A DNA stretch of 64,000 bases from positions 198,462,001-198,526,000 of the forward strand of contig OZ038378.1 in NCBI GenBank assembly GCA_964036045.1, given 5' to 3'. This stretch comes from Eutreptiella sp. 'Long Island Sound 2002'. Lineage: Eukaryota; Protista; Euglenida. This document shows, in pieces, positions 1 to 64,000 of this stretch. The notes under the pieces were generated by a model. That model saw only the letters and a program-made list of their open reading frames with translations. It was not told the origin of the DNA and did not search any database. How positions within the stretch are numbered: position 1 is the first letter of the stretch; each line of letters begins with the position of its first letter. The translations under genes and the position numbers were made by a program.

Positions 1-15
1 CTTTGCAGCACACAC

Positions 16-167
16 CTGCCATTTGTTGGGGTAGGACCTCTGGACTATGGTCACGTCCCCGTTAATGCGGACCTGACGGCAGAAATACACCCACTCGAAG
101 CTGTCCACAAACTCCTCGTTCTTCTTTTTCCAGGGGCCGATGCCGAAATCCGACACCACCTGACCTC
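16..167 (-). CDS. DUF1995-like protein, exon 6 (gene continues past window edge)
   Basis: Encodes GGQVVSDFGIGPWKKKNEEFVDSFEWVYFCRQVRINGDVTIVQRSYPNKWQ. TAG acceptor, GTGTGT donor; in frame with exon 5. Confidence 0.85.
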
Positions 168-403
168 CTACGGACGCACCGTTTGTGAAGACTTCAGAGC
201 GCTCCGGGGCTTGGGCAGGGGCATACACATAAGCAATGCATAAGCAAAACCCGTGCACCACACGGGCAAAATGGTTGTTCGCACTGCTCATGAAGCGTGC
301 TGGATCCGCTTCTGAGACGAAAATCGGCCGTACAGTACTGTCTTAGGATCAGTGCTTAGAGGCTTGGGGCCGTTGTCTGGTTTGAATGTTCCCGTTGCTA
401 CAG

Positions 404-500
404 CGCAGAAACAACAACAACAACAACAACTACAACAGCAACATGAACAACACGAACAACAGCAGCAGCAGCAGCAGCAGCAACAACAACAAAGGCAACA
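404..500 (+). repeat. Mixed CAA/CAG trinucleotide tract (polyQ-coding) inside a DUF1995 intron
   Basis: Runs of (caa)n and (cag)n, giving the polyQ ORF 352-684 and a poly-Cys ORF on the opposite strand. Confidence 0.9.
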
Positions 501-1400
501 GTGTGCACAGACGGAAGGATCGGCACCTCCATCGCAGCCCAACCTCCCACCGCCGCCACACATGCCTTTCAAGAATTCCATAATCCAATACCACGCCTCA
601 GCCCCTCACCAAGCCATGCCAGTGCCACTGCCAATGCCCGACCTCCCACCCACCTCCATCCCCACCTCCAAGTTCGACCTCTGATTTAGCTCCAGTACAC
701 ATTCAGTCTTCCTGCAGCCCATACCCGTGCTCACAGGAGGAGATGGTCAGTAGATATTGGGACCTGACCTGATGATATGGACGATGCACCCTCAAAGACG
801 TCCTTGATTGTTCATTTCAACTAGCACATTCATCCATGGGACACCAACCTTCCCCCTTCACAGTGCCCTGCGTCTACCCCTGCCCTGCACACTCTACTGC
901 TGTCACACACCACTTTGCAGGAGATCGTGTGCCGACCTGACACATACCACGGCCAACTTACATCCCTGCACGGCCCCTGCCCAAATATCTCAAAAGGACG
1001 GCGGAAGCCTGAGGATATCACTTGCAAGCCCCTGGAGATGACCCAGAAGCCCTGGGCAAGGACATTTTACAACACAGGGGGAGGGGGTGTTGACCTTCTC
1101 CGTCTTCATAGGGGTGTCAAACCACAGACGGAATGTGTTTTTTTGTGGAGGCAAATGGCTTGAAATTAGAAGAGAAGGCAGAACCAGAGGTTCCTAGTGT
1201 GGTCTGAACCGAAGGGGAAGGGAGGCAAGCATCTGAACATAGTGGGAACAACGTCGTCCCACACCCGAGCAATGCAAGTCTGTATGTCTGTATGAGGACC
1301 GCAGGACCAAGACACGCGCCCCTGCATGCGGCAGACACAACACTTGAGGAACAGCGGTGGTGGTGGGAGCTGCACTGATGATCGGCTGGTAACCCCTGAA

Positions 1401-1885
1401 CAGGGGTGGATATAGTGGGGGGGGGGGTCCCCCCCCCAGCCCCCCCCCCCCTCCCCCCCCCGATGACGATTACGATTACGATTTACCCGTTTGACTGACC
1501 TAGCAATTTTGCCAGCAGTTTTACAAGAGGACTGATGGCCCAAAAAGGCACCAAAGCAGGTGATACCCAGGATTTCATCCCAGGACAATCAATCTATGAG
1601 CCTGTGCATATACCGTTGTACTACTGAGCCAACCTGCCAGCCCTGAACACAAGACAATACATTGCACAGCGGTTGGTATATCCCATGAAGACAGTCCACA
1701 CAGTGCAATCATTTCTTGACACATTTTGCCAAAATGGCTTGCAATCCCGAATCATCTTTGCCTGTACTGCCTGAGCTAATTGTAATCGTAATCGTCATTC
1801 CGTCATCACTGCCTCCTGGCTCAACAGCCCCCCCCCCCCCCCCACCCCCACCTTGGTAATGTCGTCACTATTATATCCACCCCTG
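1401..1885. mobile_element. hAT-type MITE, 485 bp
   Basis: Terminal inverted repeats CAGGGGTGGATATA...TATATCCACCCCTG. Perfect 8-bp target-site duplication CCCCTGAA at 1393-1400 and 1886-1893. Subterminal inverted (GATTAC)n/(GTAATC)n motifs. Confidence 0.85.
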
Positions 1886-3085
1886 CCCCTGAACCATCGG
1901 ACTGCAACAAACTTTGTGCACTGGCACTATTGGTCAGCATGCCTTCCACGCACGGCGCTCTGAGGCTGTGAAACAAACGCCATCGGGCGGTTACGTTGGC
2001 CTGGTTAGGGTTAGGCCTTTCCCTATGGGGTCAGGAAACAGGATACTGCCAGCCAGCCAGCAGGGCTGTCGCATGTGCTGGCAGTTGCCACCAGGGCGAC
2101 GGTGGCCAACCCCAGCCTTTGCCGCATGTACCGACATGTGAAAGCAGCTTGAAGGATGCTGTCACTTGGGTCTTGAGGACAAGAAGACGTTGGTGCCTGG
2201 TCCAGCGGCCGATGCTTGTGATACGCAGCGCAGTTCTGCGCAGGCACTAGCGGGCGCGCGCACACACCGAGACGCAGAGGGGGGGGGAGGGGCAGGGCTC
2301 CGGTTCAGGGGGGTGGGGGGGGGTCCAACCCCCCCCCCCCCCAAGTGGTACTGAGCTTTTGGAGGCACCGAAGAAAATGGTTGGCCTAAACTGACTGGCG
2401 CCAAAAGCGCCAAGAGAACTTTTTGAGTTAAGGGGGAGGGAGGCTGGGTCCAAAGTGGGTGGGTGGGTGGTCTGGGAACCCCCCGCCCCATGTGGTGCTG
2501 AGTTGTTAGAAGGAGCCCCGGGGGGGGGGGGGCACACACGGAGAGAGGTGGGGGGCGAGCGTGCGCACGCACGCACGCGACGCTCTTTGACGTGACAAAC
2601 AGGGCCCTGGTCGAGGCCCAGGCTGGGGGGGAATGCTCTCGGCAGGCAACACAACGCTCATGCCAAACGCCACGAGGCACCTTTCCGTCAGAAGGCAGGC
2701 GGCGAGTGCAAAGAATAGAATAGAATTGCTACCCCACACCCGCAGAAAAGATACGGATGCAGACGGAGGCACGCCCGTGCACACCCCTGGGACGTGAAAT
2801 GCGGGCAGCAATCATGCTCGAGTGCTCAATGCTCATCAGGTGGACGCCAGACAAAAAGCATGTCCAGTGCAGGCCATTGCTTAAGGACCGGGGGGGGAGG
2901 GGGGGCTGTTTGGGGCCCTGGCTAGCCCCGGCTGACCCACCCACCCCCCCACCCACGTCGGAAAAATTTTCCTCCGCAAGCGATTGGAGAGGCCTCCTCA
3001 GGAGCCGCAGGTCAGCCCCAGACGTCTTTCGTTCAGTGGCACAGTGGAAAGGGTGTGCTGACTGACAGACGCATGGACAGGCAGA

Positions 3086-3150
3086 CACACACACACACAC
3101 ACAGACACACACACGCACGCACGCACGCACGCGTGCGCACGCCCACACGC
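3086..3150. repeat. (CA)n/(CGCA)n microsatellite
   Basis: Visible directly in the sequence. Confidence 0.9.
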
Positions 3151-3628
3151 ACGCTCCTGGCATGCGCAATCACGGCCTTGTCTAAGCACAGGGACCCCGT
3201 GGGATGTTGTTGTCCGATTTTTGGGCCATGCTTGTGCCAACCGGGGGGGGGCACACAGGCTGCCCCCCCCTCCCCATTGGAATGCGTGTTTCCAAACCCA
3301 CCCCACAGCCCATAAATGCACATTTTCAGACATTTCAGAAAAAAAATTGCTTTCAGTAGACATAGTCCGGAAGCTGCGAGAGTGAGCTCAGTTCGGTGAT
3401 ATGTTTCACATTTTCAGACATTTCAAATTGCAACACATTGCGTCCCCCCCGTACGGAGTCGTGTGGGTTACGTGCTGTTGTGGGTCACAGGCAGACACGC
3501 AGTCTCAGCAAAACAAAATCCTCATCAGTGGTAACAGAAGCAGCGTGATGATGCTGGCTCCCAGGTACTGGGTTGCAGCCGTAATCTTTGTCCTACAACC
3601 CCCCCCCCCCCCCCTGAGCAGCACATAC

Positions 3629-3874
3629 CCTGCCACTGTGGGTTCACCATCACCACCAGTTTGTCCTGCTCCGCCACCTTCTTCAGCACCGGCAGTGTGC
3701 CGGCCGTGGGGAACACAATGGCTGCAACGTGGTCCCCCTCCCAACAGCCCACTGCGTCCGCTTCGTCCAGGAGCGACGCCTTTAGAGGGCCCTCCAGCCC
3801 CGGCTCCGCCTTCACTCCCCTCAGGAAGTCCTCCATCATCGGGCACAGTGCCTTGAACTGCTGCCTCACGCCGC
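3629..3874 (-). CDS. DUF1995-like protein, exon 5
   Basis: Encodes GGVRQQFKALCPMMEDFLRGV...DEADAVGCWEGDHVAAIVFPTAGTLPVLKKVAEQDKLVVMVNPQWQ. CAG acceptor, GTATGT donor; the VxxNPQW motif is DUF1995-like. Confidence 0.85.
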
Positions 3875-5215
3875 CTGCAGGCCAAGATACGATGATCCTG
3901 AGCCACTCGGAGCACCCCATTCATCGGCGGATGCATTTGCCGCCACCGCCCCCTCTTTCCCGAACACACTGCGTCCATTGCTCTGCCCGCGCGGAAACGG
4001 ACGGACCATCAAAGGAATAATTTGAGTTTTTTTGGGGGGGGGAGGAAATTTTGGTATTATTGGTTTTGGAAATGAGGGTGGGGAAATTTTGGTGCTATGC
4101 CTTAGAAATGAAGGAAATTGTGGTATAAGGCCCCTTGCTAATTGCTTCCTAGTGGATGGTTGCTGCTATTTCCGGGTGGGTCCTGAATGGTTGCTGTTCT
4201 TTCCTGACACTGCGTCTCATCTCTATATTGCGCACTCACATGTAGCACGTAGAAAACCCTCCCTGCAGCCCGCGTCCGGTGCACACATTTTGGCACATAG
4301 CATCCTTCCAATTGAAGGAAATATTTGGTACGAGGGAGCTTCCAAATTTGTCCACATCAGTTTTGTCCTGATACATTTTTTTCCTTTGATGATAGTGCAG
4401 CAACAGCGGGGCCCCATTCCCTCCCTCCCACCACAAATCTTTGCATCCAGCCACTTAACAGCTTCGTAATGTCCCGCAGGCACGAAGTGCGGCGCTACAC
4501 AAGGGCACGTTGTGGGGTGCGGTTATTGACATCCCCATTCACCATTCCCAAAAGGTATGGTCAAGGAGGGAAGGCAGGAGAGAGAGAGAGAAATGGGTGC
4601 CAAATATTGCCTACTTCTGTCGTATGGTTCCGAGAACCCACTGTGCGGGCCACCGTACCGGGCAAAATGGGGGAATCCGGGATTGCCGAAAGGGGGGGTA
4701 TGCTATCCACAGCACTGTTCACCAGAGCTGTAACCTTGGCAACCGCTTGGTGACTGTTGGAGTAGAGAAAGCACACCAGGGCTGAAGGAAAGAGATTGTG
4801 GAGGATTTTTGAGGGTTCTGAAAGATCCTCAGGGCATATGGTGGTATCACTCACCAAATTTGGACAACTGTAAGGAACTGCAAATGCCAGGGCAAAACTG
4901 AAAGACTGACCAGTGTCTCCCTGCGCGGGGGGGGGGGGGGGTTACCTGGCTGGCAGGGCACTGGAGCACGTGCTGCCAACCACCTCTTGGAACCGTGGGT
5001 AAACATGATGGGACGACGTCTCGACCCCCCAATCCCATTGGAAAATGTCAAAATGGGAGAAAAAAACCGCAAACGCAAAGTGTAGCCGGTGTAGGATGGT
5101 CATGAGTATTCAAGCATGTGGAAATTTGGGGCAAGCAACAACAGCAGAATTTAAGCATAGCAGCAGCACGCCAGCACCAGGCTGCAGAATTCGGGTCTAA
5201 CCTGTTGGCGTGTAC

Positions 5216-5371
5216 CTGGCCAATCGTCCAAATCAGTGGCCCCGATCAGGGGCAAAAGAAGCTCATGCTGCTGCCGTTTGACCCCATCACGATATGCATT
5301 CAAAGCTGCAGTCATCGCCTGAGTAGAGATGGCCTTGGGGCCTTTCGGCACTGGGACAACAACGTCGGTGT
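5216..5371 (-). CDS. DUF1995-like protein, exon 4 (start of mature domain)
   Basis: Encodes DTDVVVPVPKGPKAISTQAMTAALNAYRDGVKRQQHELLLPLIGATDLDDWP. AG acceptor at 5373-5372 (the exact acceptor is ambiguous); GTACAC donor at 5215. Confidence 0.8.
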
Positions 5372-6776
5372 CTGAGGGAACTGTGTATGAGATATGTGCA
5401 GAAGACGGACGTCGAGAAACACAGGCAACACGCAGTAGCCACTGCTCATATCTGCAACGAGTGCCTGCAGTTTAGGACATGCAACTCATAATCTGCCAAT
5501 GCATGTTCTGCTCTCTCTCCACAGATGCATACACACGGCGTGGCTGGGGCTAGCAGGCGGGGCGGCAGCACGTAACAATGAAGCAGCAACCCTTAACCTC
5601 GAATTGACTTGCACAGCTGGTAAACAGGTCATCAGCTTTGAGAAATACCAGAAACACTCGCAGTAGTGAAGGCACATCTTCTCACAATTGTGCGGACTAA
5701 TGACGTCTGCGAGGCATCACATACCATTCAACACGGAACGTTGATCTGTGGGAAACAGAAATGTAGGGATCTCTTTGTGGGATTGCTTTAGGGTTGCAAC
5801 AAAGAGCAACAGGATAAGGGTCCAACAAGGGTCAACCATGGCAGATCAGCAATGCCTGACTTTCAGCACACATGTGGACATGGGTTGCTGCGTGCAACTG
5901 AAGTGAGATGCACTCAGAATTGCATGCGACTGGGGAGAGGGCATGTGACCAATGGCGGTTGACCCTCAAGTGCCAAAATACTAAGAAACCGCTTCATGTA
6001 GTCACTCTCCAGGGACCCGAGGCGGCAAGAGTTATGCACTTTTTGCGATTCCTTACTGCTTTCATGAGCCTTGAGATGCCCGAGATTATTTGGCCCTTTT
6101 GAATCCCCCGTCTCGGGGTCCCTAGAGCAGGAAGAGGTTACTTACATCTGCCATCTCAGGATGCCTAGGGCGGGGAGAAATCAAAAAGGCGACATAAACC
6201 TTGCTATCTCAGGCGTCCCCAAAGGAGGGAAAAAGAAGGCTACAAAACCCTTGTCATCCCGGACCTTGGAAGAGGGGAGGAATCAAACAGGCAACATCAC
6301 CACTGCTGTCTCAGGGTCGCCAAAGAAAGAAGGAACAAACATGCTACAGAACCCTGCCATCTCACGGTCCCCAAAGGGTGGAGGGGGTGAAAAAAGTGGG
6401 AAATCTGCATTTCTCAAACTGAGAAAAAAAAGGTGTGTTACCCAAGTTTTCACTAAGCAAAAATTTTCCTCTTTTTTTCTTTTTACTTAGTTTTGGTGCA
6501 GACCCGCCACAACAGCCACAACCACTGAACTGCTCCCCGTCCCTCCCTTCATCTCCTTTGCAAATGCCACATACATACCCTCTGCAAAAACATTAAGAGT
6601 CAAACCACGAAAAGCCCTAAATCCCTGACACAGATCACCAGCCCCACATCTGAAACAAGTATGCGTCAGCCCAACATCCCTGACAGAGATGCTTCAGCCC
6701 TACATCCTTGGCAGAGATACGTTTGGCTAAGCACCAACAGCGGAAAAAGTAGGGGGCTGGGACATCAGATGTGTAC

Positions 6777-6906
6777 CTGTGGCTCCAGTGGTCGCCAACA
6801 TGGCCAAAGGCGGTACTTGCAGGGCGCTGTGACTTGGGACTGGCCTGAAACCCCATCGCGCTGCTGCAGTCGCAACGGCCATTCCCACGAAGGCCAGAAT
6901 GCGCAA
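6777..6906 (-). CDS. DUF1995-like protein, exon 3 (TM2 and end of presequence)
   Basis: CAG acceptor and GTACAC donor. Encodes LRILAFVGMAVATAAARWGFRPVPSHSALQVPPLAMLATTGAT; a hydrophobic stop-transfer segment followed by an AMLATTG-like motif is typical of euglenid class I presequences. Confidence 0.75.
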
Positions 6907-7357
6907 CTGCACCATACAGACCAGAATGTCAGGCAAGGGCACATGGAATTGTGCAGCATCGTACATACGGTGTTCAGAGGGGACATAGCGCCCCGAGAGA
7001 CACAGCACTCCCGGGGCAGAGTGTCGGGGAGGCATAGCAGGACAGTTTGCCCCTGCCCAACAGCACACTGGCTGGTGTCCAGCGGGTGAAGTGTTCCAAG
7101 GACAGAGTATGGCTGGGGCACAATATTCCAGGTGTTCTAGGGGCCCCTGCATTCTGCCCTCTGAACATATTGCCTTATAATCCCGAGTATTCGGGGGGCA
7201 TGGTGCTCAGGGTGTACATTACTCCAAAGCATGGTGTTGTAGGTGCATTGTACTCCAGCGGGATAGTGTTCATCTGGATGCCGTTGAAATACGTTGCCCC
7301 ATGGTCCGGGTGGAAGCTATTCTGGTGATCACAATGCCAATCACATAAAGCATTTAC

Positions 7358-7460
7358 AGGGTAAAGAAAGTGTATGAGGATAGATGCTATGGACGTTGCC
7401 TCTGCCTTTTCTGGGCGGACCCCTTTCTGGAGAGCTGCAGCTAGAAATCTGCTCCTGGAC
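7358..7460 (-). CDS. DUF1995-like protein, exon 2 (linker and start of TM2)
   Basis: CAG acceptor and GTAAAT donor; phases fit both neighbours (2 to 0). Encodes RSRSRFLAAALQKGVRPEKAEATSIASILIHFLYP. Confidence 0.65.
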
Positions 7461-7953
7461 CTGTCTCGACACAGCAAAGTACAGCCCAAGCGGGGGCTGA
7501 CAGCAGGAGACAACAGCAGACTGTACATTGTAAGCAGGTTGCGCTTTCTGACCGTGTATTTTTTTCTGGCACGGTAGTCTGATTATCTATTCAGGGAGCC
7601 CCCATTGGGAAATTTGCCTGTGGGATTTGCTGCACACTCTCTTCTGTTGCCTGCACCATTCTCTTGGCCTCCCCCTCAGACACCGTGAACCACTTTCAAC
7701 CCTTGGAGTCTAAAATGCTGGGCAGAAGACAGGGCAGAGCCCCAAATGGAATCATAAAAACCAGATATGCCTCAACCGCATGCAATTCATGTTTCAGTGG
7801 ATCATACTGCAGCGATTGTAGGCTGAGGGCCTATGCACACTGAGGGCTCCAGACCCCACCCTCACCAGTGTCTAAGTTCACAAGAGACAAAGGAGGCCAG
7901 GCAACTGCCGGCGCCTGGAATTCAACCGTTCGGTCAAGCTATGACTCAACATG

Positions 7954-8218
7954 CCTTCCCCCCCCCATGTCCATCCCCCCCCAAGGGACGACGGTTCCCC
8001 CCCCCCCCAGGGGGGGAACCGTCACCAGGTGACGGTTCCCCCCCTGGGGGGGGGGGGGGACCGTACACCACTCCCGACCAGCCAATTCTAGTATAACCCA
8101 ACTAAAAAATTTCTTCAGCGCCTTCGGCGCCTGTGATTTCCTATTGATTTCTTATTGTTCATGGGCCAAGTGACGGTTCCCCCCCTGGGGGGGGGATGGA
8201 CACGGGGGGGGGGGAAGG
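7954..8218. mobile_element. MITE-like foldback element
   Basis: Inverted termini CCTTC(C)nATGTCCATC(C)n ... (G)nATGGACAC(G)nAAGG, three internal GACGGTTCCCC motifs, and a GCGCCTTCGGCGC hairpin. No clear TSD. Confidence 0.6.
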
Positions 8219-8948
8219 TGGGTTCCTGCTCCTCAGCTCAAAACATCTTTTGTCCCTTCAGGGAACCCCTGGCACAGGGATGGGTGAATGAGGGGGCCCA
8301 GGAGACAGAGATGGCGAATGGTTGCACACAAACCAAACTTGTGCCTCCAGCACTGGGTGCTTGGGATGCTGAAACCATGTGATGTTTGAGCAGCTCTTCA
8401 TTGATGATGTCCACAGTATCCGAGGGCAACGCAGGCCTGCATAGCATTGTAAGGGGGGCCACAGCAGGTGATGGCAGATGCACACCAAGACATAAAGACA
8501 CACGCAATGTGTGCCAGCTGCCCCACCGCAGGGAATTGGTTCTTTTTTGTCTCACTCAACCCACACAGTGTGTGCCGTGGGCCTGTGGCAGTCCCCATAC
8601 TGTGTGTTCGTTTGTGTAGAACCATTGGCAGTGTAAGAAGCCCCCGTTCAGAGAAACAGGGGTACTTGGGAAGCATGTTCACCTGCGTGCAAAAAAAAAA
8701 TTGTCTTGGACACAAATATGGATGGGCAGGGCAGATAATGTCAGCATGTGCCACAGGCTACAAGCTACAAAGCGGTCACCAACCTGGGCAACTTGACGGG
8801 ATCCCTATGCTTCCTGTACAACTTGCCCATGCTTGTACTGCAAGGTTTTGGTACACTCAGGCTGCATTTTGTTCCTATCTACATGGATGGTGCCTCCAAG
8901 GGCATCAATTCCGGTCAACTTGAACTCCTGAAGTGCAAGAAACATGCC

Positions 8949-9127
8949 ACCCTGACCATCAAACTGCTGCCAGCTGCAGAAATTGTGACCTTGAACTACT
9001 GGAGCACAACAGACATGTCACCCTGACCATCAGACTGCTGCCAGCTGCAGAAATTGCGACCTTGAACTACTCAGAAATGTTACCCTGCCCATTGGATTCT
9101 GCCAGCTGCAGAAATCTGTCACCCTGA
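8949..9127. repeat. Imperfect tandem repeat with 62-71 bp units, about 2.5 copies
   Basis: ACCCTGACCATCARACTGCTGCCAGCTGCAGAAATTGYGACCTTGAACTACT recurs at 8949 and 9020, with a diverged third copy at 9082. Confidence 0.85.
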
Positions 9128-9813
9128 GATTGAATAGATGGAGCACAAATGCGCAATTGAAGCTCAGCCCCCGGAACAAGCAGTAGCATACACAGTGCAG
9201 TTAACAAAGAGCCAAAGAGCCAAAATATGCGGAAAAATATGCGGAAATATGCGGAATTATGCGAATCGCATAACCCCCCCCCCCTGTATGTCCGTGGATC
9301 GGAAGTGCGTTGCTCAGACAACTTTCCAAATTTCTGCACAGTGTGTCTCACAGTCCCAGTGCCTCAAGCAGATGTTTCCTATTATGTGGAGTAAATATTT
9401 GATCACAGGGGTAGTGTTTGCCGGGCACACTACTTTTGGACATGTGCCCTCGACCTTAGCCTCGAACTCACCCTCCCCTAGACAAGCCTCGAAGCGGACC
9501 GGACCATTCACACCCTGCCTGCCAAATCCACCCCAAACCATCTCTGTATAGTGCACACACCGCACCATCATCTTGCGTGGCAGCCTCGTTGGTTGCATTA
9601 GCATGGACAAGGCATGAGGGGGAACGTGTTCCCAGGGTCCACAAGTGGGGTATTGGACCTGCCTCCAAAGACAGGTTGTGTACTGACGATACCTGCCCCT
9701 TCATTTGGCCCTTCATCCGCCTCTGCCTTTGCCCTGCCGCTCCCCTGCACTGCCCTTTCCATGCGCAGCCATTGAGCCCAAGCCGCACCATCCGGTCACA
9801 GGCGCACAGATAC

Positions 9814-10097
9814 CGTTCAGATTCCACAGGCTCTGATGAAAAGCCTTGGGACACTGCAGCCGTCAGAGAAGCATGCGCAACCGTCGGCACGTGGGCAGGC
9901 TTCACGAGCGGCTGCACAGACAGGCTGACGCTGGAGGCAGCAGGCACCAGCAGCATCACAGTGCCAAAGCCCAGAGCCATCCCCAATGCAGAGACCAAGG
10001 CCACTGATAGGCCAAAAGGGGCAGATGAGCGATGCCCCACAAAGCCAGTCTGGGCTCCATACACAGGGCAAGGAGTAGACATTAGTGCAGGGGCCAT
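9814..10097 (-). CDS. DUF1995-like plastid-targeted protein, exon 1 (N-terminal signal/TM1 plus S/A/P-rich transit region)
   Basis: Reads MAPALMSTPCPVYGAQTGFVGHRSSAPFGLSVALVSALGMALGFGTVMLLVPAASSVSLSVQPLV...SEPVESE. ATG follows a CAG acceptor-like site; phase-2 GT donor at 9813. An alternative start is the ATG at 10082. Confidence 0.8.
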
Positions 10098-10959
10098 AAG
10101 CTGTGTGTAGCTGCACAAATCACACAAGCCTTGAAGTGCCACAGGCCCGAACAATCCCGTATCCCAAAGCGGAGGAACACTGAATCCCGACCTTTTCAGC
10201 AATCAAACTCCCGGACCCACACCGCTGACTCATTCCAACTCAAGTGATGATGCAGAGCACTGATGTGTGCCAACGCACCTACATCCAACCACTCCCTCAA
10301 AGAAGTCCCCAAAAAGGTGCAGCATTGTCCTTTGTATACATTTTCAGGCGAGGGAGTATTGGCAACAAGTGTCAAGTGTCAAGAGCTCCCTTGGGTTTTG
10401 ATTTGGATCAGTGCTATTTTTGAGCCATTCTGAGGATATGAGCACCGAAGGACAAAGACATTTGTGCGAGATTGTTCGGGCTACCGTCCCTGACACCTAC
10501 CTGGGAGAGAGGAGACAAAGTTATGGGTTCACTTCGGTGATGCCCTCCCCAGGGGCCACTCCTGCTTGACTGCTGGAAATGGGGAAACCGTAGACCTATG
10601 TTCCTTAAACCTGCTGGACAAGGATCAACAGATGGCACAAGAAAAGCATTGCAGTGCGCCATTATATGATAAGGTGGAGTCCACCTCTCCCTCTGTTGTA
10701 CATGATCTCGGTTGTTGGTGGTATTGCAACCTCTCCTGGATGAATGGCTGGAGGTGTCTGTGGTGGGAACAGACATTCCGGACCATCAGCCCCACATGTG
10801 TCTCTCCTTGCAGAGGCGTCCACCCTTGCCCACTGCAGCTCCTCCCTTTTGGAAGGGCTGTGTTGCCATTTTGATGAACCCCCCCTTTGAAGACCCCCAT
10901 GTGGCAGAGTGTATGTGGCTAATTTGAAGCATCCCCACTTTGGGGACCTGATGTTTCCC

Positions 10960-11365
10960 GCCCCCTGCAGCAGTGCATCCTGCCCCTGCAACAGCGCCCC
11001 CTTGCCCAGCAGCAGTACAAAGCAGCGGGGCACCCATCTCCAACAGCTGTACACCCTACCCAGCAGCAGAGTACCTTGCCCCTGCATTGGTGCATCCTAC
11101 CCATACAGCAGTGCACCCTACCCCCAGCAGCCATACATGCAGCCCTAGCAACAGTGCAGCCTGCCCCTACAGCAGAGCCCTGTCCCCGTACCGATGCATC
11201 CTGCCCCTGCAGTGGTGCCCCCTACCTCAGCAGCAGTACACAACAAGTGCACCCGACCCTAGTGGCACCGCACTGTGCGCTAGCAGAAGAGTGCTCTGCC
11301 CCTGCAGCGGTGCATGCTGCCCATGCAGCATTGCGCCCTACCCCTGCAGCAGTGCATCTTGCTGT
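10960..11365. repeat. Degenerate GC-rich minisatellite (CCCCTGCAGCAGTGCA-like)
   Basis: Many variant copies of ccctgcagc/cagcagtgca across about 400 bp. Confidence 0.65.
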
Positions 11366-11749
11366 GTCAGTGGCGGTGCAAGCCGGAGCTTTGGGACAGG
11401 AGGGGGAAGAGGGAAGAAGTGACCACACAAGAGCTCCCATGTATGGGCCCCACATTTGAGCCCATGGCTCCAGCCTTGTGCAAATAGACACAACTAGACA
11501 CAAACAGAGGACAATTAGACTGAGGTCATGCGCAAGCTGCTTGGGATGTTTGTGCATTGATGCGTAATGGTCTGGAAACTCACACAACAACACATTTTTA
11601 TGACATTCTGCCACAGCAGGAGCACAAGACCAACGGTACAACCATGTGTTTGAATGTCATCATTATTTGGCAATGGGTTGAGGTTCCGTGCGGTGTAGTT
11701 TAGTGTAGGCGTCTTATATGCAGCCATTGTTTTTTCCCCATTGTGCAAC

Positions 11750-14270
11750 ATGTTTGCTTAATTGTCATGGAGAACTCATGTGACAACATCTTGCAGCTCA
11801 GCCTGGCCCTCGGGAAGCCAAGTTGGGCCACCAGTTCGCAGTATACCAAGGTTGGGCCCGGGTTGGTTCTTGCCCCCTTCAAAGCCTGATGAGCCGAGGC
11901 AACGCAGGTTGCACAAAGGCCCACCATCCACACACCATGGACCTTGAGGTGGGGTCTGTGTCTTGTTGGAAGACACTGGCCGTGGGGGTTGTGTACAACT
12001 TAGGCCCACCATCTTGCCTGCCATTTTGCAGACTGCGGCCTCATTGTTCCCCTTGATTTCCATCCTCTCTGCCTTGGTCGTTGCTTTGGCTATATCCTTC
12101 TGACGGGAACTCATCTAGACGTTAGTTTGCTTCTATCTCCATACCTGTTTACCATTAGTATAACATTGTATCCCTGCTATGGCCACCGGTATGAATCTTG
12201 CGGGACCTCTCCTTCCGTGGCATCCTCCTCAGCTGTGCACGGTGTAATGTATCTTTTGGCAATCTAGGTATGCCCGCCGTCACCTTTTTCTGCTAAATCC
12301 ATTCCTTATCACCCGAGGTCTGTTCATCTATGAGGTTGGATGATATGGGTGGCCTCTTGCGCGGCCCAACGTGAGTGTGGTATTTCCCCCCAACTGTGAT
12401 AGTAGCATGTCGTTGTGGTGCAACAGTGCCATCATAAGATCTGTGGGTTGAGCCATTGTGACACAAGCCTGGACAGTCTGCCTATGGGTTTCCATAGTAA
12501 CCCTTGGACAAGGGTAACATACCATGTTCTATAAGCCCGTATATTTGGCGAAGGCCTAGTCCTCAGTACTTCACCGGTAAATTGATGTGGGTAACATTGT
12601 TGGCCTTGTAGATGTTCTCTTTGTGGTGTTCCAACCCTTTAGCTTTTGCAACAAACTCTAAGCAGGTCTTGTCTATGTGATGAAACATGCGGTCATAGGG
12701 ACAAAAAAAATTGTATCAAGCAACCATCACGGTAGAAGTACAAAATTGAGTGTGTGTCCCCTTTCAAAGATATTTAGGGGCAATGCTCTATACCATGCAA
12801 GATCTGCTTCCACCTTAGCCATCACTTCATGCCTTGCTTTTTGAGCCCCCAATGGGTGTGCAATTGTATGCCCCAAATACCAAATATGGGGGGTCGCATA
12901 AGGATGTCCTTGCCAGTCCACCAGAGTACATCATGGTGTGGTGCCTGTCTCCGCTGCCTGCTCTGGGGGCGTGTAGCCCACCTATAGACCTTTGTCCTCC
13001 TTGGGTTTGTTTGAAAGCCTAGTATGATGGACAGCTCTTGCACCCGCTTGAGGACCCGCTGTAGATCACTGGCATTCTTTGTGACTATAGCTATGTCATC
13101 AATGTACACAAAAAAATTGGCCCTAGGAAATTTTTTGGCGAGTGTGCGTGGAAAGTCTCATAAACTATCAGAAACAACGTTGGTGACAAGGGACATCCTT
13201 CTTTGATTCCCTTGGTCAACGGAAAGTGTAATTTCCTGTCTTTCGGGGGTTTTTTATGGTTGCCAATCATTCTTGGAGGCTTCTAGGTAGTTTTTGTTCC
13301 TTCTAGGAAGCCTCTTGATAGTTCTAGACGTCACCAAGAGACTCTTGGATGGTTTCAGATATCTCTTGCAGCCTTCTGGATGGTTGCTGTCATTTCTTGG
13401 AGCTGTTTGGTTGGTTGTTGTTATTTCTTTGAGACATTGAGATGGTTCTTGGCACATTCTGAATGGTTGCTCAACTGGTGAAGTGGCACACTCATGCATG
13501 ATTGTCTTGCCATTCACCTCATACTTGATGCTCAAGAGATCGCCAGCCATCTTGGAGGCGCCCACAAAATATGCAGGAACTCTCTCCAATGTACTTGAAC
13601 AATGATACATGACGTTGGTGCCGGGGGCAACCCAAGACATGTTGTTTCAGAGTTGTGAGACAACAAGAATTCCGTTCCCACACCACCTCATGCTTAGACA
13701 ACATATCTGCAGCAAATGGGCAAGCAAGGCGTGTTTGGAGGAGTGTTTGCCCTGCGCGTGCCCTGCGCGCTACTTTTGTGATGACTTTCCCAAATTGAGT
13801 CCCCGAGTTTACCATTACTGTATGAAGCCCCCGAGATGACCAACAGCTGCCCCTTGCCTACCAAATGAAGCAACAACGCGTGCACAACATCACAGACTGC
13901 TCTATCCTCTGGACAGATGGGATCGTAGTCTGGGACTGGTGTGTGGCCTTCTTGGCGAGCAAGTCCACCTCCCCATTTGCGCCGCATTTGCTCACGTTCC
14001 TGTGCATTGTGGGCCTCGGACTCTTGACGATGACTGGGGATCTACTCCATGATTACTCCATGATGACCCGCTTGTGTTGCTTGTGATCACACACCTTGTG
14101 GCGGACGTCGGAATAAGAGCACTCTCGCATGGGTTGTTTGTCAGCATATGTGGTCACGGCCATGTTGTCGATGTACCCAGGTCAGAATGCGCAGGGGTCC
14201 TTTTGTCACCGCAACTCCCGCGGCTTGGTACTCGGAGCCCGTGATTTCCACCGTTTGGAGGCTGCCGTCA
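11750..14270 (-). pseudogene. Decayed non-LTR retrotransposon (RNase H-like, RT and post-RT remnants)
   Basis: RT motifs TKGIKEGCPLSPTLFLIVYE (13211-13181) and VYIDDIAIV (13106-13095), followed by YLGHTIAHP. RNase H-like DGS...AAGVAV (~14265) and NGEVDLLAKKA (13978-13945). Many stops and frameshifts. Confidence 0.8.
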
Positions 14271-16699
14271 CGGGGGGGGGGGGGCGACTACAACCGGTCG
14301 TGGTGCGACACCCCCCCAGCTATCTGTTAAAACCTGGAAGGGGGGGTGGTGGGCAATTGGGGGGGGGGGTCGGCCGGAGGGTGTGGGGAGGGGGGTTCCC
14401 AAGTTGGGGGGGGCTACGCGCGACCCACTACTACCACATGCATACCTCCGGGGGGGATATGTGTTTGGGGCGGGTTTGGGGAAGTTGCTGGTGGTTGTTG
14501 TGAAGCAGGGGCTGCAGATGGGTAGGTGTGTCCACAGTGGTTGTGGTGATCTTTCACTTTACAACAAACGACGTTTGCATCGTCTTGCTAATTTGGCGCT
14601 CAAAACATGGATGGTTTGATGAAAGGGAAGCATGCACAAAAAAACTTCGGCGCCGTTGGCGCCATGGCCCCAACACCACTATCTCTCAAAACCCGGGGGG
14701 GGGGGGGGGGGGCTGAGGGGTGTCGCATACAAGGACCGGGCCTGGCCGCCCCCCCCGTGGCTGCCGTCGGATTACATGGACATGCCTTTAGGCTGCTTTT
14801 GATTGTACTAACCCCTTCAAAATGCACCAAAGTGTAGAGGAAGCAAACACGGTACCCACGGGCCGCCGGGTTGGCGCCCTAGGACCTGCGGGAACAAAAT
14901 CAGAGGGGTCCCACAAGGGTAGGGATTTGAAATAGCCCAAAAAGTTGCCCTGCGCGCGCCTCGCACGCACCTTGTGCGCTAACGCTCCCCCTTTAATGCC
15001 CTTTTAGTGGGTGGTACTCCATGCGCACCGTGCAAGGGTACCCTCCTTGGGGAACACAACGGACCCGTGGCACGAAGCAAGACATGCAAGCACAAGGGCA
15101 TATGATGCACAAAATGACCAGGAAACTGCCTGTTGGGATGCAGTTTCAGCTCTATTAAGAGACAGGGACTGTGTGCCACCTTTTTCTGGTGCCAGTATTT
15201 ACATTCGCTCCGACCTGTTGGCGGTTGAAGGTGCTGGGCTGTGCCATGGGGGTGTTCGCACATGGAGGACAGATAGCCGCACTATAGGGGCACAGTCATG
15301 TGTCACCACAGTACCAAAGCTCTCATATGTGATGGACCGGTGGTCAGTACCACCTTCTGAGGGGTCCAGAAACTTGGCCAGCACAACAACACCCCCTGAA
15401 TATTGAAAATTGACAACAGTATCAGCTGGGTACGTGTCAACATGATCGACAATGCGTCAAGCATACGACCTTGTCCAAACAGCAAACACACAGGAGAAGC
15501 TCAATATCCCAACCTTCTAATTAAAATTGGAAAACTCAAAGTGACGATCCCCAGCTTTTTTTTCGTGTCATTTTTGTTTGGCCATGTAGGGTGGGCAATC
15601 TCCAGGCGCAGCTCCGTTCGCTCCCTGCCCCAAGCACCACAGATTAGTCATCAATATGCACCTTTGGGGGCTCTAAACATGTGCTTCAAACAGTCATCAG
15701 TGAGTATGTACAGACTGGCGGATTGAGCTCGAATATCCACCATGCAACATGCAGGTTTTGCAGACTCTCAGTGCCTATGGCATGTAAAAAGTGGAGAGTC
15801 TTTCTTCAGTTCCTGCATGACCACAGTAGCTCGAGCCGGAGGAAAGGAAATGGCAAGATACAGAGTCAAAACGAGAAATTTGGACCCCTCTCTGGTCAGA
15901 ATGAAACATGTCGTGTTGGTCGGAATGGGAAAAGCTTTATTTGTATATTCTGCTACAATAAGTATTGAGGTGGCGTCAAATCATTCAGAGATAATGGAAT
16001 AGTCAAATGAAGGCTCGCCAACCCAGATCCAGATCCAGAGGGCCATGAATCAATTCAACCTACTCAAACGGCCAGATTCAGCTGAGCAGGGAAGGCCACT
16101 TGTGGGACACACAGCACGTACACCGGTTCAGCCGAAACGATAGATCATTGCTCCATGGAGAATTGTCCAGAGGAGACAAAAACAGCCCGGCAACACCACA
16201 TCTACCCCTGTCCTCCCTTGCGCGATCACGGCCGAAGTCAGGACAACGACCGTCCAACAAGGATCCCATGGTTCTATATCGTTGTGCTCATGTGCGACCC
16301 ATAGGCAAGCGGGTTTTGTTGGAACATCGGCTGAAAAGCACATGAAAACAAACAGAAGTGGAGTGCAGTGTCAGCGCTCAGTACAACCCTGCCCATGACA
16401 TCAGCATCAATGCCAACCCTGCATCTGATTTGAGGCACTGTGGAAGAGCAATCTACACCGAATCTGACTGGGTCATGCCAGGGAAGAATTGACTGTGCTG
16501 ACGAGAGCGATACATGTTGGCTGGACCACAGAGACAAGTGGACCACAAGGCAAAGCAGAGGAAGTGCAGTGTTGTACTGTTTACACGACTGGTTCCTTTG
16601 TTGTTTTTTCGATACTGTCCAGTACCATTGACAACTGTTCGAGATTGTTCCGGATCTTCAGACTCATTGGCGACAATACATTGTTGGCCCTACCACCTA

Positions 16700-17150
16700 C
16701 CCTAGGGGGTTTCAGGGCTAATTGAGTATGCATACGGCGCCCCTTCCTGTGGGCCACTCCTGCCTATGGGCTGGATGGGAACCGTATGTGCCGTCAGAGT
16801 TGACTTTGTGGGCTGTTCCCTACCTCTGGGTGTAACAATGCGCCACAGGCGCCTCCGCATTCTCACCTTTTTGTGCCTCATTGTCCCATCCATATTTACA
16901 TGACTGACAGGCATGCTGCATATCTTGAGCTCCTTACTTATCAAATGGCTGGCTTTCCTGCACATGCAATGCATGCACATTGCTGGGAGATTCTTCCTGA
17001 GGGTTTGGATGCAGCAAGGGAGCTGCAAGCCTGGGCCTGGGAAAGCCTTTGTAATGACATCTTCAGCCATCCATTTCCACCTTAGAACGTGCTGTGCGTG
17101 CTGGTGGCCCGCATTGTTATGTGACAGGAACAGGAAGATCTGGGGCTTGT
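16700..17150 (-). pseudogene. Possible C-terminal fragment of a non-LTR element
   Basis: Cys/His-rich reading HVLRWKW...PCCIQTLRKNLPAMCMHC resembles post-RT zinc-binding regions. Weak match. Confidence 0.3.
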
Positions 17151-17927
17151 AACATGTATGTGCTAGCAGATTGTCAGGTTTTATCCATGTGAGTGGCGCC
17201 CATGTGCACGTGTATACGAGAGCTGCAATATGGTCTAACTGGTATGAGATGTAACGGAGGCAAATGCCATTCGTGTGCAACGCACAAAACGAGACGGCAA
17301 AGTTCGGCCTTTCAACCTCGCTTCCTTCCTCGAAAGCAATCAGCAACTGCAAACGCAACAGTGCAAATTGACTTGGTGTTCAAAGGATTTGAACCGTCAT
17401 GAGCTTTTCATGTCGAATGTTTCGGCAAAGCAGGGGAGAAGGGAGGGAGCGGGGGGCGGTCGCAGGCGCTGAGCGCCCCCCTGAGCCCAGCACATGATGC
17501 TTTGTACCACCCCAGTATTCAGCGATGTAGAGGTCACGTTCCCCTGGAGGAGAAAATTCAATCAATGGCAGGAGAAAGATGGCAGATGCGGATGAACCAA
17601 TCCACGCATACAAACATGGACATGCACATACTTGTAAACAAATATTACATTTTTTTGTTGTGCGCTGACAGCACACCTTTATCGGGCAATGTTGCAGAAA
17701 TATTGCCACGAGGCACATCATGAACCTGGCTGTTCATGCAGCAGACCTGCAAAATGTTTTCAGCAGCCCGAGACGGCCACACAGGGGTACCCATGTCCGA
17801 TGGGCACAAATGCGGTGCCCGATCCCTGATCATGACTACAGTGACTCCCATTGCAGCACAAACTGCAAACTTGATGGGTTCCTTCCACTCCTCAACATGG
17901 ATGCCCACGGGGTGCCACTTGACGTGA

Positions 17928-19199
17928 CTAATCAGTGCCACTCCAAGCACTCCGCGCCCGTCCTACAGGTACGGTAGGCACAGCACTCGAGCAACGGCGG
18001 CTGGCCCTAATATGCGCCAGGCGGTCCACTAGCTGCTGCACTTCGTCTTCCCCAATCACACGTACCTTAGGCGGCACCCACGCGTGCTTGTCATGAGCCT
18101 GGTTCAGAGCTGTCTGGCGGCGTTGCACCGCTTTGTACAAGAAACGGTTGGCAAGCTCCTCCTCACGCTTCGTCAACGGCTTTTGCAGGACCCCCTGAAG
18201 GGGGGCCGGCTGAGGGGCGGTCTGCTGCGCATCAGACTCAGGTCCCGGCTCCCGTTTCGGGGGGACAAACCGATCCACATTCCGCACAAGGAATTCGTGC
18301 AGACGCTTTTTGCTGATGACCTTCGCCGGCTTTGGCGTCGGCTCCTCTGGCGGTGGCTTGCTGTCCCGCGAGGGGGTGCTGTGCAATCGGTTGACGGAGT
18401 TCTGCAGCGCAGCAGGAGACAAATACACAGGCTCGTGGGCTGCTTGGGTGCCGCCGCTAGGCTCCAGCGGCTGCGGGACCCCAGCTGGGAACCACGCAGG
18501 GGACTTCTGTGGGCTTTGGGACCTACCTCTCTTCTGTGGCGGTGCCGCGGCATCCCGTTGGCAGGTGGGGCGCGACACCGGACTGCCCGGCACCCCCAGC
18601 ATCCCAGGCAGGTCCTGCGGAGGCACGAGGCTCAGCGGAAGACAACATTGGACCTGTTGATGCTGCAGGAGGTCATTGGCTGGGAGTGGCTGCGTAGCGA
18701 GCGCCAGGCCCCGGCGCACTTGATGGCTAATGCCGTTGCCCTTGAGGGTCACGGTGGTCAGGCCGCTGTTGCGCGCGACGGCAGCCACCAGGAACTTGCC
18801 ACCCGTGTCCGTTGCTTGCGTCAGGTCGAGAAGCAGTATCTTGAGGCACGTGTTGATCAACAATGCATCAGCCAACGCTAGCACACCCTCGTCACCCAAC
18901 GGATTGTTACTCAGGTCAAGTTTGCGCAAGGGACAGCCAGGATGCTGCAATGCATCGGCCAAGGCCAAAGCCCCAATGTGGCTGATTGTGCTATGGCTCA
19001 GATTAAGGTAACGGATGCATGCTCCCGGTTGCTTTAAATAGTTCGCAACGAAGGTGGCGCCTTCATCGCCCAACTGGAAGGGCAAGTTGCGGAACTGGAG
19101 CCAATCTTGCTGTGGATTTGCACATTCCGAATCCAAAATTGATCGCAAGCACTCTTCATCAACTTGATTCTTTTTAGCACATCGTTGCTTAAAGGGCAT
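17928..19199 (-). CDS. Intronless leucine-rich-repeat protein (RI-like/NLRC3-type LRRs) with a Pro/Ser-rich C-terminal half
   Basis: Continuous ORF 19472-17928; the probable start is MPFKQRCAKK at 19199. Repeats include LGDEGATFVANYL, IRYLNLSHSTISHIGALALADAL, LRKLDLSNNPLGDEGVLALADAL and LTTVTLKGNGI. Confidence 0.85.
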   Translation of the reverse strand: MPFKQRCAKKNQVDEECLRSILDSECANPQQDWLQFRNLPFQLGDEGATFVANYLKQPGACIRYLNLSHSTISHIGALALADALQHPGCPLRKLDLSNNPLGDEGVLALADALLINTCLKILLLDLTQATDTGGKFLVAAVARNSGLTTVTLKGNGISHQVRRGLALATQPLPANDLLQHQQVQCCLPLSLVPPQDLPGMLGVPGSPVSRPTCQRDAAAPPQKRGRSQSPQKSPAWFPAGVPQPLEPSGGTQAAHEPVYLSPAALQNSVNRLHSTPSRDSKPPPEEPTPKPAKVISKKRLHEFLVRNVDRFVPPKREPGPESDAQQTAPQPAPLQGVLQKPLTKREEELANRFLYKAVQRRQTALNQAHDKHAWVPPKVRVIGEDEVQQLVDRLAHIRASRRCSSAVPTVPVGRARSAWSGTD

Positions 19200-20411
19200 C
19201 AACACTAAGGAAGACGGAGGAGCATATCCTATAGTATGACCACTGTGAGTGCTCGCTTTGTGTGTGAGCCTAGCTTTTCCTTTGTAGACCACATCCCGTG
19301 AACGCAACAAGCGATTTCGCCTGAAACCGTACCGCATGTCATTTGCCAAACCGCCACAGCAGTGGTAGAATGTCCGTGAATCACCGATCTGCAGGGGCCT
19401 AACCACTCCCCCCTCCCAATTTTGAGCCATGAAGCACGGATAACCAACCCCATACCCCCCGACCCCCGCCACTGCCTACCCCCTGATCTGTGGATCAACC
19501 ATCAATCTGAGCAACTGTGTGGGCTGTACTGGGGACGAAGACTGTGGCTGCTCCAAGGGCGTCCTCAAGGGCATGGCACAAACATTTCACACATGCACAC
19601 ACAAACATGAGCAAATGAAAGCTTATGAGGGATGCAGTTGCAGGGAGGCAAGCAGCCATTAGGTAACAAAAGCACCAGAGAGCCTGCCTTTTTTTAAGGC
19701 TGCTCATTGAACCATAGCTTCATACAACGAAGGAAAACGGAATGTGCACAGGGTCACTCCAAGCAGTCTCATTGATATCCTACTCCTTTGTGCCCTGCTG
19801 CCGACCCGATCGAAATTCCTGGGGAAAAAGATCTCCATTGTACATCCATTGCAAAGGATAGTGTGGAACATGCAACGAAAAGACAATAATATGATCCGCG
19901 AATTGATCCCAAAAAAATCTGTTCAAAGTGCACCTGGTGATGTGGTGTGACATGCAAAAAAACAAACAAATGCCCCATACCCTTCTTGCAACACAGAGCT
20001 CTCTCAGTTCAACTGTTGATGCCATGTGTGACACGCAAGCAATTATTTAGAAGTCTAAGGGCACAACAAATGCAAGAAAAGCTGGTATTAAAAAGTACAC
20101 TCATTGATGTGGTGTGACATGCGAGCGGAGGATATAAATCCAGGAAGATGTATTGCAAAAGAATATTCAGACCGCACCCAGTGATGTGGTGTGACAACCA
20201 AAGCAACAAATGGTCATCAACTTGGGGGAAAATTGATCAAAAAATTATGCGCCTAAAACTGTTCAGGGAATCCAAAGTGGTCCATGGATTGCTACCTGGG
20301 GGGACCGCCCCCCCTGCTTGATGAACAGTGCCTGAGCCATAGGAGAGCCTGCTGAATCTAGTGAACATTCGATCATTCAACCTGCTGAATCCGGTCAACC
20401 TTCAAAAGCAG

Positions 20412-20449
<38 letters not shown>

Positions 20450-20560
20450 CGCCCAATCATTCAACAAAACCAAAAGCGTTCGCTATGATACACCACGTGT
20501 AAAGCTCTGTCCGCACTGCAGCACTGTGTGTGTGTGTGTGTGTGTGCGTGTGTGAGTGTG
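20412..20560. repeat. Two (TG)n microsatellites
   Basis: (tg)n at 20412-20448 and 20524-20560. Confidence 0.9.
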
Positions 20561-21191
20561 TGGCCACGGGCCTATGCGGTTTGCCCTTCTCTTGCAGCCT
20601 TGTGCAATCCCAGGTTCCTCGTGCTCTCAATGCCCAACTGCTCGGTCGCGGTGTCACGCCATAATCCCACTTAACAGTCTTCAGGTGACCTCCGATTGCC
20701 TCCAACAACCCACAACAAACCGCTGTCTCCACCTGGGCACCCATGTTGCCCCACCTAACCACGGCACTCAAATGCCCCGAGCTGCCGCCCAACAAGCTCC
20801 AATCTACCCACCTTTGTGTGCTCGCTTCACAAGAAAAGTCCTCTACTACACTTGCATACCCGACCGAGATATCATTTTTCAGATTGAGTTCTAATGTGCT
20901 TCAGTTTTGAAGTTTTTTTGGGATAATGGTGTGGAGGCCGGTGTGCCCAATACCATAGTCAAGCAAGAGCACTGGCCAGGACTGAGGGTAAACACACCAA
21001 TGTGACAGCTACAAACACTCTAGATCCTAGAACATGACAAAGGCAGCCCACAAAGTGGGCGCCAAAGTGGTGGTCCACCCTGCTAAGTGGCCCAATTTTG
21101 GCCCAAAACAGCCTTTTTTTGCCAAAAATGGCCCCAAAAGCCTTTTCAAATGTCCTAATGAAGGGAAACAAATGGTAGATGCCATACGCAG

Positions 21192-21308
21192 CTTGCTTTG
21201 CCTGTGCCAACCACCCAAGAACCCAAGAACCACCCAACAACCGCCATTGCTACCGGAGGAGGTGAAGCAAAGAGCCCCCATGGAGAATTTGCTGTACGTC
21301 CGGCACAG
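21192..21308 (+). CDS. Candidate upstream exon of the PFR-like gene
   Basis: CAG acceptor and GTAAAG donor, phase 0-0, open frame LALPVPTTQEPKNHPTTAIATGGGEAKSPHGEFAVRPAQ. No homology support. Confidence 0.3.
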
Positions 21309-21382
21309 GTAAAGCTATGGAGCTGAGGCGTGAAGAGTGGGTTTTATACTCATCGCCTACAGATGGCAGAAAGAAAGAAATA

Positions 21383-22563
21383 AGTGTGGTAGGCGGTCCG
21401 CGGATCACTGATCCGCGGGGGTCCAAAAACCCCCCCCTCCCCCCCCACCGAATGATCCGCGGATCACGGATCACCCACCCCATAAACCCCCCCCCCCCCC
21501 ACTGCCTAGCAAAATGATCCGCAATTTTCCGGATCACTAATTCGGACACGTGGACAGTCCTAGGGGCTCAAGAACCCGTGGTCGTGATGCGTACACATAT
21601 GGAGTCATGTCAACACAAAGAAGGCGGGCACATGCAAAGCAAAGCAATGGAAATGTTGGATAACCTGGATAAAAACCCCGCCACCGGCATGGGAAAAAAG
21701 GTCTCCACTGTACATACACTGTACATTTTAGTTTTGAGTTTTTGTAGGGGAGTGGGAAGTGGGTATAGGGTTAGAGCGAGGCATTCGCCGAATCCGTTGT
21801 TCCTAAAGCGATTCCGATGACCTACTGTTAGTTTCGATTTTTTATGCTGGGGAGTAGGAAGTGGGTATAGGGTTAGAGCGAGGCATTCGCCGAATCCGTT
21901 GCTGTTCTCCTAAAGCGATTCCGATGACCTAGAGGATTAGGAAATGGGTAAAAAGGTAGTAGAAAAAGTAGAGAACACAAGGGCAAATGATCCACCAAAT
22001 CATAAGCAACAAAAATGATCCAAAGACGGAGCACGCACAAAACAAGATAGTGATTGACCAATTTGTGTTGCAAAAAATGATCCGAAAATGCAACCCCCAA
22101 TTGTAAGCATCACGTAGAGCACGCACAAAGCAACATATTGATTGACCAATTTGTGTTGCAAAAACTGATCCAAAAATGTAACTTCCAAATGTAAGTATCA
22201 CGTAGAGCACGCACAAAACAACATATTGATTGACCAATTTGTGTTGCAAAAAATGATCCAAAAATGTATCTTCCAAATGTAAGTATCACACAGCAACATA
22301 AAAAAAAAGGAACCAAAAATGGAAGTTCACTTGTTCCATCAATTTAACTTGCAAAAAATGATCCACAAGTCCACACGACCATTGACACAAAGTTCAAAGT
22401 GCAATAAGCAAAATGGTCCGGAATGGTCCAAGAATGATCCAAAGTGATCCACGGATCACCACCCCCGAAAACCCCCCCCCCCCTCCCCACTGCCTAGTGT
22501 TTGGATCAAAAATGATCCGGATCACCCACCCCGAAACCCCCCCCCCCCCCTGCCTGCCGCACT
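21383..22563. mobile_element. Composite non-autonomous element with imperfect TIRs and internal tandem repeats
   Basis: AGTGTGGTAGGC ... GCCTGCCGCACT (10 of 12 positions inverted). GATC-rich poly-C modules at both ends, a ~102-bp repeat x2 (21748, 21850) and an 88-bp repeat about x4 (21975-22310). Confidence 0.6.
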
Positions 22564-24963
22564 AATGTTGGAGCATAGCCATATGAGGTGCTCATCATGA
22601 TCGTAAAACGAAAAATGCAATTTGCCCTTCGGCCTTTGGCAAGCAATATCAAAATGACTCTTGCTAGCGGCACCACCAGTTGCGAAGCTCAAGCCAGCGA
22701 TGCCAACTGAGTCTAGTCACCTTGGGCCAACTACATTCTTCGCATGCAACCATCATGGCGTGCAGCCAACTACAAGAAGTCGGCAAACGCACACATGAAA
22801 ATCAAATTAGACTTTGTGTCTGATGACTTCGGCTTTGCACGCGGATTGTTGTTCCGTGCACAAGCGCCACGGATATCCTTCACAACGGGGGACAAAAACA
22901 GCAATGGCCCAGAATGGCTACTAACCCCTGCCGTCCCGGAGGTCCCCAACGCTTTAGAGCGGGGGACACAATCAGCGGTGGCCCACAAGTGGGCATATAG
23001 GCGAAACAACCCCTCCTGTCTAGGGTCCATCACATGTCGCTCAGACGCACAGCATAGAAGGTAAAAAATGGATGGAAAAAATGCTACTCATATTGCTTAG
23101 GATTTTTGAAAATGCCACCCATGTATGCTCACCAAATCCAACTCATGTCGCAAGGTGGATTTCGAAAATTGCAAGCAACATAGCATGGAAAATTTCTTCC
23201 AAGCGCCCCTAGGCATCTTGGCCGGAAAGTCCCTAGGATATTGCTACCGATATTGGTTGCTTTTTTGCAGCCGCTCTCACGACCAAAACTTCCGAGCGTT
23301 TTTCCGGGCGTCGAACGGTACCTATTTCAAAGACCCAGTACCAATCCCACCAGATCATATCGCACGCCCATCACTATGTATATCCAAAAATTGCCCCCGG
23401 TGAGGAGAGGAGATCGCTCTCTGTTCCTATGTTCTATGCCGTGCACATGTGCCACATGTGTAATGCTTGAGAGCAGTGGACAAAATCAGCAGTGGCCCAC
23501 AACTAGGCGGATTGGCTACGTCACCCTTGCTATCTTGGGGGTCCCTAACATTACAGAGCGGGGGACAGTTTTTTGTTTTTGGCGCAAGTCGTGCATTTTC
23601 TTTTAAAAGCACAAAAGTGTAAATCATGTTTTTTGGCGTAGGTCGTGTAGCAAAGACAACGTAAGTGGCGTAATTCTTTTTTACAAAGCATAAATTGTGT
23701 ATTTTTTTCAAAAAAAATGTCAGCTGCGTTATTTTTTGGGGGGGCTGGGGCGTAGGTCACATCACAAAAAAAGGCGTAAGTCGTGTGCCATACATTTTCA
23801 AGATTTTTTTCCCACACTGGACTTAGGCTACGCAAAAAAAAAAGCGAGTCGCGACTTTCGCAAAAAAGAGAAATCAGAGACTTCCGCCGAACACGGCACA
23901 AAACCTCGCTTCGGCACTAGCAGGCTCAGACAACAAGCAGGGCAAGTCATCCTAGAGCCTGAGGTTGACTGTGCAATGTTAGTGATGATATCCTCGCTAG
24001 GCACAAGGGACCGTGGTCCAGTTGTGGTAGAGATAAGTCATAGGATGCATGGGCTACAAGAGGTCTTCATCGAAACAAACATTGTGATCAATTGTGAAGC
24101 ACACAAAAAAAGGTCGTTATGGTCAAGCACAAAATCCCAAAATGAACACCATTTTGGGGATAGGTAAGTGTGCAGGGTTGGCGGTTGGCTGTTGCCATGT
24201 TTGCTTGCAGTTTGGTGCCTACAGACTCGACCATCACTCCATAACACATAGCGCACGATCAAGAGCGATTTGGACGAGTAGCGACTTGTAGCATGAAGGG
24301 GATGTTGGTCTTAATGATACCAATACTTTCGCGGCGGGTGCTAGCATCTGGGCACACTTTTCGCTCGGAGCTAGAACACGAGGTTCAAAACCCTTATTCC
24401 AATCATGTCCAAACTAGCGTTTCGTTTGGGTCTGCACGGGCGCAAGGGTATCGTTCGAGCGAAAACGTGGGTTCGGCTTTGAGTCAATTTGATATACATA
24501 GCACATATGTGGCCTCAATGCTCAACTATCGTCCTCCCTAGCTACAATATATAACGTTGAACCCGTGGGACTAGTGCAAACGTTCAAGTGTCACGTCGGC
24601 GTATGGCACATCGGCAAACGATGAATAACGCACTGCAGATTGCACGAGTCCGCATTCCTATCGGCCTTTGTCTTGCAGCGTTGTACATGTGTTAGGCATC
24701 AAAACCGTGCTCATTTTCCTAGTCACGGATTCTTCATGGGAGGCATGGATCCCACGCTCACGCAATCGGCGGTACACAAACGTGAGCTTCTCGGCCAAAC
24801 ACAATCGAAGGTTATTGCGTGGCAAGCCGGGGATACGCATCAAAGGGCTCGCGGGTCGGCAAACAACAATTGGATCATGCTGAGCAATAGAGTCGCGCTT
24901 GCCAAGGGACGTACACACGTTGCCTTCAAGTGTCAACATCAATAGGAGCGACATACGAGTGAA

Positions 24964-25176
24964 GGAGCTTACCCAGCCACGGAGAGGGGGGGAGGGGGGC
25001 TGTGTCGTGTCACGGGGCCGCCGCTTGGGCTATGTCGTGGCACGGTGCGCAATGGTTCGTGTACTAGGATGAGTGGCACTTGTGTCATCCGTGTCACCTG
25101 TGCCGGCTATGCCACCATGACACGGAGGGGGGGGGAGGGGTCATTGGGTGTGCCGCGGCACGTGTCGTGACATGGG
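24964..25176. mobile_element. Shorter copy of the MITE at 26901
   Basis: Shares GGAGCTTACCCAGCCACGGAG... and ...GTGTCGTGACATGGGT with 26901-27305; the right TIR is eroded. Confidence 0.7.
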
Positions 25177-25257
25177 TACCGAAGATGTGTATGCGCGTAA
25201 TCTTGGCCACCGGCTTGTGGTCGAGCATCGATCGCGGCACAATTTGTGCTTCCTTAG

Positions 25258-25423
25258 GCACAAGAATTGCTTTCGAACCTTGACTTGGCGCGCAAGCAAA
25301 AGATCGGCAATGAAAGGTTGAAGGGCATGTGCCTTGACAACGAGGAGTTGATGCAAAAGCTCCACCGGCAAACGCACACCGCCAAGTCAAAGCAAGAGAT
25401 ACTTCGGCTCCACAAGAAAGCAG
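25258..25423 (+). CDS. Paraflagellar rod (PFR1/PFR2-family) like protein, exon
   Basis: AQELLSNLDLARKQKIGNERLKGMCLDNEELMQKLHRQTHTAKSKQEILRLHKKA matches the remembered PFR N-terminus (ARKQKIHNLKLKTACLENEE). TAG acceptor, GT donor. Confidence 0.85.
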
Positions 25424-26042
25424 GTTCCCGGCTAGTCACCGTTTGACGTTGTCTTGAACCCGTTTCACTGATGATATCTACAATCTCCCAACGGTTACCA
25501 GCAAGCCACCAATCAAGACCCCAACACCACTTCCACACCTTTTGTCGTCGGCCTTGCCCTCACCGTCCGGCAGTGTGGATGACAGTGTCTCATGCCCAAA
25601 TTTGCTCGTACTTCATATTTGTAGCACATGGATGCAACACAATAGAAAACCCCGTTGGGGTGTGTTGATTTTAATGAAAGGATATGATTTTGGGGTTGAG
25701 GTGTTCGAAACATAGTCATCCCAAGGAAAAATCCACGGGGCAAGGGGGGTTAGTTTTTGGGGGCCCGGGTTGAGATTGTGTTCACATCTCCCCCTACTAT
25801 TGTGTTAAGTGACCACTCGAAGAACGACAAATTGTACCCAAAGAAGGGACAACGAGCACAACATGTCATAATGTGGCACAACGCAACGTAACACACAAAA
25901 AAACAGCCTGCACACTTTACCAGCTTCATAGTTAGCAAGGCACAACAAAACACAAGACAACACAACACTATTGACACCAACCACACTTGCCTACTCATGA
26001 GGTGCACATGCAAGTGGACATGCCACGATTGCTACGTGCAAG

Positions 26043-26085
26043 GAAACTGCCTTATTGAGTTTGCCTCTACATCCAAGGGCCAAAG
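26043..26085 (+). CDS. PFR-like protein, small exon
   Basis: 43 nt, phase 1 to 2, which is what is needed to join 25423 to 29462 and gives about the expected spacing. GTACCC donor; the AAG acceptor is weaker. Confidence 0.55.
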
Positions 26086-26900
26086 GTACCCAGGGGGGGG
26101 GGGATTTTTCACCTACCACAACATTTGTGTTGTGCTATGTTGTGTTGTAGACACAGTGTTGTGTTTTGCACTCAACCTCAAATGCATTTGTGAGTAACCT
26201 TTCTTGTGCCCTTGGCCTGCCCTTAGGCCATTTCCCGAAAGAACAGCCCCTGATTGTCTGGTAGGTCATCGAGAGATTCACAAAATCGAACTTGCCTAAG
26301 ATGGTGCCTTGGAGGGCACCATGGTTTTGAGGGCATGCGGGGCTTTAGCACAATGTGCAACTCATTGCAAAGCCACGGTACGAGCAAAGGCTCAACAGCT
26401 TAAGCGTGCTGAAAAGCTAATCACAAAGACAAGAGAAAATTGACATGGTTCTTTGCTATCTCTTGCACCTTTGAATCTTGGTGCCCTTGGGTGCTCCATC
26501 GCATGCATGGGGGCCGTAACAAAACAACGCACCACAAGTGTTGCGTGAATTGTCCCATCCACCATACACTCACCTCCTCCACTCCTACTTTCACTACGAA
26601 AGAAGAGACACTTTGATCATCATGGAGATAAATTAGATGTTGAACATATTCCCACACCAAAGGTGTCCCATCCCATATAAAAACACCTCTTGGTGATTTG
26701 TGTCTATTCATCATCACTCTGTGCTTTCGTTCACGATACTTGCCTTGCAACTCACATATGCAATAAATAGCAGACCGCAAGCCGCAACCCACACAATTTT
26801 ATGAAGGTCAAAAAACGTATCACCATGCATGAGGAGGGGTGGGTTGCATTGCGTGGAAGAGGGTCCACGGATCGCTGATCCCCTTTTCCTTCTCAGCTTT

Positions 26901-27305
26901 GGAGCTTACCCAGCCACGGAGGGGGGGGGGGGGGGGGGGGGGCTTGGGCTGTGCCGTGCCGCGGTGCCGCCACATAGGGTGTGTCGTGTCACACGGGGCC
27001 GCCGCTGTGTCGTGTTGCATGAATTCGTTTTGTGTTTCGTGGAGGCGTGCTTGTGCTTTATTGTGCTTGTGCACCTCTCTTGTGTCACCTATGTCCCTTG
27101 TGCCACCATGACATGGAGGGGGGGGGGGGGGGCGATGGCACGGTATGCCATGCAATGGTTCGTGTAGGAGGGGGTTTGGCACTTGTGTCACCTGTGTCAC
27201 CTGTGCCGGCCGTGCCACCATGACACGGAGGGGGGGGGGGGGGGAGGGGGGGGGGGGGGCATCGGAAAGTGTGCCGCGACACGTGTCGTGACATGGGTTA
27301 GCTCC
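26901..27305. mobile_element. PIF/Harbinger-like MITE, 405 bp
   Basis: TIRs GGAGCTTACCCA ... TGGGTTAGCTCC, flanked by TTT on both sides (3-bp TSD). Internal poly-G tracts. Confidence 0.7.
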
Positions 27306-27329
27306 TTTGGGTCAAACCACTATGCAGTG

Positions 27330-27890
27330 TTTGTACCTATGCCATGGATATCTCTGTTGTGTCCTATGGCATATGCCACAGGATACAACGCAAGAAAATG
27401 TGTTGGAATCCCTTGCACCCGCCGCACCTAAAGTTGAATGGTTCATTAGGAATGTGCAAGGTTGCGCGTTGATATCCTGTGGCATATACCATGGATATCT
27501 GTGGATATCCTTGTGCCTACATGCCATGGATATAATATTTGTGCTTAATGCCACGGATATGTGTCGTTCATGTTGGCAAAGGAATATGCAAAGGAATTTT
27601 TGCAAAGGAAGGGCAATTTGGCGCAATTTTGTTGTCTTCCCCTAGTACAACATATTCATCAATGCATGTTTTGGGAGGAGGCACATGTCCTTACCCGCCA
27701 TACACGAGCTTCAAACACCCTTCCTCCAACCACGCACACTATATATACTAGATTTCCGGGAAGTTCACATAGGGTATTGGTCGTATCCTGAGGCATATGC
27801 CACACGACATCATTGCCATATCCGTTGCGATATCGTGTGGCATATTCCACGGATATGTGCAAATATCCTTGTGCCCACGCCACGGGTATA
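27330..27890. repeat. Foldback-like element with repeated palindromic TGGCATATGCCA / CCAYGGATAT motifs
   Basis: Inverted pair CTATGGCATATGCCACAGGATAC (~27365) and GTATCCTGAGGCATATGCCACAC (~27784), plus several variants. Confidence 0.55.
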
Positions 27891-28084
27891 ATACCGAAGC
27901 GGTACGGTAAGCTAGATCGCGTGTTAGAGGCACACCAAGCCCTAGCGCTTGGCACAAAGAAGACAAAAACACAGACACCTTGAAAAGAATCACCACCCCC
28001 ATGTACTCAACCATAGTCTTTCGGATTACCCTATGACCTCCTCGGTTCGCCACAAACCATTGACACCATCTGCAAATTGCAAAT

Positions 28085-29000
28085 TTGCAAAAATACCTTG
28101 CAAAAGCAACAAACATGGGGTCCAACACTACCCATGAGCCACCACTGTGCCAAAAGCAACTTTTTGTCGGAGGTGCCTTGTGTTTTCAAAGAAATGATAG
28201 TGGTAGATACACAACAGGGGTACTGTTGATGCCTCCTATTTTGACTCAAGGCAAACACGACTTTAGTGACCCTCTATGCGCCCACTATGCGCCCTCTATG
28301 CGCCCTCTATGCGCCCTCCATGCGCCCTCTATGCGCCCACTATGCGCCCTCTATGCGCCCTCTATACGCCGGCCATTTAGCATATATATTGGAACAACTC
28401 CATGGGATAACTCCATCGGAATGGTTATGCTACTGTTGCTGTATGTTCACCATGGCAAGGTTGCGCGAGCTACCTTGCATTTCTGCCGTGCTTGTGTGAC
28501 ACAAGCCTAGACTAGTACAACAGTGAGCACCTTTGATAATGTGGGGAGATATTCATTTGTGGCGGCATGTAAAACGGTTGGCATGCACCATTCCGTGATA
28601 TTGGGGTTGTTATCCGGCTCAATATGGATGGCCTGCGACTATCTTGGCTTCTTCATTACAGGCGAATTGCTACGTGATTTTGAGCAAGGCATCAACTACA
28701 AGCAATTGACGAAGTTCAACGTGGTGCGGTACATGTCCGGCTGTAACCAGGAGGTGCATGCCCAACTACTGTGGCCCTTAGGATTTCCCGCGTTTCGATA
28801 TTTGCCTTACCCGAGTACGGAGTTTGTGGGGGGGGGGGATAGGATGCGGAGCTCTTTTCAGTTGCATTTACATGCGGTCTCTGCCGAGCTCACGCGATTT
28901 TACCTAGTCTTCACCACCAGGTACTGCATCAGAACCTTATCTGTATCCAAGTGCAGTCACACAACTTGCCAGAATTTCCTGAGTGCCGCCGACACAGTGC
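28085..29000 (+). pseudogene. Decayed non-LTR reverse transcriptase fragment (in a PFR intron)
   Basis: ELPCISAVL...STFDNVGRYSFVAACKTVG resembles RT motif 3; SSFQLHLHAVSAELTRFYLVFTTRYC resembles motif 6. Interrupted by stops and a minisatellite. Confidence 0.5.
28272..28370 (+). repeat. 11-bp minisatellite x9 (CTCTATGCGCC)
   Basis: Nine near-perfect units spanning 99 bp. Confidence 0.95.
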
Positions 29001-29461
29001 CAAGCTCCGTACCCTTGGGAGGACTAAACCCATCTTGCAGATATCAGCACAGGAGCGGGGTCAGCAGGATTCGCTGCAACTGTTCGTGATGCAACTGCAG
29101 CCCACCGGAAGCGGCCAATCAGCCATCTAGTTCGGTCTTAGTTGTGGACATATCACTCATGAAGCCCCGCCCCCCCGAAAAATTGGTTAAGCCCGTTGGG
29201 ATTGGCACTGGGATTGAAACTCAACCCGGCAGGCTGATGTCATGGATGACCAGCAGTGGATGGCAGTCATCATGAACCACTGATAATGTGGGTTTGGATG
29301 CAAATTGACCAAAAATTGTTTTCGCTGGGCAATAGTCAACCAAAAGTGTGTCACCTGCCCTGGCATGCGTGTTATGTGTCTCTGTCCTTTTGAGATTGAT
29401 TTCAGGTAAAAGCAACTCTAGTTGAGGCACATCTGTTGGTGCCCAAATGATCCCATGTCAG

Positions 29462-29516
29462 CGGTCAGTTCATGATGGACTTGACCATGGTCACCATGTT
29501 AGCCGCGTCAGGGGAA
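29462..29516 (+). CDS. PFR-like protein, exon
   Basis: GQFMMDLTMVTMLAASGE aligns to PFR EAYDLAKLMRVCGLE. CAG acceptor, GTATTG donor. Confidence 0.7.
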
Positions 29517-30094
29517 GTATTGGGGTGGGTGGGTGCGTAATTTCACCCTCCGGCGAGACCCTGTGTTAACATAATAACACAAGCCGGGGAGGGGGGGTAA
29601 TTACAAGGTGCCGGGGACACAGCTGTGCTCACACACTTTGTTTCCGGTGGATGCGCTCATTCAGGTTGCTTTAGGCAAGGAAAACCAGCCGCACCTTTGC
29701 ATTGGTTTTTTCTCCACACAGCCCCACCAAAACAAAATTGCCACACATAGAGATTCGAAGGGTATTCTGAGAGCTGAGTTTTCAGAGCGGGCTGGTGTCA
29801 GGTTGGTGGGTGTTGGCCCCCTGACCCCCCCCCCCCCCCTCCCGTTGTTAGCACACTCTCTTTGGGGGCCTTTTGGGATCGATGGCCAACATCCAGATGA
29901 TTCAGAGGAATATTCTGGCTGGTGCATGCAGAAAAACGTGGTTGGATGGGGAACACACGGATGACAAAAGAGTTTGGAAATGCGGGAGAAAGATGTTTTG
30001 GCACACCCCACTGCTTCAGGCGAGATGCGTAGTGGGCAAAGGACAAGGATAGAGATGGGCAAGGAATTCCCAGCACACTCCACATCTTTGTGTT

Positions 30095-30430
30095 TTGTTT
30101 TCCCTTGTTTTGTTTCACGTTTTCTTTGTGTTGTGTTGTATTGTGATGTGTTACATTGTGTTGTGTTGTTGTGTTTTGTTATGTTCGTGTTGTGTTGTGT
30201 TGTCTGCAGTTGAGTTGAGTTGTGTTGTGTTGAGTAGAATTCCATCCAGTTGTGCTGTGCTGTGTTGTGTTGTGTTGTGTTGTGTTGTGTTGTGTTGTGT
30301 TGTGTTGTGTTGTTTTGTGTTGTGTTGTGTTGTGTTGTGTTGTGTTGTGTTGTGTTGTGTTGTGTTGTGTTGTGTTGTGTTGTGTTGTGTTGTGTTGTGT
30401 TGTGTTGTGTTGTGTTGTGTTGTGTTGTGT
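30095..30430. repeat. (GTTGT)n pentanucleotide microsatellite
   Basis: Near-perfect from about 30260 to 30430 and degenerate to the left; it produces the spurious CCVVL and HNTTQ ORFs. Confidence 0.95.
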
Positions 30431-30899
30431 ACCTATGGCGGAGTTGGAGCCATTGGCACCAAGACGAATTTTGCCATTGGGTAAGCGAAATCACCTGTTT
30501 GTTGGATCAAGGCGTGAGCGACATCTTCCCCCCCCTTTTGGGTGCGAGTTTATGCTGCATGGGGGCAAAAAATTGGTCTCGTTTTTTTGATCGAAAATCA
30601 CAAATCACCTTGCAGAGGTTCTGAGCTTGACACTAGATGAGCTCGCATACATGGGAGATGCTACATGCCTCCTGTTTTGGGCCTGTTCATGTACCATTCA
30701 AGCCTCCATGGTTGCAAACACATTGGCCACCTTTGGTGAGTGGTGGTGCTTTGGCAGTGGTGAGTAACTGGCAGTTTGTCCATTCGCAGATTTGAAGAGT
30801 TCCCTTCATCTTCCAATCCTCTTCCATTGTCCTCCCGGCTCTTCCATCACCTTCCCACCTCTTGCATTGTGCTTCCTGCTCATCATCTTCCGTCCTGTT

Positions 30900-31380
30900 C
30901 CCTTGTCTTCTAAAACCCATGAGCACTGGGGCTCATTTTTTCATCTTCTCAAGCCCCCCCTACATAAACCTCCTCCCACTGAATTTTGTAGGGGGTTGGA
31001 AGCACACATGCAGCACCAGTTAGGCCCCCATGTGGTGCCCCTTGGCCCCCAGCAGGGCTGTTTTGGGTTATTTGCTGTGCGTAATCGGCCACCCAAGCTG
31101 TTTGCCAACCACAGCACACAATACCCTGAACCAGCCGTATCTCTATTTGGTGCAACATTGGCACCATACGGGTTTGCATGTGCTTGTTGTGTCACCAAGT
31201 GATGGACCAAGCCAGGCCCGAGGCTGCCCAGGGGTCGTGCAAAATTGCTGCCATGGAGTCCCAGTCAATGGTATTTGGTGGGTTAGATGGTTTGCGGAAT
31301 CTTAAAATTGCAGAAGGCTGTTCTTTGGAGTTCTTTCGTTGTGCAAATTTCGAAAACCCTGGTAAATTGGGCATGCCATG
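30900..31380 (-). pseudogene. Decayed non-LTR reverse transcriptase fragment
   Basis: RFRKPSNPPNTIDWDSMAAIL (motif 3-like), GGQGAPHGGLTGAACVL (motif 4-like) and EEVYVGG (eroded YxDD), in the correct order. Confidence 0.5.
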
Positions 31381-31841
31381 TTGATGGTTTCAGGGATATG
31401 GGGCTTGGACGTTCCATGCACCGAAACCATCATAGATGATTAGTGTAACAATCAGAAACAGGGTCTCGTTGTGAAGGTGCGTGTCTCCCCCGTCTCTTGT
31501 CATCATGCACGCATATGTGACGAGCATCTGGCCCCGCTCTGTTCCCTGCAAACCGATGGCTGGGCCATCCGTTGCTGTATCATATGCCGTTGCACTCTGT
31601 TGCACTTTTACATGTATGCTTGCATGTTGTACGTTGTGTTTAGCAGAGTATTTGTGCTCATTGTGGGTGTGCGGTCGTGCAGTAGTGGTGTAGCTTCGCG
31701 ATTCGCATCCCCTGGATTTGCACACTCTAAGTTAGAAATCCGCCTTTTGGGGCTGATTGGCCCCCTTTTTTTTTGCGTGTGGTGTCATTATCCCTGTCAC
31801 CCGGGCGCCACGGGACACTCCCCTGCTGCTCCTGAATACAG

Positions 31842-32045
31842 ATGGGGATCAAGGAGCTGATCAAGCCTGAGTCACAGCCGGATCCCCTGGAGTGCCAGAA
31901 AGTGCTGCAGACCCTGAGGAGCATGCGCGGCCTGGGGGACAGCGCCGAGCCTTTCAATGCGGTGGTGGATTTTGGGTGTAAGCTCATGGAAAAGGTGTTA
32001 GATTTGCTGCAGTCCTCCAACATGAATAGCAGAGAGTGGGCTCAG
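31842..32045 (+). CDS. PFR-like protein, exon
   Basis: MGIKELIKPESQPDPLECQKVLQTLRSMRG...FNAVVDFGCKLMEKVLDLLQSSNMNSREWAQ aligns to PFR SQRELYRPED...KKVLQDL...MEKV. CAG acceptor, GTATGT donor. Confidence 0.9.
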
Positions 32046-32920
32046 GTATGTCCGAGACTACCCTGGCTGCTACTGTCAGCGCAACGCCTGGAAGCAGTAG
32101 TTGACTCTTTTTTCTTAGAACATTCCCTAATAGCAGTTCAAGGCCTTCTACGATTATTGGTACCCTTCTTTGCCACATACCAGCGAGCACCTCGTCCCGT
32201 GTCATCTGCAGGAGACCACCTTTCTAGCCCCACCTCAAACCTGCTGCAGCTCATGCGCCTGAGTTGTCCACCTTGACGACAGCTAGCCTCCACACCCTTA
32301 TGGCTTCTCTCCTCCCCGAGCCAAAGGCCCCATTGACAAAAGGGTCCAATAGCGATGTTCGAGTGTGCTCGTGGGGATGCCAATCTGTAGTCTGTGGACA
32401 CTGTCTGCGAGTAGGGCGGGGGAGGGGAGGGCAAGATGCCCACGGAACAACAGACGGACATCATGGAAAAAAGAAGCCCACAGAGACACCGCTAGCGGCA
32501 CGCTTGCTAGCGATGTCACTCACTCGTCCAACTGCATCACGGAACGATTTTTGACATCATGGAAATTGAAGGGGTCCATATGCTCAAGGTGTGACCGCTG
32601 GAAGTAGCTTGGTTTGTGGGGGAAGCTCGCGGTGAAATGGGGGTGGTGGGTGGGTGGGTGGGCGTTGCATGACACGCAGCCATTGGAAGATAGCTATGAA
32701 ACAGAGCAGAGGGTCGCCACAACCCAAAGGTGCCCGGAAGCTAGCCAAAATAGCAGAGGAGGATTAGGACAGGAGGAGTATTGCAGTAGGCCTTAGGGCC
32801 AGGAAAGGGCGTTAAACACTTGGGTGGGGGGAGTTCTAAGACCAGGGGCCGGCTGGAACACTTTCTACAACCTAAACAGGGCTGGGGAGGCCAGCACAAT
32901 TCAAAATCCTGTGCTAAGGC

Positions 32921-33610
32921 AGTGTTCCACTTAATAACTCAGCACCAGTGGGTGGTGGTGGCGGAAGGGGCGGAGGGGGGTTTCAGACTCGCCCCCCCCC
33001 CCCCGCCCCCAGACCCACCCACCCACCCTTAAGTGATTTGGCCAACTCACCTCGAAGAGAGGTTGTTGGATCAAGCGCAGGCGCGGACGCCATACACCCC
33101 GCCCCCTTTTTGGGGGTCATTCGCGTAGCATACCCCAAGGCATGCTATTGGATGTCCAACCCCTTGTAAAACCTTATTTTGCCCGACAAAACAATCCCCC
33201 AATGGATTTTTGGATTGTGAGACCTCTATCCCCCTGAAACTGGATACCATTTTTTTTGGGGGGGGGTCAAATTTTTGTGGTTAGAAGGATTTGAACCAGG
33301 GTCTAGTGTAATAAGGGCTTGAGGTCGATCCATCGGCTGCGCCGGCAATCGCCGAATCGCGGGCCGGGAATCTGACGGGCGCCAGGCAAACCATCGGTCG
33401 AGTGTTCCACCACTCGACCACTGAGTGTTACTGCATACCAGGGGTTCCCTTCGCCTTCTGCCAATCAAATATTTTCTCTGGCGCCTTCGGTGCCGATTAG
33501 TTTGGGCTAAAAATTGTCTTCGGCACCCCTAAAAACTCAGCACCAACGGGGGGGGAGGGGGGTGGATCCACCCACCCACCCCCCTCGGACGCCCCCTTAA
33601 GTGGAACTCT
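32921..33610. mobile_element. CAG-terminated TIR element containing a truncated type-B HINE head (from 33047)
   Basis: CAGTGTTCCACTTAA ... TTAAGTGGAACTCTG (14 of 15 inverted). Internal TCACCTCGAAGAGAGGTTGTTGGATCAAGCGC head; reverse B-box (33287-33297) and A-box-like (33405-33424) motifs. No TSD found. Confidence 0.55.
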
Positions 33611-33850
33611 GTGATGGGGGGGCTGATGAACGCGGCCGGCAGTCGGCCTTTACACTTTCACAGCTACAACGAATGGGGACAGTACAGGCTGATTCAGATT
33701 CGGGTGCTCCTGACTACAGTGCTACCATTGGGCCACTGTTGCTCTTGCGTCTACTTGTTTCTTGTTTCTGAGCATTGTGTTGCCCTCACTGTCTGGCTTG
33801 CCGCGCTTTCTTTGTGCCCACCGCTGTTCCGCCTGCCATTGCCGTTGCAG

Positions 33851-34012
33851 GTGATGGCCCCCCTGCTGGTGCTCTTGAAGGACGTCATGCATGCGTCTCC
33901 CATTGAAAATTGTCTCATTGGCCCCGAAGAAGACGTCAAGCGGATGAAATTCAACATCGAGGAGTGCTCGCAGCAACAGGCCCAGGCCATCAGCGAGGGA
34001 GAAATGAAGGAG
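33851..34012 (+). CDS. PFR-like protein, exon
   Basis: VMAPLLVLLKDVMHASPIENCLIGPEEDVKRMKFNIEECSQQQAQAISEGEMKE aligns to PFR ...EDIMNATQIQNAL...AMHDGEMQV. Phase 0-0, AG/GT. Confidence 0.85.
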
Positions 34013-35156
34013 GTCTTGCTTCGTCTGTTGCGGCAGGGGCAGGGGCACGCCAGAGGCTTGTGCCAGTACGAAAGCCACCCCGGCACAGACCTCTTCAGCG
34101 GTGTGCGCTCTCGTGCCAAGGGCGCACACTTTGGGCAAGAAGTGGACTCTCGAAAAACACATCTCCGCAGAACAGCCACCGACTCCAGCAAAGCGAGCCC
34201 CCCCCCCCCCCTGTTTCCGCAAGCACGGGCTTGTCCAAGCACGGAGTCAGCCCCGGAACTACCGGGGCCTGCCTGGCAATTGCCGGGGCCAGTCCGGACC
34301 AACCGGGGCCGGCCCCGGAACCATCGGGAGGGGGGGGGCGTCGAATCACTGTTTCCAGGATTTTTTTGGGACCACTGTTTTTTGTAGTCCTGAGTGCAGG
34401 ATTGGGCGTTTGTGACGCACTTTTAGAGGAAAACAGGGGCTCATTCATGTCTGTGATTGTGCATTCTGTTCATAACAACACAACATTGTGCCACCCATTG
34501 CAACCGCATGTCTGTCTGTTTGGATGTGATTCTCGGCCCTGGCCAACAGTGCTACTCCCGGCATGGCTGTCGCGTACCGTCTTTTGCTGGCGTGTGTGTC
34601 GCGCGCAAGCACGGGCTGGTCTAAGCACGGGGTGGGCGTCGAACCCCTGCTTTGCCTGGACTTTTGGGACCGCGGCCGTGCTTGCGCAAGGGGGGGGGGT
34701 ATAGTCCTCCATGGTCCAGTCCTGCACGGTAGCCTCTCGTGTCTGAGCAATTGAACCCCGTGCAAAGGTGCGTGCGAACCGCGCAGGCGCACATTCGAGT
34801 GACCGTGCGGCTGATGCCTGCATGGCATTGCCACATATGCTCACAAACACTCGTCCAGCGCGTAGCGCTCGTTCGAGCGCTGGTCTGCTTCGGGTAGGGC
34901 AGCACCGGCCATTCCCGCCGTTCTCTGTCTGTGAGGCAGCACTTCATTGCGCACGCAACAGCACTAGAGGCCATTGTTGCAGGCAGGAGCATGCGGGCCC
35001 CTTCTGCTGAGAGGCAAAGAGGATGGCGCAGACCGAGAGGTCAGTCCAGGGCACCCGTCTGGGTTCGGTACTGTCCGGCAATGAATAGTTACAACGGTCC
35101 TCACTACGGATTGCTCTGGGTTGCATTGTATTGAGTATTTGTCACGTCCCTCTCAG

Positions 35157-35219
35157 GCGGAGGCCATTTATTACCAAAAGATCCAAATGCAGGAGACAGC
35201 AAGTCAACTCATCAAGAAG
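35157..35219 (+). CDS. PFR-like protein, exon
   Basis: AEAIYYQKIQMQETASQLIKK aligns to PFR AEEQMWTKVQLQERLIDLIQD. CAG acceptor, GTGTGT donor. Confidence 0.85.
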
Positions 35220-35903
35220 GTGTGTGTTGCAGACTTGCTTGGTAAGAGAGGCCTGGCAACAGATGCTTGCGTGTATGTGGCCCCATTCCACAGTTGGTGC
35301 AGGCCCTCCCCTGCCCACTGATTCCATTTGGCCTGCATCTGGCGGTTCTCAGAGCAGAAGGGCTCAGAACTGCCCATTTCCAGAACGTTACCGTGCCACT
35401 ATGTGTCGATTTAGGAAAAATGGGGTCAAATGGGGGAAAATAGGGGAAATCTAGGAGGAAATGTAAAATCACCCCGAAGAGAGGTTGTTAGATCAAGTGC
35501 AGACGCGAGCGTCGTATACCCCCCCTTTTTTGGGGTCCTTCGCATAGCATACCCCAATGTATGGTTTCTGACGTCTAACCCCTTGTAAAATCATTGTTTT
35601 AGGACCAAAAAATGATCCCCCGATGATTTTTTGGATTTTGACCCCCGTACCCCCACAGCTGGGTACCCTTTTTGGGGGGGGGTCAAAACTTCTTTGCGTA
35701 TTGTGGCCGCTGTGTGTGTATTTGGACCTGGGTCCTGAAGAAGTTTTTTCTTGTATATGGACCCCCTAACCCATGGCGGGGGTCCCGGATCCCACCTCCA
35801 GGTACCCCCAGTTGGTCCCCCCCATATGGCCCCTTTGGCAGTGAGGACTTAGCCGTTTTCACGCTGGATAGGCTGTTTAGTGGCACGTGAAAGTTTTTTG
35901 AAA

Positions 35904-37539
35904 TCACCTCGCAGAGGTTGTTAGATCAAAGCCAGGCAAGCGTATATAGGGGAAAACGCCACATACCCCCCCCCCCCATTTTGGGCCATTTTGGCCCTAT
36001 TCGTGTACCCTACCCCAAGGGGTTGAATTGTTAGTTTAACCCCTTGTAAAATCGTTATTTTGTCCAATAAATGCATCCCCCAATGAGTTTTTGGTCCGGA
36101 CCCCCCCCCCAGACCCCCCCTAGCTGAAACCCACTTTTTTGAGGTTTTGAGGGAGGTTGGGGGGGGTGGGGGGGGGTTGGGGGGGGTCAAAAAATGATCC
36201 CCCCCCTTGTTTTGGATAGAAAATCATGAATCTTTCGGTCTTTTTCAATTTTGAGCTGAAAAAGTGTTTCCGGGTCCCGACTCCATGGGATTTGTATGGG
36301 GCGGAGTGGGACGAGCACTCATGCAGTTTATGGCACATTTCAGCCATTTTTGCTATCTTGGCGGTTTTGGCCACCTCGGTGACCCCGTGCTACCCACTCT
36401 GAGGGGTGTGAGTGGGGATGTTATGACAGTATATGCCCACTAGGATACGGAAGGACGCTTTTTGCTGTCCGTAGCCTTGCCGAGGGCCGGTCAAAACCCG
36501 TGCCAAAGACGCGAAATGACTGTTTCCACCAATAATGGCAGTGAATGCGCCGGTGCACAACCCGCTTTTGCAGTTTTTCATGTTGGGTAGCTCAAAAATG
36601 GAAGTTTTCAAAACTTATTTTTTTGATATTGTGACCACACGATATGACCATCCAAGATATGTAAAGCGTGTTTTGGGCTCTTTTTCATGTTTTTCACCTT
36701 ATTTGGTTATTGGGCGCCAAGGGGGGGGGGGTCTCCCAAGGGATTGGTACACCACCTGCTCATGCAGTTTTTCACCCTAGGCAGCTCAAAAATTGAAGTT
36801 TTCAAACCTATTTTATTTGATACAGTGATCACCTAGAATGACCATCCAAGGTATGTAAAACATGTTTTAGGCCATGTTTATGTGTTTTTCACCCTATTTG
36901 GGTATTGGGCGCCGGGGGCGGGGGGTCTCCCAAGGGATTGGTACACAACATACTTGTGCTGTTTTTCACCCTGGGCAGCTCAAAAATCAAAGTTTTCAAA
37001 ACGTTTTTTTTTGGATACTGTGATCACCTAGAATGACCATCCAAGGTATGTAAAGCATGCTTTAGGCGTTGTTTATGTGTTTTTCACCTTATTTGGGTAT
37101 TGGGCGCGGTGTGTGTGGGGGGTGGGGGCGGGCTCCCAAGGAATTCGTACACAACCTGCTCATGCAGTTTTTCACCCTGGGCAACTCAAAAATCGAAGTT
37201 TTGGAAACTTATTTCGCATCACCTAAAATGACCATCCAAGATACGTAAAGCATGTTTTAGGCCGTATTTATGTGGTTTTCACCCTATTTCGGTATTTGGT
37301 GTGGGTGGGGGGTCCAAACGGGATTGGTACACAACTTGCTTATGCACTTTTTCCAGCCGATGCAGCTCAAAAATCGAAGTTTCCGAAACTTATTTTTTTG
37401 ATATTGTGATCATCTAAAATGACCATCCAAGATATGTAAAGCATGTTTTAGCCCCTATTTATGTAGTTTTTACCCTATTTTGTGTTTGTGTTGCTTGGGG
37501 TAGATTCTCTCCGAGGTGGGCTTGCCGAAGGCAATAGAA
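35904..37539 (+). mobile_element. Type-A HINE-like element nested in type B
   Basis: 5' TCACCTCGCAGAGGTTGTTAGATCAAAGCC, ~640-bp head, about 5 copies of a 180-205 bp repeat, then 3' CTCTCCGAGGTG-GGC-TTGCCGAAGGCAA-TAGAA. Confidence 0.85.
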
Positions 37540-38290
37540 TTGCTGATGCGTAGGCTATTTAGTGACACTTGAAAAGTTTTTCACATTTCATTTTTTTCTA
37601 AAACCCTTTTGTTGCCCGTAGGATGGGTTTGGGTGATCATTTGGTCACAAAACGGGTACTTGAGCACCCATGGGGACCCACGTAGTGGCCACTGGCCCAT
37701 GTAGCCCGAGCCATGGGCCCCCCAAAAGCTTCAAAATTGCTGTTTGTAGGTGGTCCAATGGCATTTGGTGTGTGCACGAACTCTTAAAGCAGTTTTCCAC
37801 GCTCTACAGGTAAAAAAAATGGAAAATTTTGCAAATCATTTTTTGGATATTGTGACCACTTACAATGATCAAATATCCTATGAAAAACATGTTTTAGACC
37901 CTCTTTGTGTGTTTTTTACCCCATTTGGGGTTGGGGGGGGCGGCTCCCAAGGGGTCTAGGGCATAACCTGCTAATGCAGTTTTCCGGCCTCGGCAGCTCA
38001 AAAATGGAACTTTCCGAAACTGATTTTTTTGATACTCTGACCATCCGAAATGATCAAACATCCTATGTAAAGCATGTTTTAGCCCCTCTTCATGTGTTTT
38101 TCACCCTAGTTGGGTGTGGGGGGAGGGGGGGGGGGCTCCCAAGGGGTCTAGAGCACACAACCTGCTTATGCAGTTTTCCAGCCTTAGCAGCTCAAAAATG
38201 GAACTTTTCGAAACTGATTTTTTTGATCCTTTGTGTATCCAAAATGATCAAATATCCTATGTAAAGCATGTTTTAGCCCCTCTTTATGTG

Positions 38291-39327
38291 TTTTGTTGCT
38301 TGGAGCATGGGGCACCATCGTGCCCCAAGTGCAAAAGCCTGGGCTGGGGCATCAGCCGTTGCTGCCGTGCCGGACACAAGGGGCATGCCGACCCCTCGGC
38401 GGGCCCGCGTTGTCCGAGGGCCCCGCCCCGGGTCGCACTGGGCCGCCAGGTGCTCGTTCCCGAGGACCGGTGCGCTGGGGCGGCGGCGCTATCCTCCTGG
38501 CTCGGCCGGGCCCGCCCCGCCCCCCAGGCCCTCCCAGCTTCGGGCCCCCTGGCGTCCCGCCGGTGCATGGCTCCTCCCAGGACGCTGGGCGCACGCCCCC
38601 CCTTGGCCCTAGGGCCCGACGACTCCAGACCCCCGAAATGCCCCAAACCTGACCTCCTGGTTGACCGGGGGGGGGGGGGGGGGGGCAGTGAGGGTGGGGC
38701 CAGCACATCGGGGGGGGGGGGGGGGGGCGCTGACCCGTTCTCCCCCCGCTAGCTACTGGAGACAACAACTCCGGGCCGACGCCGGCGAGCGCCGAGATTT
38801 CTGCCGACCGGACAGGGGCGCTACCTGCGCTGCGGGGCTCCCCCACCCCCCCGTCCCCACAAGAGCAACCCCCCTCCCCCCCCCGCCGGCGGCTGAGCCA
38901 CCGGCGTCGCTCCCTGATATTTTCAGCCGCATCTCAGCGGCCCTTAGCAGCCGTGCCGTGCCGCGGCGTCGATCCCCACCTCGGGGACGCAGGCAACCCC
39001 AGCCGAAGGCCACCAGGTCCATAGCGGACATGCTCCTCGCACACCCCTCCCCGCTCCGCGGCCGGCGACGCGAGGGGGGGCTCCTCTGACACAGTGGCGG
39101 ATGCGCCCTCAGCGCCTTCGCCACCCCAGTCCACGCTGCTGCAGCGGCGGCAGCACGGCAGGGCAAGCACAGAAGAGACCTAGTCCCCTCTGGCTCGTCC
39201 CTCCTGGCTGCCGTGCAGGCACAGGTGGGGGCTTGTAGGGGAGGCCACGGGCGCCTGAACTCGACTTGGCCCACCTCCCCACCCCTCTGCCTCTATACAT
39301 AATCCAGTGGACGCTAAAAGACGAATG
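38291..39327. mobile_element. GC-rich 1037-bp insertion flanked by a 13-bp direct duplication
   Basis: CCCTCTTTATGTG at 38278-38290 and 39328-39340, splitting one repeat unit. The plus-strand reading CPKCKSLGWGISRCCRAGHKGHADPSAGPRCP is zinc-knuckle-like. Confidence 0.65.
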
Positions 39328-41574
39328 CCCTCTTTATGTGACTTTCACCCTATTTGGGTGTTGAGGGGGGGGCGGGCTCCCAAGGGGTTTAGGGCACAAC
39401 CTACTTATGCAATTTTACAGCCTTGGCAGCTCAAGAATGGTTGTCCCTCTCCCCTCTTCGATGTGCCTTGCTGAAGGCAATAGAATTTTCGGGTTGGCAG
39501 TCTTTGCCTTTTCCTTGTGCACCTTTCCTCATCTCTCGACAGAATTTAGGATTGGAGGGAGGGAATACGTCTTGGCTGTTACCACATCTTGTGATGTTGA
39601 GTTTGACTTTCCTTTGCAGACAAATGCCAACAAGACATCAAAGCAGACACGCATCGTGCCGCTGTTTTGCTCAATTTCAATGGTGTTATGGATTTCATCT
39701 TGCTTTCTGTGTTTTTGAGACAAGAAGATTGGCGATTCAGCAAATTAGTGCTCTGTGTTGTTGTTGTTGCTCTTGTTTGGAAGGCTGGCAACAGTGAACC
39801 TCCAGTAGGGCATGATCGCCCCCCCCCCCCCCTCCCTCGCCCATGGCTGAATGGATCGTAGGCTCCCAGTTCCCCTACCGACGCCATGCCCAGATGCCAG
39901 GGACCGGTGGCACCTCCACCCTGCCCCCCCATTTCTCCCATTCCCCCGCCATTCCCCCCCAGTTTTACTGGTACTGGGTACATTTTTGCTACGTCGCTAC
40001 ACACATTGCCGGCCACCTCGTCAGGGTTCTTCTGTGGCATGTGTCCAACCCTCCGTCTGGTGATTGCCCTGGCCCCATTGAAAGGACGTCCCATGCAACA
40101 ATGCGAGGCCCTCCAACACGATAATGTAAAATCGGGTCCGCTGGGCACATTACGGGTCCCTGGACAGCCACTGGTGTCATCGCTGGACCTGTTCACTGGG
40201 TTACCCGGTGCTGCCCGTCTGCTCTGTGTCTTGCATTCCGTCTCGTCGGGCCAGGGATGTATTGGAACGGCTGACAACCATAGGAGGGGGGGGTCCCCCC
40301 TGATGCGGTCAGCATGCGGTCCTTCCTATTCAGCAGAGGCACAATTTGGGCTGAGGCTGTCTCGACAGGGGCCCACAAGCAGATGGGGGGCTCAGAACAG
40401 CGCGGCATACCATCAAAGACGTGGGGTAAAGGACGCCAGAGTGCTGAAGACAGGGATGTATTGGAAGAGATTGGGGGGCTGAGGGGTTTGGCCGGACCCC
40501 CACTCCTCCTCCGAAGGTGCTGGAAAATTTTTTTAAGCTTAGATCCTCTTGTGCCAGAGACGCGGAAGAAATTTTTGCCTCAAACAGTGGAAGGGGAGCC
40601 CCCTGGGAGGGGGTCCAGGGGGCAGCCATCTCAGTGCCACCGCTGCTAGCCCTCTCTTCCCCTCTCACTCCCATTTCAAGCTTCCGCGTTAGCCGAAAAA
40701 TCGGCCAGTGTCGGCGAGCAAAATTTTTCCATTTTTCCAGTTGGCTAGTTCGGGTAGCAAAATTCCTCAAAGGAACCTGAAGGAAAGGTGGCGAGGCTGT
40801 GGAAAAATGGGGAAGATGCGGAAATTGTCCCAAATTGTCCCATTTTTCTCCGATTTTTCTCCTATTTCTTATCAATTTCACACATTTTTATATATTACCC
40901 AAAGTGCACCTTTGGCAATTTCTCACCATTCCCCAATTTTCGCCGGTTACACCCATTTCTCCCCATTTCCCTTGCCCCCCCTTTCCCCCATTTTTCCAAG
41001 CACCCTGCGGCTGGGCGGCTAATTCGGCTGCGGCTATCGCGGAAAAAAGCCTGCCATTTTCCTACTCTCTCACCCTCCCCTCTCTCCCTCCCGCCCTCCC
41101 TGCCCCCCTGCCCCCTGTCCCTTGTTGATGTGGCGTAGTGCTTGACGGATACCGAGCGGAAGCATTAACCCATATATGTTGAGGGACAGAAGCTGTTGTG
41201 CTTGGACGTGACCGATCCTTGTCGTTCACATGGGTCACTGTGCATGATTGGACGGACGCATTGCACTTCACTGGCTTCACTGGCTGGGGTCACTGGTTTT
41301 GCCACCGACGGAGGGTCAGCCACATCAGACCATCTTTCAAGAACATGCGATAGTAAGTATCCCTGCATCCCCGCACCCCGCATCCTGAACTCTTGGTGGC
41401 CACTCTCTTTCACAAGGTCAGTCTTCTGGAAGTTCAATCCGCACTGTTTGTCTGCCCGCCAACCATGTGCCTACTTGTACTAGGGTCTAAATAGGCTTCG
41501 CCTTCCGGGGTTGAATTGCAGTTTAGCGAGGGGTTTGTGGTTTTGGGGTCACGCATGCCTGTTGTACTGCACAG

Positions 41575-41705
41575 AAACTGGCTGTGCTTGAGGAGGAGGA
41601 GAACAACGCTTTTAAAATCCCCCTCAAGAGAGTCCATGAATGCCACAATCGTGCCAATTTCGACATTTCCACCGTCCTGAAGAATCATGACAAGGTGAAG
41701 AAGAG
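41575..41705 (+). CDS. PFR-like protein, exon
   Basis: KLAVLEEEENNAFKIPLKRVHECHNRANFDISTVLKNHDKVKKR aligns to PFR KCEEENQAFSKIHEVQKQANQETSQMKDAKRRLKQR. AG/GT, phase 0 to 2. Confidence 0.85.
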
Positions 41706-43012
41706 GTTTGAGCGTACCGTGTGTCATGACTGGCCCTCCTGTCCTGGTGTTGTACCCTGCTCGTACCTGTCAGGAGCACGTGGGTTTATCAGCGGGCACA
41801 CATTCATGCTTCGGCACCCGGGGTTTGAATGTGAGGTGTGGGGCGTTGCGTCAATGGAGACAATCAATTCACAGGTCCCCCTCCCAGCGAGCAAATGCCT
41901 GGAAATGCAGTGCACTACTGACGTGCGCCACTTGCCATCTAGGGGGCGTGCTGCACAGCCATCAACTAAGCTATTTGCTGTTTCATCGGCCTCTCGCTTC
42001 CCTCCACACATTCAGACGAACCCAGCCACACCGCGCTATTCCCCACATCTTTAGACGTCACACCCACCCAATATTGCATCTTCCAGCATTTCACATCCTT
42101 GGCTGCATCAACAGAAGACAACCCTCCCTCAAAGGGGTTGATGCCCCAAATGTCATGTGCAAAGAGGCAGCTCCATCCCCAAGGTGTTGAACTCCTCTAG
42201 CCCTCTTACCTGAGACCACCACCAGCCTAGGCATTCCTGCATTGGCACCCACAGCGTGGGTGCCCATGGCAGGAGTGCATACCCAAAAGCTTGCGCCAAC
42301 GAGTCCAAATTCCTGCTAGTGTGCGGGAAAAATTTGTGCCCCCCCTCCGCTCCACCACCTACTCCAGGCTAGCACGCCTGCCAGAAGAAGGCCCAGGCCC
42401 CCTCCAGCACCCACTGCAAGAAGCGTATGAAGCTATGCAAAAGGATCACCCCACAAGGAGACACTGAGCCTGATTTACCCTCGCATGAGTTTAGCCCCAA
42501 GGATGGCAGAAAGAGTACAACTACCCCATCATGTGTGTTTTTTGCTTGTTGAGCAGGCAGTTCTTGGACATGGTCACAGGGGCTATTTTTGCTCAGAAAC
42601 CTGCCTCCCGCAGGGTCTAGACTACTGCCTAAGTCAACCCCCCCACTCTGAATGCTCCTGTCTGCCCCCATCCCCCCAGCACCCCGGCTTCCCCCCCCCA
42701 ACTCCTCCTCACAGTTCACGCCAACGAACAAAGCAAGCGATGTCCAACCAGCCTTCATGGAATCTTTTTTCCGCTGCATTTCCTGGTTGGTTTAAAGAAT
42801 AGAGTGGCAGTAGGGCACACCCAAGTCCGGAAAGAAGAGAGCTCATTGTTGGAGCATGCAAATCACCTCGATTTTGGGATTTTCGAAAGCTGAAAGGATA
42901 TTCTACATGCATTTATGGAGAGGGGGGCATGTGTGGCAACTCCAAACTGTTGGAGTCAGTGTATTGCCAGGCTGGAACCACGCTCATTGATCTTCTCCCT
43001 GATCCCTGCAGG

Positions 43013-43076
43013 GGGCTAGGAATGGCCAGTCAAGGGGCTCGGAATGACCAGTCAGAGGGCTAGGAATGGCCAGTCT
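43013..43076. repeat. 22-bp tandem repeat x3 (GGGCTAGGAATGGCCAGTC core)
   Basis: Visible directly in the sequence. Confidence 0.8.
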
Positions 43077-43264
43077 GGGCAGTGGCAAGGGGAGCAGTAA
43101 GCAGGCTAGAAATGGGTAGCAACAGTAAGGGGAGGAGTGAGGAAGCCAAGTGCAGGCATTAACAACTCGAGAGCGGTAAAGAGGCTGAGGACAGGTATTG
43201 ATAGTCAGGGAAGGAGTAAGCAGTAAGATTGCAAGCATGTGATGAGCATGTGATCTTCATTCAG

Positions 43265-43358
43265 AGCTGAGCAGGATCTGCACAACTTGGTGACTGAACT
43301 GGAGAAGGTAAATTTGGAGGATTACAACGCAACCAAAGGATTCAGTGAGGAACGGGAG
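43265..43358 (+). CDS. PFR-like protein, exon
   Basis: AEQDLHNLVTELEKVNLEDYNATKGFSEERE aligns to PFR CETDLKHIHDAIQKADLEDAEATKRHAANKE. CAG acceptor, GTATGT donor. Confidence 0.9.
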
Positions 43359-43619
43359 GTATGTTCAAAAGTGATGTGCATTGGTGTGTTTGATGGGAGA
43401 GGGGCACGTGATGCCTCCTGGTTATGAAGATGGGGCCAATGTCATGCACAAGCGACAGTCTTGGAGTGGTCAAGTTGCTCCCTCCAAAAGTACCCCAAAT
43501 GCTTTGGATTGATCTTACAACATTGCTGTCGAAATGATTTTCTGGGCACCTCTGGCATAAGGTTGGGCCAGGAATGGTCGGGGCCTATGTGATAGCTGGA
43601 TGCCAAGGGAGAGGGGTTG

Positions 43620-44500
43620 GGTTAGGAAAAGGGCACTTCAAAAACCTCTAAAATCGCATGCATTTCCCAACCCTCCACAACAGCCACGACATCACCAATG
43701 GTGTGTGCCAGCATACAGGCTTGGCGCTGTAGGCGCAATGCAATGCAAGGCTCACCATAAGTAGTACAGGCACAGGGAACATGGGAGCTGTTCGGTGCAT
43801 TTTGGATGCTACATGGTTCTTGCTCAATCCTGGTGCCTGCAGAAGTGTTTGTGGAGGTATGGGCTGACTGGTGCGCCCCAACTGCGTGCACCTACACTGT
43901 TGCTGTGCTGGCTGTGTTGTAAGGACAGCATGCTGTGCAGTCAATATGTCAGGAGGGTACATCATGGTGAGCTACAATATGGCAATGGCATCTCATGGTC
44001 ATGTAGCGCCTTTAGCAACAACACCCATCCACTTGCACAGCACGATACAATGTGTAAATGTGTTGCATGTTAGTGAAATCAGCAAGTGCTTCCTAACGAA
44101 GAAGTATCCCGGGAACTGCTTTCAGCAGCCCTTTAATGGTCTACAAGTGCTGATGGGAAGTGTCCCTTGGTCCTTGGAAGGCACAACCAAAAACAACCAG
44201 TTTTGACCATTTTCACCAACATAACAAGTTTCCCTCCATAAAGTGACCAAATATTGGGTGCCGTTTTTGTGTGCACAAGGACCCCCAATGGCTATTGAAT
44301 GGTGGTTTTTTCTCCTTAATATTGGTTTTGGTGGTTTGGGGATATGAATGTATTATTCTTCGCTTGCGGCGCTTGAAGGTACCCCTCCCCTTTCCACTTC
44401 TCTTGAGAGGGGGCATAGGGGTACCGAGGCTGCCAAAAATGTGTGTAGATGTATTATGCAGCCATCTTTCTGCTCCCAATCGTGTGCCAGTGTAACTGGT
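43620..44500 (+). pseudogene. Probable decayed non-LTR element fragment
   Basis: LPFPLLLRGGIGVPRL resembles the post-RT PxxxGGLG motif; the upstream KCLWRYGL is weakly RT3-like. Confidence 0.35.
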
Positions 44501-45480
44501 GTGGCGTAGCCAGAGAAAATCCACATGCAATTGTCTTCCTCTGACCGGAATGCTTGCTAAAGTTTGGACTTTAGCGCTTTGTGTAGAGGGTGTCCCGTTT
44601 GTTTTTCCCACGGCCAGTGTCACAAGCCTCCAAGTTACTTAACCTCAAAGGTGACTGTGTTCTTTGTTTTTTTTTTTTACTGAATACTTAGCTCTGCAAA
44701 GGGTGCATTTTATTGACAAATGCTTTGTTCTCAAGCCCTAATTCCGTTTACCGTACAAACACCAATATTTAGCCAAAATATTTAATTCTAGGGTGCGTTT
44801 TTTTTTGGCGCAAACGAAAACAAGAAACACAATTTTTTTGTATAATTCTTGCGTTCCGGACAGAGGATTTCGCAAAAAAAATTAGGTTAATTAAACAAAC
44901 AATCCGGAGAGTGTAGGGTTTGTATCGTTTGTGAACACTCGTACAGGCATGATGCAAGAACCCTGGTTGCTTCCCCTATCTGCCCCAACCTTTTCCGCCG
45001 ACAGCAATGTTCTCTTTGCATTCTTTCTTCCCAACTTTGCCCACCGAGGAAGCCATTCAATGGCAGCAATGGCAACAAGCTTTGCAGCGAACTGATGCTG
45101 AGGGTTTTTGTCGCAAGTTGGTTTCACAAATTGTTAATTCTGTGGATTTTCCTGATATTGTCCCCCTCCGGTGGTGGCCTGGTCAGCCACCTGGCACTTT
45201 TGATGTTGCCTTCTTTTGCCAACGCCTGGTTGAGGGTATGCTGGACAGTGCAACCAAAAGGATTGAGCAATTGACACGTACAAGGAAAGTATACCAGGCA
45301 TGGAGTGACGCAGAGTGGTCCATGGTGCTACAGCTGAGTTGCAGTGATTGCGGGTGACAGTGTTGAAGTCAAGCAATGTTTTGGTGGGAGTTCTGCGTGT
45401 ATTCCGTGTTGTGGCAACCTTTGTGCATTCAAAACATTCCTTTCATCTGGTGGACCACTGCCAGGCAGGTGATAAATATG

Positions 45481-45556
45481 GTCTCTGCAGGATTTGAACC
45501 AGCAATTTTCAAATTGCTAGGGCAGTACACTGACCACTAGGATATTGCCTGTGCCT
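45481..45556 (-). other. Degenerate tRNA-derived sequence (SINE head-like)
   Basis: Minus strand TATCCTAGTGGTCAG (A-box-like) and GGTTCAAATCC (B-box) at tRNA-like spacing; no clean cloverleaf. Confidence 0.45.
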
Positions 45557-47176
45557 AACATAGCACGACATAGCAGTGCTCAAGGACCATATATAAACTG
45601 AGGGGTAATTTTTTTCCCAACAGCAGTGGTGAGAATACATTATCAAACCCAAAATGGCAGTTGGACAAAAATTATTTGCAAAAATTAAATTTATTTGAGG
45701 TGCTCAATACACAGATTTCGGCACACAAATTCAAAATAATAGCAAAAAAAAACTTTTGGGGCTTTTTAGTGGCAAAAACAAAATTTTTGCTTGATATTTA
45801 TTGTTTTAATTTTCGCAAAATGTTCATGTTTTAAAAATATTTGTGTTTGCACGGTAAACGAGTGCTGCCCACCTGGTTTGGGGGCATGTGGTCACAAAGA
45901 TTCAGCAGATGATGGGATGGTGGACAGTGTGTGTGCCCATTGTTGGTATTGGTGCAGGGAACAAGAAGCACTGAGCTGCAACCATGACACTTGGTGAGCT
46001 TGTGATGGGTGGTTCCAGTGCCACCAAAGTGCCAGTACAGCTTTATAATGATTTGTGTGGATGCATGCCTGTTGCGGTGGACAGGCAAATTTGTTGTTGC
46101 CACGTGGTCGTTGGTGGCTTGGATTTGTGCTCGGTGGGCCTCGTGGTGGCTAGTGATTGGAGCGGATAATGGTACTTGGCCTCTACGGTATGCATGAAGT
46201 TGTTTGATTGAATGCCGTAGAAGCAAAATGTACGTAGAAGCAAACTGCAATGTGAACGTAGGGCTTGAGTGCTTTCTAAGTGGGAATGGGAAGGCATGCA
46301 AATTAGCAACCACACCCTTGTGACCGAATGCTGGACATGTGAAGATAGTGGCAGCCACGAATCCAACAATACGGTGACTCCCCTACCTAGATGGGGAGCC
46401 TGTTTGCGAGTAATTAGGTGCACAAAAAAGACGCACATTGTGCAGCACAGCTATGCAGTGCAATTTTAAAGTGGCTGAAGCGGACTTGTCAGCATGGCTG
46501 GCTACATGAGAGGGACCACCAAGGGGGGTCAATAAGAGACATGCAAGAGAGAGAGGCGCGGAATATACCTCGAGCCAACAATGTCGCAATGTTCCCCTAG
46601 AAAAGGAACATGTTACGCATTGAACAGATTGTTCTTTGAGAAAGAGGGGGTCTCCAAGAATGTGCAATAGAGCTACTAACAGACCAAACTGTTTTACCTA
46701 GCCTGCACTATTGTAGGAAAGAATGTGTAGGTGAAGAAATGGTACATGCAAGAGGAGTAGCGAAACAACTTAGGATGCAAGGGAAACCCACTCTTTGGAT
46801 CCATTGGATGGTGCGTCACAATTAACGTGCAGTTTCTAAAGCTGCATAGAAGCATGTTTAGTCCAAGGCGCTATTCACCACTTGAAACCAACCATTTGCA
46901 GAACTATTTTAGGGTTGGTCTGTGTTGAACCCCTTCATCAACACAAAGGTGAGGGCTCCCATTCTCAAAATGTATGCCTTGGACGAGGGGTGAAAAGGGA
47001 TGCCAAAGAGTGGGGTTGCAAAAGAAGAAGAGGCAGAGGAAGGAGTAACTAGTGTATAAAGTCCAAACCTCATGCAGTGACACACATAACACATCCGCAT
47101 ACACCACTGCTTGCATGCCCAGTCTTTCATCTCATCACCCACAGCAGTCACTGAAGTAATTCCCCCACCTTCTCAG

Positions 47177-47277
47177 GCTAGCAATCAGGCGCTGAAGGAG
47201 AACCAGCAACGGCAAGAGGCCTGCTGGACCAAAATGGAGGAATTGGAGCAAGAACTGATCAGTCTGGGCAATTTCAG
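47177..47277 (+). CDS. PFR-like protein, exon
   Basis: ASNQALKENQQRQEACWTKMEELEQELISLGNFR aligns to PFR KSDRYIRENEDRQEETWNKIQDLERQLQKLGTER. AG/GT. Confidence 0.9.
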
Positions 47278-47430
47278 GTGCAGTACAGTGCGTCGCTTTC
47301 CCTCAACACTGACGTCCCATTTAATGGCCCTGGCCTGATGTTCCTGATGCCCATATCTGCCCATCATCCCCATCCCCCTGCTCATCCTATGCCCACCCCA
47401 ATCCCTATGCTCGTGCCCATAACACTGCAG

Positions 47431-47481
47431 GTATGAGGAGATCAAGAAGCGGGCCAAGGCTTTGGAACGCAACGAAAAAAG
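47431..47481 (+). CDS. PFR-like protein, exon
   Basis: YEEIKKRAKALERNEKR aligns to PFR FDEVKRRIEEIDREEKR. CAG acceptor, GTATAT donor, phase 2-2. Confidence 0.85.
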
Positions 47482-47857
47482 GTATATGAGTAGCCCTCGG
47501 CCCCTGCGTGCTGGCATGTGCTGGTGTTCCCTGTGTTACCAATGTCTTCCCTGTGTCACCAATGTCTGAAGTGCATCCCAAGATCAAATAGCACCCAGTG
47601 ACTGTACAACAGTTACACTGCAGAAGCGCAGGTGTGGACGGTCTTGGGAGAGGTGGGTGGTGGATTGGAGTGGGGGGACGGCGTACTTGCATCACGCATT
47701 CATCAACCCAGATCTGATGAGCACCCTCAGCTGGGGTTGCCTACTGTTATCAATTCAACTGCCATGGCTCATGCAGTTACTATTCTGGCCTGTTCCTGCA
47801 ACCCTGTCAATTGTGGCTGTCCACTGGCGTTTATTTCACTGCCTCAGTGTTCAGCAG

Positions 47858-47946
47858 GATGCGTAACAAAGCAGTGAAGTGGGACACAAGAAACCTCCTC
47901 AGCAGCTGCAGAGCAGCCCTCGACGTCTTTCATTCTGTAATGAGAG
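47858..47946 (+). CDS. PFR-like protein, probable next exon
   Basis: MRNKAVKWDTRNLLSSCRAALDVFHSVMR; the phase fits and the junctions are AG/GT. The alignment to PFR (LTVYNCDLAIRC) is weaker and about 9 aa short. Confidence 0.5.
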
Positions 47947-48802
47947 GTAGTATGGCGTTTGCCGTCAAGCAAACGGCCAACCAACACGTTGGCCTACAAA
48001 GCAAAAGTGCTGGGTGTCAGTGTAGTGTAACAAGGGCCCTGGCCACAGAGCAAATTATCTAGTCGTGTGGTTACCCGCCTGTCAAAAGTTAGGTGCCACA
48101 ACAACCACACATGCAAACCCCTGTGGTGAAAGGCTCTGAGACAATTGCAGAATAAAGAAGTCCGTACACCAGTGGGAGGTTTAACCTTCAGGCCACAACA
48201 TATGGGGACTGCAGTGTCTGTGTGCGTGGCATCTTCCACTTGGCTTTACTGGCTAACAGACAGGGGGTGACAGTATGGTGTTGACCTGATGGTACAGATA
48301 GTACGAATAGTGCTCTTCGAATGCCGCGCAGATGCTGCAAACACATGGTGCACTGGCTGCAATACATGATGGTGGGGATAGTTGCTGGCCATAGCCAGCT
48401 ACCCATGGTTTCCAACCAACCCTCCCACTACAGTAGGCCAACCACTGAGCACATGCCTGATACCAGCCATGAGTATGTTCATTGCAATTCAGCCCAAATT
48501 AGGCAACTCAGTTGGGCAAAGGAGCATCCCTCTTTTTTCTGTACATTCTCTTGGAGGCATCCAAAAAAGCTGTGGTGACGTTCACAAAGTTGTTGCATTG
48601 CTTATTGCAGTCTGCTTCACACAGAGATTGTGCACATTTTTGTGCAACAAACCGAAATGAGGTTGCAATTGTACGAGACCTCTGACTGGGCCGTTCGGAG
48701 AAATGGAACTGCAAGTGTGGTCAACTACGAGTGTTGAAGATTTTTGCTGAGATGCCTCATGTGTGGGGGCAGTTGACCAGGGTGTGGGAAGCGTGTGGGA
48801 AA

Positions 48803-51800
48803 TCACCTCGAAGAGGGTTGTTAGATCAAGCGCAGGCGCGTACGCCATATACCCCCCTTTTTTGGGGTCATTCGCGTAGGATACCTCAAGATATGGTACC
48901 AGATGTCCAACCCCTTGTAAAATCATCATTTTAGGAGAGAAAATGATCCCCCAATGAATTTTTCGATTTTGACCCCCCTACCCCCCCGTACCCGGGTACC
49001 CCTTTTTGGGGGGGTGGGTGGGGGGTGGGGGGGTGTCGGGGGGGGGGGGGTCAAAACTTCTTTCCGTATTCTGGGTGCTGTGTGTGGATTTGGACCCAGG
49101 TCCGGGGCAACTTTTTTCTTGTACATGGACCCCCTAACCCATGGCGGGGGTCCCGGGTCCGGACTCCGGGTACCCCCGGTCGCCCCCCCCTATGGGCCCT
49201 TGCTGGTGAGGACTTAGCCGTTTTCACGCTGGATAAGGCTGTTTAGTGACACCTGCAAGATTTCCGAAATTGGACTTTTTCGGAAACCCTTCTGTCGCCC
49301 CTGGGATGGGTTTGGGTGATGATTTAGTGACAATACGGGTACTTGAGCACCCATGGGGACCCTCATAGTGGCTGCCAAGCTCATATAGCCCTAGCCATGG
49401 CCCCCCCAAAAGCCCTGAAATTGCCGTTGTGTAGGCTGTTTAGTGACACCTGCAAGATTTCTGAAATTCGCCTTTTTCCGAAACCCTTCTGTTGCCCCTG
49501 GGATGGGTTTGGGTGATGATTTAGGGACAGTACGGGTACTTGAGCACCCATGGGGACCCACGTAGTGGCCACTGGGCCCGTCTAGCCCGAGCCATGGGCC
49601 CCCCGAAAGCTTCAAAATTGCCGTTTGTAGGTGGTTCAATGGCCTTTGGTGTGTGCACAAACTGCTTAAGCAGGTTTCCAGCCTCTACAGGTCAAAAATG
49701 GAAAATCACCTCGCAGAGGTTGTTAGATCAAAGCCAGGCAGGCGTATATAGGGGAAAACGCCACATACCCCCCATTTTGGGCCTATTCGCGGACCCTACC
49801 CCAAGGGGTTGAATTGTTAGTTTAACCCCTTCTAAAATCCTTATTTTGTCCAATAAACGCATCCCCCAATGAGTTTTTGGTCCGGACCCCCCCAGACCCC
49901 CCCCACTTGAAACCCACTTTTTAGGGGGGGGTGGGGGGGGGTGGGGGGGGGGGGGTGGGGGGGGGGTCAAAAATGTCGAAAAAATGACCCCCCCTTTTTT
50001 TGGGTCGAAAATCATGAATCTTTTGGTTTTTTTCGATTTTGAGCCGAAAAAGTGTTTCCGGGTCCCGACTCCATAGGGTTTGTATGGGGCGGAGTGGGAC
50101 GAGCGCTGATGCAGTTTATGCACTTTTCAGCCATTTTTGGTATGTTGGCGGTTTTGGCGACCTCGGTGACCCCGTGGTATCCACTCTGAGGGGTGCGAGT
50201 GGGGATGTTGTGACAATATATGCCTACTAGGATACGGAAGGACGTTTTTTGTGGTCTCTAGGCTTGCTTAGGGCCGTTCACAACCCGTGCCAAAGACGCG
50301 AAATGACTGTTTCCACCAATAATGGCCTAGTGAAGGGGCGGGTACACAACCTGCTTATGCAGTTTTTCACCGCGGACAGCTCAAAAATCGAAGTTTTTGA
50401 AACTTACTTTTTTGATATTGTGACCACCCAATATGATCATCCAAGGTATGTAAAGCATGTTTTATGCCGTATTTACACGTTTTTCACCCTATTTGGGTAT
50501 CAGGTCCGGGGGGGGGGGGGGGGGGGCTCCCAAGGGATTGGTACACAACCTGCTTATGCAGTTTTTCACCCCGGACAGCTCAAAAATGGAAGTTTTTGAA
50601 ACCTGTTTTTTTGATATTGTGACCACTTAAAATGACCATCCAAGGTATGTAAAGCATGTTTTAGGCCGTATTTACACGTTTTTCACCCTATTTGGGTATC
50701 AGGTCCGGGGGGGGGGGGGGGGGGGGGCTCCCAAGGGATTGGTACACAACCTGCTTATGCAGTTTTTCACCCTAGGCTGCTCAAAAATCGAAGTTTCCGA
50801 AACTTGTTTTTTTGATATTGTGATCACCTAAAATGATCATCCAAGGTATGTAAAGCATGTTTTAGGCCGTATTTATGTACTTTCCACCCTATTTTGGGTG
50901 TGTGTTGCTCGGGGTAGATTCTCTGCGAGGTGGACTTGCCGAAGGCAATAGAATCACCTCGCAGAGGTTGTTAGATCAAAGCCAGGCAGGCGTATATAGG
51001 GGAAAATGCCACATACCCCCCCATTTTGGCCTTTTTGGGCCTATTCGCGTACCCTACCCCAAGGGGTTGAATTGTTAGTTTAACCCCTTGTAAAATCATT
51101 ATTTTGTCCAATAATCGCATCCCCCAATGAGTTTTTGGTCCGGACCCCCCCAGACCCCCCCCACTTGAAACCCACTTTTTTGAGGTTTTCAAGGAGGGGG
51201 GGGGGTGGGGGGGGGTGGGGGGGGGGTCAAAAAATGACCCCCCCTTTTTTTGGGTCGGAAATCATGAATCTTTTGGTTTTTTTTCGATTTTGAGCCGAAA
51301 AAGTGTTTCCGGGTCCCGACTCTATGGGGTTTGTATGGGGCGGAGTGGGACGAGCGCTTATGCAGTTTATGCACTTTTCAGCCATTTTTGCTATGTTCGT
51401 CGACCTCGGTGACCCCGTGGTACCTACTCTGAGGGGTGCAAGTGGGGATGTTGTGACAGTATATGCCTACTAGGTTGTTAGATCAAAGCCATGTACACCT
51501 TTGTTGCATTGGGATCCGACAACATGTACGCATTGTGGGAACCGGATCTCGCTTGTGTAAACATTTGCATTGTCTAATATTGTGTTGCATTCCCATTCGG
51601 CTTGGCTTCATTGTCTCTTGGGTTGAATTGGCTGGGATCTTCATGTTTTCTCTAAGTCTGGAACGTCATTGTGTGACGTAGATCGGTCTTGAAGTTTTGT
51701 GGTGCGTGCGGTAATCACCTCGCAGAGGTTGTTAGATCAAAGCCAGGCAGGCGTATATAGGGGAAAATGCCACATACCCCCCCATTTTGGCCTATTTGGG

Positions 51801-53012
51801 CCTATTCGCGTACCCTACCCCAAGGGGTTGAATTGTTAGTTTAACCCCTTGTNNNNNNNNNNNNNNNNNNNNNNNNNNNNNNNNNNNNNNNNNNNNNNNN
51901 NNNNNNNNNNNNNNNNNNNNNNNNNNNNNNNNNNNNNNNNNNNNNNNNNNNNNNNNNNNNNNNNNNNNNNNNNNNNNNNNNNNNNNNNNNNNNNNNNNNN
52001 NNNNNNNNNNNNNNNNNNNNNNNNNNNNNNNNNNNNNNNNNNNNNNNNNNNNGATATTGTGACCACCCAAAATGACCATCCAAGCTATGTAAAGCATGTT
52101 TTAGGCCGTATTACATGTTTTTCACCCTATTTGGGTATCAGGTCGGGGGGGGGGGGGGGGGGCTCCCAAGGGACGGGTGCACAACCTGCCTATGCACTTT
52201 TTCACCCCGGACAGCTCAAAAATGGAAGTTTTTGAAACTTGTTTTTGTGATATTGTGATCACCTAAAATGACCATCCAAGGTATGTAAAGCATGTTTTAG
52301 GCCGCATTTACGTGTTTTTCACCCTATTTGGGTATTAGGTCCCGGGGGTGGGGGGGGGTCTCCCAAGGGATTGGTACACAACTTGCTAGTGCAGTTTTTC
52401 TCCTGGGCAGCTCAAAAATCGAAGTTTTCGAAACTTGTTTTTCTGATACCGTGATCACCTAAAATGATCATCCAAGGTATATAAAGCATGTCTTAGCCGG
52501 TATTTGTGTAGTTTCCACCCTATTTTGGGTGTGTGTTGCTCGCGGTAGATTCTCTGCGAGGTGGACTTGCCGAAGGCAATAGAATTTTCTGAAACTGATT
52601 TTTCTGATACTTTCACCATCCAAAATGATCAAATATCCTATGTAAAGCATGTTTTAGCCCCACTTTATGTATTTTTCACCCTATTTGGGTGTTTGGGGGG
52701 GGGGGGGCTCCCAAGGGGTCTAAGGCACAACCTGCTTATGCAGTTTTCCAGCCTTGGCAGCTCAAAATGGAAATTTCCAAAACTGATTTTTTTTATATTT
52801 CGACCATCCAAAATGATCAAATATGCTATGCAAAGCATGTTTTAGCCCCTCTTTATGTGTTTTTCACCCTATTTGGGTGTTGTTGGGGGGGGGGGGGGGT
52901 GGCACCCAAGGGGTCTAGAGCACAACCTGCTTGTGCAGTTTTCCAACCTCGGCAGCTCAAGAATGGTTGTCCCTCTCCCCTCTTCGAGGTGCCTTGCCGA
53001 AGGCAAATAGAA
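48803..53012 (+). mobile_element. Type-B HINE-like element containing several type-A copies
   Basis: 5' TCACCTCGAAGAG at 48803; 3' CTCTTCGAGGTG-CC-TTGCCGAAGGCAA-ATAGAA ending at 53012. Type-A 5' ends at 49706, 50954 and 51715; type-A 3' ends at 50953 and 52584. Confidence 0.8.
51853..52052. other. Assembly gap (200 N)
   Basis: Run of N within the repeat nest. Confidence 1.
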
Positions 53013-53350
53013 TTTCACGGAAGCCCCAGGATTTTCTGTGGTAAATCACCTCGAAGAGAGTTTGTTAGATCAAGCGCAGGCGCGGGCGTCATATACCCCC
53101 CTTTTTTGGGGTCATTCGCGTAGCATACCCCAAGGCATGATATTGGATGTCCAACCCCTTGTAAAATCATTATTTTGCCCAGTAAGACCATCCCCCAATG
53201 GATTTTTGATTTTGAGGCCTCTACCCCCTAAAACTGGATATCACTTTTTTGGGGGGTGGGGGGGGGCTGGGGGGGGTGTTGGGGGGGGGGGGGTCAAAAG
53301 TTTTTGCTTAATAGCCTACAAGCAGTGGCGACGCAAAGTGCGGATAACAC

Positions 53351-53425
53351 GGCCAGCGGTCCAGTGGTAAAGCATCCGAGTCGTGATTAGTAGGCGTCGG
53401 TTCGAATCCTGGTCTGCAGAATTTT
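53351..53425 (+). ncRNA. tRNA-like (pseudo-tRNA) unit, His-like GTG triplet, followed by TTTT
   Basis: A-box-like GGTCCAGTGGTAAAGC, B-box GGTTCGAATCC, T4 at 53422-53425. The anticodon stem does not pair. Confidence 0.55.
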
Positions 53426-53449
53426 AGCGCCGCCGCCGGCGGCGGCACC

Positions 53450-53525
53450 AAAATAGCCAAACTGGGGTTCGAACCGCCGACCTGGCTGGTACCGGTCGGC
53501 TGCTTTACCACTCGACCACTGCTTG
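53450..53525 (-). ncRNA. Second tRNA-like unit, inverted relative to the first
   Basis: Minus strand TGGTCGAGTGGTAAAGC (A-box) and GGTTCGAACCC (B-box), followed by TTTT (AAAA at 53450-53453 on plus). Confidence 0.55.
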
Positions 53526-53912
53526 GATTGCAGCGAAGGGCCTCCCTGCTGCTTGGGGCCGGCATCTGCCACTGACAAAAAACCCAAACTGTGTGTATCT
53601 GACTGACTGCCTGCTTGCTGGCTCAGGGACTGATTGGCTGACTGTCAGCCTCTCTTCGAGGTGCACTGCCGAAGGCAATAGAATTTGGCGGTCAATTCGA
53701 AAGATGAAATTTTCCACGTTCGTTTATTGCCCATGAAACCCAGGGGGGGGGGGCGTGGAAAAAATTCGTGTGAATTTTTTTCTGTACCCCCCCCCCCCTC
53801 CCTCCTCTGGGGTTACCCCCCGAAAAAAACTAGCACCCCCTGTAGGAATTTTTTTCCCAAGGAGGATTTGCATGTAACCTTCACTTTGCTACATTGTGCG
53901 CCATAAGGAAAA

Positions 53913-56900
53913 TCACCTCGCAGAGGTTGTTAGATCAAAGCCAGGCAGGCGTATATAGGGGAAAACGCCACATACCCCCCTTTTTGGGCCTATTCGCGTA
54001 CCCTACCCCAAGGGGTTGAATTGTTAGTTTAACCCCTTGTAAAATCATTATTTTGTCCAATAAACGCATCCCCCAATGAGTTTTTGGTCCGGACCCCCCC
54101 AGACCCCCCCCACTTGAAACCCACTTTTTGGGGGAGGGGTGGGGGTGGGGGTGGGGGGGGGGGTGGGGGGGGGTCAAAAATGTCGAAAAAATGACCCCCC
54201 TTTTTTGGGTCGAAAATCATGAATCTTTTGGTTTTTTTCGATTTTGAGCCGAAAAAGTGTTTCCGGTCCCGACTCCATAGGGTTTGTATGGGGCGGAGTG
54301 GGACGAGCGCTGATGCAGTTTATGCACTTTTCGGCCATTTTTGCTATGTTGGCAGTTTTGGCAACCTCGGTGACCTCGTGGTATCCACTTTGAGGGGTGC
54401 GAGTGGGGATGTTGTGACAATATATGCCTACTAGGATACGGAAGGACGTTTTTTGTGGTCTCTAGCCTTGCTTAGGGCCGTTCACAACCCGTGCCAAAGA
54501 CGCGAAATGACTGTTTCCACCAATAATGGCCTAGTGAATGGGCCGGTACACAACCTGCTTATGCGGTTTTTCACGCTGGGCAGCTCAAAAATTGAAGTTT
54601 TTGAAACTTGTTTTTTTTATATTGTGACCACCTAAAATGACGATCCAAGGTATGTAAAGCATGTTTTAGGCCGCATTTACGTGTTTTTCACCCTATTTGG
54701 GTATTGGCCGCATGCGGGGGGGGGTCTCCCAAGGGATGGGCACACAACCTGCTTATGCAGTTTTCCACCCTCGGCAGTTCAAAAATGGAAGTCACCTCGC
54801 AGAGGTTGTTAGATCAAAGCCAGACAGGCGTTTATAGGGGAAAACGCCACATACCCCCCCATTTTGGCCATTTTGGGCCTATTCGCGTACCCTACCCCAA
54901 GGGGTTGAATTGTTAGTTTAAATCCTTGTAAAATCATTATTTTGTCCAATAAACGCATCCCCCAATGAGTTTTTGGTCCGGACCCCCCCAGACCCCCCGC
55001 ACTTGAAACCCACTTTTTTTGGGGGGGGGGGGGGGGGCAAAATGTCGAAAAAAGACACCCCCTTTTTTTGGGTCGAAAATCATGAATCTTTTGGTTTTTT
55101 CGATTTTGAGCCGAAAAAGTGTTTCCGGGTCCCGACTCCATAGGGTTTGTATGGGGCGGAGTGGGACGAGCGCTGATGCAGTTTATGCACTTTTCAGCCA
55201 TTTTTGCTATGTTGGCAGTTTTGGCAACCTCGGTGACCCCGTGGTATCCACTTTGAGGGGTGCAAGTGGGGATGTTGTGACAATATATGCCTACTAGGAT
55301 ATGGAAGGACGTTTTTTGCAGTCTCTAGCCTTGCTTAGGGCCGTTCACAACCCGTGCCAAAGACGCGAAATGACTGTTTCCACCAATAATGGCCTAGTGA
55401 ATGGGCCGGTACACAACCTGCTTATGCGGTTTTTCACGCTGGGCAGCTCAAAAATCAAAGTTTTCGACACTTGTTTTTTTTGATGTTGTGACCACCTAAA
55501 ATGACCATCCAAGGTATGTAAAGCATGTTTTAGGCCGTATTTGCGTGTTTTTCATCCTATTTGGGTATTAGGTCCGGGGGGGGGGGGTCTCCCAAGGGAT
55601 TGGTACACAACCTGCTCATGCAGTTTTTCACCCCGGGCAGCTCAAAATGGAAGTCACCTCGCAGTGGTTGTTAGATCAAAGCCAGGCAGGCGTTTATAGG
55701 GGAAAACGCCACATACCCCCCCATTTTGGCATTTTTGGGCCTATTTGCGTACCCTACCCCAAGGGGTTGAATTGTTAGTTTAACCCCTTGTAAAATCATT
55801 ATTTTGTCCAATAAACGCATCCCCCAATGAGTTTTTGGTCTGGAGCCCCCCAGACCCCCCCACTTGAAACCCACTTTTTTAAGGTTTTGTGGGAGGGGGG
55901 GGGGTGGGGGGGTGGGGGTGGGGGGGGGGATACAAAAGGACTTTTTTTGCAGTCTGTAGCCTTGCTTAGGGCCGGTTAATGCCCGTGCCAAAGACGTGAA
56001 ATGTCTGTTTCCACCAATAATGGCCTAGTGAATGGGCCGGTACACAACCTGCTTATGCAGTTTTTCACCCCGGACAGCTCAAAAATCGAAGTTTTCGAAA
56101 CTTGTTTTTTTGATATTGTCATCACCTACAATGACCATCCAAGGTATGTAAAGCATGTTTTAGGCTGTATTTACGTGTTTTTCACTTTATTTGGGTATTG
56201 GGTGGGGGGGGGGGGGGGCTCCCAAGGGATGGGTACACAACCTGCTTGTGCAGTTTTTCACCCCGGGCAGCTCAAAAATCGAAGTTTCCGAAACTTGTTT
56301 TTTGGATATTGTGACCACTTAAAATGACCATCCAAGCTATGTAAAGCATGTTCTAGGCCGTATTTACGTGTTTTTCATCCGATTGGGTATTAGGTCCGGG
56401 GGGGGGGGGGTCTCCCAAGGGATTGGTACACAACCTGCTTATGCAATTTTTCGCCCTTGGCAGCTCAAAAATCGAAGTTTATGAAACTTGTTTTTTTGAT
56501 ATTGTGATCACCTAAAATGGCCATCCAAGGTATGTAAAGCATGTTTTAGGCCATAGTTACGTGTTTTTCACCCTATTTGGGTATTGGCTTGGGGGGGGGG
56601 CGGGCTTCCAAGGGATGGGTACACCCACAACCTGCTCATACAATTTTTTCACCCTGGGCAGCTCAAAAATCGAAGTTTTGGAAACTTATTTTTTTGATAT
56701 CGTGATCACGTAAAATGATCATCCAAGCTATGCAAAGCATGTTTTAGCCCGTATTTATGTACTTTATACCCTATTTTGGATGTGTGTTGCTTGGAGTAGA
56801 TGCTTTGCGAGGTGGACTTGCCGAAGGCAATAGAATTTTTGAAAGTTGTGTTTTTGATATTGTGACCACCTAAAATGACCATCCAAGCTATGTGAAGCAT

Positions 56901-58538
56901 TTTTTAGGCCGTATTTACATGTTTTCACCCTATTTGGGTATTAGGTCCAGGGGGGGGGGGTCTCCCAAGGGATTGGTACACAACCTGCTTATGCGGTTTT
57001 TCACCCCGGACAGCCGAAAAGTCGAAGTTTTTGAAACTTGTTTTTTTGATATTGTGACCACCTACAATGACCACCCAAGCTATGTAAAGCATGTTTTAGG
57101 CCGAATGTACATGTTTTTCACACTATTTGGGTATCAGGTCCGTTGGGGGGGGGGTCTCCCAAGGGATTGGTACACAACCTGCTTATGCAGCTTTTCACCC
57201 CGGACAGCCGAAAAATCGAAGTTTTTGAAACTTGTCTTTTTGATATTATGACCACCTAAAATGACCATCCAAGCTATGTAAAGCATGTTTTAGGCCGTAT
57301 GTACATGTTTTTCACACTATTTGGGTATCAGGTCCGGGGGGGGGGGGTCTCCCAAGGGATTGGTACACAACCTGCTTATGCAGTTTTTAACCCCGGACAG
57401 CTCAAAATCGAAGTTTTTGAATCTTGTTTTTTTCGATATTGTGACCACCTAAAATGACCATCCAAGGTATGTGAAGCATGTTTTAGCCCGTATTTATGTA
57501 GTTTTCACCCTATTTTGGGTGTGTGTTGCTCGGGGTAGATTCTCTGCGAGGTGGACTTGCCGAAGGCAATAGAATTTTTGAAACTTGTTTTTTTGATTTT
57601 CTGACCACCCAAAATGACCATCCAAGGTATGTAAAGCATGTTTTAGGCCGTATTTACATGCTTCTCACCCTATTTGGGTATTTGGTCTGGGGGGGGGGGG
57701 GTCTCCCAAGGGATTGGGCTTTTCAGCCATTTTTGCTATGTTGGCGGTTTTGGCGACCTCGGTGACCCCGTGGTACCCACTTTGAGGGGTGTGAGTGGGG
57801 ATATTGTGACAGTATATGCCTACTAGGATACGGAAGGACGTTTTTTGCAGTCTGTAGCTTTGCCTAGGGCTGTTCACAACGCGTGCCAAAGATGCGAAAT
57901 GGCTGTTTCAACCAATAATGGCCTAGTGAATGGGCCGGTACACAACCTGCTCATGCAGCTTTTCACCCCGGGCAGCTCAAAAATCGAAGTTTTCGAACTT
58001 TGTTTTTTTGACATTGTGACCACTCAAAATGATCATCCAAGCTAGTTACGCATGTTTTAGGCCGTGTTTACATGTTCTTCACCCTATTTGGGTATTGGCC
58101 GCATGGGGGGGGGGGGGGGGGGCTCCCAAGAGATTGGTACACAACCTGCTTTTGCAGTTTTTCACCCTAAGCAGCTCAAAAATCTAAGTTTTTGTAACTT
58201 GTTTTTTGGATATTGTGACCACTTGAAATCACCATTTAAGGTATGTAAAGCATGTTTTAGGCTGTATTTACATGTTTTTGACCCCATTTTGTTATTGGCC
58301 AAACGGGGGGTTCTCCAAGGGATTGGTACACAACCTGCTAATGCAGTTTTTCACCCTGGGCAGCTCAAAAATGTAAGTTTTCGAAATCTGTTTTTATGAT
58401 ATTGTGACCACTTAAAATGACCATTTAAGGTATGTCAAGCATGTTTTAGGCTGTATTTATGTGGTTTTCACCATAGTTCGGTATTAGGTCGCGGGGGGGG
58501 GGGGGGGCTCCCAGGGGATTGGTACACAACCTGCTTAT
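53913..58538 (+). mobile_element. Triple-nested type-A HINE array with ~190-bp tandem repeats
   Basis: 5' ends at 53913, 54792 and 55654; 3' ends at 56835 and 57574. Repeat period 193-198 bp measured at 56074, 56267, 56460 and 56658. The outermost copy is cut off at 58538. Confidence 0.85.
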
Positions 58539-58903
58539 TCAAAAATTGATCTTGTTAAATGCAATCGTCATCCTGCGGACAAGGGGCCCCTGGCGCGGGA
58601 TGGACTCCCACACGCCTTGTGTGGCCCCTTGAGATGGACTCTGAATGGGCAAATCATGACTACACACTTCTTCTTTGTGGCCCCTCCAGGCAATGGCCGG
58701 GCACCTCTCTTCATATAGGGGTGGGTGGGGTCTTAGGTCACCCACCGGGGGCGTTTACGCATTGTGGGAACCGGCTTGGATCTCCGTTGTGTGAACCGCC
58801 TTGGAGGCCTTTTTTATTTTGTTAACTACACCATCAAAGTGTTCTCATTAGGGACCGGTGCAAAATTATGAAGGTTAACCTCGTAGGCCGGATACCCAAC
58901 TGT

Positions 58904-59066
58904 GAGGACGAGGCCCTTCACCTATGACCCCATGTGTATTGCGCGTGGAGGATTTATATTACCTATTGTACCTATAAGATACTCAACTAGGAGGACGAGG
59001 CCCTTCACCTATGACCCCATGTGTACTACGCGTGGAGGCTTTATATTACCTATTGTACCTATAAGA
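58904..59066 (+). repeat. 87-bp direct repeat x2 upstream of the Helitron ORF
   Basis: GAGGACGAGGCCCTTCACCTATGACCCCATGTGTA...CCTATTGTACCTATAAGA at 58904 and 58991. Confidence 0.9.
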
Positions 59067-59699
59067 CCCATATCACCCATAGGCTCTATAGCACCTATGC
59101 AACGTGTGGGACTCATATGACCAAAACAACCTATGGCACCAATGACACCCACCCACCTATATGACATGTAGCACCTAAAAACCTACGGGACCTATTAAAC
59201 CTATAGGAGATGAATTTAAGGTAAACAGCATGCAACCTTCTTTGGAATGCCTTTGGGATTATTTGGGTCTACCTATTGGGTGCAGTGATCACATACGGCA
59301 AGCACTCAAACTCATCAAACAGCAAAGGGGAATGAAGTTCAAAGTTAAGTGCACCATGTCATCTACATATTGAGGTCTTATGTGTCCTATAGGTCTTATA
59401 TCGTAGATAGGAGGTAGAGGTGTTATAGCTCTTATAAGTTATGTAAATGCCATAGGCCCTGTTGGTGCTGTAGGTGCTATAGGTGTAATAGGCCCGGTAC
59501 TTGTGATGGGTTGTGTATGTCCTGTATGTCCTACTAACGTGTGTTCCCCCACCCTTCGCTCATCGTTCATTGCTCGAGAATGTTTATCATGCATTGTGTC
59601 TTTTGTTCTTTCAGGATCTTTGTCTTAGGGTGCTCTTGCACTTTTCTGTCAACTTTGCCTTGATCTTCGATTGACGGACTACCATCCAGTCCATAAAGA

Positions 59700-61211
59700 A
59701 TGACAACGCATTATGGACTAGTTTGGATGAACAACAGCTGCTTTGCGGCATCCAGTCTCCAATTCCTTGGCACAATCCCACTTTTTGTTGATTCTGTGAG
59801 CAGTGACTTAGAATCCAATAAGACAGACTCTCAAATCCGTCTTGCAGTGGAACACCTTTTGATTGCTTTGATGGAATGTGGTAATGGAGAACTGCCACCC
59901 AAATCGCCATACACGTTTGGTAATAATGATGATTGTCACCAACAATTGCGAATTCACGTTGCCCATGCTGCGGAGTACTTAGTTCATTTCCATCCAACAC
60001 ACAACCGGCAACAAGATGTGCATGAATTTGTGGGCTTGCTATTCGCGTGGATTTGGAACCTTGTATTACCATTGCAAAGTGCAGACGTTCGCACTGAAGC
60101 AGAGGCGTCGACTCTTGAATTCCCCTTTGTACCACAAGCAATGTCCAAAGTAGGCAGCCAAGTTTTACATTCCATTTCATGCTCAAATTGTCAATATGGC
60201 AATTTACAAGTATGCATCGACATTTCTTCTTGGACGGTCGGTGTAAGTAATACACAAGGTTTACAAGGTGCTATGCAAAGTTTATTTGCCACAGAAAGTA
60301 ATGTTGGAAATTGTACGGCTTGTTCGGGAATGGCGTGCTTGAAGCGTCGAAAGCAACTGATAACGGCATCGCAATATATCATGATACATTTGTCCTTGTT
60401 CACTTTCAATGCAGCTACTCAACAACCTTCAAAGCTACAATGTTTTTATGGGTGCCCATCACATTTTACTATTGAAGATTGTTTCGTAGGCTCACCAAAT
60501 AAGGTGTTGCATTTGCAGTTGATGAGTATCATCTTACACCGCGGTAGCTCTACCTTGTCGGGTCATTATGTGTGCTTGACTCAACGGAAAGGTTTGTGGT
60601 ACGCCTGTGACGATGAAGGTGTCACACTTGTTGAGGCGCCCAATCAATGGTTTCTGAACAATGATGACTTCACACCATACATGTATATGTTCAAAACCAC
60701 AATTCAAGATTTGAACAATGCCCATCCAAGTGACAAAGGTATGAGTGCACTTGAGCAAATGTCCAACAAGGATTGTGAACCGGTACATGATTGCACATTC
60801 AGTGCAACTGAGCACATGTCCAACATGTTGAGTGATAATTGCACTGGTCAAGAAAGCCGACATGGGGATGATGAGTCAATGCATGACTGCCCCATGAGTG
60901 CGGCTCACCACTTGTCTGATGAATCCAATGACACTTGCAATGATCAAGATGATACTTGTTCCAGCAAGTCGCATTGCACAACAACCACATCCAATGACTC
61001 AAATGAAAGTGGAGATACACAAATGTCTGTGCCCAATACTAGGCCGGGGTCACCAGCTAATGCGGATCAAACATCGGACTTTCAATTCACCACTATGCTA
61101 GCAACTCTTCCTTCATCGCTATCACCATCCCCACTGGCTAAAGTGGAATGCTTCATTGACGTTTTATCTGCCGAATTGTCGCCATTTCCCACAATACCAT
61201 GGGCTTTCTAA
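59700..61211 (+). CDS. Ubiquitin-specific protease (peptidase C19/USP) domain plus acidic linker; N-terminal part of the Helitron polyprotein
   Basis: Cys box GLVWMNNSCFAASSLQFL, QQDVHEF, zinc-ribbon CSNC and CTAC, His box HRGSSTLSGHYVC and WYACDDEGV. Confidence 0.85.
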   Translation: MTTHYGLVWMNNSCFAASSLQFLGTIPLFVDSVSSDLESNKTDSQIRLAVEHLLIALMECGNGELPPKSPYTFGNNDDCHQQLRIHVAHAAEYLVHFHPTHNRQQDVHEFVGLLFAWIWNLVLPLQSADVRTEAEASTLEFPFVPQAMSKVGSQVLHSISCSNCQYGNLQVCIDISSWTVGVSNTQGLQGAMQSLFATESNVGNCTACSGMACLKRRKQLITASQYIMIHLSLFTFNAATQQPSKLQCFYGCPSHFTIEDCFVGSPNKVLHLQLMSIILHRGSSTLSGHYVCLTQRKGLWYACDDEGVTLVEAPNQWFLNNDDFTPYMYMFKTTIQDLNNAHPSDKGMSALEQMSNKDCEPVHDCTFSATEHMSNMLSDNCTGQESRHGDDESMHDCPMSAAHHLSDESNDTCNDQDDTCSSKSHCTTTTSNDSNESGDTQMSVPNTRPGSPANADQTSDFQFTTMLATLPSSLSPSPLAKVECFIDVLSAELSPFPTIPWAF

Positions 61212-62738
61212 AATTGTTTGGATGAATTGAAATCAAACGGAATTGTTCTACCACAAAAGCATTGTGCTTTTCGTGGTTGCACGTGGCAAGGAGATGACGA
61301 AGCTAGCTTAATCGAGCATGTGACGGGCCACCACAAAGCATCTTTTGCCCACGTTGACGAATTATCACATGCTTGTATCACGATGCAAGATGCATACCAT
61401 TTGTACCAAGAAGCCATTGCCCACATTGAACGTCAGCGCATGCCCTTGGTTGGTTTTGCAATTGACCGTCGCATTGCTGTTTCATTCGCGCGGCGCTACC
61501 GAGATGAAAACATTATGTCACTCGTATGCAGCATTTGTGCACAAATTCATAGTGTGGATTTTGAATGTCATGGAAGGCCACCAATTCAATGGCATTCCCC
61601 ATTGGACTCCAACAATGGAGGATCCTTTTTTGGGATGTGCAAAGAAGACACCGAGAGATTACTTGGTCTCACCACATATTTCAATGCCTACGGAACCAAA
61701 GACAGTGGCATGAGACAACAAGTACAAACCAAATCGTGCCCGAATGTTCCTTTCACAGATGGAATTATTCAAGTCCTATGTTGTCCCGAAGATCGTCGTT
61801 GTGTTGCATGTCCTCGTAATGCATGTGGCATACACGACATGAATTGCCCCTTGTGTCCAAAACGTGAATTGCCAATATGTGCATCTTGCTCCGATAAATT
61901 ATCCTGACCACGCCCAAAAATGCCTCCATTTGCTTTGGCAAATGAAATGTGGATAGGGTACATTAATGAGTACATCTATGAGCACCAAGTTACATACATT
62001 GAATTGTTGTGTGCCAGTCCAGTGAACACTGCAATGTTGAGCTTGACATTACAAAGGTTCAATGACCGAGTAAGTGGCTCAAGTTTAGCTCATTTGTCAA
62101 ACGCACGCCTTGGCGCAAAGGGAAATGTCACTTGTTTTTCTCTGCCATGGGAGGAAGTCCTCCAAACATTTTCCCAAAATGGTGGAAGGAATCATTTACC
62201 CAGATTAGGTGAGGATTTGGCTGGCCTCGTGCAAGTGGTTGTCGAAAGTCACACTCAGGATGACACGCAATTAGTTGTACAGCACGGGCGCGTGCGTCTT
62301 GCTGTGGTCGTACACTTGATAGCATGAATGATTGAGCGCAACCCCCCCGCGTACGTGGGTATAAATATGGTTGATGTTGAACAACGATCAACACTCTTTC
62401 CGGTTGATGGCATCCCTCCCGAGATCATACGGGTCATAGTGCCTCACAAGAATGGCCCTGACCTTCATGACGGAAAGGCCGCGTTACCTCACGAGCACGG
62501 ACGATCCATTGATGGCAACATATTTCTGTCCCATGTCAACGGCGTGCAATTGGATAGATACTCCAATTCCGCCGTTGACATCAATGAACAACGTATACAT
62601 CGTATCCAATCCGTGGAAGAAGCCTTGAAGTTCCCTACCGCGAAAGATGACATGTCATCAGACGAGGATGAAGTGGAAAGCATAAGTTCTAGTCCTCCAA
62701 ACCTTTCTTCGCAGTGCCATGTCGGGGCAAGAATATGA
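61212..62738 (+). pseudogene. Helitron polyprotein middle part: Cys/His fingers and DUF6570-like domain, interrupted by in-frame stops
   Basis: Same frame as the USP ORF. Contains HCAFRGCTW...HVTGHH, CSICAQIH, CCPED..C..C, and PPFALANEMWIGYI...VTYIELLCASP...KGNVTCFSLPW. TGA at 61905 and 62325. Confidence 0.75.
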
Positions 62739-64000
62739 AATGCAAAGTGTGGATTCCACGAAGACACATGTTTCTACACAAAGAAGCCAGGGTGGGGACA
62801 AACCAACTAACACCACTGGTGATGAGCCAGTTGATAGTGAGACACTACAAGATAGCATTCATTCTCTTTGCATTCGAACAGGAACCACCATGCAAGACCA
62901 ACTACACCCAAGCTTCATAATAATTGCGTTTGCGTTCTTATTTGATTTTGGTGTTGGTAGCCCCGATTTACGCAATCGTTCGCAATGGAGACGTGACTTC
63001 AATGCACCTCGAGTTGACTTCCCACAATTCGCGGCAGCTTTAGTCCGTCGTATTGAGGGTCAATTTAGGAGGGATTGGATTTTTGTGTTTGCAGCGTGGA
63101 ACTTGATTTTCCGATCCGTGATTAATCTTTCTCGATACATCTTCAAAGGAAGGCTTTGTGATGGTACTACTTTGGCGTCCGAGCAAATTACAGCAGAACA
63201 GTATTGCAATGCAAGCAAAGCAATAACAGCAAGTTTGACCGGAAGCTACCTCACCAAAGATGGCTCTCTTCGCCAAGTAAACGGTGACTTGTCAAAAGTT
63301 CCCTTTGTGCCAAATTTACCCCCCCTAGCTAGAGACATCTTACAAAATGTACAAAATGTTTCTACGCGCATAGAAGGCACACATGAGGTGCGCCGCTTGA
63401 TGCGACATGAAATCCAAGCCTTCCGTGTTTTTTATGGAGCCCCTCTCATTGTCACATTTTCTCCCAATGAGAGACACAACACGCTCATGCTTCGCCTATC
63501 AAGGACAAGCCAAAATGATCTGGTTTGCATAGCTCAACCATGGTTGAGACAATGGGGAGGGCATGCACATCCATCTCTGGAATTACCAATTGACTCATTG
63601 ATTTCGGCTTTGCCATCATATGAACAACGCAAGCTCATGCTCTCCCAAGACCCCCTGGCTTGCATGTCCGCATTTCGCATTATAGTGCGTTTGGCAATGT
63701 CCACCATCTTTGGTGTTCGTGTGTGTCTTTGTTGTCCACGGTGCAACTCTCCGATGGGAAAATCGGCATGCCAAAACATCTTTGGTTCGGTTGCTTCTAG
63801 GGAAGGTGGATTCATTGGAAGGTTAGATGCTTGTTTAGGGAGCATTGAGAACCAAAAAGAAGGGGTTCTACACATTCACTGGTTGTTATGGCCCCAATGT
63901 TTGAGTCAATTCTCCTCAATACACGACATCTCTTTGTTAATCAAAAAAGAAGGCGAAAAGTTAGTAAAGCAATACACTGCTTACAAAAGTTACATTTGTC
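62686..64000 (+). CDS. Helitron Rep (HUH) N-terminal region, open to the window edge (absent from the ORF track)
   Basis: Stop-free frame of about 435 codons: AFAFLFDFGVGSPD, QFRRDWIFVFAAWNLIFRSVINL, IEGTHEVRRLMR...YGAPLIVTFSPNERH, QDPLAC, CPRCN...CQNIFGS, and the HUH motif GSIENQKEGVLHIHWLLW. Confidence 0.85.

Follow-up and report, generated by a model that had tools for sequence, protein, structure and literature searches.

What the window (the whole stretch of DNA analysed, 64,000 nucleotides) holds is very probably the remnant of a Helitron-like element, autonomous in type and belonging to the HLE2 clade; the copy is dead, and only its 5'-proximal part is present. The giant transposase of this element begins with a deubiquitinase domain of the USP/C19 class. 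The intact element is Helitron2-like, bears DUF6570 and is without an AP-endonuclease. Its protein, about 3,330 aa long (3,327 codons in the sister copy L006), runs from the USP through an acidic linker, a C2H2 finger with a Cys-rich region, DUF6570, an HUH Rep nuclease, a PIF1-type helicase and a repeat-rich tail to a C-terminal J domain. L006 shows this domain order in a single frame, the arrangement recurs in all sampled copies, and purifying selection acts on the USP as strongly as it does on Rep. The element is an unusual variant and no new kind: the sequence-only reading knew of no described USP-Rep fusion, but UCH is already listed for HLE2 in the 2024 HELIANO survey (PMC11417382).

The features of the window copy are collected in Table 1. 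A Rep with the HUH motif is present, as had been read from the letters: Pfam finds Helitron_like_N at 62869-63999 in the +1 frame (E=3e-12), and the motif E-N-Q-K-E-G-V-L-H-I-H lies near 63865-63891 (VLHIHWLLW at 63865-63891). DUF6570, found by Pfam at 61920-62324, lies upstream of Rep and, in L006, in the same ORF; in HELIANO this arrangement is the HLE2 marker (PMC11417382). The profile searches recovered UCH, DUF6570 and Helitron_like_N. The window end truncates Rep at residue 1416 of about 3,327, and the catalytic tyrosine motif of Rep is positioned past it. Also beyond the window end is the PIF1-type helicase that the sequence-only reading presumed, which follows Rep in L001, L002, L006 and L007. 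The polyprotein closes with an HPD-bearing J domain, which was seen in L006 and L002, outside the window, and had been missed earlier. The C-terminal AP-endonuclease (Exo_endo_phos) domain of strict Helentrons was not found in the family, and Pfam detected none in L006 ORF2, the L004 ORF, P0173, P0164, P0169 or P0193. The named Rep relatives closest to the window element are from dinoflagellates, and going by these the host genome is protist-like.

Table 1. Features of the window copy, in window positions.
Feature	Position	Strand	Evidence or remark
Non-coding leader common to sister copies	58674..59212	+	blastn to L001, L002, L006, L007: 90-99% identity
Leader content: 132-bp unit, two 25-bp repeat units, segment A	within 58674..59212	+	
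Segment A	58804-59212	+	contains 87-bp x2 tandem repeat (TRF)
Inverted 322-bp leader segment	59213..59534	.	matches L001, L002, L006, L007 on the minus strand; flanks collinear on the plus strand
Leader adjoining start codon, collinear with sister copies	59535..59699	+	blastn
USP/C19 domain, extreme N-terminus, unbroken	59700..60719	+	Pfam UCH, AF2, Foldseek, motifs
Ser/Asp/Thr-rich linker, no domain	60720..61208	+	composition; dN/dS 0.6-1.5
Nonsense TAA (CAA in sister copy; Gln485 of P0178)	61209..61211	+	alignment to L006
Zinc-finger region	61212..61904	+	C2H2-like finger and Cys-rich cluster
C2H2-like finger, C-x4-C-x12-H-x3-H	61263-61334	+	weak Pfam Zap1_zf2 match, E=0.012, below cutoff
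Cys-rich cluster running into DUF6570	61779-61889	+	
Nonsense TGA (CGA in sister copies; Arg717)	61905..61907	+	alignment to L006; C at 61905 in other copies
DUF6570	61908..62324	+	Pfam E=5e-10
Nonsense TGA (TGT in sister copies; Cys857)	62325..62327	+	alignment to L006; T at 62327 in other copies
Polyprotein stretch between DUF6570 and Rep	62328..62712	+	ends at 5-bp (ATATA) deletion
Rep (HUH) nuclease, +1 frame	62713..64000	+	Helitron_like_N; tblastn of P0178 residues 988-1416: 96.7%

Aligned to L006, the window copy carries three true nonsense changes (CAA>TAA, CGA>TGA and TGT>TGA), and a 5-bp (ATATA) deletion after 62712 shifts its frame; other copies have ATATA inserted behind this position. 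The earlier tally, three stops and a single frameshift before Rep, was exact. In-frame stops stand at 61209, 61905, 62325 and 62736, the last of them due to the shifted frame. Relative to L006, the linker also has an extra in-frame segment of 30 bp at 61165-61194. The three nonsense mutations and the frameshift, together with the inversion in the leader, leave the copy unable to make this protein. It is dead and functionally of no consequence, and its dN/dS against L006 (0.81) points to neutral decay.

The inverted 322-bp segment stops 165 bp upstream of the ATG, and its orientation is reversed with respect to all four sister copies. Its junctions are base-exact (ambiguity of at most 1 nt), and inspection of the junction sequences found no flanking inverted repeats there. 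Farther upstream, the 25-bp repeat units of the leader form kb-long arrays in other copies, and blastn against the sister copies shows the leader's 5' end passing into tandem repeats that are shared with them. At the other end of the element, homology in L006 stops near 21004-21061, adjoining a 40-nt inverted repeat. Rfam gave no match in the window, and dinoflagellate and Euglena spliced leaders were found neither in the window nor in L001-L007.

The sister copy L006 is near-intact, with its 3,327-codon frame interrupted by a single TGA. Upstream of this codon, ORF P0178 (1897 aa) unites UCH, DUF6570 and Helitron_like_N, and the ORF after it unites PIF1 and DnaJ; the two are in frame, and in L001 and L002 the intervening codon is Ser. 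This bears out the proposal that the ancestral element encoded one polyprotein, USP-ZnF-DUF6570-Rep-PIF1. Collinearity with P0178 begins at residue 1 in the window copy, L001, L002, L006 and L007 alike, and not one of these five sampled members of the family has a fully open frame. Three diverged lineages (L003, L004 and L005) are collinear too, with USP identity of 32-36%, and the finger pattern is kept in L004 at 44% identity. In a quick tree the USP-bearing lineages form one clade. RNA evidence is limited to short contigs from metatranscriptomes; they match at 90-97% identity and may stem from DNA carry-over.

Between sublineages, NG86 dN/dS is 0.21-0.41 for the USP, 0.25-0.36 for Rep and 0.6-1.5 for the linker, which indicates that the USP is under purifying selection, like Rep. 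The USP accompanies Rep in every sampled copy of the family and in the diverged lineages. Among the findings that the sequence-only reading had named as speaking against the fusion were Rep copies without the USP and a USP that is a single-copy host gene; no such Rep copy appeared among those sampled in the family. The constant pairing and the selection exclude both a neighbouring host gene and a neutral captured fragment.

The USP itself, a compact domain of about 335 aa, was recognised by profile, by motifs and by predicted fold. Pfam UCH (PF00443) matches residues 6-330 of the ORF at 59700-61208(+) with E=2.3e-20 and 73.7 bits (cutoff 23.9), spanning profile positions 2-253 of 254. All the motifs claimed earlier, in frame with the Zn-finger and DUF6570, could be located: the Cys box NNSCFAASSLQ at 59730-59762, with the catalytic Cys14 codon at 59739-59741; RQQDVHEF (the QQDxHEF box) at 60006-60029; the zinc-ribbon pairs CSNC (60180-60191) and CTAC (60312-60323); the His box SGHYVC at 60558-60575, with His289 at 60564-60566; and CDDEG at 60606-60620, with Asp304/305 at 60609-60614. 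The catalytic triad (Cys14, His289, Asp304/305) is complete and is conserved in L003, L004 and L005, and every lineage retains NSCFAAS, QQDxHE, the CxxC pairs and SGHY...W..CDD. One feature is variant: the canonical oxyanion Asn at Cys-5 (GLxNxGNxC) is replaced by W, R or S in all lineages, with the Asn at Cys-2 invariant. CYLD is an active USP that likewise has no oxyanion Asn, so this loss is not decisive against activity. The AF2 model (pLDDT 80.8, pTM 0.83) has the predicted fingers-palm-thumb fold with zinc ribbon, and every top Foldseek match in the PDB is a USP, with E down to 2e-19 (USP2, TMq 0.76; Ubp8 and USP46, E around 1e-19).

The 503-aa USP ORF matched only ORF fragments from ENA contigs, and the USP region found no relative among long-protein cluster representatives, P0178 itself being no representative. 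A language-model look-alike search ranked Nucleocytoviricota USP clusters first, but a structural search of viral models (13-17% identity, E around 1e-17) did no better than cellular USPs, which leaves a giant-virus origin unsupported. The top long matches of an exhaustive search, proteins of fish, birds and avocado that hold 3-7 UCH domains in tandem, owed their high scores to the summing of these domains alone; Pfam finds no Helitron domain in them.

Rep relatives in other organisms carry a different candidate deubiquitinase. BLASTP, Pfam and profile comparison found no USP in P0173, P0164, P0169 or P0193; upstream of DUF6570, Rep relatives have instead an OTU-like domain, called from weak Foldseek scores (best E=1.8e-3, TM 0.3-0.5). 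The OTU-like domain was looked for in family A and none was found.

We infer that the USP is an active deubiquitinase working for the element. By analogy, its role is on balance probably to spare the transposase or its partners proteasomal degradation: the predicted enzyme would strip ubiquitin from the huge protein, or from its partners, and so let them escape the proteasome. The same role has been proposed for the Helentron VTD deubiquitinases and for the herpesvirus tegument enzyme. The J domain, for its part, may recruit Hsp70, by which the same machine would be folded or remodelled. In a second and rather doubtful role, the predicted enzyme would act at the donor or target site and take ubiquitin off chromatin, or off factors of replication and repair.

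Other readings of the domain fare worse. Since Helitron-like elements are known to capture genes, and since UCH counts in HELIANO as a captured domain in a separate ORF (PMC11417382), the USP could be a piece of a host gene that was picked up passively and does nothing for the element. Its in-frame position at the extreme N-terminus of the transposase, the low dN/dS between sublineages and the retention of catalytic motifs across diverged lineages all speak against this; in addition, outside the assembly even the nearest single-domain USPs match no better than E around 1e-11 to 1e-13, with 23-30% identity, which argues against a recent capture. We regard this reading as very improbable and already largely refuted. 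The length of the protein and its long disordered linkers would also suit a protease that is no deubiquitinase but processes its own polyprotein, in the manner of RNA-virus papain-like proteases. Both functions are combined in many viral proteases with a USP fold or of the OTU type (PMC9741609), and coronavirus PLpro is among the weaker fold matches. However, there are no LxGG or RGG sites between the domains; the only two LxGG matches both lie beside the helicase Walker A box, a ubiquitin-like domain was looked for in the polyprotein and not found, and a complete fingers-palm-thumb USP fold with zinc ribbon suits ubiquitin binding. Processing in place of deubiquitination is improbable.

There is a similarly small chance that the USP has weak catalysis or none and serves as a ubiquitin-binding module, steering the transposase to ubiquitinated chromatin (e.g. 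H2A/H2B-Ub or PCNA-Ub). The missing oxyanion Asn would fit such a module, as would the presence among the best fold matches of the chromatin and repair USPs Ubp8 of SAGA, USP1, USP46 and USP12. Yet every lineage conserves both the triad (Cys, His and Asp) and the QQDxHE box, and the ranking of USP structures is unspecific, all of them at 13-19% identity.

With an active deubiquitinase as the preferred reading, deubiquitinases of three unrelated classes (OTU, VTD and USP) have now been found inside rolling-circle transposases. These three classes, an in-frame USP selected like the nuclease, and the OTU-like domain in close Rep relatives together argue that ubiquitin removal is a needed function and not cargo; the J domain suggests that very large transposases carry their own protein-stability tools. 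It is tempting to go further, and we do so tentatively: deubiquitination may be an obligatory step of transposition in one protist HLE2 clade, whose transposase would bring its own active deubiquitinase. Upstream of DUF6570, modules of non-homologous classes would have been exchanged, giving an OTU-like domain in the dinoflagellate-type relatives and a USP here, and the pairing of this USP with a C-terminal J domain would make a self-stabilising USP-RepHel-J machine undescribed for any transposon. The USP and the matched OTU-like domain of the relatives are material for direct testing.

Among known systems, the closest are the elements of the HELIANO survey (Li et al. 2024, NAR, PMC11417382), in which UCH is among the domains stably carried by HLE2 (Helentron/Helitron2) elements, in subgroups c and d, mostly from lungfish and axolotl. 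The two share a DUF6570-marked HLE2 clade, Pfam UCH (PF00443) and a fixed position of that domain relative to RepHel, upstream in our case. They differ in that UCH there is reported to lie in a different ORF from RepHel, whereas here the transposase itself begins, in frame, with the USP, and in that the hosts there are mostly lungfish and axolotl, unlike the protist-like genome here, where a J domain closes the protein. Erven et al. 2022 (Nat Commun, PMC9741609) showed that the VTD deubiquitinases of Helentrons are active and cleave K48, K63 and K11 chains; the role proposed for them is to keep proteins that transposition requires from being degraded. The same study noted OTU domains in Helentrons, as the sequence-only reading had stated, and described non-homologous deubiquitinase classes replacing one another (PMC9741609). 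Like these, our element has a cysteine deubiquitinase domain within a rolling-circle transposase; unlike them, its class is USP/C19, with predicted activity, and no AP-endonuclease domain was found in the family. Herpesvirus UL36/BPLF1 likewise has a deubiquitinase at the extreme N-terminus of a giant protein, which measures about 3,000 aa or more and belongs to a selfish DNA replicon (see also PMC9741609). That enzyme, however, has the VTD fold class and belongs to a structural tegument protein of a virus, in contrast to a USP on the transposase of a transposon. Polyomavirus large T antigen combines a J domain, whose HPD motif recruits Hsp70, with an origin-binding domain and a helicase. It resembles our element in joining a replication initiator and helicase to an HPD-bearing J domain, but its J domain is N-terminal and its helicase is of the SF3 type, whereas here the J domain is C-terminal and the helicase is a PIF1-type SF1B enzyme.

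The sequence-only reading of the window had placed a deubiquitinase (USP/C19) in frame with a DUF6570-like segment, followed by a frameshift into a Helitron Rep. The ORF map and Pfam bear this out, with profile searches recovering both UCH, the Pfam USP/C19 domain, and Helitron_like_N. The USP motifs (Cys box, QQDxHEF, two CxxC pairs, His and Asp boxes), a C2H2-like finger and the HUH motif ENQKEGVLHIH all lie where that reading had put them. The rest of the 64-kb window has no further copy of the element; among six long window ORFs tested, the only other one recognised by Pfam is a 514-aa ORF (17931-19472, reverse strand) with a leucine-rich-repeat match (LRR_6, E=1e-7).

Comparison with L006, a near-intact sister copy, accounts for the three stops and one frameshift noted earlier as three nonsense changes and a 5-bp deletion. 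Because the deletion shifts the frame, a stop follows at 62736. In contigs of public runs, other copies have C at 61905, T at 62327 and ATATA behind 62712. The window boundary cuts the protein at residue 1416, within Rep, and the helicase and J domain lie beyond it. The window copy is dead and truncated.

Coordinates of features in the window copy, its sister copies and Rep relatives outside the family.
Feature	Copy or protein	Position	Strand	Detail
Open stretch 1	window	59700-61208	+	Pfam UCH, E=2.3e-20, almost whole profile
Open stretch 2	window	61212-61904	+	in frame with stretch 1, single stop between
Open stretch 3	window	61908-62324	+	Pfam DUF6570, E=5e-10
Open stretch 4	window	62328-62735	+	in frame with stretches 1-3, single stops between
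Open stretch 5	window	after stretch 4 to window end	+ (+1 frame)	Pfam Helitron_like_N, E=3e-12
Extra segment, 30 bp	window	61165-61194	+	in frame, vs L006
Nonsense CAA>TAA	window	61209	+	vs L006
Nonsense CGA>TGA	window	61905	+	vs L006
Nonsense TGT>TGA	window	62325-62327	+	vs L006
Deletion of ATATA, 5 bp	window	after 62712	+	vs L006
J domain	L006	15833-19981		J domain itself at residues 1339-1380
J domain	L002	~18129		end of big ORF
78-bp repeat array	L006	18124-19014		
78-bp repeat array	L007	14986-15972		
25-bp minisatellite	window	58760-58805		
25-bp minisatellite	L001	1-1438, 3530-5608		
25-bp minisatellite	L002	~4090-5880		
25-bp minisatellite	L006	4473-8929		
25-bp minisatellite	L007	3167-4841		
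Satellite/HINE-like flanks	window	49700-58540		
Satellite/HINE-like flanks	L006	1928-4224, 21081-23382		
Satellite/HINE-like flanks	L007	18128-20448		
OTU-like domain, ~170 aa	P0173	250-460		
OTU-like domain, ~170 aa	P0193	336-525		
OTU-like domain, ~170 aa	P0172	77-265		
OTU-like domain, ~170 aa	P0164	1105-1315		

The other copies confirm that the USP-transposase fusion is real and selected. Besides the ORF of the window itself, an exhaustive protein search returned a few close fragments, all on ENA contigs, and the copies we fetched as contigs all belong to one ENA assembly. In L006, a single 1,897-aa ORF (P0178) carries UCH (2-321), DUF6570 (719-870) and Helitron_like_N (1103-1379), and the ORF after it, likewise in frame, carries PIF1 and DnaJ domains. 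One TGA, at which L001 and L002 have Ser, is the sole interruption of this 3,327-codon frame, in which the polyprotein presumed from the window (USP-ZnF-DUF6570-Rep with a PIF1 helicase) can be seen. With P0178 as the tblastn query, the window copy and its sisters L001, L002, L006 and L007 (family A) are collinear from residue 1, as are the much more distant L003, L004 and L005 from the same assembly; the USP accompanies Rep in every one of them. L004, which is 34% identical to P0178 in the USP and 47% in Rep, has a USP region and then a 2,862-aa DUF6570-Rep-PIF1 ORF. All lineages keep YG[LM]xxxxNSCFAA, QQDxHE, the zinc-ribbon cysteines and SGHY...W..C.D, and in each the Cys box lies ~10-25 residues from the first Met, which makes the USP the N-terminus of the transposase. 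L002 has an internal tandem duplication of ~1,055 bp (6762-8557 and 8638-9690), equivalent to window 60276-61330 (C-terminal USP half and linker).

Selection was measured by the Nei-Gojobori method, with codons aligned to the frame of L006. Between the sublineages (L006, L001, L007 and window), dN/dS is 0.21-0.41 for the USP, 0.25-0.36 for Rep, 0.39-0.78 for ZnF-DUF6570 and 0.6-1.5 for the linker; the USP has therefore been constrained as strongly as the nuclease during diversification of the family. The window copy against L006 (98.6% identical) gives 0.81 overall, and L002 against L006 gives 1.0; neutral decay following insertion would produce such values.

An AlphaFold2 model of the USP, built from family members aligned with distant USPs (pLDDT 80.8, pTM 0.83), has as its leading PDB matches USP catalytic domains throughout (Ubp8, USP46, USP1, USP2, USP12, USP7) at 13-19% identity, with a TMq of 0.76 for USP2. 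Among solved structures, the closest relative by sequence scores no better than E=5e-8. Recent copying from a host gene would be another source for the domain, and we rejected it because the top single-domain USPs beyond the assembly, from scattered taxa, match at only E ~1e-11 to 1e-13. Such weak matches indicate that the element's domain is an old, divergent USP. At the Cys-5 position, the canonical oxyanion Asn is substituted in all lineages; CYLD has the same arrangement, yet is active. The biochemical role of the USP is one that we infer.

At its C-terminus the family A polyprotein carries a DnaJ/J domain that has the HPD motif and, in L006 and L002, shares the reading frame of the PIF1 helicase; none was detected in the diverged L004. 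Between helicase and J domain, within the coding region, lies a 78-bp (26-codon) tandem array whose copy number varies between copies, which may account for local frame differences. Pfam found no AP-endonuclease domain in the family; on this ground it is HLE2/Helitron2-like, not a strict-sense Helentron. There are no LxGG/RGG sites between the polyprotein domains, so self-processing is not indicated.

Outside the family, the proteins nearest to a RepHel query are 33-36% identical and come from Symbiodiniaceae (Effrenium voratum, Symbiodinium natans) and ENA contigs, two of them (P0173 and P0193) from two further ENA assemblies; the closest named Rep relatives are dinoflagellates. No USP was found in these wider RepHel relatives. 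Upstream of DUF6570, P0173, the P0193 family, three Effrenium proteins and P0164 have in common a ~170-aa domain with NxCLxD...GxHxD invariant. Pfam does not recognise it, and its AlphaFold2 model (pLDDT 71) has only OTU domains among its top 50 PDB matches, these being weak (best E=1.8e-3, TM 0.3-0.5). Family A has no such OTU-like domain. A quick maximum-likelihood tree of the DUF6570-Rep region, unrooted and omitting the decayed or redundant L003, L005 and L007, groups the USP-bearing lineages in a single clade (SH-aLRT 100) and keeps those with the OTU-like domain apart. This fits a swap between deubiquitinase classes, which, the tree being unrooted, may have gone in either direction.

The leader of the window copy contains a 322-bp segment (59213-59534) whose end lies 165 bp before the USP start codon and whose orientation is reversed, base-exactly, in comparison with L001, L002, L006 and L007; its junctions are ambiguous by at most 1 nt and flanking inverted repeats are absent. 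The 25-bp leader minisatellite has ~2 units here, versus kb-long arrays in the sister copies. Satellite (period ~195 bp) and HINE-like units lie on both sides of autonomous copies in variable orientation, which suggests preferred neighbours or targets rather than fixed termini. In L006, an inverted repeat with arms of ~40 nt spanning ~200 bp (21023-21065 and ~21270-21312) sits exactly at the 3' limit of sister-copy homology, and its distal arm falls in the adjacent repeat unit. The inverted repeat may represent a terminal hairpin or a piece of the flanking HINE-like element.

The stretch is present in sequencing runs of two organisms and in estuary metagenomes. Two metatranscriptome runs have short contigs of 90-97% identity over both the USP and Rep parts, compatible with transcription of family members; DNA carry-over is an alternative source of these contigs.

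The sequence-only reading knew of no described USP-Rep fusion; the absence of a precedent is not supported by the literature. HELIANO, a 2024 survey of Helitron-like elements (PMC11417382), names UCH as one of 20 domains that such elements stably carry; UCH is almost exclusive to HLE2, whose marker is DUF6570, with enrichment in its subgroups c and d, which are largely lungfish and axolotl elements. The survey places UCH with the domains encoded outside the RepHel ORF, and its main text does not mention DnaJ. Erven et al. 2022 (PMC9741609) demonstrated deubiquitinase activity for the VTD domains of Helentrons, also recorded OTU domains in elements of this kind and proposed that deubiquitinases keep transposition-required proteins from degradation. 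Our literature search found no paper on Helitrons in Euglena. The USP-HLE2 association is known and deubiquitinases in such elements are established; our analysis adds the selection test, the exact lesions of the window copy and the OTU-like alternative in relatives. What is new is the in-frame N-terminal USP and C-terminal J domain in a protist lineage, whereas the UCH-bearing elements of HELIANO are from vertebrates and have UCH in a separate ORF.
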